From the IMG/VR virus record IMGVR_UViG_3300014168_000008, positions 1 through 40,789 of that record: a stretch of DNA of 40,789 bases; one strand, 5' to 3'. Of this stretch, positions 1 through 40,789 are shown piece after piece; within the stretch, counting starts at the first letter, position 1, and each line of letters opens with the position of its first letter. Origin of the DNA: a virus. Taxonomy: Duplodnaviria > Caudoviricetes. The notes under the pieces are model-generated. The model made no database searches and had not been told where the DNA came from. It saw only the letters and a program-made list of their open reading frames with translations. Position numbers and translations under genes: made by a program.

Positions 1-46
1 TCCATTCCTTTTGTGGGCATTACTAAAGGAATGGATGGCCATCCAT
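1..46. repeat. Overlapping inverted repeat and palindrome at the left end
   Basis: TCCATTCCTTT (1-11) is the reverse complement of AAAGGAATGGA (25-35); ATGGATGGCCATCCAT (31-46) is a perfect 16-bp palindrome. Confidence 0.85.
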
Positions 47-54
47 CTTATCTA

Positions 55-83
55 TTGACTCTGCGCGGCCCATCCCCTATAGT
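55..83 (+). promoter_or_regulatory. sigma70-type promoter of the rightward early operon
   Basis: TTGACT (55-60), 17-nt spacer, TATAGT (78-83); lies upstream of five coupled or closely spaced + strand ORFs. Confidence 0.8.
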
Positions 84-138
84 CAAGATCAGCAACACGG
101 TTCGCGGGCCAAGCCCGTTCCACCAGAAAGGTGCTTCG

Positions 139-249
139 ATGACAATCCCTTCCGTAATCGCCTCCATCCAACAAAACCCGGGCCTGATCCCAATCGCCAT
201 GCTATTCGTGCTCGTCTGCGGCCTCGCTCGTTTGGAGGTGCGTCGATGA
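139..249 (+). CDS. small membrane peptide (36 aa), early gene
   Basis: AGAAAGG RBS before ATG139; hydrophobic stretch LIPIAMLFVLVCGLA; ATGA overlap with next ORF. Confidence 0.55.
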   Translation: MTIPSVIASIQQNPGLIPIAMLFVLVCGLARLEVRR

Positions 250-458
250 ATGCTTTCAGGGCTGGCGATCTGATGCGCTCGTGCTTAGAGCAGGCCCACG
301 CGGTTCTCGATGAGACGACAAACCACGCGCCCCTATTCGTCCAGCGAGCTCAGGATCGCTATTTCATCAGCACTTTCGACCGACGGATGGAATTCGAAGC
401 GCGCCACGACTGGAACGATCCCCGTTTCTTTGTCTTCTACGTGGGCCGAATCCTATGA
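246..458 (+). CDS. hypothetical early protein
   Basis: ATGA coupling at both ends within the operon. Confidence 0.6.
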   Translation: MNAFRAGDLMRSCLEQAHAVLDETTNHAPLFVQRAQDRYFISTFDRRMEFEARHDWNDPRFFVFYVGRIL

Positions 459-667
459 TGCCTTGCCCCCACGGATGGCCAAAACGCAGCTTTTGCCGAG
501 TATGCCGTGTCGCGGATGCTTCCACATCTGGGCACTTTAAATTCGTCGCGATCAGCCACAACGTGCTCCAGGGCCAGCAAGTCATCGCGCGCGCCTGGTC
601 GAAAACAATGGCCAAGCGCATCGCGAACGCCCTCAACAAACACATCCTGAATCGGGAAGGAGTCTAA
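455..667 (+). CDS. hypothetical early protein (CPH..CxxC)
   Basis: coupled ORF with N-terminal Cys/His motif. Confidence 0.6.
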   Translation: MMPCPHGWPKRSFCRVCRVADASTSGHFKFVAISHNVLQGQQVIARAWSKTMAKRIANALNKHILNREGV

Positions 668-670
668 CTT

Positions 671-964
671 ATGAAGATTGATTTTGCGCAGTTATTCAAA
701 CAAGGATCAAACCTACTGGATGACCCGATGAATCTCGGCCCGCTCGATCGCGGTCACTACATTCAAGTCGGCATCGGCACAGGTTTCTATGTGCCAGAGG
801 ATGACTTCCAAACCCTGCAAGCACGCGCCAATGAAACACGCACGGTGCAATTCCTCGGAGTTACAAAAGCAGGCGCTCCGATCCTCGGAACACGCGAGGA
901 GATCCACGCAAACCCCGAATCCACTGGCCTGGTCGCATGGATCATGCCACGCCACGAGAACTAA
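671..964 (+). CDS. hypothetical early protein
   Basis: AAGGAG RBS upstream; starts 3 nt after the previous stop. Confidence 0.65.
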   Translation: MKIDFAQLFKQGSNLLDDPMNLGPLDRGHYIQVGIGTGFYVPEDDFQTLQARANETRTVQFLGVTKAGAPILGTREEIHANPESTGLVAWIMPRHEN

Positions 965-1014
965 CTCGGCATTTGCTTCAACCGCAACCATTAACCGAAA
1001 AAGGAGAATCGAAA

Positions 1015-1197
1015 ATGCTAACCCTCATCTTGAAACTTCGCGCCTTGGCTCTAGCTGACAATGGTCAGGATCTCGTCGAATACGCCCTCGTCATCGCTCT
1101 GATCGCATGCGGTGCAATCGCCAGCGTGGGCGCGCTCTCTACGCAAATCAACATGGCTTTTAACGTAATTTCGAGCGACCTGGCCACTGCTCTCTAA
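1015..1197 (+). CDS. flp: Flp/Fap family (Tad) pilin
   Basis: AAGGAG RBS; 60 aa with prepilin cleavage and Flp motif G|QDLVEYALVIALIA followed by a hydrophobic helix. Confidence 0.9.
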   Translation: MLTLILKLRALALADNGQDLVEYALVIALIACGAIASVGALSTQINMAFNVISSDLATAL

Positions 1198-1397
1198 TCG
1201 TGCTCGGGGATCTCTTCGAAAAGGCGCGGGTCGTAGAGATCCGCGTGTCCCTCAAAGTTGACGAAGCCATTCGAATCGATTTTACGAATCCGGAGCGGCT
1301 TCGCGCGCGACAGCGTGAACACCGGGCCAAGGTTTCGAAAGCGCAGGGGCTTGTCAATGAGCGCGATTGCACGGTTCGTCCGCTCCTCAATCTCCAC
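1194..1397 (-). CDS. hypothetical protein
   Basis: last gene of the leftward early operon; stop overlaps the flp stop. Confidence 0.55.
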   Translation of the reverse strand: MEIEERTNRAIALIDKPLRFRNLGPVFTLSRAKPLRIRKIDSNGFVNFEGHADLYDPRLFEEIPEHD

Positions 1398-1785
1398 GTT
1401 TCTTCCCTTTCTTTTTCAGCGCAGCGGCGGGAGGTTCAGGAGGAAGACTCAGATCCCTTTTCCCGCCGTTCGAATTTGCGCCGGGGGATTTCTTTTCGGG
1501 CAAAGCAGCGGTGTGACCTTCCGGTGAGCCCGCGCCGGCACTCCCGCCGTTCGAATTTTTGCCCGAAACCATGGCCAGGGCGCATTTGCCGCCCTTGAGA
1601 GCGTGCCGCGCGCGGCCTGGCTTCGAATCTACATACGCACCCTGGCAGGCGCTGCAATAGGCCACGGTGTCGCCGGATGCTTTGCTCCCTGGCTTCATGC
1701 CTTTGCTCGTCGGCAGCCAGCGCCGCGCCATCGCCAGGTTCGTCTGGTTTTTATGGTGCGTCCTGAATGCCTGCCAGTTCCTCAT
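1387..1785 (-). CDS. hypothetical basic protein with CxxC..H..C motif
   Basis: coupled ORF; contains a 17-bp direct repeat (1461-1477, 1542-1558) encoding NSNGG twice. Confidence 0.55.
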   Translation of the reverse strand: MRNWQAFRTHHKNQTNLAMARRWLPTSKGMKPGSKASGDTVAYCSACQGAYVDSKPGRARHALKGGKCALAMVSGKNSNGGSAGAGSPEGHTAALPEKKSPGANSNGGKRDLSLPPEPPAAALKKKGKKRGD

Positions 1786-2015
1786 TCAGCATCCTCTTTG
1801 GCGATGCGCGATCGCATCAAGCGCCACGCCTCTCGATAGATCCTGCCTCCGTATTGGCGGCTCTCTGAAAACATTTCCGATAGCAGAGCATCTCTCTCGT
1901 CGTTACTCAAAGGTTTCCCGATCCCCATGTAACGTAAACACAGTCTCGCGGCGATCCGCGGAATTAGCTCTCTGTTCCGCCCCCCCCTCATTGCGGCCTC
2001 GTCAGATCGCCCCAT
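1782..2015 (-). CDS. hypothetical protein
   Basis: coupled ORF in operon; start uncertain. Confidence 0.5.
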   Translation of the reverse strand: MGRSDEAAMRGGRNRELIPRIAARLCLRYMGIGKPLSNDERDALLSEMFSESRQYGGRIYREAWRLMRSRIAKEDAE

Positions 2016-2302
2016 TTATCGATCACTTCGTTAAAGACGCGCAGGCATTCTTCGCGGCCCTGGCGATCGCAGAATGAGATGAAGTCCTTCACCGCACTTT
2101 CTTGCGTTTTAGCTCTGCTCGACGGAAATTTCGAACCTGATCGCGTTTCCGTGAGTTCCCACGTATTGTACGGGCCCCGACAAATGAAAAACTGCCATTC
2201 GGGCAGCAATGGAATCGAAACCGGAAATCCCTTGCGTGTGTGCTTCGACGGAGATCCGCTGGGATCGCGAATCATATACTCCTGCTCGATTTGCTGGCTC
2301 AT
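1988..2302 (-). CDS. hypothetical protein
   Basis: ATGA overlap with upstream ORF. Confidence 0.6.
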   Translation of the reverse strand: MSQQIEQEYMIRDPSGSPSKHTRKGFPVSIPLLPEWQFFICRGPYNTWELTETRSGSKFPSSRAKTQESAVKDFISFCDRQGREECLRVFNEVIDKWGDLTRPQ

Positions 2303-2580
2303 CGATCCGGCCTCGCTATGAAGTGGTGTGTCTTGCCCTCGGTGCGCAGGTATCGCAATAGCCTGGCAATTGTGTCAGCCTCATGCGCCAGCATCTCTAT
2401 CGCGTCCTCTGGATCCAGTTTCGGATCCGTTGAAATCGCGATGTTGTGCGGCGAAAAGGCCAGGATCAACAGCGCACCTGGTCGGCTCTGCTGCTCGCCG
2501 CCCTGCGTCTTCCAGCGCAACCATTGCAGGCCGCTGGCCACATCCGCAGCGGTCACGAAGGGATTATCCTTGCGGCTCAT
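2299..2580 (-). CDS. hypothetical protein
   Basis: coupled ORF in operon. Confidence 0.6.
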   Translation of the reverse strand: MSRKDNPFVTAADVASGLQWLRWKTQGGEQQSRPGALLILAFSPHNIAISTDPKLDPEDAIEMLAHEADTIARLLRYLRTEGKTHHFIARPDR

Positions 2581-2735
2581 TGTTAGCCTTCGCGCACGTG
2601 GGGCAAATGTCGACCTTGAGCTTCGCCTCTGATCTCGCGGGTAGTGTGGATCGCACCGTCGACTGGCCCTTCGCGGGGATAGAAGTTCGCACAGTTCTCA
2701 CTGTCGCAGTGGAGCTGGATCCGCGTCACGATCAT
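2564..2735 (-). pseudogene. small Zn-finger-like gene, apparently frameshifted
   Basis: ORF 2735-2583 (MIVTRIQLHCDSENC...) is coupled to the ATPase stop; the matching DICPTC half lies in another frame ending at 2564. Confidence 0.4.
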
Positions 2736-4261
2736 TCGTTCACGCTTTCAACTTTGCCATCAGAAAGCACGATTCCCACTTTGCCGCTGGAGTCCACGCG
2801 CGCCATGAAGATTTGAAAGTTGTTCTCCTCGGCCATCGTTTCGATGAGTGCCAGGCTGTCGTCGTCGAGGCTCTCGCCATGCGCGATCGGTACCGCGCGC
2901 AGCTTCGGATTCGAGGCCATAGCCAGCGCCACTCCCACGCGGATCTGCTCCGCCTCGCCGAGCTGCAGAATCGGCACCTGGCGAAAGAAAACGCCTTGCT
3001 CGTCGAACGTCAAACCGTCGATCGGCATCTTCGCCGAAGCCAGGGCTGTTCGCTTCTTCTCTTCCCGATCGTCGATCGAGCGCGTGCGCGCTGTGGCGGC
3101 GCCATTGGTTTCGCGCAGCTCAGCCTCCAGCTTTTCGCGCTGCGTGCGCCGGGCAATTTCGCGGTTGATCCCTTGCGCGCGCTGTAACTCGACTAACATC
3201 GGCTGCGTGTCGACGAGCTCGCCTGCAGGCGCCTCTTCGAATGCCTGTTTAGCAATCGCCTCATTTGTGAGCAACGCCGTATGGATCCCCACCGCCGCCT
3301 CCAGCGTTTCTTTCGCTTTATCGAGATCTCGCGCCAGCCGCTCAGCCCTGGGTTCCAGGTCGGCCGCGTAATCAAAAAGCACGATCTGCGCACCGTGAAA
3401 GAGCGACAGATCGATCCCCGGCAGCGTTTCGGACATCGTCTTGACCAAGACTTCATAGCTGGCCGAATGACCCGCAGCAACAATCGCCAGCTCCTCGGCG
3501 ATCGGTACATCCCGCTCCAAGGTCGGAATCTTTTCGCGCTGCTCTTTGATGGTGGCCTCGTTATCGGCGATCGCCTTTGTCTGCGTCGCCAGAGCGTCAG
3601 CCAATGCGCGTTTGGTCCGGAAGATTCCCTCGAGGTTTTTGTTATGCTCGCCGGCCTTCTCGATCCGGCCGAGGATCTCCGCCTCGTCGATCGGCTCTTT
3701 AGGTAGGTTCGGCGAAAACGCGATCGCGTTCACTTGCGCCTCGAGCGCCTTCGCCTGCTTCTTCAGGTCGGTGCGCTCGGCATACTCTTTTTCGATCTGC
3801 CTATTTTCCTCATCAATGTCGATCTCCACTTTGACCAGGCCGCGCAGGATCTCGACCTGCGCTTTCGCATCGGCATGGATGAATGCGATCGGGTCAAAGC
3901 TCATCTGGCCAATGAGCATGTCGAGCACAGCCTGCGGCGTGCCCGCGATTGCCTCCGCCCCTGGCGCCGCTTCTACGGTTAAGTTGGTGGTCCGGTCGCT
4001 CGCAATGGTGCGCGTCGCAATCAAAAGCGGCTTGCCGTCGTCATCGCCCACAACTGCGCGCAGCCGGCTCTTGTCGGCACCGCGGCGCACAGGTTTTTCG
4101 GGAATGCCGCGCTTGCCGGCGAACAGCGCCCAGAGCGCGTCGAGCACGCTGGTCTTGCCTTGGCCGTTCTTCCCGGTGATGGTGGTGACGCGCTTCGTCG
4201 GCACGATCTCGACGATCCGGATCCGCTTGAAATTCTCGGCTGAAAACTGCAATATCCTCAT
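2732..4261 (-). CDS. SMC/Rad50-like ABC ATPase with long coiled coil
   Basis: N-terminal ENFKRI and Walker A GKNGQGKTS; central coiled coil; C-terminal degenerate signature (LGEAEQ) and Walker B/D-loop (IAHGESLDDD). Confidence 0.85.
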   Translation of the reverse strand: MRILQFSAENFKRIRIVEIVPTKRVTTITGKNGQGKTSVLDALWALFAGKRGIPEKPVRRGADKSRLRAVVGDDDGKPLLIATRTIASDRTTNLTVEAAPGAEAIAGTPQAVLDMLIGQMSFDPIAFIHADAKAQVEILRGLVKVEIDIDEENRQIEKEYAERTDLKKQAKALEAQVNAIAFSPNLPKEPIDEAEILGRIEKAGEHNKNLEGIFRTKRALADALATQTKAIADNEATIKEQREKIPTLERDVPIAEELAIVAAGHSASYEVLVKTMSETLPGIDLSLFHGAQIVLFDYAADLEPRAERLARDLDKAKETLEAAVGIHTALLTNEAIAKQAFEEAPAGELVDTQPMLVELQRAQGINREIARRTQREKLEAELRETNGAATARTRSIDDREEKKRTALASAKMPIDGLTFDEQGVFFRQVPILQLGEAEQIRVGVALAMASNPKLRAVPIAHGESLDDDSLALIETMAEENNFQIFMARVDSSGKVGIVLSDGKVESVNE

Positions 4262-4279
4262 GATTCCCCTTTTCTATTT

Positions 4280-4489
4280 TCAATCGGTTGGCGGAAAACT
4301 AGTCACGTCGACTCTCCCGCCAGTCACCACGGCGTTCATTAATTGTTCGAGTTGCTCGTTGAGCTTCGCTATCTGGTAGGCGGTTTCTGCTGCCATGAAA
4401 GCGCCAAAAACGTTAGGTTCGCAGTTTGCCCCGATCGCAGCATCGGGCATGATCTCATCCTTTAATTTTCGAATTTCCGCAGATGTCAT
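4280..4489 (-). CDS. hypothetical protein
   Basis: TAATG overlap with upstream ORF (start 4489; alternative 4495). Confidence 0.6.
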   Translation of the reverse strand: MTSAEIRKLKDEIMPDAAIGANCEPNVFGAFMAAETAYQIAKLNEQLEQLMNAVVTGGRVDVTSFPPTD

Positions 4490-4665
4490 TACCATCTACC
4501 CCACGCGATCGCGATGCAGGCCAGGAAGAAGCCGAGCACGACCCAGTTCGATTTGTGGATCCGCGCCCCGACCGCCACCACCTTGCGCGCGAAAGATTCC
4601 GCCGGCCGGGCGCCGGGCCGAAGTAACTTCACTAGAGCTTGATTGCGTTCCTGCTGTGACACCAT
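4489..4665 (-). CDS. small membrane protein (58 aa; absent from ORF track)
   Basis: GAGGGAGG RBS; MVSQQERNQ...WVVLGFFLACIAIAWGRW with C-terminal TM segment. Confidence 0.65.
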   Translation of the reverse strand: MVSQQERNQALVKLLRPGARPAESFARKVVAVGARIHKSNWVVLGFFLACIAIAWGRW

Positions 4666-4690
4666 GCGGCCTCCCTCGACTGCTTAAATC

Positions 4691-4720
4691 ACATTACGCG
4701 CAAAATGCCACTACGCGCAA
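4691..4720 (-). promoter_or_regulatory. putative promoter of the leftward early operon with overlapping direct repeats
   Basis: TTGCGC-N18-TAATGT on the - strand; TACGCGCAA at 4695-4703 and 4712-4720. Confidence 0.5.
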
Positions 4721-4725
4721 GTACC

Positions 4726-4760
4726 AAAAGTAAGCCCCGCCAGTTACGGCAGGGCTACTT
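4726..4760 (-). terminator. intrinsic terminator ending the late/lysis operon
   Basis: - strand AAGTAGCCCTGCC-GTAACT-GGCGGGGCTTACTTTT: GC-rich hairpin plus U tract. Confidence 0.65.
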
Positions 4761-4805
4761 GCTCTGGCGATTCTCCGCGACCTCCTTTCCTCTCCGTATC
4801 CGTTC

Positions 4806-5024
4806 TCAGTGAGATCCGACGGCATTGTGCGGGTCATGGTTCCCGGCCGGCTTTTTGCGGCCGGCGCCGGAACGCCTCGCACTCGAGAGAGCGGCCGCTA
4901 CAGCAATCTTGTCGGCCTTCTTTTTGCCAAACTTGGCCGCTGCTTTCTGGTAACGCGGGCCGGTGTGAAACTCGCGGATATTCTCGCTAACGGTCGCCCG
5001 GCTCTTTCCCGGCTTCATCGGCAT
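4806..5024 (-). CDS. small Lys/Ala-rich basic protein (putative DNA-binding core protein)
   Basis: GGAGGG RBS; MPMKPGKSRATVSENIREF...AVAAALSSAR resembles small basic phage late proteins; ends GNHDPHNAVGSH. Confidence 0.75.
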   Translation of the reverse strand: MPMKPGKSRATVSENIREFHTGPRYQKAAAKFGKKKADKIAVAAALSSARRSGAGRKKPAGNHDPHNAVGSH

Positions 5025-5086
5025 GGCAAACCCTCCGCAAATCGTCCACGGAAGGCGATGGCTGCCCCTCCATGGCACTTCTGGCC

Positions 5087-5575
5087 CTAGATGGTCCCGG
5101 CCGCCCACGCACCGTAGGCTAGGTGCAATTTGACCGTGTAGGCGGGATCCGGGGCGATGTGGCCGAGGTTCCACACTTCGCCGATATCAGCCAGGGTGAC
5201 GGCATGCCGTGCCCCGATCACGTAGCTGTTGAAGAAGTCGACGAATTCCTGGGCGCAGACGGTGAGCTGCGTTTCCAGTACTCCCGGATCCTCGGTCGTG
5301 AAATTGTCGAACATCATCTGCCACGGTCCATAGCTGCAGGCGGCCGCTCGTCCGAATTGCTGCAGTAGCAGCCGCTGGCCTTTGCCGCCGGCGAGAGATC
5401 CGCCCACATCGTACGCGGGCTCGTGGCGCGGACCGCAATTCAATCCGAGGCTCGATTCGTTCGACGCGATCGCCGCCATCACTCCGCGGCCGTCGAGCTG
5501 GGCGGTCGGGTCCAGTTTCAGGCTCGGCCCGTTTTCGTTGCACGCGATCAATACATCTGCTTTTGCAAAGTTCAT
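5087..5575 (-). CDS. endolysin, lysozyme-like/lytic transglycosylase fold
   Basis: AIASNESS (catalytic Glu), SYGPWQMM, WNLG motifs; in the same block as the holin-like gene. Confidence 0.75.
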   Translation of the reverse strand: MNFAKADVLIACNENGPSLKLDPTAQLDGRGVMAAIASNESSLGLNCGPRHEPAYDVGGSLAGGKGQRLLLQQFGRAAACSYGPWQMMFDNFTTEDPGVLETQLTVCAQEFVDFFNSYVIGARHAVTLADIGEVWNLGHIAPDPAYTVKLHLAYGAWAAGTI

Positions 5576-5964
5576 GCTATCGGCGCAACGGGCGCGTAGA
5601 GCCCTGGATTGTAGCCCGTCTGGGCTCGCGTGTAAGCTGCCGTGCCGTTCTCTGCCGCTGTGAGGTACGCATCGATCGCGCTCAGCGTGGCAGCGGGTAG
5701 GCCCGGCGTCTGTTTCATGGCGGTCAGGACGCCGATCGCGGTGCTATAGAAAATCGGCATTTCCTGTAGGGTCGAATTTCCGGAGCCAATCGACTGCAAA
5801 AGCGGATTCGTCGCCGTCTCGAGGCTCGCCACAAGAGGCTCGAATGGCGCTCCGAGACCGGACGCAAGGAGCGCAACGTTGCCCGCCAGCTCAATCGCCG
5901 GCAGGATACCTTTCAGCTTTGTCCAGAAAGTCGTGGGCGCGGTAGTTAGGGGTGCTGTGCTCAT
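5572..5964 (-). CDS. lysis-module protein, amphipathic/hydrophobic N-terminus
   Basis: coupled between lipoprotein and endolysin. Confidence 0.65.
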   Translation of the reverse strand: MSTAPLTTAPTTFWTKLKGILPAIELAGNVALLASGLGAPFEPLVASLETATNPLLQSIGSGNSTLQEMPIFYSTAIGVLTAMKQTPGLPAATLSAIDAYLTAAENGTAAYTRAQTGYNPGLYAPVAPIA

Positions 5965-6323
5965 TGGCTCACCGCCGGGGTGGGAAGTGCTGCCTGCTTG
6001 GTCCGCACGGTATTCACTGCCGCCTGCGCCGCCGCCTGCGTCGCTGTCCCGGCGTGATAGGCCAGGTAAACCGACTGCGCCGCGTTCAGGCTCACGCCGA
6101 AGTCGTTGAAGGCTGCTTTCTGGGCCGGTGTTAGCGTCAGTTGCCCGCTCGCCGATTGCTGCTGGATCGAGCTGTAGAAGGAGTGAGCTCCGGCCAGGAT
6201 CTCCCCCATCTGCTGATCGGCTGAGTTCGAGTAGCCCGGCGCCAGTCCTTGCGGCGGGGTTGAGCTGGGCGTGCAGGCCGTCAGCATCAGGCAGAGGGCC
6301 AGTGTTGCGAGTGACCGTTTCAT
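5961..6323 (-). CDS. lipoprotein (spanin-like candidate)
   Basis: MKRSLATLALCLMLTA|C lipobox; helical Ala/Gln-rich body; in lysis cassette. Confidence 0.7.
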   Translation of the reverse strand: MKRSLATLALCLMLTACTPSSTPPQGLAPGYSNSADQQMGEILAGAHSFYSSIQQQSASGQLTLTPAQKAAFNDFGVSLNAAQSVYLAYHAGTATQAAAQAAVNTVRTKQAALPTPAVSQ

Positions 6324-6578
6324 CTAAGTTCCTTTCGCCGGTCCTACCGGCTGCAGAGGGAGGGGCGTTTCCGGCGTCGTCATCACCTTGGAGTCAGGAA
6401 GTTCTTTCTTGGTCGTGGACTGGAAAAGCTGTACCGCTGCGCCGATCACCCCGGCTGCGATCCCGGCGTCCAGTCCGGATTTATGGAAGACGATCGTCGC
6501 AACGATCCCGGTCAAAAGCATGAAGAACGCCCATACTTGCGAGTTGATCGAGTTGAGGGATTCGATGAAACTCTTCAT
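6324..6578 (-). CDS. putative holin (2 TM segments)
   Basis: VWAFFMLLTGIVATIVF and AGIAAGVIGAAVQLF followed by a charged C-terminal tail; upstream of the endolysin. Confidence 0.65.
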   Translation of the reverse strand: MKSFIESLNSINSQVWAFFMLLTGIVATIVFHKSGLDAGIAAGVIGAAVQLFQSTTKKELPDSKVMTTPETPLPLQPVGPAKGT

Positions 6579-6844
6579 TGATGCGCCGCCTTCCGGACTG
6601 TTGCGAGCACTTGGCCGACGGTCTTCCAGGCATCGGCCTCTTCTTCGTCGATCGCCGCGCCGGCCGGCAGCAGTTCTTCCTCGATCTTCATCACGATCTC
6701 AATGCGGTCGAGCGAATCCATGCCGAGATCTTCCTCGAGGGCCGCGTCGGGCGTGAACTGCGCTTCATCGAACAGCAACACGCTGGCCAGGATCTCTTTG
6801 GTCCGCTGCTCGAGCTGGATGTTATTCGTGGTGACCAATCGCAT
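6575..6844 (-). CDS. acpP: acyl carrier protein
   Basis: acidic 89-aa protein with LEEDLGMDSLDRIEIVMKIEEE phosphopantetheine motif and C-terminal TVGQV helix. Confidence 0.92.
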   Translation of the reverse strand: MRLVTTNNIQLEQRTKEILASVLLFDEAQFTPDAALEEDLGMDSLDRIEIVMKIEEELLPAGAAIDEEEADAWKTVGQVLATVRKAAHQ

Positions 6845-7046
6845 TGTGTGGCTCGTGATTCCCGTTTTTGTGCTTCCGTTTTTGCGCGATGTGCTTCATG
6901 TTTTCGGCGGATACCGCTTCCTTTTTGCGCACGCCGCCCTGTTTTTTTGCGGCCGCGATCTTCTTCGGCGTCGCCTTTCCAAACTTGCCTTCAGTGCCTT
7001 TGGCTTTCATGCGCGCGGCGGCTTTCTGAATGAAATGCTCAGCCAT
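6822..7046 (-). CDS. small Lys/Ala-rich basic protein
   Basis: TGATG coupling; MAEHFIQKAAARMKAKGTEGKF...; ends GNHEPHNAIGHHE. Confidence 0.75.
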   Translation of the reverse strand: MAEHFIQKAAARMKAKGTEGKFGKATPKKIAAAKKQGGVRKKEAVSAENMKHIAQKRKHKNGNHEPHNAIGHHE

Positions 7047-7516
7047 CACAGATCTCCAGTGCCCCAAAGGTCGGGCTGGGTGCCAGGTAGAAAGGTGCTC
7101 GTCGCGAAGAAATCCGCGGCATCGCGGAGAGGAGTGTTCGCACCCGTATAGACCGCCTGGGCATTGGTCAGGGAAGCTCCGGTGAGAGTTCCACTTTGCA
7201 GCAATGGACCATTGGTTATCCCTGCGCTCCATGCGCCTGAAGTCAGGTTGAGGCAAAGCGTCACCGTCGGCGCACCGGGAAGCACCGTAAAGGCCGTATC
7301 TAACCCGCCCGACACCGTCGCTGTGCCGAAGCTGTAGGTGATGCAGGCATTGTTCGCAAGGAAATCGAAGGTCTTCGATGTAGCGGTCGCGCTCGTCGCC
7401 GCGGTCGTCGAGATCCCCGTCGGCCCGGTTACCTGGTATGGATTGGTGAGGAGAATGTGGGCATGCGCAAGCGCCGGTGCGAACCAGAGCAGCGCCAGCA
7501 TCAATCTGATTTTCAT
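7046..7516 (-). CDS. secreted Thr/Ala-rich beta protein in the fibre module
   Basis: signal peptide MKIRLMLALLWFAPALAHA|H; 2 Cys in the mature part. Confidence 0.75.
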   Translation of the reverse strand: MKIRLMLALLWFAPALAHAHILLTNPYQVTGPTGISTTAATSATATSKTFDFLANNACITYSFGTATVSGGLDTAFTVLPGAPTVTLCLNLTSGAWSAGITNGPLLQSGTLTGASLTNAQAVYTGANTPLRDAADFFATSTFLPGTQPDLWGTGDL

Positions 7517-7932
7517 AAATCCGCTTTCTCCCATGCCGTGGGGTCGAGGATTTTTACCATCTGGCCGAAGATGAATGCCGCGATCACCTGCGGCATCTGA
7601 TGCGCTCTATCGAGGATCAGGCCCACCTCGGTTTCAGAAACGACACAGCTTTTGCACCCCTGGAGCTTCTGCGCCAGCTTCGCCCGCGCTACTTCGTGGC
7701 TCTGCGATTCGCCATTATCCGAAGGCAACCCCACGATCAAAGCTACCGCTACCTCGTCACCGAGGGTCACTTGCTTCTGCGTCTTCACATCGGCGGTGTC
7801 CATCAGCGGCTGCTTGCCGTCCATCCCCTTCAGGGTCACGCTGAAATCGAGCGTTCGGTCCTTGGGCTTCTCCTGAGCAAGTGCCGGAATTGCCATTGCC
7901 AGTAGCGAGACAAATATCAATGCAATTTTCAT
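7513..7932 (-). CDS. putative tail-fibre chaperone/assembly protein with signal peptide
   Basis: MKIALIFVSLLAMAIPALA|Q; LDFSVTLKGMDGK..TLG..R.KLA.K..E..LI pattern recalls small proteins downstream of fibres; directly after the fibre gene. Confidence 0.65.
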   Translation of the reverse strand: MKIALIFVSLLAMAIPALAQEKPKDRTLDFSVTLKGMDGKQPLMDTADVKTQKQVTLGDEVAVALIVGLPSDNGESQSHEVARAKLAQKLQGCKSCVVSETEVGLILDRAHQMPQVIAAFIFGQMVKILDPTAWEKADL

Positions 7933-7946
7933 TCGATTCCCCTTTT

Positions 7947-9641
7947 TCAGTAGTACGGAATATAGTGCGTCGTTCCTGCCACGTTGACCACGATGCAGGC
8001 GGTGGGAGTCGTCCCGCAATTAGATGCCACCGCTGTCGTGCTTCCATAGCCAATCTGCGACGCCGCGACGGTTGGTGCTGCTGCGGTAGTTACAAAGTTA
8101 CCAGCCGCGAATTCTGCTGTTGCTCCCGCAACGGTGTTTGTGCATGTTCCAGACGACTCAGCTCCCATCACCCCGGCTGATCCGAGGCGGCATAGACTGG
8201 AATCGCTGTTCCAAGCGACTTTCGCCGTGGTTGAAAGGCTCACCCCGTTTCCATTGAATGTGCCCCCGGAGCTGAGACTCCACCCCGGAGAAGTTAGTCC
8301 ACCGGTACTAGCGAATACAAATGCCGACGTGCCGTTCGTGCCCAACCAAAGGAGATTCCCAGCAAAAGCATTGGGGGCGTTTATTTCTTCCATCGTCCCA
8401 CTGGAAGATCGGATGGGATTGGTCGCTCCATTCGTATCAATAGCCAGCACCGGATAGTAAAGTGAGGTTGTCGTCGGCGTGCCGCTGAACAGCGTACCGG
8501 GTGCCGATCCGGTCGGCGAGTTAGAGAACGTGTTCAAACCGCTCAGCGTATTGGCTCCGCTCAGAGTTAGATTCTGGGCAAGCGTATTGCTCACCGACAT
8601 TGTGCCGGAAGACCACTGCGAAATGCCTGTCGAAGCGGAGTTATTCGCGCCCGTCCCGCCGTAAGTCGGGCTGAGGATTGCTCCCTGCCATGTGCCGGTA
8701 CCGATGGTGCCGACCGTGGTCAAGCTCGAAGTCACCACAGTTGACGCAAGGGTAGTGCCGGTCAGATTGGCCGCTGGAACCGCGTTTGCCGTGCAAGCGG
8801 CGCAAGTGCCTGTGAGGTTGCTGATGACGCCCGAAGCGGGCGTGCCAAGAGCGGGAGCGGTGAAGGTCGGGTTCGTGAGCGTCAGCCCTGCAATGCTCGT
8901 TGTCGTTGATCCAGCCCCAATTGAAGTCGAACCGATGGTGATCGGAAAGCCCGACGAAGGCAACGCGCCCAAATCCTGTAACGTCCAGGTTGTGCCGGTT
9001 TCGAGGAATCCCGCGACATGCCCGCTGGTTGGCGGAGTAGCTGAAGGGAAAAGCGCCAGGAAATTGTCCGCACCGTTCGCCCAGATGTGCCAATTGTGAT
9101 TGGTCGAATCGTGACCGATTTCGCCCGATGCAGCCGCCGCGTATCCCGCAACCACGGGTAGCTTGAATTGAGGCATTCCGCTGAAGTCGGCGATGCTGGT
9201 CCCGCTGCCGAGGACCGTGAAATTTGTATTGACAGGTTGCGTGATGGTCTGCGCGCCCGCTGGAGAGGGCACGATAGGCGTCGTGGCGGCGATGAGCTGG
9301 TTTGAGCTGTTGGTCGCGACGTAAAGCGCAGACGTAGGAACTGCGGCTCCGTTGATTTTAGCTACCGTCGGATTCGGGTAACTACCGGACAGATCCCCGC
9401 CTGCTGGACCGCTGGGAGGGCCGCCTGCGCTGGCGCCGAATTCAGTCCAAGTATTCACTGGCCCGCAAATATAGGGCGTGCCATTGATGCCGATGACATC
9501 GTTCACCGCGCAGGTCGCCGGCAGCGTGGCTGCGCCGTGGAAACGATAGGCCGACTGGCTCGATATCCCGCCCCCTGGTCCCTGCGCATGCGCGACGGCC
9601 GCGATCGCGAACAGCACGAGAGCTGCGATCTTCGGCCTCAT
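7947..9641 (-). CDS. tail fibre/receptor-binding protein with signal peptide
   Basis: start ATG9641 (TGATG coupling); MRPKIAALVLFAIAAVAHA|Q; fibre-type motifs AGGDLSGSYPNPTV, LGTPASG, TVGTIGTGTWQG..YGGTG and C-terminal NVAGTTHYIPYY. Confidence 0.8.
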   Translation of the reverse strand: MRPKIAALVLFAIAAVAHAQGPGGGISSQSAYRFHGAATLPATCAVNDVIGINGTPYICGPVNTWTEFGASAGGPPSGPAGGDLSGSYPNPTVAKINGAAVPTSALYVATNSSNQLIAATTPIVPSPAGAQTITQPVNTNFTVLGSGTSIADFSGMPQFKLPVVAGYAAAASGEIGHDSTNHNWHIWANGADNFLALFPSATPPTSGHVAGFLETGTTWTLQDLGALPSSGFPITIGSTSIGAGSTTTSIAGLTLTNPTFTAPALGTPASGVISNLTGTCAACTANAVPAANLTGTTLASTVVTSSLTTVGTIGTGTWQGAILSPTYGGTGANNSASTGISQWSSGTMSVSNTLAQNLTLSGANTLSGLNTFSNSPTGSAPGTLFSGTPTTTSLYYPVLAIDTNGATNPIRSSSGTMEEINAPNAFAGNLLWLGTNGTSAFVFASTGGLTSPGWSLSSGGTFNGNGVSLSTTAKVAWNSDSSLCRLGSAGVMGAESSGTCTNTVAGATAEFAAGNFVTTAAAPTVAASQIGYGSTTAVASNCGTTPTACIVVNVAGTTHYIPYY

Positions 9642-9991
9642 CAGCTCACCTCGACATTGACGATCGCGCCATTGGCGCTCGCCTGTATATAGCCTTTTGC
9701 GATTGTCGCTGCGGCTATCGACCAGGTGGGCGAAAGCGGCTTGGCGAGACTTGATCCGGCGTCGATCACCAATCCCGGCCCCGTCGCCGTGATATTGGCG
9801 TCGCCGTAGTAAATCGAAGTCCCACCATTCGATGGATCGCTCTGCACGATCAGCGAACTCGCGGGCGCAGCGGGCACGAGGGGAGTCGTCGGGCTGAGAG
9901 TAACTCCGAGAATCGTTCCACCCTGAAACAGTGTCCAAAGGTTGAACGGCCCCTTGGTGATGTCCGTGATCGTCGCTTTAAGGCTGGCCAA
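9641..9991 (-). CDS. small beta-rich virion protein
   Basis: GAGG RBS, TTG start; no signal peptide; IVQSDPSN..IYYGD motif. Confidence 0.7.
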   Translation of the reverse strand: MASLKATITDITKGPFNLWTLFQGGTILGVTLSPTTPLVPAAPASSLIVQSDPSNGGTSIYYGDANITATGPGLVIDAGSSLAKPLSPTWSIAAATIAKGYIQASANGAIVNVEVS

Positions 9992-10017
9992 AGTGCGCCT
10001 CGCTTTCGCATTTCATC

Positions 10018-10266
10018 CTACTGTGCCCGGAGTGAGTTAATCAATTCTCTTTTTGCCGTCTCGCCAAGCTTCAGCCTGTCACACAGCGCCTGAATGATCT
10101 TGCCCTGGATCACGTTCTGCTGCCTCTCCCAGATCAAGTCAGCAGCCATCAACCGCAGCGCTTCAATGTCCTGCATGCGCTCGCCAAGGAAACAACTGCT
10201 GGCTTCGGCCGCCGCTTGGAGGAGTGCGGGCTGGCGGCCCCGCATCGGCCGGGGTGCGCAGGCCAT
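10018..10266 (-). CDS. hypothetical protein
   Basis: fills the gap between two late genes; start uncertain. Confidence 0.45.
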   Translation of the reverse strand: MACAPRPMRGRQPALLQAAAEASSCFLGERMQDIEALRLMAADLIWERQQNVIQGKIIQALCDRLKLGETAKRELINSLRAQ

Positions 10267-10270
10267 TTCT

Positions 10271-10972
10271 CTAGTTGATGACCGATCCGGTCAGGTTTAC
10301 AGGCGTTGGCGGTGTGGGTACCGAAGGAGCTGCCGCCACAACCACTGATTCTGTGTTGCTCGGCGCGCTCTGAGCTCCCGCCGCATCCACTGAAACGACG
10401 TAGTATTCGTAGGTCGTAGAGGCGGCGATGGTGTTGTCGGTGTAGGAAGTCTGGGTAACTGGCAACGCGGTGGGCGTGATCTGCGTCGGTACGGCCCCGC
10501 CCTGGATTCCTCTGAACACCAGAAAACCGGTTGCGGCCGGTGGCGCTGGGTTTGCCGCGGTCGCTGGCGTCGAGGCTCCGGCTGTCCAAGTGAGCGCCAC
10601 ACCGCATGCTGGATTGGGATCGGTAGCACAGAACTTCGTCGGTGTGATCGGCGGGGTGGGTGGCGGCGTGACACCGCCCACGGTCACGGGCGCTGATTGT
10701 GCCGAAGTGCCTGATGCATTGACTGCAGCAACTGTGTACGACGCTCCGGCTACCGGGTTCGTGACCAGCCATCCGACGTTAGGGTCGTTCCCAAGCAGGG
10801 TGCCGTTGCTGTAGACGTTGTAGCTGGTCGCGCCAGGAGAGGCGTTCCACGTGAACGCGACCATCGTGCCGTCTTGGACTACCGCTGAGGCTCCTGTAGG
10901 AACAGGCGGCGCCTGCGCATGAGCCACGAGCCCGGCCAGTGCGAGAAGTGCGGATGCGAAAAATTGTTTCAT
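10271..10972 (-). CDS. secreted tandem fibronectin type III domain protein
   Basis: AAAGGA RBS; MKQFFASALLALAGLVAHA|Q; two FN3 repeats (TWNASPGATSYNVY..YTVAAVN; LTW..YTD..YEYYVVSVD..S.PSN). Confidence 0.85.
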   Translation of the reverse strand: MKQFFASALLALAGLVAHAQAPPVPTGASAVVQDGTMVAFTWNASPGATSYNVYSNGTLLGNDPNVGWLVTNPVAGASYTVAAVNASGTSAQSAPVTVGGVTPPPTPPITPTKFCATDPNPACGVALTWTAGASTPATAANPAPPAATGFLVFRGIQGGAVPTQITPTALPVTQTSYTDNTIAASTTYEYYVVSVDAAGAQSAPSNTESVVVAAAPSVPTPPTPVNLTGSVIN

Positions 10973-10987
10973 GATTTTCCTTTCTCT

Positions 10988-12019
10988 TTAGGGTACCGAG
11001 CCGACCCATGCGCTTCCGTTCCAATGGCAAAGCACAAAATCCGAACCGCCGCCCGTCGAGCAATCTGTCGTCGTCGCGCCATCGGAGACAAAGGCGACAG
11101 CCTGGAAGGGCGCGGGATTCGGAAGCTGGGCAACAGGATAAACATAAAGCAAATTCGGCCATCCTGCGGAAATGCCCAGCGCGTTCGTCTGTGGATTGTA
11201 GGCCAATGGCGGCTGGATCAGCAGGCTGGTCGTCGCCGGCGGGGCTGCGCCGGTGTAATGGACTTCGAGGCCGATGAGCGCAATCGCCAGCGCACCGCCG
11301 CCGTTGCAGCATCGGTTCGCGACCAGGCTCACCGCTGAATAATTTGTGGGCAGGCCGGTGAAGGGAGCAGTAACTTCGACCAACTGGTAAGGGTTGAGTC
11401 CGGGCCCGGATAGGTCGTGAGGTGCGGCGAAATAAGTTCCGCTCCCCACGCCGCCGCCGCCGGCGTTGGCGATGCCAAAGTCTTCCTGGCTGGCGCTCAC
11501 CATGTTCGATTGAGAGATCGCGAACTCGTAGATCGATGTCACGTTCGCCGCGAGGATGTAGGAAGGAAGGGTGTAGTTATTCCAGTTGATCGCCGAGTTC
11601 CCGCCGCCGAGCAGGTTCCCTGAATTCGCAGTACAGCTCGTGGCAGAGCTGCCGGCTGTCACCACGCAGGCCTGCGCAAACACGAGCGCGTATTGTCCCG
11701 ATCCGGCGGGGGTGTACTGCATCTGAATCGTCGAACCGTTGGGTCCGCAATTCGGGCAATCGATGGTGATGTTTCCCGTCGCCGGCACCGAAAACTGGCC
11801 GTTTACCCGGATCGGCGCTGTGCCTTGGGCGTTTCCCACGCCGGCGCCGGTTCCATTCGGCACGCATTGATTCGTGGGGATGTTATAGACCGTCGACCCT
11901 GCCGCGCAGTTCGGCCACTTGATGTTCGTGTTCGGGTTGAGTTGCGCGTGCGCGCTCGCCGCGCCGCAAGCTATTAATAGGCCGAGCAATCCGAGTTTAA
12001 GTGACAATGCACTGCGCAT
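10988..12019 (-). CDS. secreted Cys-rich fibre/appendage protein
   Basis: start ATG12019; MRSALSLKLGLLGLLIACGAASAHA|Q (also possible lipobox LIA|C); C-terminal YPVAQLP..AFVSD..GGG..WNG..W module typical of phage fibres. Confidence 0.75.
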   Translation of the reverse strand: MRSALSLKLGLLGLLIACGAASAHAQLNPNTNIKWPNCAAGSTVYNIPTNQCVPNGTGAGVGNAQGTAPIRVNGQFSVPATGNITIDCPNCGPNGSTIQMQYTPAGSGQYALVFAQACVVTAGSSATSCTANSGNLLGGGNSAINWNNYTLPSYILAANVTSIYEFAISQSNMVSASQEDFGIANAGGGGVGSGTYFAAPHDLSGPGLNPYQLVEVTAPFTGLPTNYSAVSLVANRCCNGGGALAIALIGLEVHYTGAAPPATTSLLIQPPLAYNPQTNALGISAGWPNLLYVYPVAQLPNPAPFQAVAFVSDGATTTDCSTGGGSDFVLCHWNGSAWVGSVP

Positions 12020-12605
12020 CGACGCGATCTCCCGCTTCCGTGGTGATGTTGAGAGTGATTGTAGAATCTCCGCTCTGCGTGTAGCTAACGAAGGGCAGAG
12101 AGAGTCCCGGCCGGAGCTGCGCGCCGTTGTAGAAAACCCCGCCCGGCACGATAACGCCAGGCGCGGTGTAGACCGAGCCCGGCACGGCGCCGCTGCAGGC
12201 GGCGAGCTCGAGGTGCGGAATGCCTGGCGGGTTCGGTGGGTTGAATGGAATGGCGCCCGATAGGTCGTAGGTGCCGGCCGAGAATTGATAGAGCTGCGTC
12301 TGGACGACATTCTTGTTGGTGTCGAGAACGGAGATCGCGTAGTAAGTGTCGCCAGTTACTTCGCCAGCGGTGATCTGGTCGTTTCCCCATAGGTCGATCG
12401 TGCCTGGCGTGCCGAAGTAGGGAATGTCGACGAACCAGCTTGAAACTTCGCCGATGATGCCGGCGCCGATGACGCGGGGAAGGTTCGATCCGTAGTTACA
12501 AAGCGCAATACGCAGCCACGCCGGATTGGTTGCACTTCCGAGCTCATTCCCCTGGAAGTCGACGAGCGTAAAAGTCAGCGTTACATCGGGCGTCGGCGCG
12601 GGCAT
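11997..12605 (-). CDS. tail-fibre adaptor-like virion protein
   Basis: AGGAG RBS; beta-rich; no signal peptide; first gene of the fibre module. Confidence 0.7.
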   Translation of the reverse strand: MPAPTPDVTLTFTLVDFQGNELGSATNPAWLRIALCNYGSNLPRVIGAGIIGEVSSWFVDIPYFGTPGTIDLWGNDQITAGEVTGDTYYAISVLDTNKNVVQTQLYQFSAGTYDLSGAIPFNPPNPPGIPHLELAACSGAVPGSVYTAPGVIVPGGVFYNGAQLRPGLSLPFVSYTQSGDSTITLNITTEAGDRVDAQCIVT

Positions 12606-12614
12606 CTCTTGCTC

Positions 12615-13085
12615 CTATTCGTACAGCATCATAAACGCGATCTGCGCGCGCATCTTATGATTCGTTGGGTCGCTCGCGATCGTTCTCGCGAACCAATCCC
12701 GGATCGGCCGATGAATGAAGCACCAATAGAAAATGGGCGGCCGGTCCTTATCCTGCCGTGCGCACACGCGCGAAATTTCATCATCTTCCTGGCTGTAGAA
12801 AATCATGTCGATATCCCGGGCCAGGTTCTGCAGCCGGCGATCCTCCAGGCGCAGCCGTTCGTCGAGTGGATCATTGCCGGCCACGCTTGGCGCCTCTTCA
12901 ATCACCGTGAGCCAATTGCCGTCGCCCCATCCGGCGCGCTGCCGGTTGCGCAGGATATAACAAACAGCTTTCATCTGTTCGAGGTTCCCGTCCACACCCA
13001 CCTGGCGCGCCGCATACAGCACGAGAGCCGCGCGTTGGATGTCATTGAGGGTCAATGCACCGCCTCCGGCCGATAGTTTTGCCAA
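12615..13085 (-). CDS. SleB/Hydrolase_2-like protein, degenerate
   Basis: L..AARQ....EQMKAVCYILRNR...W..VI and C-terminal IAFMMLYE resemble SleB (EARGE..AVA.VI.NR...IG.H.FY) without the catalytic Glu. Confidence 0.55.
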   Translation of the reverse strand: MAKLSAGGGALTLNDIQRAALVLYAARQVGVDGNLEQMKAVCYILRNRQRAGWGDGNWLTVIEEAPSVAGNDPLDERLRLEDRRLQNLARDIDMIFYSQEDDEISRVCARQDKDRPPIFYWCFIHRPIRDWFARTIASDPTNHKMRAQIAFMMLYE

Positions 13086-14020
13086 TCGAAGAGTTGTTCG
13101 CGGTACCAGGAGCTCGCCGGTCCGGTTCCAAGGGGAAACGCCTTCTCCGCTTCCTTCGGTGTGATGACCTGAAGGCGGATCATCGTCAACAGCGCCGTCC
13201 TCCAGCCCAGGTGCTTGGCACTCGTCGGCACGCCAAATTCATCGAAGCGCATCACCATCCATTCGGTCGCAAGCGGGAACTGCAGGCTGCAGAGATACAC
13301 CGGCTCCTCGGAATCGCGGCCGGACAGAGAAAGGTCGATCGACTGCCGCATCACCGCGAGCAACGGCACGCGGTAGGCGCCCTCCTCCCCAATTCGGGTC
13401 GCGTTGCGTCCGAGGAGTACTCGCCCGCTGCCCACAGTCGGGACGCGCTTTAACTCGGCCGATCCATCGGGCTTCCGCATCGTCACGGTGTAATCGCGCA
13501 CGTCCCATTGCATGCCGCCGCCGATCACCCGCATGAGCCGCGCGTAAAAGTCGATCGGCTTCAGGACCAGTCCGCGGCGCATCTCCTCGTTCTCTTTGCC
13601 TTGCCAGCGCGCCTCACCGTCCCAATGTTCGCCGGCTTTGGTGGCGGCGTTCATTTCGAAAAGCATGGCCGTCTTTTCGAGATATTCCTGCGGTGTGCGC
13701 GCGGTGCGCTTTTCTTCTTCGAGCTTAGCCAGGGCTTCGATGACACGCGGGTGCTGGCCAAGGATGAGCGAGCCACGGGTGCGCTCGAAGTCGTCGAAGG
13801 TCGGGTCTTCGGCGATGCGTTTGACTTCTTTCGCGTCGCCGGCGCCGAGCGCGATGTGCATGTCGTCGAGCTGCGTCATGTGTTCCCGATCGGGAACCCA
13901 CTTCCCTTCGTGGATCTCCTGCGCCGCCGATCGTACAGCCTTGTCGGCCTCCGTCTCCTTCGGCGCGCTTTGGTGCTCGACGGGAATAATCACGTTCAAT
14001 TTGTCGCCGTGCTCAACCAT
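13052..14020 (-). CDS. hypothetical late protein
   Basis: AAGGAG RBS; 322-aa ORF in the operon. Confidence 0.75.
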   Translation of the reverse strand: MVEHGDKLNVIIPVEHQSAPKETEADKAVRSAAQEIHEGKWVPDREHMTQLDDMHIALGAGDAKEVKRIAEDPTFDDFERTRGSLILGQHPRVIEALAKLEEEKRTARTPQEYLEKTAMLFEMNAATKAGEHWDGEARWQGKENEEMRRGLVLKPIDFYARLMRVIGGGMQWDVRDYTVTMRKPDGSAELKRVPTVGSGRVLLGRNATRIGEEGAYRVPLLAVMRQSIDLSLSGRDSEEPVYLCSLQFPLATEWMVMRFDEFGVPTSAKHLGWRTALLTMIRLQVITPKEAEKAFPLGTGPASSWYREQLFDWQNYRPEAVH

Positions 14021-14171
14021 GGCTCGCCAGCTCCTTCGCGATGCACGCGAGCAATGCCGCCCGCGCCGCTCTCAGCCGGCTCCGCAGTATCGGACTCGGC
14101 GAGACGGCCCAATCGGCCGCCTTACAAAAGGCCTCTTCCATTTTGTCGAGTTCTTTCTCTTCTTCGCTCAC
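14013..14171 (-). CDS. small hypothetical protein (52 aa; absent from ORF track)
   Basis: GTGA overlap with upstream stop; VSEEEKELDKMEEAF...; fills the gap. Confidence 0.5.
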   Translation of the reverse strand: MSEEEKELDKMEEAFCKAADWAVSPSPILRSRLRAARAALLACIAKELASHG

Positions 14172-15970
14172 TGATTCCCCTCTTCTTCCTGCTGTTGCTC
14201 GCTGGCTTCGGTGTTGCTCTGCTGAATCATAGTCGCAAGCAATGGACCAAACTTTTTCGGATCCGCTCCGGAGTCGATCGCGTAAGTCAGATACTGGCCG
14301 ATCTTCGGATTTGCCTTCACCGCGTTCATCACCTTTTCAGCCGCCGGCTTCGCGGCCGCGCCGATCGCGTTCCCCGCGAGCTCCCCGGGCAGCCCGGCTG
14401 CGTGGTAGCCGATGCGGCCGCCGATGTATGCGGGACCTAAGTATTTGGCCACTTCACCGATTCCGCGATTGAATGTCGCGCGCTGCGCGTTGGTCCGGTT
14501 CAGCCGTGCGATGTTTTCGAGGTTATCGAGCCGGCCCTGGCCGAGCGCGGCTTCAACCTTCGGCCGGCCGTGGTCTGCAACTGCGCGGCGCAGCCCGTTC
14601 ATCAACACATCGCCATTGATCCCGCGCTGCTCCTGACTTACGTTGCTTCCGCCAGGCACGCCATTCAGTGCCTTATCCCATGCGTTGCCGAAATCTTTCA
14701 AAATGTAACTCTGCGTCCAGCTCGATTTGACTTTGGCCAGATCCTCGGGCGACATACCGGTATCGTGCCGGCTGAGCAGATCCTCCATCTCGTTCAGCTT
14801 TTCGATATACGCGCCCTTGGCGTCGTTGTCGCCGTATGCGGCCGCCTTCTGCGCTGCTTGCACTTCTTTGTTCAACGTCCGGAACGTGCCGCCAGTAGCT
14901 TTGTCCAGGTGCTCGTACACGGCATTGTTCGCCGCGCCGAGTTGATCCGATGCGCCGGTGAAATCGTGCACTTTGTTAAGTGCTGCGTCCACGTCGAACG
15001 TCGGCGGCTTCACCGCGGCCGCTGCAGCTTCAAGGTGCGGCTTGACGGCATTGCGCGCTTCGGCCGCATAATCTGCGGCGCCGGTTTCGACTTTAGGTGT
15101 GAGTGCCGACACACCGGCTTTCGCGGCCGCTCCCAGCCCCTCGATCGCGCCGCCTGCAGCGCCCGTCTCGATTGCCGTCTTCGCTGCAGCGCCGGTGTCG
15201 CCTCCGGTTTTCGCGAACGTCTGCGCGCCGGCGATGCCGCCCTGGCGCACCGCGTTCTGTCCGATCTTGACCAGCTTCGCAATCATTGGATGTTTTTCGA
15301 GCAGTTGCGCCGCCTGCGTCGCGGCCTTCAGTTTCTCCGCGCCCTGCAGGCCTTTGCCGACCAATCCGAGCAGCTCCTCGCCCGAAAAGAATTCCCCGAC
15401 GTTTTCGCCAAACTCCCCGGCCGTCTGAAGACCTTGAGTCGGCCGCGCCGCGTCGAGCTGGAGCTGCTCCTCGGGTCCGGTAAGCGGTCCGCTACCGCGC
15501 ACCGCGCGGTCGAGGCCTGCGGCTGTCTTCTCGATGCCGGTACCGACACCGCTCAAAAGATTGAGCGCGTGGCCTGGCATGTCCCACCATGGCACCTTGT
15601 CGAGATATTTATCGACCGCGCCCTCGTCGATCGGATCCGCAGCATGATCCTTCGCGTAGCGTGCGAGCTCCCCCTGATTCACGAATCGATAGCCATTCGG
15701 CCCGGCGGTCTTCACTCCTGAGTACGGGATCTGCACCTGGCGGCCGTCCGGCGATTTCATCTGGTAGACGCCTTCGCTTTTTCCGCTCGTCGAGGGCGCT
15801 TCGGCCGCGGAAGGCGTCGCTGGCGCGGTAGGAGCGGCCGCGCCGGGACCGTTTTGCGCAAACCAGCTCGTGGTGTTCGCAGGGGCCGCCGGAGTTTTCG
15901 CCACCGGCGGCGCCGAAGGCGGCGGCGCGCCCGAAGGAGAATTCTGGGCGAACCATCCTGCGGTGCTCAT
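14168..15970 (-). CDS. internal virion/DNA ejection protein
   Basis: 600 aa, Ala/Gly-rich and helical; duplicated N-terminal WFAQN motif; third of three such genes. Confidence 0.7.
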   Translation of the reverse strand: MSTAGWFAQNSPSGAPPPSAPPVAKTPAAPANTTSWFAQNGPGAAAPTAPATPSAAEAPSTSGKSEGVYQMKSPDGRQVQIPYSGVKTAGPNGYRFVNQGELARYAKDHAADPIDEGAVDKYLDKVPWWDMPGHALNLLSGVGTGIEKTAAGLDRAVRGSGPLTGPEEQLQLDAARPTQGLQTAGEFGENVGEFFSGEELLGLVGKGLQGAEKLKAATQAAQLLEKHPMIAKLVKIGQNAVRQGGIAGAQTFAKTGGDTGAAAKTAIETGAAGGAIEGLGAAAKAGVSALTPKVETGAADYAAEARNAVKPHLEAAAAAVKPPTFDVDAALNKVHDFTGASDQLGAANNAVYEHLDKATGGTFRTLNKEVQAAQKAAAYGDNDAKGAYIEKLNEMEDLLSRHDTGMSPEDLAKVKSSWTQSYILKDFGNAWDKALNGVPGGSNVSQEQRGINGDVLMNGLRRAVADHGRPKVEAALGQGRLDNLENIARLNRTNAQRATFNRGIGEVAKYLGPAYIGGRIGYHAAGLPGELAGNAIGAAAKPAAEKVMNAVKANPKIGQYLTYAIDSGADPKKFGPLLATMIQQSNTEASEQQQEEEGNQ

Positions 15971-17799
15971 TGCTCGGCCACCGTCGCGCCCTTATCGAGA
16001 TAGTGACGCATCTGCAGATAGGGCACGTCGCTCACTTCACCATTGGGAGCTTTGAGGCGCACGGTCAATCGCTGCGCATAGCCAGGGTCGAGAGCTGCTC
16101 GCGCTTCTTTCGCTTCGAGTCCGATCCCCGGCAGCGGAGCCTCATAGGCTGCGCTAGGCGCGGCATTCTTCCACTGCTGTTCGTACTGATCCATCTTGTC
16201 GCCCATCGACTTCGATTGTGTGCTGATGGCAGCCTGGCGCGTCCCCGGCAGCGTGGAAGTCAGCGTGCTTTTGATCGCCGCGATGCCGGGAACGGTCGAA
16301 TCCCCGTAGAACTTCGCGAGCTCCGTCGCCACGGTGTCCGCTTTGTTTTGGTAGGCATTGTAGGCCGGCGTTCCGGGTACGTGGCTGCCGACGGTGTTCA
16401 ACGCACGTAGTTCCTGCAGGTGCTTGAATGCGACGCCGCCGGAATTGAGCGCCGTCGAAGTTTTACCGGAGGTGAAATCCTCGTAAGTCTTGAGATAGCT
16501 CTGCACTTTGTTGCCGTCGAACCCTGGATATTTCTGGGTCACAGCTTCGAGCAGTTGCGGATTCTTCGAGAGCATGCGGGAGAGGGTTGCGAGCTGAGCC
16601 CGGCCCTGGCCGATCAGGTCGACAGTGCCTTGGTCGTTCTCGCCGCCCGCTGCAGCGGCTTCGGCCCTGTCCTTGCCCGCCTCCGCGTAATTTTTGGCTG
16701 CTTCGCTCGGCTTCACTGCTGCGGTAGCGCGCGCCTCGGCCGCTTCGGCATTGGTTTTTCCCGGCTCAGCCTGTTTCGCGGCCACGTCGGCCGCTTTGAG
16801 CGCGTAATCCTGCGACGCGGTGCCGGCTGCCATTTCGTAAGAATTGATTTTCGATTTCGGCGTCCACTCCGTGGTCTTCTGCTCCTCCAGGCCGCCTTTC
16901 CCGCCGTTCAAAATCGGATTGAAGACATGGAACACCGTGCCCGGCGGGGTGGTCTCTTCGCCCCATCCCTGCGGCATGCGATAGATTTCGAAACCGTTCG
17001 CTTTGCCGTTTTCGTCATACTGTTGCACTGGCTGGAAAACGTCGTGCTGGGCCTGGTCGTCGTGGAATCCAGGCGTATCGCGCATGAGCTTGGTCAGGTC
17101 GGTTAGTTGCGAGACACGGCCCATCGGTCTGCCTCCATCGCCTTCTAGCTCCTTGCCGCGCTTTTCCGAAAATTCGATATCTTCCTGCGCCGCCTTGACC
17201 TGGAGACGCGTCATCGCGAAAGCGTTCGCCGCCATCTGATGTTTGAGCGCCTGCGAATTGGCGACGGCGAGCTGCTGGTTTTTGTAGTCTTCTTCCTTCT
17301 GTCCCTGCGCCTTGTCCCCGGCCTCTATGCCGGCCTCCAGGGCTTTGCCCTGGTTGCCTGCCCCTTTCCCCGCCGCCATCCCGGCCGCGGCGCCCCTGAG
17401 TCCTTCTACGGCGATCCTGAGCCACTGCTGGCCGCGGGTTGGTGTCTCGTGCTGCAGGTAGAGCGTTCCGTCCGGTTCCTTGCGCACGCGGCTGGTGTCG
17501 GTCCCAGCCATCGAGTCGAGCATTTTATCGACGAAGCCGCGCAAGCCGCCAGGGCGCACCGGCTGCGCGGTCGGCGGCGGCGCCGCTACCGGCTGCGCGG
17601 TGGCGTTTTTCGGCGGAGCTGCCGGCGGCGGCGCTGCGGTCATCGGCTGGCTGGCACCCGTCGCGGCGTCAGACCAGTTTGGCCCCGCGCTTGGCTGCTG
17701 CCCTGGCGTCGATGCACCATTCCCGCCGCCCGCCGCTGGCTGCGCTGGCGGAGCTGCTGCCGGTGTCTGCTGCGTGGGATCCGCTGTGGCGCTGTCCAT
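15967..17799 (-). CDS. internal virion/DNA ejection protein
   Basis: start ATG17799 (GAGGG RBS); Pro/Ala-rich N-terminus, helical Ala/Gln-rich body. Confidence 0.7.
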   Translation of the reverse strand: MDSATADPTQQTPAAAPPAQPAAGGGNGASTPGQQPSAGPNWSDAATGASQPMTAAPPPAAPPKNATAQPVAAPPPTAQPVRPGGLRGFVDKMLDSMAGTDTSRVRKEPDGTLYLQHETPTRGQQWLRIAVEGLRGAAAGMAAGKGAGNQGKALEAGIEAGDKAQGQKEEDYKNQQLAVANSQALKHQMAANAFAMTRLQVKAAQEDIEFSEKRGKELEGDGGRPMGRVSQLTDLTKLMRDTPGFHDDQAQHDVFQPVQQYDENGKANGFEIYRMPQGWGEETTPPGTVFHVFNPILNGGKGGLEEQKTTEWTPKSKINSYEMAAGTASQDYALKAADVAAKQAEPGKTNAEAAEARATAAVKPSEAAKNYAEAGKDRAEAAAAGGENDQGTVDLIGQGRAQLATLSRMLSKNPQLLEAVTQKYPGFDGNKVQSYLKTYEDFTSGKTSTALNSGGVAFKHLQELRALNTVGSHVPGTPAYNAYQNKADTVATELAKFYGDSTVPGIAAIKSTLTSTLPGTRQAAISTQSKSMGDKMDQYEQQWKNAAPSAAYEAPLPGIGLEAKEARAALDPGYAQRLTVRLKAPNGEVSDVPYLQMRHYLDKGATVAEQ

Positions 17800-17848
17800 T
17801 CTCACCCTCTTAAAACCCGATAACAATCGGGTAACAATGCCATTCTTA

Positions 17849-18469
17849 TCAGCCAAAGATATCGCCAGGGTTTTCGCTGATGACCGACGAACCGGTCGAC
17901 CCGACTGCGCCCATCGCGGCGCTGTACCAGGAGTTATTTTCCGAGGCGATCTGGTTGGCGACGGTCCCGGTGGCGTTCGCCTGGCTGGTTGCGCCTTCCT
18001 CGTAGCCGAGAGGATTTTCGCCCGAGGCGACTGCCATAAGTCCCGATTCGGCGTTTTGAAAGTTCTCGCGGCCGGTGGCGTAATTCTGCTCCTGGATCTG
18101 CGTCTCTTCGCTGCTCTCCTGGTTGGCGGCCGATTGTGCGACTTCCTCTTTGAGTTCGGTCTGCCCGCCTGTCGAAAGTGGCGTGTTTCCTCCGCCCTCG
18201 GCGCCGATCTGCTCATTCACCGCTTTCGCGGCGCCGGCGTAGTTCTCGGCGGTTCCTTCGACGGCCTGCGAGTCGAGCGTGTTTTCCTCGGCCGTTGAAA
18301 ATCCCTGCTGATTCGGGCCTTTGTTGAAAATCGGGGTCAAAACGGAGGTGATGCCATTAAAGAGACCTTGCTGGTTGGCATATTGCTGCTGGAAAGCGGA
18401 GTTGTAGTCCTTCAGGGTCTGCATGTCCTCCGCCTGGAGGTTATTCTGTGTCGAAGTCGCGCCGCACAC
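17849..18469 (-). CDS. small ejection protein (position and MC- start as in T7 gp14)
   Basis: GGGAGGG RBS, GTG start; MCG N-terminus; Gln/Asn/Ala-rich. Confidence 0.65.
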   Translation of the reverse strand: MCGATSTQNNLQAEDMQTLKDYNSAFQQQYANQQGLFNGITSVLTPIFNKGPNQQGFSTAEENTLDSQAVEGTAENYAGAAKAVNEQIGAEGGGNTPLSTGGQTELKEEVAQSAANQESSEETQIQEQNYATGRENFQNAESGLMAVASGENPLGYEEGATSQANATGTVANQIASENNSWYSAAMGAVGSTGSSVISENPGDIFG

Positions 18470-18487
18470 GATGGATACCCTCCCATT

Positions 18488-18973
18488 TCATTTCCGGCCA
18501 GCCGTCGATAGCTCCAGCCGCTTTCTTAGCTGGCCGCGCTCCTCGGTAAATCCCATGCGCTTTGTGGTGAATGCTACCAACCCCGGAGAAGTGCTGTCGA
18601 AATAAATCTCGCTCGCCCCCGCGCCGATCAAAATCAGCTCCAGCCAGGGGCACCCTTTGAGCAGCGCCTGGCCGATCCGCGTGTGATCGTGCGAAGTCGA
18701 CGCCGGCATGAATTGCATGTGCAGCTCGGCGTGTCTTTCGTCGGACGGGTAGGCATGCCAGATGATGATCTTGAAAAACATCACCGGACCGAAGCTGTCG
18801 GAAACCAGGTAGCTGTCGCGCGATTCGTCCTGCTCCAGCCAAAAGCGCGGATCGACGCATCCGGCGTGGTCCTTATCCTGTGCCGTCCACTCTTCGGCCA
18901 GGCCTCGGTGCGCGAAGCTGGCCGGTTCGAGTACATAGCCGGGATCGAATCGAAGCGTCCTCGTCGCCGTCAT
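18488..18973 (-). CDS. GNAT-fold-like protein (position as T7 gp13)
   Basis: ELHMQF..IGQALL..IYFDSTSPGLVAF..RMGF pattern; between nozzle and ejection genes. Confidence 0.55.
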   Translation of the reverse strand: MTATRTLRFDPGYVLEPASFAHRGLAEEWTAQDKDHAGCVDPRFWLEQDESRDSYLVSDSFGPVMFFKIIIWHAYPSDERHAELHMQFMPASTSHDHTRIGQALLKGCPWLELILIGAGASEIYFDSTSPGLVAFTTKRMGFTEERGQLRKRLELSTAGRK

Positions 18974-19128
18974 CGCGCGCCTTTCAGGGGCTGGCTCACC
19001 GCGTGCCATCTGCATCGCATTGCCGCGAGCTTAGGAACATGTCGGAGCAATCGACATACCGGCATGAATTCCGGTGTCCACTCGCACGCCCCTAAAACGC
19101 GAGTTGTTCCACGGTAAGCCATGCTCAT
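18970..19128 (-). CDS. possible small ORF (52 aa)
   Basis: fills the gap; ATGA overlap with the GNAT-like gene. Confidence 0.3.
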   Translation of the reverse strand: MSMAYRGTTRVLGACEWTPEFMPVCRLLRHVPKLAAMRCRWHAVSQPLKGAR

Positions 19129-19135
19129 AAGAGTC

Positions 19136-22084
19136 TCACCCCGCGGTTGCCGCCAGTTTCAATTCGTCTTTCTTGCCCAAAATCTGGAAGTCGAGCAGCT
19201 CGTCGGCGAAGGCCTGCGTCCCATAGTCGAATTTGAGCGAGACGCAATCCCCTTTCAGCGTGAAGCTGTTTTGCAGGCAATCGTACTTGTCTGAGTAGGC
19301 TGTCGTCGATGGCTGCAGAATCGGCGGATCCTGCGAAGTCGGCTGCAGAATCGCAAACGGGAGCGCCTGCGTCGGCTGGATCTCATCCATCAACACTCCG
19401 ATCGTCGGCCGCTTACCGACCGCGGTGCTCTTGGTTGCGACCCACGCGAGCTCCGCCGTCTGGCCCGTCGTGCAAAGCAGGATGACGCCCTTGACGTCCC
19501 ATGCCGGATAGGCCGCGCTGCTGGCTCCGTTCGGCGCTTCATCGGTAAAAACTGCTCCCGTGGTGTCGCGCATGCGGATGACTCCGCCGCCGCTCGGCGG
19601 TCCGATCAGCACTTGAAACACGCCCGGCGAAACCTCGATCGATTGCACCGCCGATGTGCCGCCATTGATGGCCGCCCGCGGGCTCCAGAGCAATCCGCTC
19701 TCCGGCGGTGCGGCATTCGACATGCGCCGCCATCCGACGGCCCCGTCGGCAACGTACATCGCCGTGTCCGTGGTGTTCGCGATGTTCCACGAAATGAAAG
19801 TCCCGCTCTGCGTGTAGAGCGATGCGGAGATGCCGCCCGTCGTCGTCTTGATGAACTGATCGCCAACTGGGAAACCGACTTCGGTGTAGCCGCTCTGCGG
19901 ATTGAACGGATACTGAATCGCAATCGAGCTGACTTTCAAGTTCGATTCCATCAGGTAATGCGCTGTGCCGAGGGTGTCGAGCGCATCGTAGCCGGCGAGA
20001 AACACTTTGTCGTAGTAGGTCGTCGCGTAGAAGGGATTCGCCGATGTGCCCGTTCCCAGGATGATTTCGATGCCGGCGGTCGTATAGACGAGCAAACCTC
20101 CGTTTTCAACCGTCACCGCGACCATGCGGATGGGCACGCCCTGAAAGCCGATCGCGTTCAAGGGCGGGAAAGCGGTGTTGCCATTGCCTACAACCGTGTC
20201 CGGCCCTCCGGAGTAGACGACGCTGTTGCCGAGGATCATCCACACCCGGTTGAGGTGATACACGGGAGCGGTCGACTGCAGCGCCGGCGGCGCGTTCGAA
20301 AGCGCAACCGGCGCCGCGATCAAAGCATCGAGCGCGCCGTTGCCGTTTGTCGATGTGTCGGTGATGCCGAGTTCGTCGTAAACGAGAAACGAATAATCGT
20401 CAGCCGGCCGCGTCCCGGTGTGATTCTGGAAATTATCGATCGGGACCTGGTCCTCGAGGATGAGCGTCGCCTGACCCTGCGCGGTGCGCCAGATCCACAC
20501 CTGGTCGGTCTGATCGAGATTCGGGCTTTCGACAAGGATGCACTGCAGCGCAAAATAATCGAGCGGCGAATCCGCCGCTGCGTTCATCGGTCCGAGAATC
20601 GGGCCGTTGACAACTGCCAAGGGCGAAGCCGTTGAAACGCTGCCGTCGACGCCATGCGTCGAGAACGCATATCGAATGGTCGCCGTCGTGAGGATCGTCC
20701 CTGGCCCCAAGCAAGTCCACGTCAGGCCGCCATCGGTTGTCGTCACGCCTGCCGTCGTCGCCCACGTCGGCACGGTCGCCCCGCTGGTTCCTCCGCTGCC
20801 ATTGGTGACCCTTTGGAGGTTGCCGTTTGAGTCGAGGATGACGCAGGTTCCGGTCCCGCCGGTCGCGCCGGAAGGGTAGAGATAAAAAACCGTCAATGGG
20901 GTCCACGCACCGGGCACGCCGAGATTCAGCCATTGGGTGCCGCCGTCCGATGTGATGCCCACGGAAGTTGTCGAGATCGCGGCCCACGTCGGATAAGCCC
21001 GGCCGGTAAGGGTTGCGCCCACCGAAGGAATTTCGATATTCCCGTTGCTGTCGAGGATGGCGTAATAAGCGGTCACGGTAAAATTCGGTTGCCACCATCT
21101 GGTCCCGTTCGCTGCCGTGAGGATCGGGGCTTTCGTCGGCGCCGGCAATCCCCACGCGATCACCGCCGGGCCATAGCATTTCCATTGCTGGCCGCCGTCC
21201 GCGGTCACTGCAAATTTTGTGGCGCTGAAAGTCGGAATGGTTGCGCCGGTGATTCCGGTTCCCGTCGTTCCCTGGCCCGGATCCGCCGTCTCGACGTACG
21301 CGCTCTGCGCCTGCGTCACGCGCAAAATGCCCAGTGTGGAAGAGACGACTGTCACCGGATAGGTGTTGTTGTTCAGCGATGTCGCGGTAGTGAAATCGGT
21401 GAACTTTACATTGACGCCCTGCAGATTCGCGAATTGGTCGGAAATGTCCTGCGGATCGAAGTAAATCCAGATATGCGTCCCGTCCGATGAAGTCGAAACC
21501 GCCGGCAGGGTGATTCCGCCGAGCGCCATCTGCAGATGGTAGGGCGAAGCGCCGGAATTGATGAGCTGCCCCGGCTGCGTGTTCGTCGAGGCTTGCCAGG
21601 TCTGATTCGGCGTGAGCCAAGCCTCAAGATCCACGCCATCGGTAAAAAACAATTCATTGGCGACGCCCAGAAAGCGGGTTTTCTGCGTCCCTGTTTTTGT
21701 AAATATATTTACTTTCCCGGCAGCCGTGCCGTCGTAAACATTGCCGTCCTGGCCGTCCATCATCACGCGGATCGTGCGCGCCAGGTTCTGAATGCACGAG
21801 AAACTATAGAAGCTCAACACCTGCGGAAATGTGTTGGTGTTGTAGACGCTCGAGCCTGGCCGGCGCACGTCGGTGAGGCGCATCGAGATCTCGCGATTGA
21901 TGCCGTCGATGATCGAATCGAAGCGCGACGCTGAATAAAATTTACTGTAGAGATACGGCACCGCAGCATCGCGGTAGGGGCTGCGCTGCGTCCACTCGCC
22001 CGTCATCTGGCGCGCGCCCATGCCGAGCGCGCCGAACGCTGTCGGCTGCTTCTCTACACCCGCTGCGTCAAACGGTCCGGGCAT
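19136..22084 (-). CDS. tail nozzle/stabilisation protein (tubular B / P22 gp10-like) with inserted repeats
   Basis: 982 aa, beta-rich; RRPG near N-terminus, propeller-like segments; three PT[WF]..T.DGG..W..[LY]G repeats; synteny. Confidence 0.7.
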   Translation of the reverse strand: MPGPFDAAGVEKQPTAFGALGMGARQMTGEWTQRSPYRDAAVPYLYSKFYSASRFDSIIDGINREISMRLTDVRRPGSSVYNTNTFPQVLSFYSFSCIQNLARTIRVMMDGQDGNVYDGTAAGKVNIFTKTGTQKTRFLGVANELFFTDGVDLEAWLTPNQTWQASTNTQPGQLINSGASPYHLQMALGGITLPAVSTSSDGTHIWIYFDPQDISDQFANLQGVNVKFTDFTTATSLNNNTYPVTVVSSTLGILRVTQAQSAYVETADPGQGTTGTGITGATIPTFSATKFAVTADGGQQWKCYGPAVIAWGLPAPTKAPILTAANGTRWWQPNFTVTAYYAILDSNGNIEIPSVGATLTGRAYPTWAAISTTSVGITSDGGTQWLNLGVPGAWTPLTVFYLYPSGATGGTGTCVILDSNGNLQRVTNGSGGTSGATVPTWATTAGVTTTDGGLTWTCLGPGTILTTATIRYAFSTHGVDGSVSTASPLAVVNGPILGPMNAAADSPLDYFALQCILVESPNLDQTDQVWIWRTAQGQATLILEDQVPIDNFQNHTGTRPADDYSFLVYDELGITDTSTNGNGALDALIAAPVALSNAPPALQSTAPVYHLNRVWMILGNSVVYSGGPDTVVGNGNTAFPPLNAIGFQGVPIRMVAVTVENGGLLVYTTAGIEIILGTGTSANPFYATTYYDKVFLAGYDALDTLGTAHYLMESNLKVSSIAIQYPFNPQSGYTEVGFPVGDQFIKTTTGGISASLYTQSGTFISWNIANTTDTAMYVADGAVGWRRMSNAAPPESGLLWSPRAAINGGTSAVQSIEVSPGVFQVLIGPPSGGGVIRMRDTTGAVFTDEAPNGASSAAYPAWDVKGVILLCTTGQTAELAWVATKSTAVGKRPTIGVLMDEIQPTQALPFAILQPTSQDPPILQPSTTAYSDKYDCLQNSFTLKGDCVSLKFDYGTQAFADELLDFQILGKKDELKLAATAG

Positions 22085-22265
22085 CGTCGCTTTCCTTTTT
22101 GCCGCAAATCACGTTCCTGCTCGCGCACATCGGGCACGACACTCTTTTGAAATTAGCCATGAGACTGAGCTGAAGAGGAAGGTAGAACGGGATGAATTCG
22201 TGGGAGCAATCGGCGCAATGCGCCCAGAATGGCTGCTTCGGCGGAAGATCTTTTCGATTAGTCAT
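22068..22265 (-). CDS. small zinc-ribbon protein
   Basis: ATGA coupling; CADC..CPMC. Confidence 0.6.
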   Translation of the reverse strand: MTNRKDLPPKQPFWAHCADCSHEFIPFYLPLQLSLMANFKRVSCPMCASRNVICGKKESDDARTV

Positions 22266-22969
22266 TTTGCTAACCCCGCAGCGCCCAGCTTCTGCAGCGC
22301 CTGGCTGTTGGCGAGCGTGTTCATGAAGCGATCCCACTCGCCTAAGAAGATTGCGATCGCCTGCACGCTCAGCCCGGTTTGTGCGCCCAGCAGTGCGGCG
22401 ACGCCTTCCTGCGACCATGCCTGCGTGCGCGGATCTCCGATGAGCTGGCCGGCCATGGCCAGATAGAGCCGCTGGAAGATGTAACCGAATTCATCCGGCA
22501 CCGGCCCGAACGTCGAGCCGTAACTGGTCATGATCGGCGCCTTCTTCTGGAAATCCATGAAGGCCGAATAATTCGCGTCCGGAACGGTGTTGGTGCGCAT
22601 GGTGATGTTGCCGGCGTTGTCATCGTACTGTGGCGCGACCAAAGTCGGCCGGTCTTGCGTTGCACTCTTGGGCAGCGCGATCGCGCCCTCAAGCGGCTGT
22701 ACGATTCCATTGCTATCGACGAGCCAATACACTTCCGGCCAAAGCAGGGTGGGAATCGAAACCGATGTGTCCGTGCCGCCGGCAGTCGAGATCGCCCATG
22801 TGGCATTGCTGCGGTTGAAACGCCAAACCATCGGCGGCCCGAGCATGCGCTGCAAAAGCAAATTGGCGAAGGTCAGGCCCGGCTCCATGTTCGACACATT
22901 GAGCGGCTGCTGATGGAGCACCGTCTGGATCCAGGTGATGACTTGCTGCAGGTTGACTGTAACGGCCAT
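22262..22969 (-). CDS. head-tail adaptor (tubular A-like), paralog 2
   Basis: WRFN, PVPDEF motifs; synteny. Confidence 0.65.
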   Translation of the reverse strand: MAVTVNLQQVITWIQTVLHQQPLNVSNMEPGLTFANLLLQRMLGPPMVWRFNRSNATWAISTAGGTDTSVSIPTLLWPEVYWLVDSNGIVQPLEGAIALPKSATQDRPTLVAPQYDDNAGNITMRTNTVPDANYSAFMDFQKKAPIMTSYGSTFGPVPDEFGYIFQRLYLAMAGQLIGDPRTQAWSQEGVAALLGAQTGLSVQAIAIFLGEWDRFMNTLANSQALQKLGAAGLAK

Positions 22970-22984
22970 GGATGCCCGTCCATT

Positions 22985-24004
22985 CTAATAAGGGTTGTCG
23001 GCCGTCCGGTAGCCCGCCGAATTCGGCCACACGTTCTCTACGGGGCTCGTGGCTGGAATCAGGCCATAGCTGTTGATTTCCTTGTCGCCCTGGCGCGCCG
23101 CCTGCAGCGTGGGCACGAGATAGGGCGGAAACTCTTCGGGATTTCTCGGCTGTCCGGCCTCCCACTCTTTTTTGTCGTTCATGTCGGGGCTGGCGCCGAG
23201 GCAGTGATACCGGAAGATGCGCCGGAAATGGCGAACATAGCTGTCGGGGATGGGATTGAGAAGCTGCCCGATCGTCTCGATCTTTGGCGGGTCCAATTGG
23301 TAAGTGGGCGCGATCTGATAAACCGGCCCGGTCGCATTCGGCAGCGGGTACACGCGAAAGCCCTGGCTGGTCGGCGAAACTACGGTCCAGGTGACCGATC
23401 CATCGGTGACCGTCACGCCCTCGGCCGCATCAACAGCCGCGAGCGGCGCGGTGCTGCCGGTGGTACCAAAGCCGGTCACGATGAGCAGATTCCCATTAGC
23501 GTCGATCATGCTCATGATCGGGTTTTCCATCACCGCGCCGCCGGTGATGAGCGGATAGAAAGTCACGTTGGCGCCTGGCCAAACGCCGAAACTAAGATTC
23601 TGGTTGTACATCCACTGGAGCTGCCAGCCTGGCGGCGGCGTGTAGCTTTCAAAAGAGGAGATCCGCGGCAGAGCCCGGCGCCAGGTCACGCGCCAGTTCG
23701 GTTTGGGAATCATGGTGTTATTGATGTCGGTCTGGGTGCAGTCCTCGCCCCATCCAATCACACCATTCGGCTGCGCGGGCTGCGGGTAATCCTGCTGCCA
23801 AGAGTTAGTCAGAAACGGCACAGCCAGGGCCGAATTCCATTTCCAGTTGAAACGGTCGCAGATCAAATCCGCCATCGCGTCGTTGGCGAGCTCCAGGGTC
23901 AGCGTTAGCCCGACGCCCGATGGTGCTTTCGACGGATCCTTCATCCCGCGGCCGACTAAGCCATCGAGCACCGAGCGCAGCGTGTATGTGGAATTTCCCG
24001 CCAT
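22985..24004 (-). CDS. head-tail adaptor (tubular A-like), paralog 1 with insertion
   Basis: LANDAM..FNWKWN, FRVYPLP, PIPDSY motifs; inserted TVTDGSVTW module. Confidence 0.7.
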   Translation of the reverse strand: MAGNSTYTLRSVLDGLVGRGMKDPSKAPSGVGLTLTLELANDAMADLICDRFNWKWNSALAVPFLTNSWQQDYPQPAQPNGVIGWGEDCTQTDINNTMIPKPNWRVTWRRALPRISSFESYTPPPGWQLQWMYNQNLSFGVWPGANVTFYPLITGGAVMENPIMSMIDANGNLLIVTGFGTTGSTAPLAAVDAAEGVTVTDGSVTWTVVSPTSQGFRVYPLPNATGPVYQIAPTYQLDPPKIETIGQLLNPIPDSYVRHFRRIFRYHCLGASPDMNDKKEWEAGQPRNPEEFPPYLVPTLQAARQGDKEINSYGLIPATSPVENVWPNSAGYRTADNPY

Positions 24005-24319
24005 CTAGGCTGCTTTTTCCTCGTAGTTGCGCAGCCATTCTTCTGCTTCGCGCAACCGATCGGCGACGAGTTCACGTTCGGTCTCGATACTGCAAAGTTG
24101 TTCGCGCAGCGATCCAATGTAGGCGGTTTGCTGCTTGATCCACTCATGGCGAGAGAGCGTGGAATGGGACCCCTTGAACATTGGCAGACAAATGTCTCCG
24201 AGTCCAGGCGTCCAGCCTTCAGGCATCAATTCGGCATAGCTTTCGTGTAATACCACAAACCCGATCTGCTGGCCACGGGATACCGTTTCCTGATTCTGTT
24301 CATGCTGATGCTTTGACAT
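24005..24319 (-). CDS. hypothetical protein (moron-like)
   Basis: AGGAG RBS before ATG24319; C-terminal coiled coil. Confidence 0.6.
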   Translation of the reverse strand: MSKHQHEQNQETVSRGQQIGFVVLHESYAELMPEGWTPGLGDICLPMFKGSHSTLSRHEWIKQQTAYIGSLREQLCSIETERELVADRLREAEEWLRNYEEKAA

Positions 24320-24397
24320 GGTTTGCTCCTGACAAAATAGCCAAGCGCGCACGGTGAAAGGGGAATCACTCCGAAACCCCGCGCGCGCCAGGCGTTG

Positions 24398-24661
24398 CTA
24401 CTTCCGCGTTGCGACGGGAGCAGCAGCTTTGGCCGGCTGCTCGCGCAGCAGCCCGGCATCGTCGAGTTTCCGCGTGAGATCCGCAACCGATCCCGAGCCG
24501 CCGCCGCGTTTCAGATCGCTCACATCTTTTTCGAGCGCCGTCAAGCGATCCTCGACCGTGACCGGTTTCGCGATCTCGGGCGCTGCGCCCTCGGTGAAGC
24601 CGGTCGGTTTCGGCACGCTGGCCACGGGGCGGATGCCGATATTGGGAAGCACTTGCGCCAT
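24398..24661 (-). CDS. hypothetical protein with short coiled coil
   Basis: GAGGA RBS; VEDRLTALEKDVSDLK. Confidence 0.7.
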   Translation of the reverse strand: MAQVLPNIGIRPVASVPKPTGFTEGAAPEIAKPVTVEDRLTALEKDVSDLKRGGGSGSVADLTRKLDDAGLLREQPAKAAAPVATRK

Positions 24662-24777
24662 TTCGGATTCCTCTTTTCTGATTGAACTGAATCGCGCGAG
24701 CCTCTGTGCAACTGGTCCGTTATTGTTAGGGATTATTCGGACTGTTCCGCTTCCCTCGGCCCGCGCGAACTTGCGGG

Positions 24778-24810
24778 AAAAAAGGGAAATGGCCGGAAAG
24801 CCACCTCCCT
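24778..24810 (-). terminator. intrinsic terminator
   Basis: - strand GGGAGGTGGC-TTTCCG-GCCATTTCCC-TTTTTT. Confidence 0.7.
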
Positions 24811-24823
24811 CCCTTCGGCGTTC

Positions 24824-25303
24824 TTAGCTCAGTCGCTGGATGGCGACGTCGGTCGCCGGAACGAACGGAGGCGGAGGCGTGCTCTGCGCAACCACGGTGA
24901 GCGTGTCGGTGTTGGTGACAGTCGAGCCGTCCTGGTTGGTGACCACCACGGTCAGTTCCAGGGTCGCACCAAGCGCCACAGCGGTGCTGAGAGTGAGGGT
25001 CGACGTCAGGCCGGTAGGATCGCTGCTGATAGGAGCGACCGAAGCGCCGGGATCGCCGGTCACACTCCATGCCACGTTAGCGGCAAGGAACGGGCCTGCG
25101 TTGACGGGTTGAAGCGAAGCCTGGAAAGTGGGCGAGTTACCGGGAGAGATGGTTTGCACGGGAGTAGTTCCAATCTGCGTGATGACCACGCTGGTTGCTG
25201 GTACGAAAGAGTCGTCCGGAAAGAGCTTGCGCTCAATCCGGCGGAGGAGATGGAGGATTGCTTCCAATAATTTAACGGTCTGTTCGTCAGTATGCGAGCT
25301 CAT
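24824..25303 (-). CDS. Ig-like domain virion protein
   Basis: GGAGGA RBS; beta-sandwich pattern (VAWSV..LTVVVTN.DG); FVPAT motif flanks the domain on both sides. Confidence 0.7.
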   Translation of the reverse strand: MSSHTDEQTVKLLEAILHLLRRIERKLFPDDSFVPATSVVITQIGTTPVQTISPGNSPTFQASLQPVNAGPFLAANVAWSVTGDPGASVAPISSDPTGLTSTLTLSTAVALGATLELTVVVTNQDGSTVTNTDTLTVVAQSTPPPPFVPATDVAIQRLS

Positions 25304-25371
25304 TTAATCCTCCGCCTCTAAGTCTCGGCTCGGCGCTGCAGAGGCCGATGGTCAATGTAGCACAGCCAAAA

Positions 25372-25674
25372 TCACTTGTGCTGAAACATTGCGAAATTCA
25401 GAATCTCGATCACAATTCCGATGATAGCCGCCGCCGCGCCCACCAAAGCAAATACTTCGGAGCGGGTCACATAGGTCTTCTGCGTGTCAGCCACCATGCC
25501 GCGCCATTCATTTGTGTTCTCAAACCTTTTCTGGGTCTCAGCCTTTGCTTCGTCGATGGCTTTCTGTGAAGACTGAAACCGTTGCTCGTATCGCTTGTCC
25601 CGCTCATCCATCAGGGCGATGACGTGGTCTTTGACCGTCTCGATGGTCCATTCCTGCTTCGTGAACTCCGTCAC
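25372..25674 (-). CDS. coiled-coil protein with C-terminal TM segment (XhlA/holin-like)
   Basis: DERDKRYEQRF coiled coil; VFALVGAAAAIIGIVIEILNF. Confidence 0.65.
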   Translation of the reverse strand: MTEFTKQEWTIETVKDHVIALMDERDKRYEQRFQSSQKAIDEAKAETQKRFENTNEWRGMVADTQKTYVTRSEVFALVGAAAAIIGIVIEILNFAMFQHK

Positions 25675-26319
25675 TCAACTGCCGCTCACTTCGATTTGCG
25701 CAAACAAAAGCTGCATGCTGGTCAAGGTCAAAGTTGAAGCGATGGTCAGAGCCAGTGTGAGCGCCTGCTGCAGATTGAGCGAACCGATCACCGCCGTGTT
25801 GCCGTCGAGATAAGTTGCCACGGCCGCGGCCGGGGTGTTCGCGGTGATATTCAACTTCACTTCGCCGTGCGCTTCGATGGTCGCTGCCGATCCGCCCGCG
25901 GCCGCGACGCTCAAAACCAATTCGAATGAAAACGGCATATTGGCCGAGGCTATGGTCGACAGCGCCGCAGCGGTAATCGAAACCAGATTTGTTGCCCCGA
26001 GGTTGAGAGCAAACGTGAGGACCGGCGCGGTCGTTCCCGGCGAGGTGTAAATGCCGCGGCCGCGGATCCGCACCGTCCGGTTGACGCGATTCAAAAGCCA
26101 GCTATTCAACGCCTGGCTGATGAGGTTCTGTGCCGTCGTGATGGCGGTGAGCGCCGTCTGCTCCTGGAGAGTGAGAATCGCTGCCGTGAGCAGTTGCTCG
26201 CCGCCCGCGCCGATCGCCGACAGTAGACCGTTCTTATTATCCAGCGCCAGGCCTGGCGCATTCCCGTTCTGGCCGGTCGCGTTGCTCGGTCCCTGCGTGA
26301 GTGTCTCGAATTGCGACAT
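25675..26319 (-). CDS. virion structural protein (decoration/spike-like)
   Basis: Ala/Thr-rich beta pattern; downstream of capsid gene. Confidence 0.7.
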   Translation of the reverse strand: MSQFETLTQGPSNATGQNGNAPGLALDNKNGLLSAIGAGGEQLLTAAILTLQEQTALTAITTAQNLISQALNSWLLNRVNRTVRIRGRGIYTSPGTTAPVLTFALNLGATNLVSITAAALSTIASANMPFSFELVLSVAAAGGSAATIEAHGEVKLNITANTPAAAVATYLDGNTAVIGSLNLQQALTLALTIASTLTLTSMQLLFAQIEVSGS

Positions 26320-26417
26320 TGATGATCCTGCTTTCCGCGCCGGCGGCGCTCACGACATTGGTGCTCGAAACTTAACAGCCCGCTTGAAACTTCACAGTCT
26401 TGAGAATCTTTACGGGT

Positions 26418-26954
26418 TTACTTCCACTCGGGAATGAAGGTGTTTCCATCCTCGTTTTGGAACTCCCACGTCGGTCCCAGCATGGGCCGCAGCTTGTTCG
26501 TCTTTGCGTCTTTCAGCAGGCTCTCATACCACTTCACATCCTTGTTGTAGAGTTCGATGCGCTCGGCAATCTGGCGCTGCGTCTCGCCCTCAAAAATCGG
26601 CTTGCGCGATTTGCGCGCGGGATGCGGCCGCTGCTCCGCCAGGTCGCACCGCGGGCACTGGATCAAAAAGTTATTGGAGAAAAATACGCGGGAGAGATAG
26701 AGCACGCTTTTCCCGTCACCCTCGTAACGATCGTCCGGCCCTCCGCCCTGCTTGTGGAGGCAGACTTCGCGTTGGATGTAACGGCGCACCTTCTCAGCTT
26801 CTTTGAGCAGCGTCTGCCGCTGTTTGTTTTGCGCGCTGCGCTGTTCGCGGGTCTGAATGAAGGTTTGATTTTCTTCCTTCTGCCGCTCCAGAGTCAGCTT
26901 TCGCGTCTGGAGATCAATCTCCAAAATCTCGCGCTGCAGTTCTTCGTTCGTCAT
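26418..26954 (-). CDS. hypothetical protein (coiled coil plus C.H...CxxC)
   Basis: GAGGG RBS before ATG26954. Confidence 0.7.
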   Translation of the reverse strand: MTNEELQREILEIDLQTRKLTLERQKEENQTFIQTREQRSAQNKQRQTLLKEAEKVRRYIQREVCLHKQGGGPDDRYEGDGKSVLYLSRVFFSNNFLIQCPRCDLAEQRPHPARKSRKPIFEGETQRQIAERIELYNKDVKWYESLLKDAKTNKLRPMLGPTWEFQNEDGNTFIPEWK

Positions 26955-26966
26955 CGTGAGTCCCTC

Positions 26967-27010
26967 AAAAATCCCCCGGCGAGTGTCATCCACGATTACT
27001 CGCCGGGGAA
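26967..27010 (-). terminator. strong intrinsic terminator after the capsid and methyltransferase genes
   Basis: - strand TCCCCGGCGAGT..ACTCGCCGGGGGA-TTTTT. Confidence 0.75.
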
Positions 27011-27086
27011 GGCTTTGGCTTCCCTCTCGTCTGTGCGAGAGAGCTTGTTAGGGGACTTATATACTTGAGTCCCTTTTGTTAAGCGT

Positions 27087-28208
27087 TCATGCAAAAAGTC
27101 TTTCCTGCGCTGGCCGTAAGCAGTGTGGACTGAAATAAACACGCTCCTTTGAGGAGTTCTCGCGGGCTTGGTTCTCGCCCTGAGAACCATAGCCGCCCCG
27201 CGCCTTCCACTCCACCGTATCCCATGAATCGGGCATATCGTGTTCGCCCTCGTATCCGCAGAGCGCAATCCTGATTCGCGGGTCATCTCCCTGTGCGATT
27301 GCCCACTCCCGTACCTCGTTAGCTACTGTAAGGCTGTCTGAGCTATATAGCGCGTCTGTGCGACCGTCAAGGTAAGGAGGATCGAGGAAGACTCCAGTGG
27401 TTCCGAGCTTGACCGTTGGCGTAGGGCCGCAGACTCGAGACCAATCGCCGCAGCACACCCGGACTCGGCGCAAGCGTTCGGCTAGTTCGTTCATGTACTG
27501 AAACAGGAACTCTCGCGTTCCCAAGGTGCGGGCGCTTTCCTCTTCTAAGCAAAGGGCACCGCCCGTGCCCGCGTTCCCAAGGTGCGGGCGCTTACGGTGT
27601 ACGCCCGTGCCCGCGTCCCCAAGGTGCGGGCGCTTACGGTGTACGCCCGTGCCCGCGTTCCCAAGGTGCGGGAGTTGCCTGTTTACCCCTCTGCCCGCGT
27701 CCCCAAGGTGCGGGAGCTTACGGTGTACGCCCGTGCCCGCGTTCCCAAGGTGCGGGAGTTGCCTGTTTACCCCTCTGCCTGCGTCCCCAAGGTGCGGGAG
27801 CTGCACCGAGCACCATCCTGAGCCAATCCAGATACATTGTCCCCATACCCACCATCCTGCAATTTTCGCATCGTAAAACTCCGGGTCTGTCTTCATGTTT
27901 TCACGGAACTCTTCTTGTGAGACGAGCCACAAATGCCTTGCGTGTTGATCTGCCTCGTTTACCGGCCAATCGGCGGCATCGGCCACTGCATCGGGATCGT
28001 TTTGCAACGCACGCCAGAAGTTAGCCACCATGCAGTCGAGGTCATTTACCGTCTCGATACCTGCCTCTGTTGGCCGTCCGAGCAATACCGCGCCACTTCC
28101 AAAGAACGGCTCGATGTAATTCTGCACGTGGCCGAAACGTTCCCAAACAAGAGGGGCAACCTTCGATTTTCCACTAAACCATGGAAACGGTGCTCTCAAA
28201 TCAGTCAT
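27087..28208 (-). CDS. DNA adenine methyltransferase (Dam/D12 class) with internal repeats
   Basis: PFPWFSGKS, YIEPFFGSGAV (motif I), VND, FLDPPY (motif IV). Confidence 0.92.
   Translation of the reverse strand: MTDLRAPFPWFSGKSKVAPLVWERFGHVQNYIEPFFGSGAVLLGRPTEAGIETVNDLDCMVANFWRALQNDPDAVADAADWPVNEADQHARHLWLVSQEEFRENMKTDPEFYDAKIAGWWVWGQCIWIGSGWCSVQLPHLGDAGRGVNRQLPHLGNAGTGVHRKLPHLGDAGRGVNRQLPHLGNAGTGVHRKRPHLGDAGTGVHRKRPHLGNAGTGGALCLEEESARTLGTREFLFQYMNELAERLRRVRVCCGDWSRVCGPTPTVKLGTTGVFLDPPYLDGRTDALYSSDSLTVANEVREWAIAQGDDPRIRIALCGYEGEHDMPDSWDTVEWKARGGYGSQGENQARENSSKERVYFSPHCLRPAQERLFA
27561..27803 (-). repeat. 42-bp coding tandem repeat, about 5.8 copies
   Basis: encodes [QK][LR]PHLG[DN]AG[RT]GV[NH]R units; an extra out-of-frame 24-bp copy lies at 27514-27537. 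Confidence 0.95.
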
Positions 28209-28244
28209 TTCGCTCCAGGGGAGTTAAGTATGTAATTCCCCTTG

Positions 28245-29483
28245 TTAGGTGGTCTGCGGCACGGCTTTCGCAATGCGCGCGCGGCTCACGTTGTCGGGGC
28301 TCGGCCCAATGCCGAGGATGGTGTTATAGGCCGTGCCGGCGGCAATCACGCCGGGCGGGTCATAGCTCGATCGCGCGAACTCGCCAGCCCACAGGTCCAT
28401 GTTCTCCCACTTCGGATGCGGGTCGGTGTGCTTGGCGCTCGGCAGGTTGATGAACACCATTGCATCCTCGCCGGCGCAGTAGGTCGAGATGGCGGTAAGT
28501 CCCGATCCCTGCCAGTTAGCCGTGGTCGTCTGGTTGGTCGAACGCAGCCAACGTGTGCCGGCGAGCTCGAGTACTTTGATTTCGCCATCGTCGTCGTCGT
28601 CCATCAGCTCCTCGAGTTTGAGCTGGCCCTCGGGGGTGTGCTTCAGGATGTCGACAACCGAATTGTTGGTGTTGTCGAGCGCGAACACATCGCCGACAAA
28701 GAAGGGATGGATCGAGCCGTAGAAATAGCCGGTCTGCATCGGCGCCACATTCTGGCCGAAGAGCGAGGGCGGCATCTGCTCGATGATCTGCTTGGTGAAG
28801 GCATAGAGCGGCCCCACGGTTGAATCCTGGTTCGATGTGTTGGTGTCCAGGGTGCGCAGATAGTCGAGGTTGATCATGATCAGCGTGTCAATCGTCTGTG
28901 CCAGCCGATAGGCCATCATGCGGCGATAGTTCATCAAGTCATCCGAGATGGATGTCATGAAGGTCAAATCGCTGAAGTTTGTATAGTCGGCCCACTGGCC
29001 CATCACGATATCGCGGAAGTTGCAGACGATGGTGATCGGGTTACCGATTGTGCCCTGTGTCTGTTGCGTCAGGTTCGGACCGATCGGCGGGGTAAGCATG
29101 AAGTTACGGAAAGTCAGACCGCTCTTTTCCGGCATCGTCATGCGCGTGCATAGTTGCAATTTATTCAGCTTCTTCGCGAGAAACTTCATAAACGCTTTGT
29201 TGTAGTGCACGGTTAGCCCAGCCTGCGGCATGTTGCCGGTCTGCATTGCGGCCGGCGACGCGCCGTCGCCACAGACCGCGCCGGTGGCGTAAGCCGCTGC
29301 CTCGCGCAGCGACATAGCCGAGGCGGTGTAGCTGGCCATTCCCAGCACCAACAGCACCCAGCCCACGGCCAGAGTCAAGCGCACGCCTGGAAGCAGAATC
29401 CCGCGTACCAGCGCGCACGCTGCCACATTCACGCTATTCAAATCGAGCGTGCGTGGCCCTTTCATTCTTTGAGTATGTTTCAC
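28245..29483 (-). CDS. major capsid protein (N4-gp56-like) with hydrophobic N-terminal leader
   Basis: MPEKSG, TQG, GQWADY.NFSD, LAQTID, GSIHP motifs; follows portal and scaffold; GGGAG RBS and GTG start. Confidence 0.85.
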   Translation of the reverse strand: MKHTQRMKGPRTLDLNSVNVAACALVRGILLPGVRLTLAVGWVLLVLGMASYTASAMSLREAAAYATGAVCGDGASPAAMQTGNMPQAGLTVHYNKAFMKFLAKKLNKLQLCTRMTMPEKSGLTFRNFMLTPPIGPNLTQQTQGTIGNPITIVCNFRDIVMGQWADYTNFSDLTFMTSISDDLMNYRRMMAYRLAQTIDTLIMINLDYLRTLDTNTSNQDSTVGPLYAFTKQIIEQMPPSLFGQNVAPMQTGYFYGSIHPFFVGDVFALDNTNNSVVDILKHTPEGQLKLEELMDDDDDGEIKVLELAGTRWLRSTNQTTTANWQGSGLTAISTYCAGEDAMVFINLPSAKHTDPHPKWENMDLWAGEFARSSYDPPGVIAAGTAYNTILGIGPSPDNVSRARIAKAVPQTT

Positions 29484-29501
29484 TGCTTCTGCTCCCGGCC
29501 G

Positions 29502-30350
29502 CTACGCGCGCGCCTGGCGGGGCGGATAGTGATAATTTGCCGCTTCGATGTAGTCCTTGTCGCGCGCACGCAGCAAGCGATCGGACTCTTTGAGCGGCAT
29601 CTTATCGAATTCCTCCCGCGTCCACTTGGGTTTCCATTGAGGCAATTGCGTCGAGCCGGTCCGGTTGATCCGGTGGCTGGTTGCAAAAGCCGCGTCGGTC
29701 TGCCGAGTACGGGAGTCCGGATTTTGGGCCGGGAGCACTGGTAGAGCTGGGGGTTGGATGCCGTCGGGGAGATCTTCCTCCGTTAAGAGGTATCCCCCTT
29801 GCTTCAATTCCTGAAAACACTTCTCCAGGATCTCCGCGGTGATGAGCCGGATGTTCCCTGTCCGGCTCCGCGCGTTGTCGAAAATTAGCTTTTTATTGTA
29901 AGGAACATCCTTTAACTCCGGATGTGTCGCGGCCCACGCGATCGCAGTCGCTTCAAAGCCCCTGGCGGCGATCTGCTCGGTATCGATGCCGGTCGCATTT
30001 TCGAAAAGTTTCACGATCGCGCCCGGCGCCTTTGCCGGATTGGTCAGTTCGCTGGTCGCCAGCATCTGCTCGTCGGCCGTCAGCGTGAGCCGGCGGGTGG
30101 GGGCAGGTTTAATCGGCGCGGGAGTCGGCCCTGCAGGCTGCCTGGCGGGACTGGCAAGATGCGCGCGCGCGTGCATGCTGGTCTTTTCGATTTTCCCGTA
30201 AACCTCATCCGGCGTCTTGCCATAAGTTCTCACCGCCTGCGAGCCGTCTTCGAGGTCCGTCACACGGCAATAGCGGCCGTCGTCGAGCGGCTTCGCTTCG
30301 TCGCTCGGCTGCTCCGCGCCTTTCTTGCCCGTGAGCCAGTAGGCTTTCAC
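29502..30350 (-). CDS. putative capsid scaffolding protein
   Basis: directly upstream of capsid gene; C-terminal WTREEFDKM..E helix. Confidence 0.65.
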   Translation of the reverse strand: MKAYWLTGKKGAEQPSDEAKPLDDGRYCRVTDLEDGSQAVRTYGKTPDEVYGKIEKTSMHARAHLASPARQPAGPTPAPIKPAPTRRLTLTADEQMLATSELTNPAKAPGAIVKLFENATGIDTEQIAARGFEATAIAWAATHPELKDVPYNKKLIFDNARSRTGNIRLITAEILEKCFQELKQGGYLLTEEDLPDGIQPPALPVLPAQNPDSRTRQTDAAFATSHRINRTGSTQLPQWKPKWTREEFDKMPLKESDRLLRARDKDYIEAANYHYPPRQARA

Positions 30351-30784
30351 TGCGTCTGCCTCTTCTTCTTCGGCGTGAGCTTTTGCAGCTCCGCCTGGAT
30401 CATTCCACTTTCACTGTCGAGGATCTGCCTGTAGATGGCCATGTACGCCCAGCCGGCGGCGATTTTGTCCGCATTTCTGAGCGGATCCTGCTGGGACACG
30501 AGTGTAGCCGCCTTCTCCGCCTCGGCGCAAGTCCTTTTGCGCAGCCGGCACAGTACTTCCCAGCCCGGCTCCTGGATCAGTTTCCGGAGCGCATTGCGAT
30601 CGGCGTCATTGAGAGCCCGCAAGGGATCGAACGGATCCGTCGACAATTCGGCTTCGGCTGTCTCGGGCTCGCCCTCTTCCATCACATCGCGGGCGAGCTG
30701 CTCCATCTCGGCATTCAGCGGCACGCCGGCGAGGAAGTTTTCTAGCGTCGGCTTTCGATCGGCGACTTCTTCTTCGTCTGCCAT
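30347..30784 (-). CDS. hypothetical protein between portal and scaffold
   Basis: L..L...PGW motif; coupled ORF. Confidence 0.7.
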   Translation of the reverse strand: MADEEEVADRKPTLENFLAGVPLNAEMEQLARDVMEEGEPETAEAELSTDPFDPLRALNDADRNALRKLIQEPGWEVLCRLRKRTCAEAEKAATLVSQQDPLRNADKIAAGWAYMAIYRQILDSESGMIQAELQKLTPKKKRQTQ

Positions 30785-30985
30785 CTATAACGGGCCTCTG
30801 TAAAAGCTGAGATGTAAGTGAGAAATCACGCCGCCCATGACGCTCGGTACCCTTCGAGTCGCACTCCAATGCAACTGATATGCTGTGTTTCGCAGCCAAA
30901 ACCCCACCTGATTTCGGCCCAGCGAGATTCCGGCAAAGCTAATCCCGATACCAAGGCTCCCCACTTCCTTCCAGGTTCTAAGCAT
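30785..30985 (-). CDS. small hypothetical protein
   Basis: AAGGGG RBS; fills the gap. Confidence 0.45.
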   Translation of the reverse strand: MLRTWKEVGSLGIGISFAGISLGRNQVGFWLRNTAYQLHWSATRRVPSVMGGVISHLHLSFYRGPL

Positions 30986-30997
30986 CGATTCCCCTTT

Positions 30998-33160
30998 CTA
31001 CTCCGCCAGCGCGTCGGGCACGCCGCCCTTCAAAAATCCCTCGTCCTGATTGCGCTCGACCAGGCCCTCGGCGCGTTCCAAGGGTATCGCGCCAGCCATG
31101 TGCTCCGCCGCAATCTCGGTAATCTTGTTGGTTTGATCCACCTGGCCCTGCGCCTGGATCGCCTGCTGTTTGTTCTGTCCGCGCTTGTCTTCCACCTGGA
31201 GCTGGCCCTGCACCTTTTGCGCGCCCGGCGAATTTTGTTTGTAGCTCTGCATCTCCTGCGGCGTCATGTCGCGATAGATGTTATCGGCGTTGCCGTCGAG
31301 CTCGCTCATACGGATGAACAGATCCTCGATCGAAGTAAAGTCGATGGTCCGGCCGGTCTGGTGCAGCGCATCAAGCGCCTGCGGTTGCTGGATGATCTGC
31401 AGCAAGAATGGAATGAGCTGCTGAATTGCCTGGCGCGCCATCATGCGCTGGCCGGCGAGCACGTTCACGGTGAACTCAGCGGCGAAGATCTTCTCGACGT
31501 TCAGCTCGCCCTTGGGTCCGATCAGCGCATCGGAGTACTTCTTTTTGAGAATCCTGCGCACTTCGGCCGGCGGCATCTTCAGTCGCACGACGTCAATCAA
31601 AAAATAGATGAACCGCTCGAGCGCATTCGCCTGCCAGCGCACCGGCCCGGCGACATTCTCATCGGCCTTGCCGCCCACGCGATTGACGCCCGCGGCGGTC
31701 CGCATGGCCGAGCTGCCAGGGCCGCCGAGGTTGCCTTGCATCGTGGTCGCGTTCGCGCCCACCAGATCCTGGCCGCCCTGCTTCGCTTCCTGGTAAACCG
31801 TCCACGCCTCTTTCGGGATCGCCGGCTTTTCGATGTAGCCCACAGCATCGCGCACGTGTTCGCCCGGCGCGGTATCGACCTGGAGGAAGGTCGCCAAGCC
31901 CGCAATGACGTTCTGCGTCGGGGCATTCATGCCGCGGCGGATGAGGAGCGGGGTGTTAAACCACATCCCGATCATCTTCAAAACTTCATTGAGGACGCCC
32001 TGCTCCATGCGCTGGTCGCCGGAGTTGAGCCGGCCGATCCCCATGCCGTAACCCATATTCGGGATGTTCCACCAGTTCATGGTGTAGTGGAGCGCGTGAT
32101 CGCCCATGTCGTGTTCTTCGTTCCGGATCACGATGTAGCGGCCTTCGACGCACCACACCACGGTCACGCGCTCGGCGTCCCACATTGAAATCAAGGCATA
32201 GGGCTTTTTGAACGGGTCCGCGCTCATCTGGCGCTGCTCGCCTTCGGCGTGCGCGACAACGCTCGATTGATTCGTGAACTGATCGGCGGTCATCGACGCC
32301 GGTGCCGCGTCGCCTTGCGGCCGATCGAGGAAAAACTTTTCGAGCTCCTCGCGGCTGGGAATGTTCTTGTAGCACGAGAGCTTCGAGAGCTGCTGCAGGC
32401 CTTGGAAATCAACCGTCTCGTAATCGATCACATAACGTGCGCTCTCTTCGGGAGCATTCGGCGTGCGCCAGTCCGGATCGAATAGCGCGGTGCCGAGGCG
32501 CATGTACTCGATGAAGGGCCAGGTCTCTTCGATCTCCTCGGGCACAATTTTGAAGTCGTCGCTCTCCTCGGTCGGCACGGATTCGGTTCCACCGAGCGGG
32601 AGCTTCACTTCCGCCTCCGGTTTTTGCCGCTTACGGATTTTCTTGATGACCTTCTTCGTTTCGACGCCGGGGCGGAGAATGCCGGTTCCATAGAGCGCCG
32701 CCGACTCGTTCGCCAGGCTGAAGTGGTACTCGGCTTTTGCGCGCTTCATCAGCACCCAAAGCAGATGCGTCCAGGCCTGCATCTGGAGCTCGGTCGAATC
32801 GCCCTCCGGCTGCAGCACGAACGGTTTTTGATTGCCCCATACGCCGTTGTGGACCTGGCCCGCCATGGTGACGGTGTTCTTCGCAACCAGGAAACGTGAG
32901 ATCCGAACCGGCCGGCCGTCCGCCACGCGCACCCACCGGTCATTCACCGGCGACTGGTAGAGAATATCCGCAGCCTGCCACTCCAGCAGCCACGAATTTT
33001 GTTCGAGGTAGGCTTTCGCTTTTTCGTAATTTGAAACTACGATCGAAGCCGCCGCGTCGTCGACGAACGCCGGCGCCTTAACTCCGCCCTCGCTGGTTGT
33101 GACTTGGCTGGGCTGAATGTCCGGATTGATATCCGCGGCGAGAGTGAGAACGTCAGCCAT
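30998..33160 (-). CDS. portal protein (P22-like)
   Basis: start ATG33160 (GGAG RBS); ALYGTG, FDPD, YGMGIG, RTAAG motifs; Gln-rich C-terminus; downstream of terminase. Confidence 0.88.
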   Translation of the reverse strand: MADVLTLAADINPDIQPSQVTTSEGGVKAPAFVDDAAASIVVSNYEKAKAYLEQNSWLLEWQAADILYQSPVNDRWVRVADGRPVRISRFLVAKNTVTMAGQVHNGVWGNQKPFVLQPEGDSTELQMQAWTHLLWVLMKRAKAEYHFSLANESAALYGTGILRPGVETKKVIKKIRKRQKPEAEVKLPLGGTESVPTEESDDFKIVPEEIEETWPFIEYMRLGTALFDPDWRTPNAPEESARYVIDYETVDFQGLQQLSKLSCYKNIPSREELEKFFLDRPQGDAAPASMTADQFTNQSSVVAHAEGEQRQMSADPFKKPYALISMWDAERVTVVWCVEGRYIVIRNEEHDMGDHALHYTMNWWNIPNMGYGMGIGRLNSGDQRMEQGVLNEVLKMIGMWFNTPLLIRRGMNAPTQNVIAGLATFLQVDTAPGEHVRDAVGYIEKPAIPKEAWTVYQEAKQGGQDLVGANATTMQGNLGGPGSSAMRTAAGVNRVGGKADENVAGPVRWQANALERFIYFLIDVVRLKMPPAEVRRILKKKYSDALIGPKGELNVEKIFAAEFTVNVLAGQRMMARQAIQQLIPFLLQIIQQPQALDALHQTGRTIDFTSIEDLFIRMSELDGNADNIYRDMTPQEMQSYKQNSPGAQKVQGQLQVEDKRGQNKQQAIQAQGQVDQTNKITEIAAEHMAGAIPLERAEGLVERNQDEGFLKGGVPDALAE

Positions 33161-33425
33161 TGGCGTGAGTTCTCCGTTTGGTTCTGATAGCGCGCATCGA
33201 ATCGCGCAAAGCATTGCTTATTGGCAGCAAGCTATCTGTGGCGTATGCCTCGAAAGCACGCTGCGTGAAGTGGAGGAGCACCGCGGCCATCTCGCCCGGG
33301 AAACGAGTCTTCAAGGCGTCAAAGACCGCTTTCTGTGGGTCCGGCGCTCTCATGTACAAGCGCATGCTGCCGGGCGTCAGACCTAGCCGTAGGAGTGGCG
33401 TGTCGAGATCCATGTAATCAGCCAT
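33153..33425 (-). CDS. hypothetical protein
   Basis: GGAGG RBS; overlaps terminase stop and portal start. Confidence 0.55.
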   Translation of the reverse strand: MADYMDLDTPLLRLGLTPGSMRLYMRAPDPQKAVFDALKTRFPGEMAAVLLHFTQRAFEAYATDSLLPISNALRDSMRAIRTKRRTHANG

Positions 33426-35097
33426 CGAGACCTCCGGGCAGCGGTGGCAGCCCATTTGAAGTGACTGCCGATTCCATGGCCATCATACTCGCCTGCGCGA
33501 TTTGCTTCGCCTGCTCATCGATGAGCGGCACGCCCTGCTGTTCGAAGATCTGGTTCCACTGCTGCTCCTCGCGGAGCTGCTGCTGCCAGAGGATCTCTTC
33601 CTCGGTCATTTGCGCGCGGATGAGCGAGATGTGCGAATTCTCGGCGATCCGGCGTATCGCGTCGATGATCCCATTCTGGCCGATCATGCCGAAACGGGTA
33701 AATTGCCGGTGGCACTCCTTCATGTTGGTCATGCCCTGCGACATCAAAAGCCGCCCTGCTTTCATAACCGGTTCGAGGTTCAAAATCGCCTGCGCCCGCA
33801 CATGGTCGTCTTCTTCGAAAGGAACCCACTCGACCCGCGTCGAGACGTTGCGGCGAAGCATTTCGGTGCGGATGATCGAACCCATGTACTCTGAGCCCGG
33901 CATCTCTTCGATGATCAGCGCGTCGGGTTCGTGGAGCTTCAGCGTCTTCACGATCTTTTCGCCGAGTCCGCTTGGCGCATAACTGCGTTGCCAGGTGTCG
34001 AGCACGAAAACTTTGCCGCCGACGATCCGGGCCGCTGCGCCTTCCGCCTGGTCAACCATGTACGGCTTGCCGCCGTACGGCAGGCGCCAGCAAACGTAAG
34101 TGCCGTCGCCGATCGCGGGGATCTTGTCGACGGGATAGAGCGAAGCCTGCCACATCTTTTCCGGAAACGGGGATAGAGATGCGGTCAAAGGATCATTTTG
34201 CTGTTGACAGAGATAGGTGTAAAAATCTGCGTAAAAAAGATCCCGCAAGGAATCGTAATCCATCCCGGGTAGCTCGGCGAAATTGCAGATCACATCGTCT
34301 TCGAGCGGGAATTCGCCGGGGACCAAAGGGGCTCCACTAATGACCGTGATCGATCCACGGATGAGCGTTTTCCACTTCTTGGGATTCATCGTTTCGAGCT
34401 CGTGACCATATAAATCTTCGGGGCTATAGCGGGTACCACGGATGTTGAGAAAGCCGCCCATGCGAAGTGTGTTTTTGTTTGTGGTGTGCATGTTGATAAG
34501 TGCCTCGCGGGATTCAGGACTCGCGTGCTTGCCCGAATTGATGGCATCCACCACATCATCGCAGTTCAAGAGAAAGGGATGCCAACCAGCCTGCGCTGTC
34601 TTCGGCGAAGTGTAACCGATGGAGGGATCAATCGACGGGTCGCGCCTGGTCGAGCAGTCGTAGCAATCCTCTCGTTTGCGCTTGTTGAAGCCGATTTCCG
34701 GATACAACCGACCAAGTATTCCGCGACCAAAGTGCTGAACCGTCACTTCCATCATGCCGGCGGCGAGCGGCTGCGTGGCCGTCTCATAGAGCGCAGTGAG
34801 CCTTTCTGAGTGGGCCGCGAACCATTGCGCGGTGTCGACTAGGCCGAGGGTGGTTTTGAAACTTCCGCGGGGATCCAAGTGCATGCGAAAGTGGATCGGA
34901 TCCTGCTCCTCGATCGGGAGGGATCGGTTTTTCGGAAAGAAGAGGTCGACAGCCGGGCCGTGCAATTTGCGGTTGAACTGATTGAAGCCCATCGCCGCGG
35001 CTGCGAAAAAATGATCCGTCTCGAAACGGAAGCGCATCTCTTCGCGATAAGCGGGGTCTGTGTCCAGCCGGGCTGAGTCGACGATCGCCTCGATCAT
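33418..35097 (-). CDS. terL: terminase large subunit
   Basis: Walker A PRGSFKTT, Walker B LNCDD, GTRY..DLYG, QQQNDP; RNase H-like C-terminal domain with degenerate catalytic motifs. Confidence 0.88.
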   Translation of the reverse strand: MIEAIVDSARLDTDPAYREEMRFRFETDHFFAAAAMGFNQFNRKLHGPAVDLFFPKNRSLPIEEQDPIHFRMHLDPRGSFKTTLGLVDTAQWFAAHSERLTALYETATQPLAAGMMEVTVQHFGRGILGRLYPEIGFNKRKREDCYDCSTRRDPSIDPSIGYTSPKTAQAGWHPFLLNCDDVVDAINSGKHASPESREALINMHTTNKNTLRMGGFLNIRGTRYSPEDLYGHELETMNPKKWKTLIRGSITVISGAPLVPGEFPLEDDVICNFAELPGMDYDSLRDLFYADFYTYLCQQQNDPLTASLSPFPEKMWQASLYPVDKIPAIGDGTYVCWRLPYGGKPYMVDQAEGAAARIVGGKVFVLDTWQRSYAPSGLGEKIVKTLKLHEPDALIIEEMPGSEYMGSIIRTEMLRRNVSTRVEWVPFEEDDHVRAQAILNLEPVMKAGRLLMSQGMTNMKECHRQFTRFGMIGQNGIIDAIRRIAENSHISLIRAQMTEEEILWQQQLREEQQWNQIFEQQGVPLIDEQAKQIAQASMMAMESAVTSNGLPPLPGGLDG

Positions 35098-35273
35098 TTG
35101 AATAATTCGAGCTGAGGTGTGGGCTCTGCCTTCCTTGCCGCCTGAATCGGGTGAGGATGGTCATTCATGCAGCGGCCCAAGCGCCCATCAAAGACAGCAT
35201 GCGGCGTGTTCTTGTTGCATGTGGGGCAATAGGCTTCTGCTTGCGTGGTGTTTTTGGTGAAGTGATGCGGCAT
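35094..35273 (-). CDS. small Zn-binding protein with C-terminal QLELF
   Basis: MPHHFTKN..CPTC..H..C; ATGA overlap with terL. Confidence 0.6.
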   Translation of the reverse strand: MPHHFTKNTTQAEAYCPTCNKNTPHAVFDGRLGRCMNDHPHPIQAARKAEPTPQLELFK

Positions 35274-35280
35274 GGCTAGC

Positions 35281-35610
35281 CTACATCCCTGGCTCGCCGC
35301 CGCCAGGTGCTGGAGCTGCTCCACCGGCTGCTGGAGCGCCTTCGCCTGGCTCGGCCTCGCCTGATCCTGCGCCCTGGCCCATCGCCTCCTGGAGCGCGCC
35401 TGTGGTGGCTTCGCCGGCGTCTTCTGGGTTGCTGTGGACTCCGGCGACGCGCTCGGGCTCGGCGTGGTGGTCGGTGGGGTTGGTTTTGTACTGGTGGTGC
35501 ATGACCGATTCGCCAGTTGGCTTGCCGTGCTTGTCGCGCACGACTTCATGGATGACGCGGTGCAGGTGCTTTTTCGCTGCCTTCGGCTTCGTCTCTTTTT
35601 CTTCAGCCAT
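35281..35610 (-). CDS. His-rich low-complexity protein
   Basis: GAGGAG RBS; basic/His-rich N-terminal half, Gly/Ala/Glu-rich C-terminal half. Confidence 0.7.
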   Translation of the reverse strand: MAEEKETKPKAAKKHLHRVIHEVVRDKHGKPTGESVMHHQYKTNPTDHHAEPERVAGVHSNPEDAGEATTGALQEAMGQGAGSGEAEPGEGAPAAGGAAPAPGGGEPGM

Positions 35611-35613
35611 CAC

Positions 35614-35772
35614 CGCTCCTCGATTGTTGCCGGTCTCTCCCGGCCGTCACCGCTGTGCCATTGTGGGATTCGCGGTTGCTCGCCTTGTAACCGATGGCCT
35701 CGGCGGTGCGCATTACCTGAATAGTTCGCACCGAAACGGAACCTCTTGCCAGGAACCAGGGTTTCAACCTCG
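35614..35772 (-). ncRNA. candidate structured RNA in an intergenic gap
   Basis: hairpins CGGTGCG/CGCACCG (35704-35733) and GCCGG-GAGAGA-CCGGC (35629-35644). Confidence 0.3.
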
Positions 35773-36360
35773 TTAGCCGCAGGTGAGATTCTGCGTGTTG
35801 ATGGTTGTCGGCGTGCCGCTGGCGGCGCCGCTCGATGTGATCGAAGCGCAGAATTGCACCACCGGATCGCTGGTGGTGTTCGAAAATCCGGTGAGCACAT
35901 TCGAAATCGCGACCGTGGCAACCAGGCTGCCGTTGATGAAGAAGCCGATCGTGCCTTCGAGCTTGCCTGAAACTGAATCGAAAATAAATTTGCCGTTAGC
36001 CCAAAATGGCGCGCTGGCGGTGTTCTGGGCGATGGCCCCGCTCGATCCCATCAGGTTCCCCGACACGATAGCCGTGCCTTCGTAGACCTTGAGGGTGATG
36101 TTTCCGTTGGCGGTGGTCTTGATGTAGCCGGACCATTCGAATTCCCACGGGATCTGTTCGAGATTGGTATTCGGCGGGATGGCGCAGGAAAGAGCGAGAG
36201 CGGTGTTGGCGGGGTTGGTGAGCAGCGTTTCCGCCGTTGACGTGATCGATTGCAGCGCCGGAATCGGCCCTGGACCTTCTCCCTGCACGCTCTGCGCAAT
36301 TGTGTTCTGGACATTGGGCAGATTCGAGGCGGGGCCAAACGGCCTTTGATGAAGAGACAT
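35773..36360 (-). CDS. virion structural protein (possible distant paralog of 25675-26319)
   Basis: AAGGAG RBS; Ser/Thr/Asn-rich beta pattern. Confidence 0.75.
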   Translation of the reverse strand: MSLHQRPFGPASNLPNVQNTIAQSVQGEGPGPIPALQSITSTAETLLTNPANTALALSCAIPPNTNLEQIPWEFEWSGYIKTTANGNITLKVYEGTAIVSGNLMGSSGAIAQNTASAPFWANGKFIFDSVSGKLEGTIGFFINGSLVATVAISNVLTGFSNTTSDPVVQFCASITSSGAASGTPTTINTQNLTCG

Positions 36361-36407
36361 GGGGGAGGGCTCCTTTTTGGCGGATGACGCTCGCGGACAA
36401 GTCTAAC

Positions 36408-36944
36408 TCACTCCGCCGCTTTTTGGTCAACAGCTTTTTCCGGAAGTAACTCATGAGCCGAAATCAGCAGTTGCCGCCAGGCTCCCGTGAGCTTGTCGAG
36501 GCCGATCACTTCGTCGAGTTCCTTTTCGGGCAGTGTGCTCATGTCCGGTTCTCCTGCTTTGAAGAGCGCGGACTGGCCGAGAATGACCTTGCGCCGCTCC
36601 TCCAGCCGGGCTACAGCCGCGCCGAGAGCTTTGGCGAGGCTTCGGGCCAGGGCGCGCAGGGTGAGGCCGTGCGTGGCCTTCATGAAGCTCTGGAGCGTGG
36701 TGTCGTCCTGGTTCGCCTTCCACTGGCGCCACTGGCGAAACTCGGCCCACTCCTCCGGCGTCGAGGGGTGGTAGCAGTGCGGGCATTTGCCGGCGGTCAT
36801 CACCGCAACGCGGAACCTGCGCAGCGCGTTCACGCATTCTGTCTTGCGGCAGGTGTTGCTCCGCCGCTTGGCGCTGTCATTGGGAATCGGATCTTGGCAG
36901 ATCTGGCAAAAGAGAGCTGCCGGGACCGGCGCGGTGTCCTTCAC
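36408..36944 (-). CDS. Zn-finger protein
   Basis: GTGA coupling at 36944; CQIC..C...C..CPHC. Confidence 0.65.
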   Translation of the reverse strand: MKDTAPVPAALFCQICQDPIPNDSAKRRSNTCRKTECVNALRRFRVAVMTAGKCPHCYHPSTPEEWAEFRQWRQWKANQDDTTLQSFMKATHGLTLRALARSLAKALGAAVARLEERRKVILGQSALFKAGEPDMSTLPEKELDEVIGLDKLTGAWRQLLISAHELLPEKAVDQKAAE

Positions 36945-37162
36945 TTCACACCGGCTTTCTTCCGCGCGTCGATCTCCGCTTTGTTGGCTTCCAACTGCGC
37001 CAGGGCATCCTTGGTCCAGTACCACATCTCGCGCAGCTCCTCAAGTTCCCAGAGCTGCTCGCGAAGGAGCCGTTCGCATACTGCGAGCAGCTCGCGCGTG
37101 AAGTCGATCCGCTGTTCCGGCGTCATCGCGCGGATGTCCGGCACAGTCTTCGGTGCGCTCAT
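36941..37162 (-). CDS. small coiled-coil protein
   Basis: AAGGGG RBS; coupled. Confidence 0.65.
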   Translation of the reverse strand: MSAPKTVPDIRAMTPEQRIDFTRELLAVCERLLREQLWELEELREMWYWTKDALAQLEANKAEIDARKKAGVK

Positions 37163-37178
37163 TGATTCCCCTTTCCTC

Positions 37179-37553
37179 TCATATTTGCTCGAATTTCCAT
37201 TCGATCCATCGCCGCTGCAACTCGGCCTTTGCTTCCGGCGTTTGGAGGTTGCTGAAGCACCCGGTTGTCAGTTTCGAGAATGCCTCGGCGTCGTCGAAGT
37301 CTCCCCAAAAGTTGCCATGCATGCGCCCATTGCAACAGAAAGCCGCCGCTATTTCCGCGCAGATGAGGCAGGTTTTTGAATTCCAGTGCGAGCCTTCGGT
37401 GAATCCACTGGCTAGTTCGTAGCGCGCGCCCTTGGGGATTTTGCAGCCACACTCGATGCACTCCCATTCTCGGCGGGCGCGAACAATCACACACCTGTAA
37501 CCTGTCGTGTCGAAATCGAAATTGCCGCCGACGCACACGCCGCAGTCGCTCAT
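37179..37553 (-). CDS. Cys-rich hypothetical protein
   Basis: ARREWECIEC..I.KG.RY..KTCLIC pattern; coupled. Confidence 0.7.
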   Translation of the reverse strand: MSDCGVCVGGNFDFDTTGYRCVIVRARREWECIECGCKIPKGARYELASGFTEGSHWNSKTCLICAEIAAAFCCNGRMHGNFWGDFDDAEAFSKLTTGCFSNLQTPEAKAELQRRWIEWKFEQI

Positions 37554-37945
37554 AAGGCCTCAATGATCACCCGCATTTCAGGGCCGGTTTGCCGCTCTTT
37601 TCCTTCGTCGTGGATCTCGACGATGAGCCGTTTCACCCATGCGTCGGAGAGCACATCTCCCTTGCTGTTGCGAAACAGGCAGGCTTTCGCGCAGCAATCC
37701 AGGGGGAGTTTGTTGCGATTGTCCACATCGCCCTTTCCTTTCGGGCCGGGCCAGTAGTGGAGCTCGACCTGGAAGCGATCCGCGATCACGTACGGCTGTG
37801 GAGTTTTTAACTTCCGGATCAGCAGGGCAAACGAGTCGCAAAAGAAAATCGATTCCGGCGTTTTGCCGTGCCCCTTCGCGTGATCCACGTAGTGATTAAC
37901 CGACGGCGGGAGCAGATCCATGATGAAGTCGAGCCGGTTACTCAT
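37550..37945 (-). CDS. rusA: RusA-family Holliday junction resolvase
   Basis: LPPSVNHY, DVDNRNK..LD, SDAWV catalytic motifs. Confidence 0.85.
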   Translation of the reverse strand: MSNRLDFIMDLLPPSVNHYVDHAKGHGKTPESIFFCDSFALLIRKLKTPQPYVIADRFQVELHYWPGPKGKGDVDNRNKLPLDCCAKACLFRNSKGDVLSDAWVKRLIVEIHDEGKERQTGPEMRVIIEAL

Positions 37946-38069
37946 GTTCCAGCCGCTTTTTGAGATCGACGAGCCGGTAAAAGGTCCGCGATTCCTGGAT
38001 CTCGATCCCAGCCCAGACGCCGAGAGCAAGGCCCAGAACGAAGGCGGCGACAATGTAGGCGATGTGCAT
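37938..38069 (-). CDS. small membrane protein (43 aa)
   Basis: IAYIVAAFVLGLALGVWAGI TM segment; overlaps rusA start. Confidence 0.5.
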   Translation of the reverse strand: MHIAYIVAAFVLGLALGVWAGIEIQESRTFYRLVDLKKRLEHE

Positions 38070-38072
38070 TAG

Positions 38073-38081
38073 TGGTATAGT
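38073..38081 (+). promoter_or_regulatory. extended -10 element (possible leaderless transcript)
   Basis: TGGTATAGT 9 nt upstream of ATG38091; no SD sequence. Confidence 0.45.
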
Positions 38082-38090
38082 ACACCTACG

Positions 38091-38279
38091 ATGACGAACG
38101 TGAAGAAGAAAAGAAAATTTATTCTGCTCCAGATCCGATTCGGCTCCGGGGCCGATCACCGCCTGGTCAGACGCGCCGCGAAGCACGCGCGGCTGAGTAT
38201 GAACGCCTGGCTCGTTCGGGTCGCACTGGCCGCCGCAGGCCGGGAGTTGGCTTCTGGGAAATTGACTCCTGGCGAGTGA
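38091..38279 (+). CDS. ribbon-helix-helix regulator (Arc/HicB C-terminal/DUF1778-like)
   Basis: LLQIRF..HRLVRRAAKHARLSMNAWL pattern. Confidence 0.7.
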   Translation: MTNVKKKRKFILLQIRFGSGADHRLVRRAAKHARLSMNAWLVRVALAAAGRELASGKLTPGE

Positions 38280-38397
38280 GCTTTGAATCTCGCTGCTCCT
38301 TTGCAATCGCGGTCGCGAGCCGTTCGGCTTCGAAAAGTTCCAGCAACATCGGCGGCTTCACCGCGCCGTCAAGCGTTCCCACTACCCACAGTTGCAT
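38167..38397 (-). CDS. hypothetical protein
   Basis: GGGAGG RBS; 3' end overlaps the RHH gene antisense. Confidence 0.45.
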   Translation of the reverse strand: MQLWVVGTLDGAVKPPMLLELFEAERLATAIAKEQRDSKLTRQESISQKPTPGLRRPVRPERARRSYSAARASRRV

Positions 38398-38416
38398 AAC
38401 ATTTCCTCCCTTTCAT

Positions 38417-38692
38417 TCAACCTGTGATCCTGCGTGGTATCGGTTCCAATCCCGCGCCACCTGCCAGGCTGCGGCGCTTCTCGATCCGCTGCATGTCGAA
38501 GAACTCGGTTGCGTCGCTCGAATCGATTGCGTTGAGGAACTGGACTTCCACCTTGGCTGTAGCCACCAGCACCTGCGCCACGCCGATCACAGCCTTGGCG
38601 CGTTCCAGGTCCATCGGCTTATCTTCGTCCTTAAGCGACTCCATCACTTCGAACAGATGGTTGCGCAGATCGGTCATCGTGTTTTTCGGCAT
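38417..38692 (-). CDS. conserved small phage protein (HNH-adjacent)
   Basis: KNTMTDLRNHLFE..L.DE..ERAKAV..VA..AK pattern. Confidence 0.75.
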   Translation of the reverse strand: MPKNTMTDLRNHLFEVMESLKDEDKPMDLERAKAVIGVAQVLVATAKVEVQFLNAIDSSDATEFFDMQRIEKRRSLAGGAGLEPIPRRITG

Positions 38693-39515
38693 TCTCTCTC
38701 ACCTTTCGTTTCACCCGGCCAAGCAGCATGATGGTGTCTTTCAGCTCCTCCGGGAGGTTGTGGATGGAGTTGCGCAGCATCATCTCCGCATTCGACAGCA
38801 GCTCCAGATTCTCGATCGCGCAGTTGGCGCGGTCGCCGTCTTTGAAAACTACCTTGTGCCCTGGCGGGATCGGGCCGTGGTGTTCTTCCCAGGTCCTCCA
38901 GTGCAGCAGCGGCCAGATCTCTTTCGCCCAGCCTTTGGGCTCGCCATTGATTCGCTCGGCGATTTTGACGCGGAGAAATCCTTCAGCGTCGGCGACGACA
39001 GTTCCAATCGGTTTCCACTTCTCAGCCGCGACCCCACTGCGCTCGTTCTTTTTGAATTGTGTATCAGCCATGCGCCCTGGCGCGTAACCCGGCCTGCGCA
39101 GGCCTTTATTGGCGGGTATGTTCCCTTTGGGGTACCGGTAGCGGCGGCTCGGGTGGTTGGGGTCGGCGATGCGCTCACGCGCCATTTGGGCGATCACTTC
39201 ATCGCTTTTTTTGAGTCGCATCTGATGCGCTGCGCGATACAACTGGCTGAGCGTGCAGCCGAGGGAGCGCGCCAAGAGCAGACCTGGGACGGTGGGATAT
39301 TCACGACGGATTTTAGCTAGCTCGCGCGCCTTCCATTCCTTCCTCGCGATCAATGGTTTCTTGCTCTTGCCGATTCCGGTTTCGATCTGTAGCCTCCGGA
39401 CCGTTCGCGGTTCGGTGCAGCCGATTCTAGCGGCGATTTGATCGAGGGTCTTCCCGTCGAGTGTCATCGACACGGTGGTTTCGATTTTTTGCTTCGTCCA
39501 GGCGAATCGTTTCAT
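38631..39515 (-). CDS. HNH endonuclease with N-terminal HTH-like regions
   Basis: HWRTWEEHHGPIPPGHKVVFKDGDRANCAIENLEL; KGNIPANKG; QFKK. Confidence 0.85.
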   Translation of the reverse strand: MKRFAWTKQKIETTVSMTLDGKTLDQIAARIGCTEPRTVRRLQIETGIGKSKKPLIARKEWKARELAKIRREYPTVPGLLLARSLGCTLSQLYRAAHQMRLKKSDEVIAQMARERIADPNHPSRRYRYPKGNIPANKGLRRPGYAPGRMADTQFKKNERSGVAAEKWKPIGTVVADAEGFLRVKIAERINGEPKGWAKEIWPLLHWRTWEEHHGPIPPGHKVVFKDGDRANCAIENLELLSNAEMMLRNSIHNLPEELKDTIMLLGRVKRKVRENAEKHDDRSAQPSVRSDGVA

Positions 39516-40366
39516 TGCGTGAGTTCCTCTTGGAGCAGCTCCCGCTCGATTTCAGTGAGAGGCTTTCCTTCGACCCGCTTCTTCTTCGCGCGATCGATGT
39601 CTGAAAGTCCATCCCATCTGCCAACCCTGGCCTCGGCATCGAGAGCGGCTTTTTTGCCGTTGGTTTTGTGGAGGTATTTCTGGTCGGAAAAGTAAAAGCG
39701 GTTGATGGTTTCGCCTGCCGCTTTGTCGGTTTGAGCCATCGCCAGCAGCTTGTCTGCGGCTTTCGCTATTCCTTCGCTGGTCAGGTCGTGGGCTGAAAGG
39801 TGGCGGATTGTCTGAGCTGCTAGATCGCGGGTGCCGAAGTCTGCGGGCACGCCGAGCTTTTCAAAGAGTCTGGTCGCCGCGTCCATCTCCTCGCCGATTG
39901 CAGCCGAGGTATACACAGCTTTTCCACTCTGGTGGATATGTGGGCTTTTATCGCTGCCCGCGTCGGTAGGCGATACAGTGAGCGCGTCGGTAGGCGATGA
40001 TGGTTTCCCCCATCGCTCAGCGTTGGTGCGCTCTGCGGCCAATCTCTGGGCCTCGTAGGCGGCTGCGACGTTCGTCCAGGCTTCGAAGCAAACCTCGTTC
40101 CGAAGTCGCCCGTTTTCAAGAACATCGAATTTTTTGAGGATCACTGGGCCGTGGATGGCCCAATCTTCCGGAGAGAGGCCGGCGTTTGCTGCAAGCTGGG
40201 CTGGATCCGCTGCGAGGGTGCAGTCTTCCGAATCCCATTCGCGCAGCAGTAACCAAACGTAACCCGCCCTGGCTGTGGGGTGTAGGGCTTGGACGAACGC
40301 ACTGCCGGTAATGGCGTCGATGTCGATTGGAATGCGTCGTTTCCATTTCTTCCTGTTCTTCGGCAA
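39512..40366 (-). CDS. replication initiator (YdaU/DUF1376-like)
   Basis: ARAGYVWLLLREW..LA...GL..W..KF..GRLRN; low-complexity linker with iteron-like repeat; TTG start. Confidence 0.75.
   Translation of the reverse strand: MPKNRKKWKRRIPIDIDAITGSAFVQALHPTARAGYVWLLLREWDSEDCTLAADPAQLAANAGLSPEDWAIHGPVILKKFDVLENGRLRNEVCFEAWTNVAAAYEAQRLAAERTNAERWGKPSSPTDALTVSPTDAGSDKSPHIHQSGKAVYTSAAIGEEMDAATRLFEKLGVPADFGTRDLAAQTIRHLSAHDLTSEGIAKAADKLLAMAQTDKAAGETINRFYFSDQKYLHKTNGKKAALDAEARVGRWDGLSDIDRAKKKRVEGKPLTEIERELLQEELTQ
39959..39998. repeat. iteron-like direct repeat within the rep gene
   Basis: CGCGTCGGTAGGCGAT twice with a 24-bp period (SPTDA x2). Confidence 0.65.
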
Positions 40367-40393
40367 CTTTTTTTCGCTCTCTGCCCCAAGGGC

Positions 40394-40457
40394 GATACGA
40401 GGGGTCAGGAGAGGTGACTGCCCCTCGTATCTAACCGCGGGGAGCTACCCCCGGCTG
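40394..40457 (-). promoter_or_regulatory. structured 5' leader of the rep operon
   Basis: 11-bp stem GATACGAGGGG/CCCCTCGTATC (40394-40431) and adjacent GGGG-TAGCT-CCCC hairpin. Confidence 0.5.
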
Positions 40458-40498
40458 TTGATCCACGGTCTGCGAGCGCAGGTTTTGCGGATGAAGGG

Positions 40499-40528
40499 TT
40501 TATAGCCGAGATGTGAACGGGGCCGCAA
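40499..40528 (-). promoter_or_regulatory. putative sigma70 promoter of the rep operon
   Basis: TTGCGG-N18-TATAAA on the - strand. Confidence 0.55.
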
Positions 40529-40789
40529 TGGGGAAGGTGAGGCGAAGAACTGTGGAAACGGCGGAAATTTAGGTACTTACTCAACTTCTATGAAGATCTG
40601 TTTCTAAAGGGGAAGTATTTAACAGAAGTTAATTCAAATTAAATCAAATAGTATCCGACACGCTAGCGACACGGTGACCGTATCGGTTACCGATCACTCA
40701 CTGATGACTGCATAGTATGGATGTACATCCATGACAATAAAAAGAAAGTGGTATTGCCTCTGTAATTTAACGTGCCCCAACGGTGTAAA

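Follow-up and report, generated by a model that had tools for sequence, protein, structure and literature searches.

The usual assumption is that a tailed phage completes its particles in the reducing cytoplasm, before the cell lyses. The window studied here, a 40,789-nucleotide stretch of phage DNA analyzed in full, raises the question of where a set of late, fiber-position proteins folds, as five of their genes open with Sec-type leaders. The phage has terminase, portal-like and capsid genes and is short-tailed and podovirus-like, of the terminase/portal dsDNA type; its host is probably a member of the Acidobacteriota. Table 1 gives the features discussed; the roles of the lysis genes listed there are likely ones, assigned from sequence features and position, and searches with these genes gave no informative family match.

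Table 1. Features of the exported module and its context in the window
Feature	Position	Strand	Remarks
Likely lysis genes, context	5087..6578	-	holin-like 84 aa, lipoprotein 120 aa, amphipathic 130 aa, lysin-like 162 aa
156-aa protein, predicted exported	7046..7516	-	2 Cys; starts with AHA↓H leader
139-aa protein, predicted exported; putative fiber partner/chaperone	7513..7932	-	large phage family, 3434 clusters
564-aa mosaic fiber-like protein, predicted exported	7947..9641	-	8 Cys in four local pairs: 44/59, 280/283, 484/500, 542/549
116-aa leaderless Cys-free protein, candidate second anchor	9641..9991	-	stop overlaps start of 564-aa gene
Small leaderless ORF	10018..10266	-	variable slot inside module; probable start is residue 31
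233-aa protein, predicted exported, two FN3-like domains	10271..10972	-	2 Cys; decoration- or adhesin-like
343-aa fiber/spike-like protein, predicted exported	10988..12019	-	10 mature Cys; overlaps 3' end of anchor gene
NPxxxIxW motif, candidate docking element	11915..11938	-	N-terminal part of mature 343-aa protein; followed by C38/C52 pair
Sec-type leader of 343-aa protein	11945..12019	-	25 codons, ending AHA↓Q; heuristic call
202-aa leaderless fiber anchor	11997..12605	-	N-terminal 'WGND' beta-domain ~1-120; C-terminal 'type A' beta-domain ~124-202
Major capsid protein, hydrophobic N-terminal extension, context	29256..29483	-	start approximate

Leader calls and translation starts

Sec leaders direct translocation, AxA sites are cleaved by SPase I, DsbA oxidizes the exported protein, and a Gln at position +1 can become pyroglutamate. 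Leaders were called with a custom n/h/c-region heuristic that looks for a basic n-region, a hydrophobic h-region and an AxA-type site. By this heuristic all five proteins have a tripartite leader, an AxA-type site and a real start codon. The genes starting at 12019, 10972 and 9641 have AHA↓Q, with 10, 2 and 8 mature cysteines and one further cysteine inside the first of the three leaders. The gene starting at 7932 has ALA↓Q and that at 7516 AHA↓H, each with two mature cysteines, and three homologs of the latter keep AHA↓HILL. The original prediction had named these starts and cysteine counts, as well as the leaderless proteins at 11997-12605 and 9641-9991, and all were confirmed on re-reading the sequence.

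An SD-like word precedes each of the five starts. Downstream, up to residue 60, no further in-frame start with an SD word of four letters or longer occurs in any of these genes. Mis-called starts, which had been named as a possible flaw, were rejected because good leaderless alternatives were not found and the leaders are conserved. The heuristic was positive for 6 of the 58 called minus-strand genes in the window, namely the five module genes and the lipoprotein at 5961-6323. It called 0.45-1.7% of 2000 shuffles per protein, and 4 of 187 upstream genes of at least 200 aa in 35 contigs. Three of these four are genes for exported, Cys-rich proteins in L046, a distant contig, and the fourth is the capsid leader of the window. 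On the strength of these two controls, chance hydrophobic N-termini were rejected. The count of Gln at +1 (47 of 65) is partly circular, since the heuristic rewards that residue. The leader of the 343-aa protein also contains a lipobox-like LIAC at residues 15-18; a lipoprotein reading was rejected because most relatives' leaders lack it. No hydrophobic C-terminal anchor is visible in the five sequences. Taken together, the five leader-bearing proteins are very probably exported.

Conservation of leaders and cysteines

The first long gene after the leaderless anchor has a leader in 32 of 34 related contigs (31 by the heuristic, L024 by eye), as expected if leaders are conserved across related phages; this count leaves out second contig copies (L003, L026, L034, L039, L040, L041 and L045) and contigs that end before the fiber (L004/L019, L005 and L022). 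With leaders on 32 of 34, these first fiber-slot genes depart from the usual tail fiber, which is leaderless and folds and assembles in the cytoplasm. Mature cysteines are even in number in 31 of 33 first fiber-slot proteins (binomial p = 7e-8), a set that includes seven hand-set cleavage sites and two near-identical pairs, drops L017 (a near-copy of L007), L038 and L046, and adds L047 and L048. The 564-aa protein was compared with 119 homologs: the 37 with a leader have a median of 1.30 cysteines per 100 aa, and the 82 without one have 0.16; among those that contain cysteine, the number is even in 28 of 31 leader-bearing versus 22 of 51 leaderless homologs. For five cysteine pairs, both partners are present in 33 of 33 homologous segments, in a test that was seeded with Cys-containing sequences and favors Cys-containing matches. 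Even, locally paired and co-conserved cysteines are characteristic of Dsb-type substrates, and an oxidase pair is found in candidate host genomes. DsbA-like thioredoxins occur in all four Acidobacteriota genomes that hold related contigs, VKOR in three and glutaminyl cyclase in two.

Leaderless counterparts serve as natural controls. The fiber of L016 has no leader and 3 cysteines in 796 aa, the anchor domain is fused to leaderless fibers with 2-3 cysteines in L046 and L050, and gp15 of the cultured phage Tunturi_3 is leaderless with a single cysteine. We rejected L046 as a clean export-free control because exported, Cys-rich genes lie upstream there. The leader is kept as a type while the fibers share almost no other sequence, and cysteine enrichment is seen only with the leader. 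Comparison lends strong support to the proposed export and oxidative folding, as leaders persist despite divergence and track both cysteine richness and even parity, and leaderless, Cys-poor counterparts exist as well. In contrast to the leaderless anchor, the leader-bearing fibers, with their paired cysteines, likely fold outside the cytoplasm.

Anchor and fiber-slot protein

The anchor is leaderless in 34 of 35 contigs, and anchors themselves carry 1-5 cysteines. Its AF2 model (pLDDT 82) has two all-beta domains. Foldseek gave no PDB match at E<=0.001 and two matches at that threshold among viral models, namely an unnamed protein and a phage protein of the pectate-lyase family, the latter with a low TM-score; tblastn against 50,697 annotated phage records gave no match. 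In Tunturi_3, gp15, whose annotation reads 'tail fiber protein', begins with an anchor domain: its N-terminus aligns with the N-domain (hhalign probability 93%, E 2.6e-7). It follows that the fiber is divided between a cytoplasmic anchor and a body predicted to be exported: the attachment-like domain is at the expected tail-module position, encoded by a leaderless gene of its own. The L093 fibers have an exported N-domain too, but its homology to the anchor domain was rejected (hhalign probability 0.2%).

Tunturi_3 (PP885686), a cultured Tunturiibacter podovirus (PMC11924767), has homologs of the window's terminase, portal, capsid (33%), tail and ejection-type genes, and their order is similar. 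It differs in its 98-kb genome, the fusion of anchor domain to fiber, leaderless gp1-gp31, Cys-poor fibers and a leaderless capsid protein.

The exported fiber gene overlaps or abuts the anchor gene in most contigs. NPxxxIxW is present in 23 of 23 fibers behind type-A anchors versus 0 of 11 behind other anchors, with C-domain types assigned by eye; all five independent pairs are concordant for C-domain type and motif, which falls short of significance (p = 0.0625). Since anchor type and motif lie side by side on the DNA, their joint transfer could by itself account for the co-variation. In L007, L011, L023 and L030 NPxxxIxW is tandemly repeated and so may belong to a repeating shaft instead of being a docking peptide. 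The originally proposed docking on an adaptor in the cytoplasm gains real but indirect support from the adaptor's homology to the fiber N-terminus of a cultured podovirus and its co-variation with the first residues of the fiber.

The 343-aa slot is occupied in relatives by leader-bearing proteins of 320-1360 aa, and 6 of 30 of these exported proteins have pectate-lyase-like, K1-lyase, LamG or GDSL matches. The window protein has no Pfam match and only two database homologs of similar length. A check for a trimeric or beta-helix fold yielded the tailspike-type domains of those six relatives and Atlas leads below 0.9 only.

Other proteins of the module

The 564-aa protein resembles a leader-bearing L088 protein (57% over 335 aa) and a protein of the PRD1-like L092 (76% over 109 aa); tblastn against the 50,697 phage records gave no match. 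The fiber character ascribed to it for its 'ordinary fiber motifs' is read from its position and from short matches to proteins with chaperone-of-endosialidase or collar domains; Pfam gave no match. The preceding 116-aa protein is kept at 93% in L002, where the next gene retains its leader and N-terminus and swaps its body; it has a homolog in L025 and a weak match to Tunturi_3 gp30, a 'virion structural protein'.

The idea that all five exported proteins are fibers does not hold: the 233-aa protein is FN3-like, and the 156-aa protein may be an accessory part. PHROG matches of the 233-aa protein are to tail proteins (E 6.5e-8 to 1.8e-4), and its homolog in L092 (59% over 119 aa) has Pfam fn3. 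Homologs of the 156-aa protein (62-79% identical) all have a leader and two cysteines and lie behind exported fibers in L088, L092/L089 and L093. A homolog search with the small ORF gave no match, and L002 has other small ORFs at that place.

The 139-aa protein had been called a probable chaperone with a signal peptide. The signal peptide is there; the label is unsupported, as the confident model (pLDDT 95) has no Foldseek match in the PDB (E<=0.001), and searches of Pfam, PHROG and PDB sequences gave no match, to a described chaperone or otherwise. There was likewise no tblastn match in the 50,697 phage records. Its position behind fiber genes is consistent with a partner role. Among the best 150 of the 3434 clusters in its family, 98 have a leader, 30 are leaderless and 22 are unclear; leader-bearing copies lie beside exported proteins in all six loci seen (L012, L032, L043, L084, L086 and L088).

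Proposed route and alternatives

Sequence and comparison establish that the fiber is split, that its outer parts have leaders and a cysteine pairing pattern, and that the anchor is homologous to a fiber N-terminus. The explanation we consider probable is a split fiber whose body is exported and clipped on at lysis. The outer parts, which bear the leaders, would leave the cytoplasm, be cleaved and acquire their disulfides in the host periplasm, where the fiber bodies would fold and probably trimerize, with the 139-aa partner co-exported. Meanwhile the anchor N-domain would bind the tail in the cytoplasm, as a fused fiber N-terminus would. After holin action, filled particles would meet the periplasmic pool, and the 343-aa protein would dock through NPxxxIxW on the anchor C-domain. 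That at least this protein ends on virions by such a route is fairly probable. More weakly, a second anchor for the 564-aa protein may be provided by the 116-aa protein, while accessory decoration may be the part played by the FN3-like protein and the 156-aa protein. Docking would need to be fast, between holin action and release. In T4, preassembled long fibers attach after head-tail joining (PMC3185693).

The exported proteins might instead stay off the virion and work in the periplasm, on the cell surface or in the surroundings of the infected cell, as proteins that mask receptors or act as decoys, as adhesins, or as glycan-degrading enzymes that free progeny; we consider this unlikely. Bacteria do export phage-fiber-like adhesins with signal peptides: the MAT fibers of Bdellovibrio bacteriovorus are phage-fiber-like mosaic trimers in which a signal peptide precedes a conserved N-terminal domain (PMC10769870) of ~130 aa. 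Some relatives' cassette members are glycosidase- or Ig-like (alpha-galactosidase in L020), and the virion types between which the cassette moves are unrelated. Relatives of the exported proteins occur again in a PRD1-like phage, a siphovirus-like phage and one head module, where searches did not show the anchor domain beside them, so a virion-independent role also fits. However, several contigs, among them L006, L007, L021, L024 and L027, show no long fiber-like gene besides the exported one in the 10 kb that follow the anchor, so that within that span the anchor would otherwise have nothing to carry; the gene's overlap with the anchor gene and the co-variation of its N-terminus with the anchor C-domain argue the same way. 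MAT fibers, moreover, are chromosomal, are shown on the predator cell and often have an S74 chaperone domain, whereas the window proteins are encoded by phage late-operon genes, are tied to a leaderless anchor and have no S74 match in Pfam.

A second alternative, which we hold to be quite improbable, is that the whole particle matures at the inner membrane, with the capsid leader tethering assembly and particles crossing or budding to gain exported parts before lysis. The hydrophobic capsid leader is found in 29 of 30 relatives (25 scripted, four by eye) and is absent in Tunturi_3, whose fibers are leaderless, and related exported proteins occur in the membrane-containing PRD1-like phage. But the capsid leader is missing from L079, which is the same contig as L035 and yet has exported fibers, membrane-crossing machinery was not recognized, and holin-like and lysin-like genes are present.

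Very improbable is that the leaders act as uncleaved anchors, folding delays or host relics while the fibers fold in the cytoplasm and their cysteines air-oxidize after lysis, a course proposed for other virions with disulfide links: disulfides can form spontaneously in virions (PMC13576161) and leaderless anchors also carry cysteines, but tripartite AxA leaders persist on otherwise dissimilar fibers, cysteine enrichment accompanies only the leader, and established Sec biology exports such leaders by default.

Comparison with known systems

In the literature, mostly open-access main texts, we found no report of exported fibers in tailed phages. The split-fiber route is described for no tailed phage that we found; its component parts are of known kinds. 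Disulfides are reported in structural proteins of tailed virions, in Agrobacterium phage Milano (PMC10811340) and in the gp39 tail tube of a siphovirus (PMC13576161). Those bonds lie in core tail parts, not exported fibers, and neither main text contains 'signal peptide' or 'periplasm'. The receptor-binding virion protein pIII of Ff carries a signal sequence of type I, depends on SecYEG and folds in the periplasm with DsbA-made S-S bridges (PMC4823517). It differs in being membrane-anchored and added during non-lytic extrusion of an ssDNA filament; the window proteins, which have neither the C-terminal membrane anchor nor the filamentous ssDNA virion of inovirus pIII, appear to be soluble exported parts with a separate cytoplasmic anchor, in a dsDNA podovirus-like phage.

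A broader reading, to which we give somewhat less than an even chance, is that many lytic phages infecting Acidobacteria and further soil bacteria, with podovirus, siphovirus, myovirus or PRD1-like bodies, build their core in the cytoplasm and their host-recognition gear in the periplasm, joining the two at lysis by a plug-and-socket pair. It would combine a possible capsid-leader membrane tether, the Sec, Dsb and glutaminyl cyclase functions, and a swappable pair of anchor C-domain and NPxxxIxW. If true, with the last assembly step taking place beyond the inner membrane, the lytic cycle would gain a stage; host Sec, Dsb, glutaminyl cyclase and lysis timing would become determinants of infectivity and host range; and a possible failure of cell-free or cytoplasmic expression of such fibers would be explained. 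The family offers a small candidate docking pair and, in Tunturi_3, L016 and L050, leaderless natural controls.

Tunturi_5 (PP885688), a cultured Tunturiibacter jumbo myovirus, has six adjacent leader genes, gp337-gp342, four of which are annotated as fiber or virion proteins and have 18, 6, 14 and 12 mature cysteines. It differs in its unrelated virion type, with no clear homology to the window proteins and a computational fiber annotation, and the main text of its paper does not mention signal peptides, fibers or mass spectrometry. As a cultured phage with the same trait, it makes the central claim testable.

Conserved signal peptides in the fibre slot

Leader-bearing proteins in the fibre slot are a real, conserved and unexpected feature. 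The window sequence carries the five Sec-type signal peptides (leaders) of the original prediction, with exactly the mature cysteine counts that it gave (10, 2, 8, 2 and 2, in the order of the table). A heuristic written for this analysis (basic n-region, hydrophobic h-region, AxA-type site) was positive in 6 of the 58 window genes, namely these five and one lipoprotein, in 0.45-1.7% of shuffled sequences, and in 4 of 187 upstream genes of related contigs, none of them a tail or ejection gene. An SD-like word precedes each of the five starts, and a check for mis-called starts, a concern raised at the outset, found no good leaderless alternative ahead of residue 60 in these genes.

Scans that used the 202-aa anchor protein and a conserved neighbouring gene as queries collected 34 other contigs. 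The anchor homolog is leaderless in 34 of the 35 contigs, and a gene of at least 250 aa was found after it in 34; the first such gene is leader-bearing in 32 of these 34 (31 by the heuristic, one by eye), so the leaders proved to be conserved across related phages. In the other two contigs, L016 and L046, this gene is leaderless and encodes 3 and 2 cysteines. The first long exported proteins span 320-1360 aa and have little in common past their first residues, with just two pairs exceeding 50% identity over half their length; the mature cysteine count is even in 31 of 33 (seven cleavage sites hand-set). Across the 65 leader-bearing genes 3' of the anchor, 51 counts are even, 11 are odd and 3 genes lack cysteines. 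Of 119 database homologs of the 564-aa protein, those with a leader have eight times the cysteine density of those without, and counts are even in 28 of 31 leader-bearing versus 22 of 51 leaderless homologs. Five cysteine pairs keep both partners in 33 of 33 homologous segments, a figure biased by search seeds that contained those cysteines.

A split fibre and its anchor

The anchor model has two beta-domains. Its N-domain resembles the N-terminus of gp15, an annotated tail fibre of the cultured podovirus Tunturi_3, and heads leaderless, cysteine-poor fibres in contigs L046 and L050; none of Tunturi_3 gp1-gp31 bears a leader. Judged from these homologies, other phages fuse the anchor domain to the fibre, and the window's family splits it off, the remainder bearing a leader. 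Pectate-lyase-like, K1-lyase, LamG or GDSL family matches occur in the exported proteins of 6 of 30 relatives; the 343- and 564-aa window proteins have no Pfam family match. Mostly through short matches, PF13884 (chaperone of endosialidase in one source) is found in seven 564-aa homologs and PF07484, presumably tail collar, in one.

By-eye assignment gave the anchor C-terminal end as a repeated small beta-domain (type A) in 23 contigs and as something else in 11. The motif NPxxxIxW or a close variant stands at the fibre start behind 23 of 23 type-A anchors versus 0 of 11 others, and anchor type and motif switch together in all five independent pairs starred on the anchor N-domain tree (p 0.0625; five pairs cannot reach p<0.05). 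The two traits sit side by side on the DNA, and four fibres repeat the motif in tandem, so this co-variation is only suggestive of docking. In four contigs (L007, L009, L011, L030) the anchor is followed, ahead of the fibre, by an extra stand-alone copy of its C-terminal domain, and six others (L006, L013, L027, L028, L031, L032) encode a single protein with at least two copies. Several relatives have a GroES-like ORF, recognized by eye, close to the anchor gene (table); it is absent at the corresponding place in the window.

Features of the window and of compared contigs
Feature	Locus	Coordinates	Strand	Remark
Anchor, 202 aa	window	11997-12605	-	leaderless
343-aa protein	window	10988-12019	-	leader
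233-aa protein	window	10271-10972	-	leader
564-aa protein	window	7947-9641	-	leader
139-aa protein	window	7513-7932	-	leader
156-aa protein	window	7046-7516	-	leader
Major capsid protein extension	window	29256-29483	-	N-terminal; basic, then hydrophobic
DNA methyltransferase	window	27087-28208	-	about six repeats of a short peptide; inserted immediately after capsid gene
Acyl carrier protein	window	6575-6844	-	Pfam PP-binding, E 2e-10; between exported cassette and lysis-like genes
Lys-rich ORF	window	6822-7046	-	small, very basic
Lys-rich ORF	window	4806-5024	-	small, very basic; C-terminus like that of the preceding
Flp/Fap pilin-like ORF	window	937-1197	+	opposite strand; PF04964, E 1.7e-5, below cut-off
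Extra anchor C-terminal domain	L007	12114-12365		
GroES-like ORF	L004	10642-11382		
GroES-like ORF	L005	11177-11656		
GroES-like ORF	L047	8919-9200		
Spike-like genes, leaders and paired Cys	L092 (contig of L089)	756-11328		20-kb PRD1-like phage; segments in common with 564-, 233- and 156-aa proteins
Two exported fibres (12 and 16 Cys) and 156-aa homolog	L093	4534-10423		between tail-assembly and tape-measure genes
Leader-bearing genes with 139-aa homolog	L084	2283-5324		within head module

Spread of the cassette

The original prediction treated all five proteins as a fibre module; the 233-aa protein is FN3-like. The 139-aa family comprises 3434 clusters, and among the best 150 of these, 98 are leader-bearing, 30 begin at the domain itself and 22 are ambiguous. 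Since its nearest Atlas clusters (93-100% viral) are unnamed and its confident predicted model has no PDB match, a chaperone role is a guess. Leader-bearing homologs of the 156-aa protein (62-79% identical) also follow exported fibres elsewhere, in L088, in the 20-kb contig L092, whose capsid protein is of the PRD1 P3 type (Pfam E 3e-31), and in L093, which has Phage_capsid and tape-measure matches and a siphovirus-like gene order. From these placements, cassette parts move among unrelated virion types, which broadens the phenomenon yet leaves room for the exported proteins to serve non-virion roles, an explanation that we consider unlikely.

Proposed route and alternatives

Sec export, cleavage and oxidation form an established pathway for leader-bearing proteins, and export of those described here is very probable. 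The anchor would attach to the tail inside the cytoplasm, the fibres would mature in the periplasm, and anchor-bearing particles and fibres would meet once the inner membrane gives way; in T4, too, the long fibres are preassembled and attached last (PMC3185693). We regard this full route as reasonably probable and commit to it as an unproven mechanism; the split fibre, leaders, cysteine pattern and anchor homology are shown by the sequences and their comparison. Maturation of the whole particle at the membrane is improbable, and cytoplasmic folding with cysteines oxidised by air is very improbable.

The original prediction knew of no such pathway, and the open-access literature searched yielded no account of exported fibres in a tailed phage. 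A term search of PMC3556154, 10.1101/2025.10.08.681156, PMC5723332, PMC3517404, PMC13716836 and PMC4936722 gave nothing relevant. Ff pIII is exported and periplasm-folded, though as part of a non-lytic filament (PMC4823517); Bdellovibrio MATs are fibre-like exported adhesins, but of a cell (PMC10769870); and Milano and a siphovirus tail tube have disulfides, with export undescribed (PMC10811340, PMC13576161), spontaneous oxidation or host DsbA being proposed for the latter (PMC13576161). In the cultured jumbo myovirus Tunturi_5, 6 of 16 genes examined (gp337-gp342) have leaders, and four of these, with 18, 6, 14 and 12 mature cysteines, are annotated as fibres or virion proteins; 'signal peptide', 'fibre' and 'mass spectrometry' do not occur in the main text of its paper.

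Host and genome setting

The anchor domain is encoded on four bacterial genome contigs, all binned in Acidobacteriota MAGs. As three are phage-sized (the exception, L050, is distantly related and lies within a 282-kb contig), they are a pointer to, not proof of, an Acidobacteriota host. The four genomes encode DsbA-like thioredoxins (4/4), VKOR (3/4) and glutaminyl cyclase (2/4). Gln occupies +1 in 47 of the 65 leader-bearing genes, a preference partly built into the heuristic, and recalls the Bacteroidetes Q-rule, whereby SPase I products are modified by a periplasm-facing cyclase (PMC5837995, where Acidobacteria go unmentioned).

The window is an entire linear IMG/VR record (40,789 bases) with a completeness rating of 41%; it may be closer to complete, since of 30 related records about half fall in the 38-43 kb range too. 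Its podovirus-like late operon, on the minus strand, runs from terminase, portal-like and capsid genes to tail/ejection-type genes, the latter assigned by homology and gene order against Tunturiibacter phage Tunturi_3, the sole annotated-phage match of the capsid protein (33%). The capsid extension, 55-90 aa long, recurs in 29 of the 30 relatives L051-L080 (25 scripted, 4 by eye), is absent from L079 and Tunturi_3, and is possibly a removable membrane tether. The acyl carrier protein has homologs near the corresponding slot in L002, L012, L018, L020 and L042; it may be tied to the handling of lipids or lipoproteins during lysis. The pilin-like ORF possibly acts in pilus interference or superinfection exclusion. 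The Lys-rich ORFs may encode DNA-condensing or internal proteins; homologs of the one at 6822 occur in seven or more related contigs, and their position varies.
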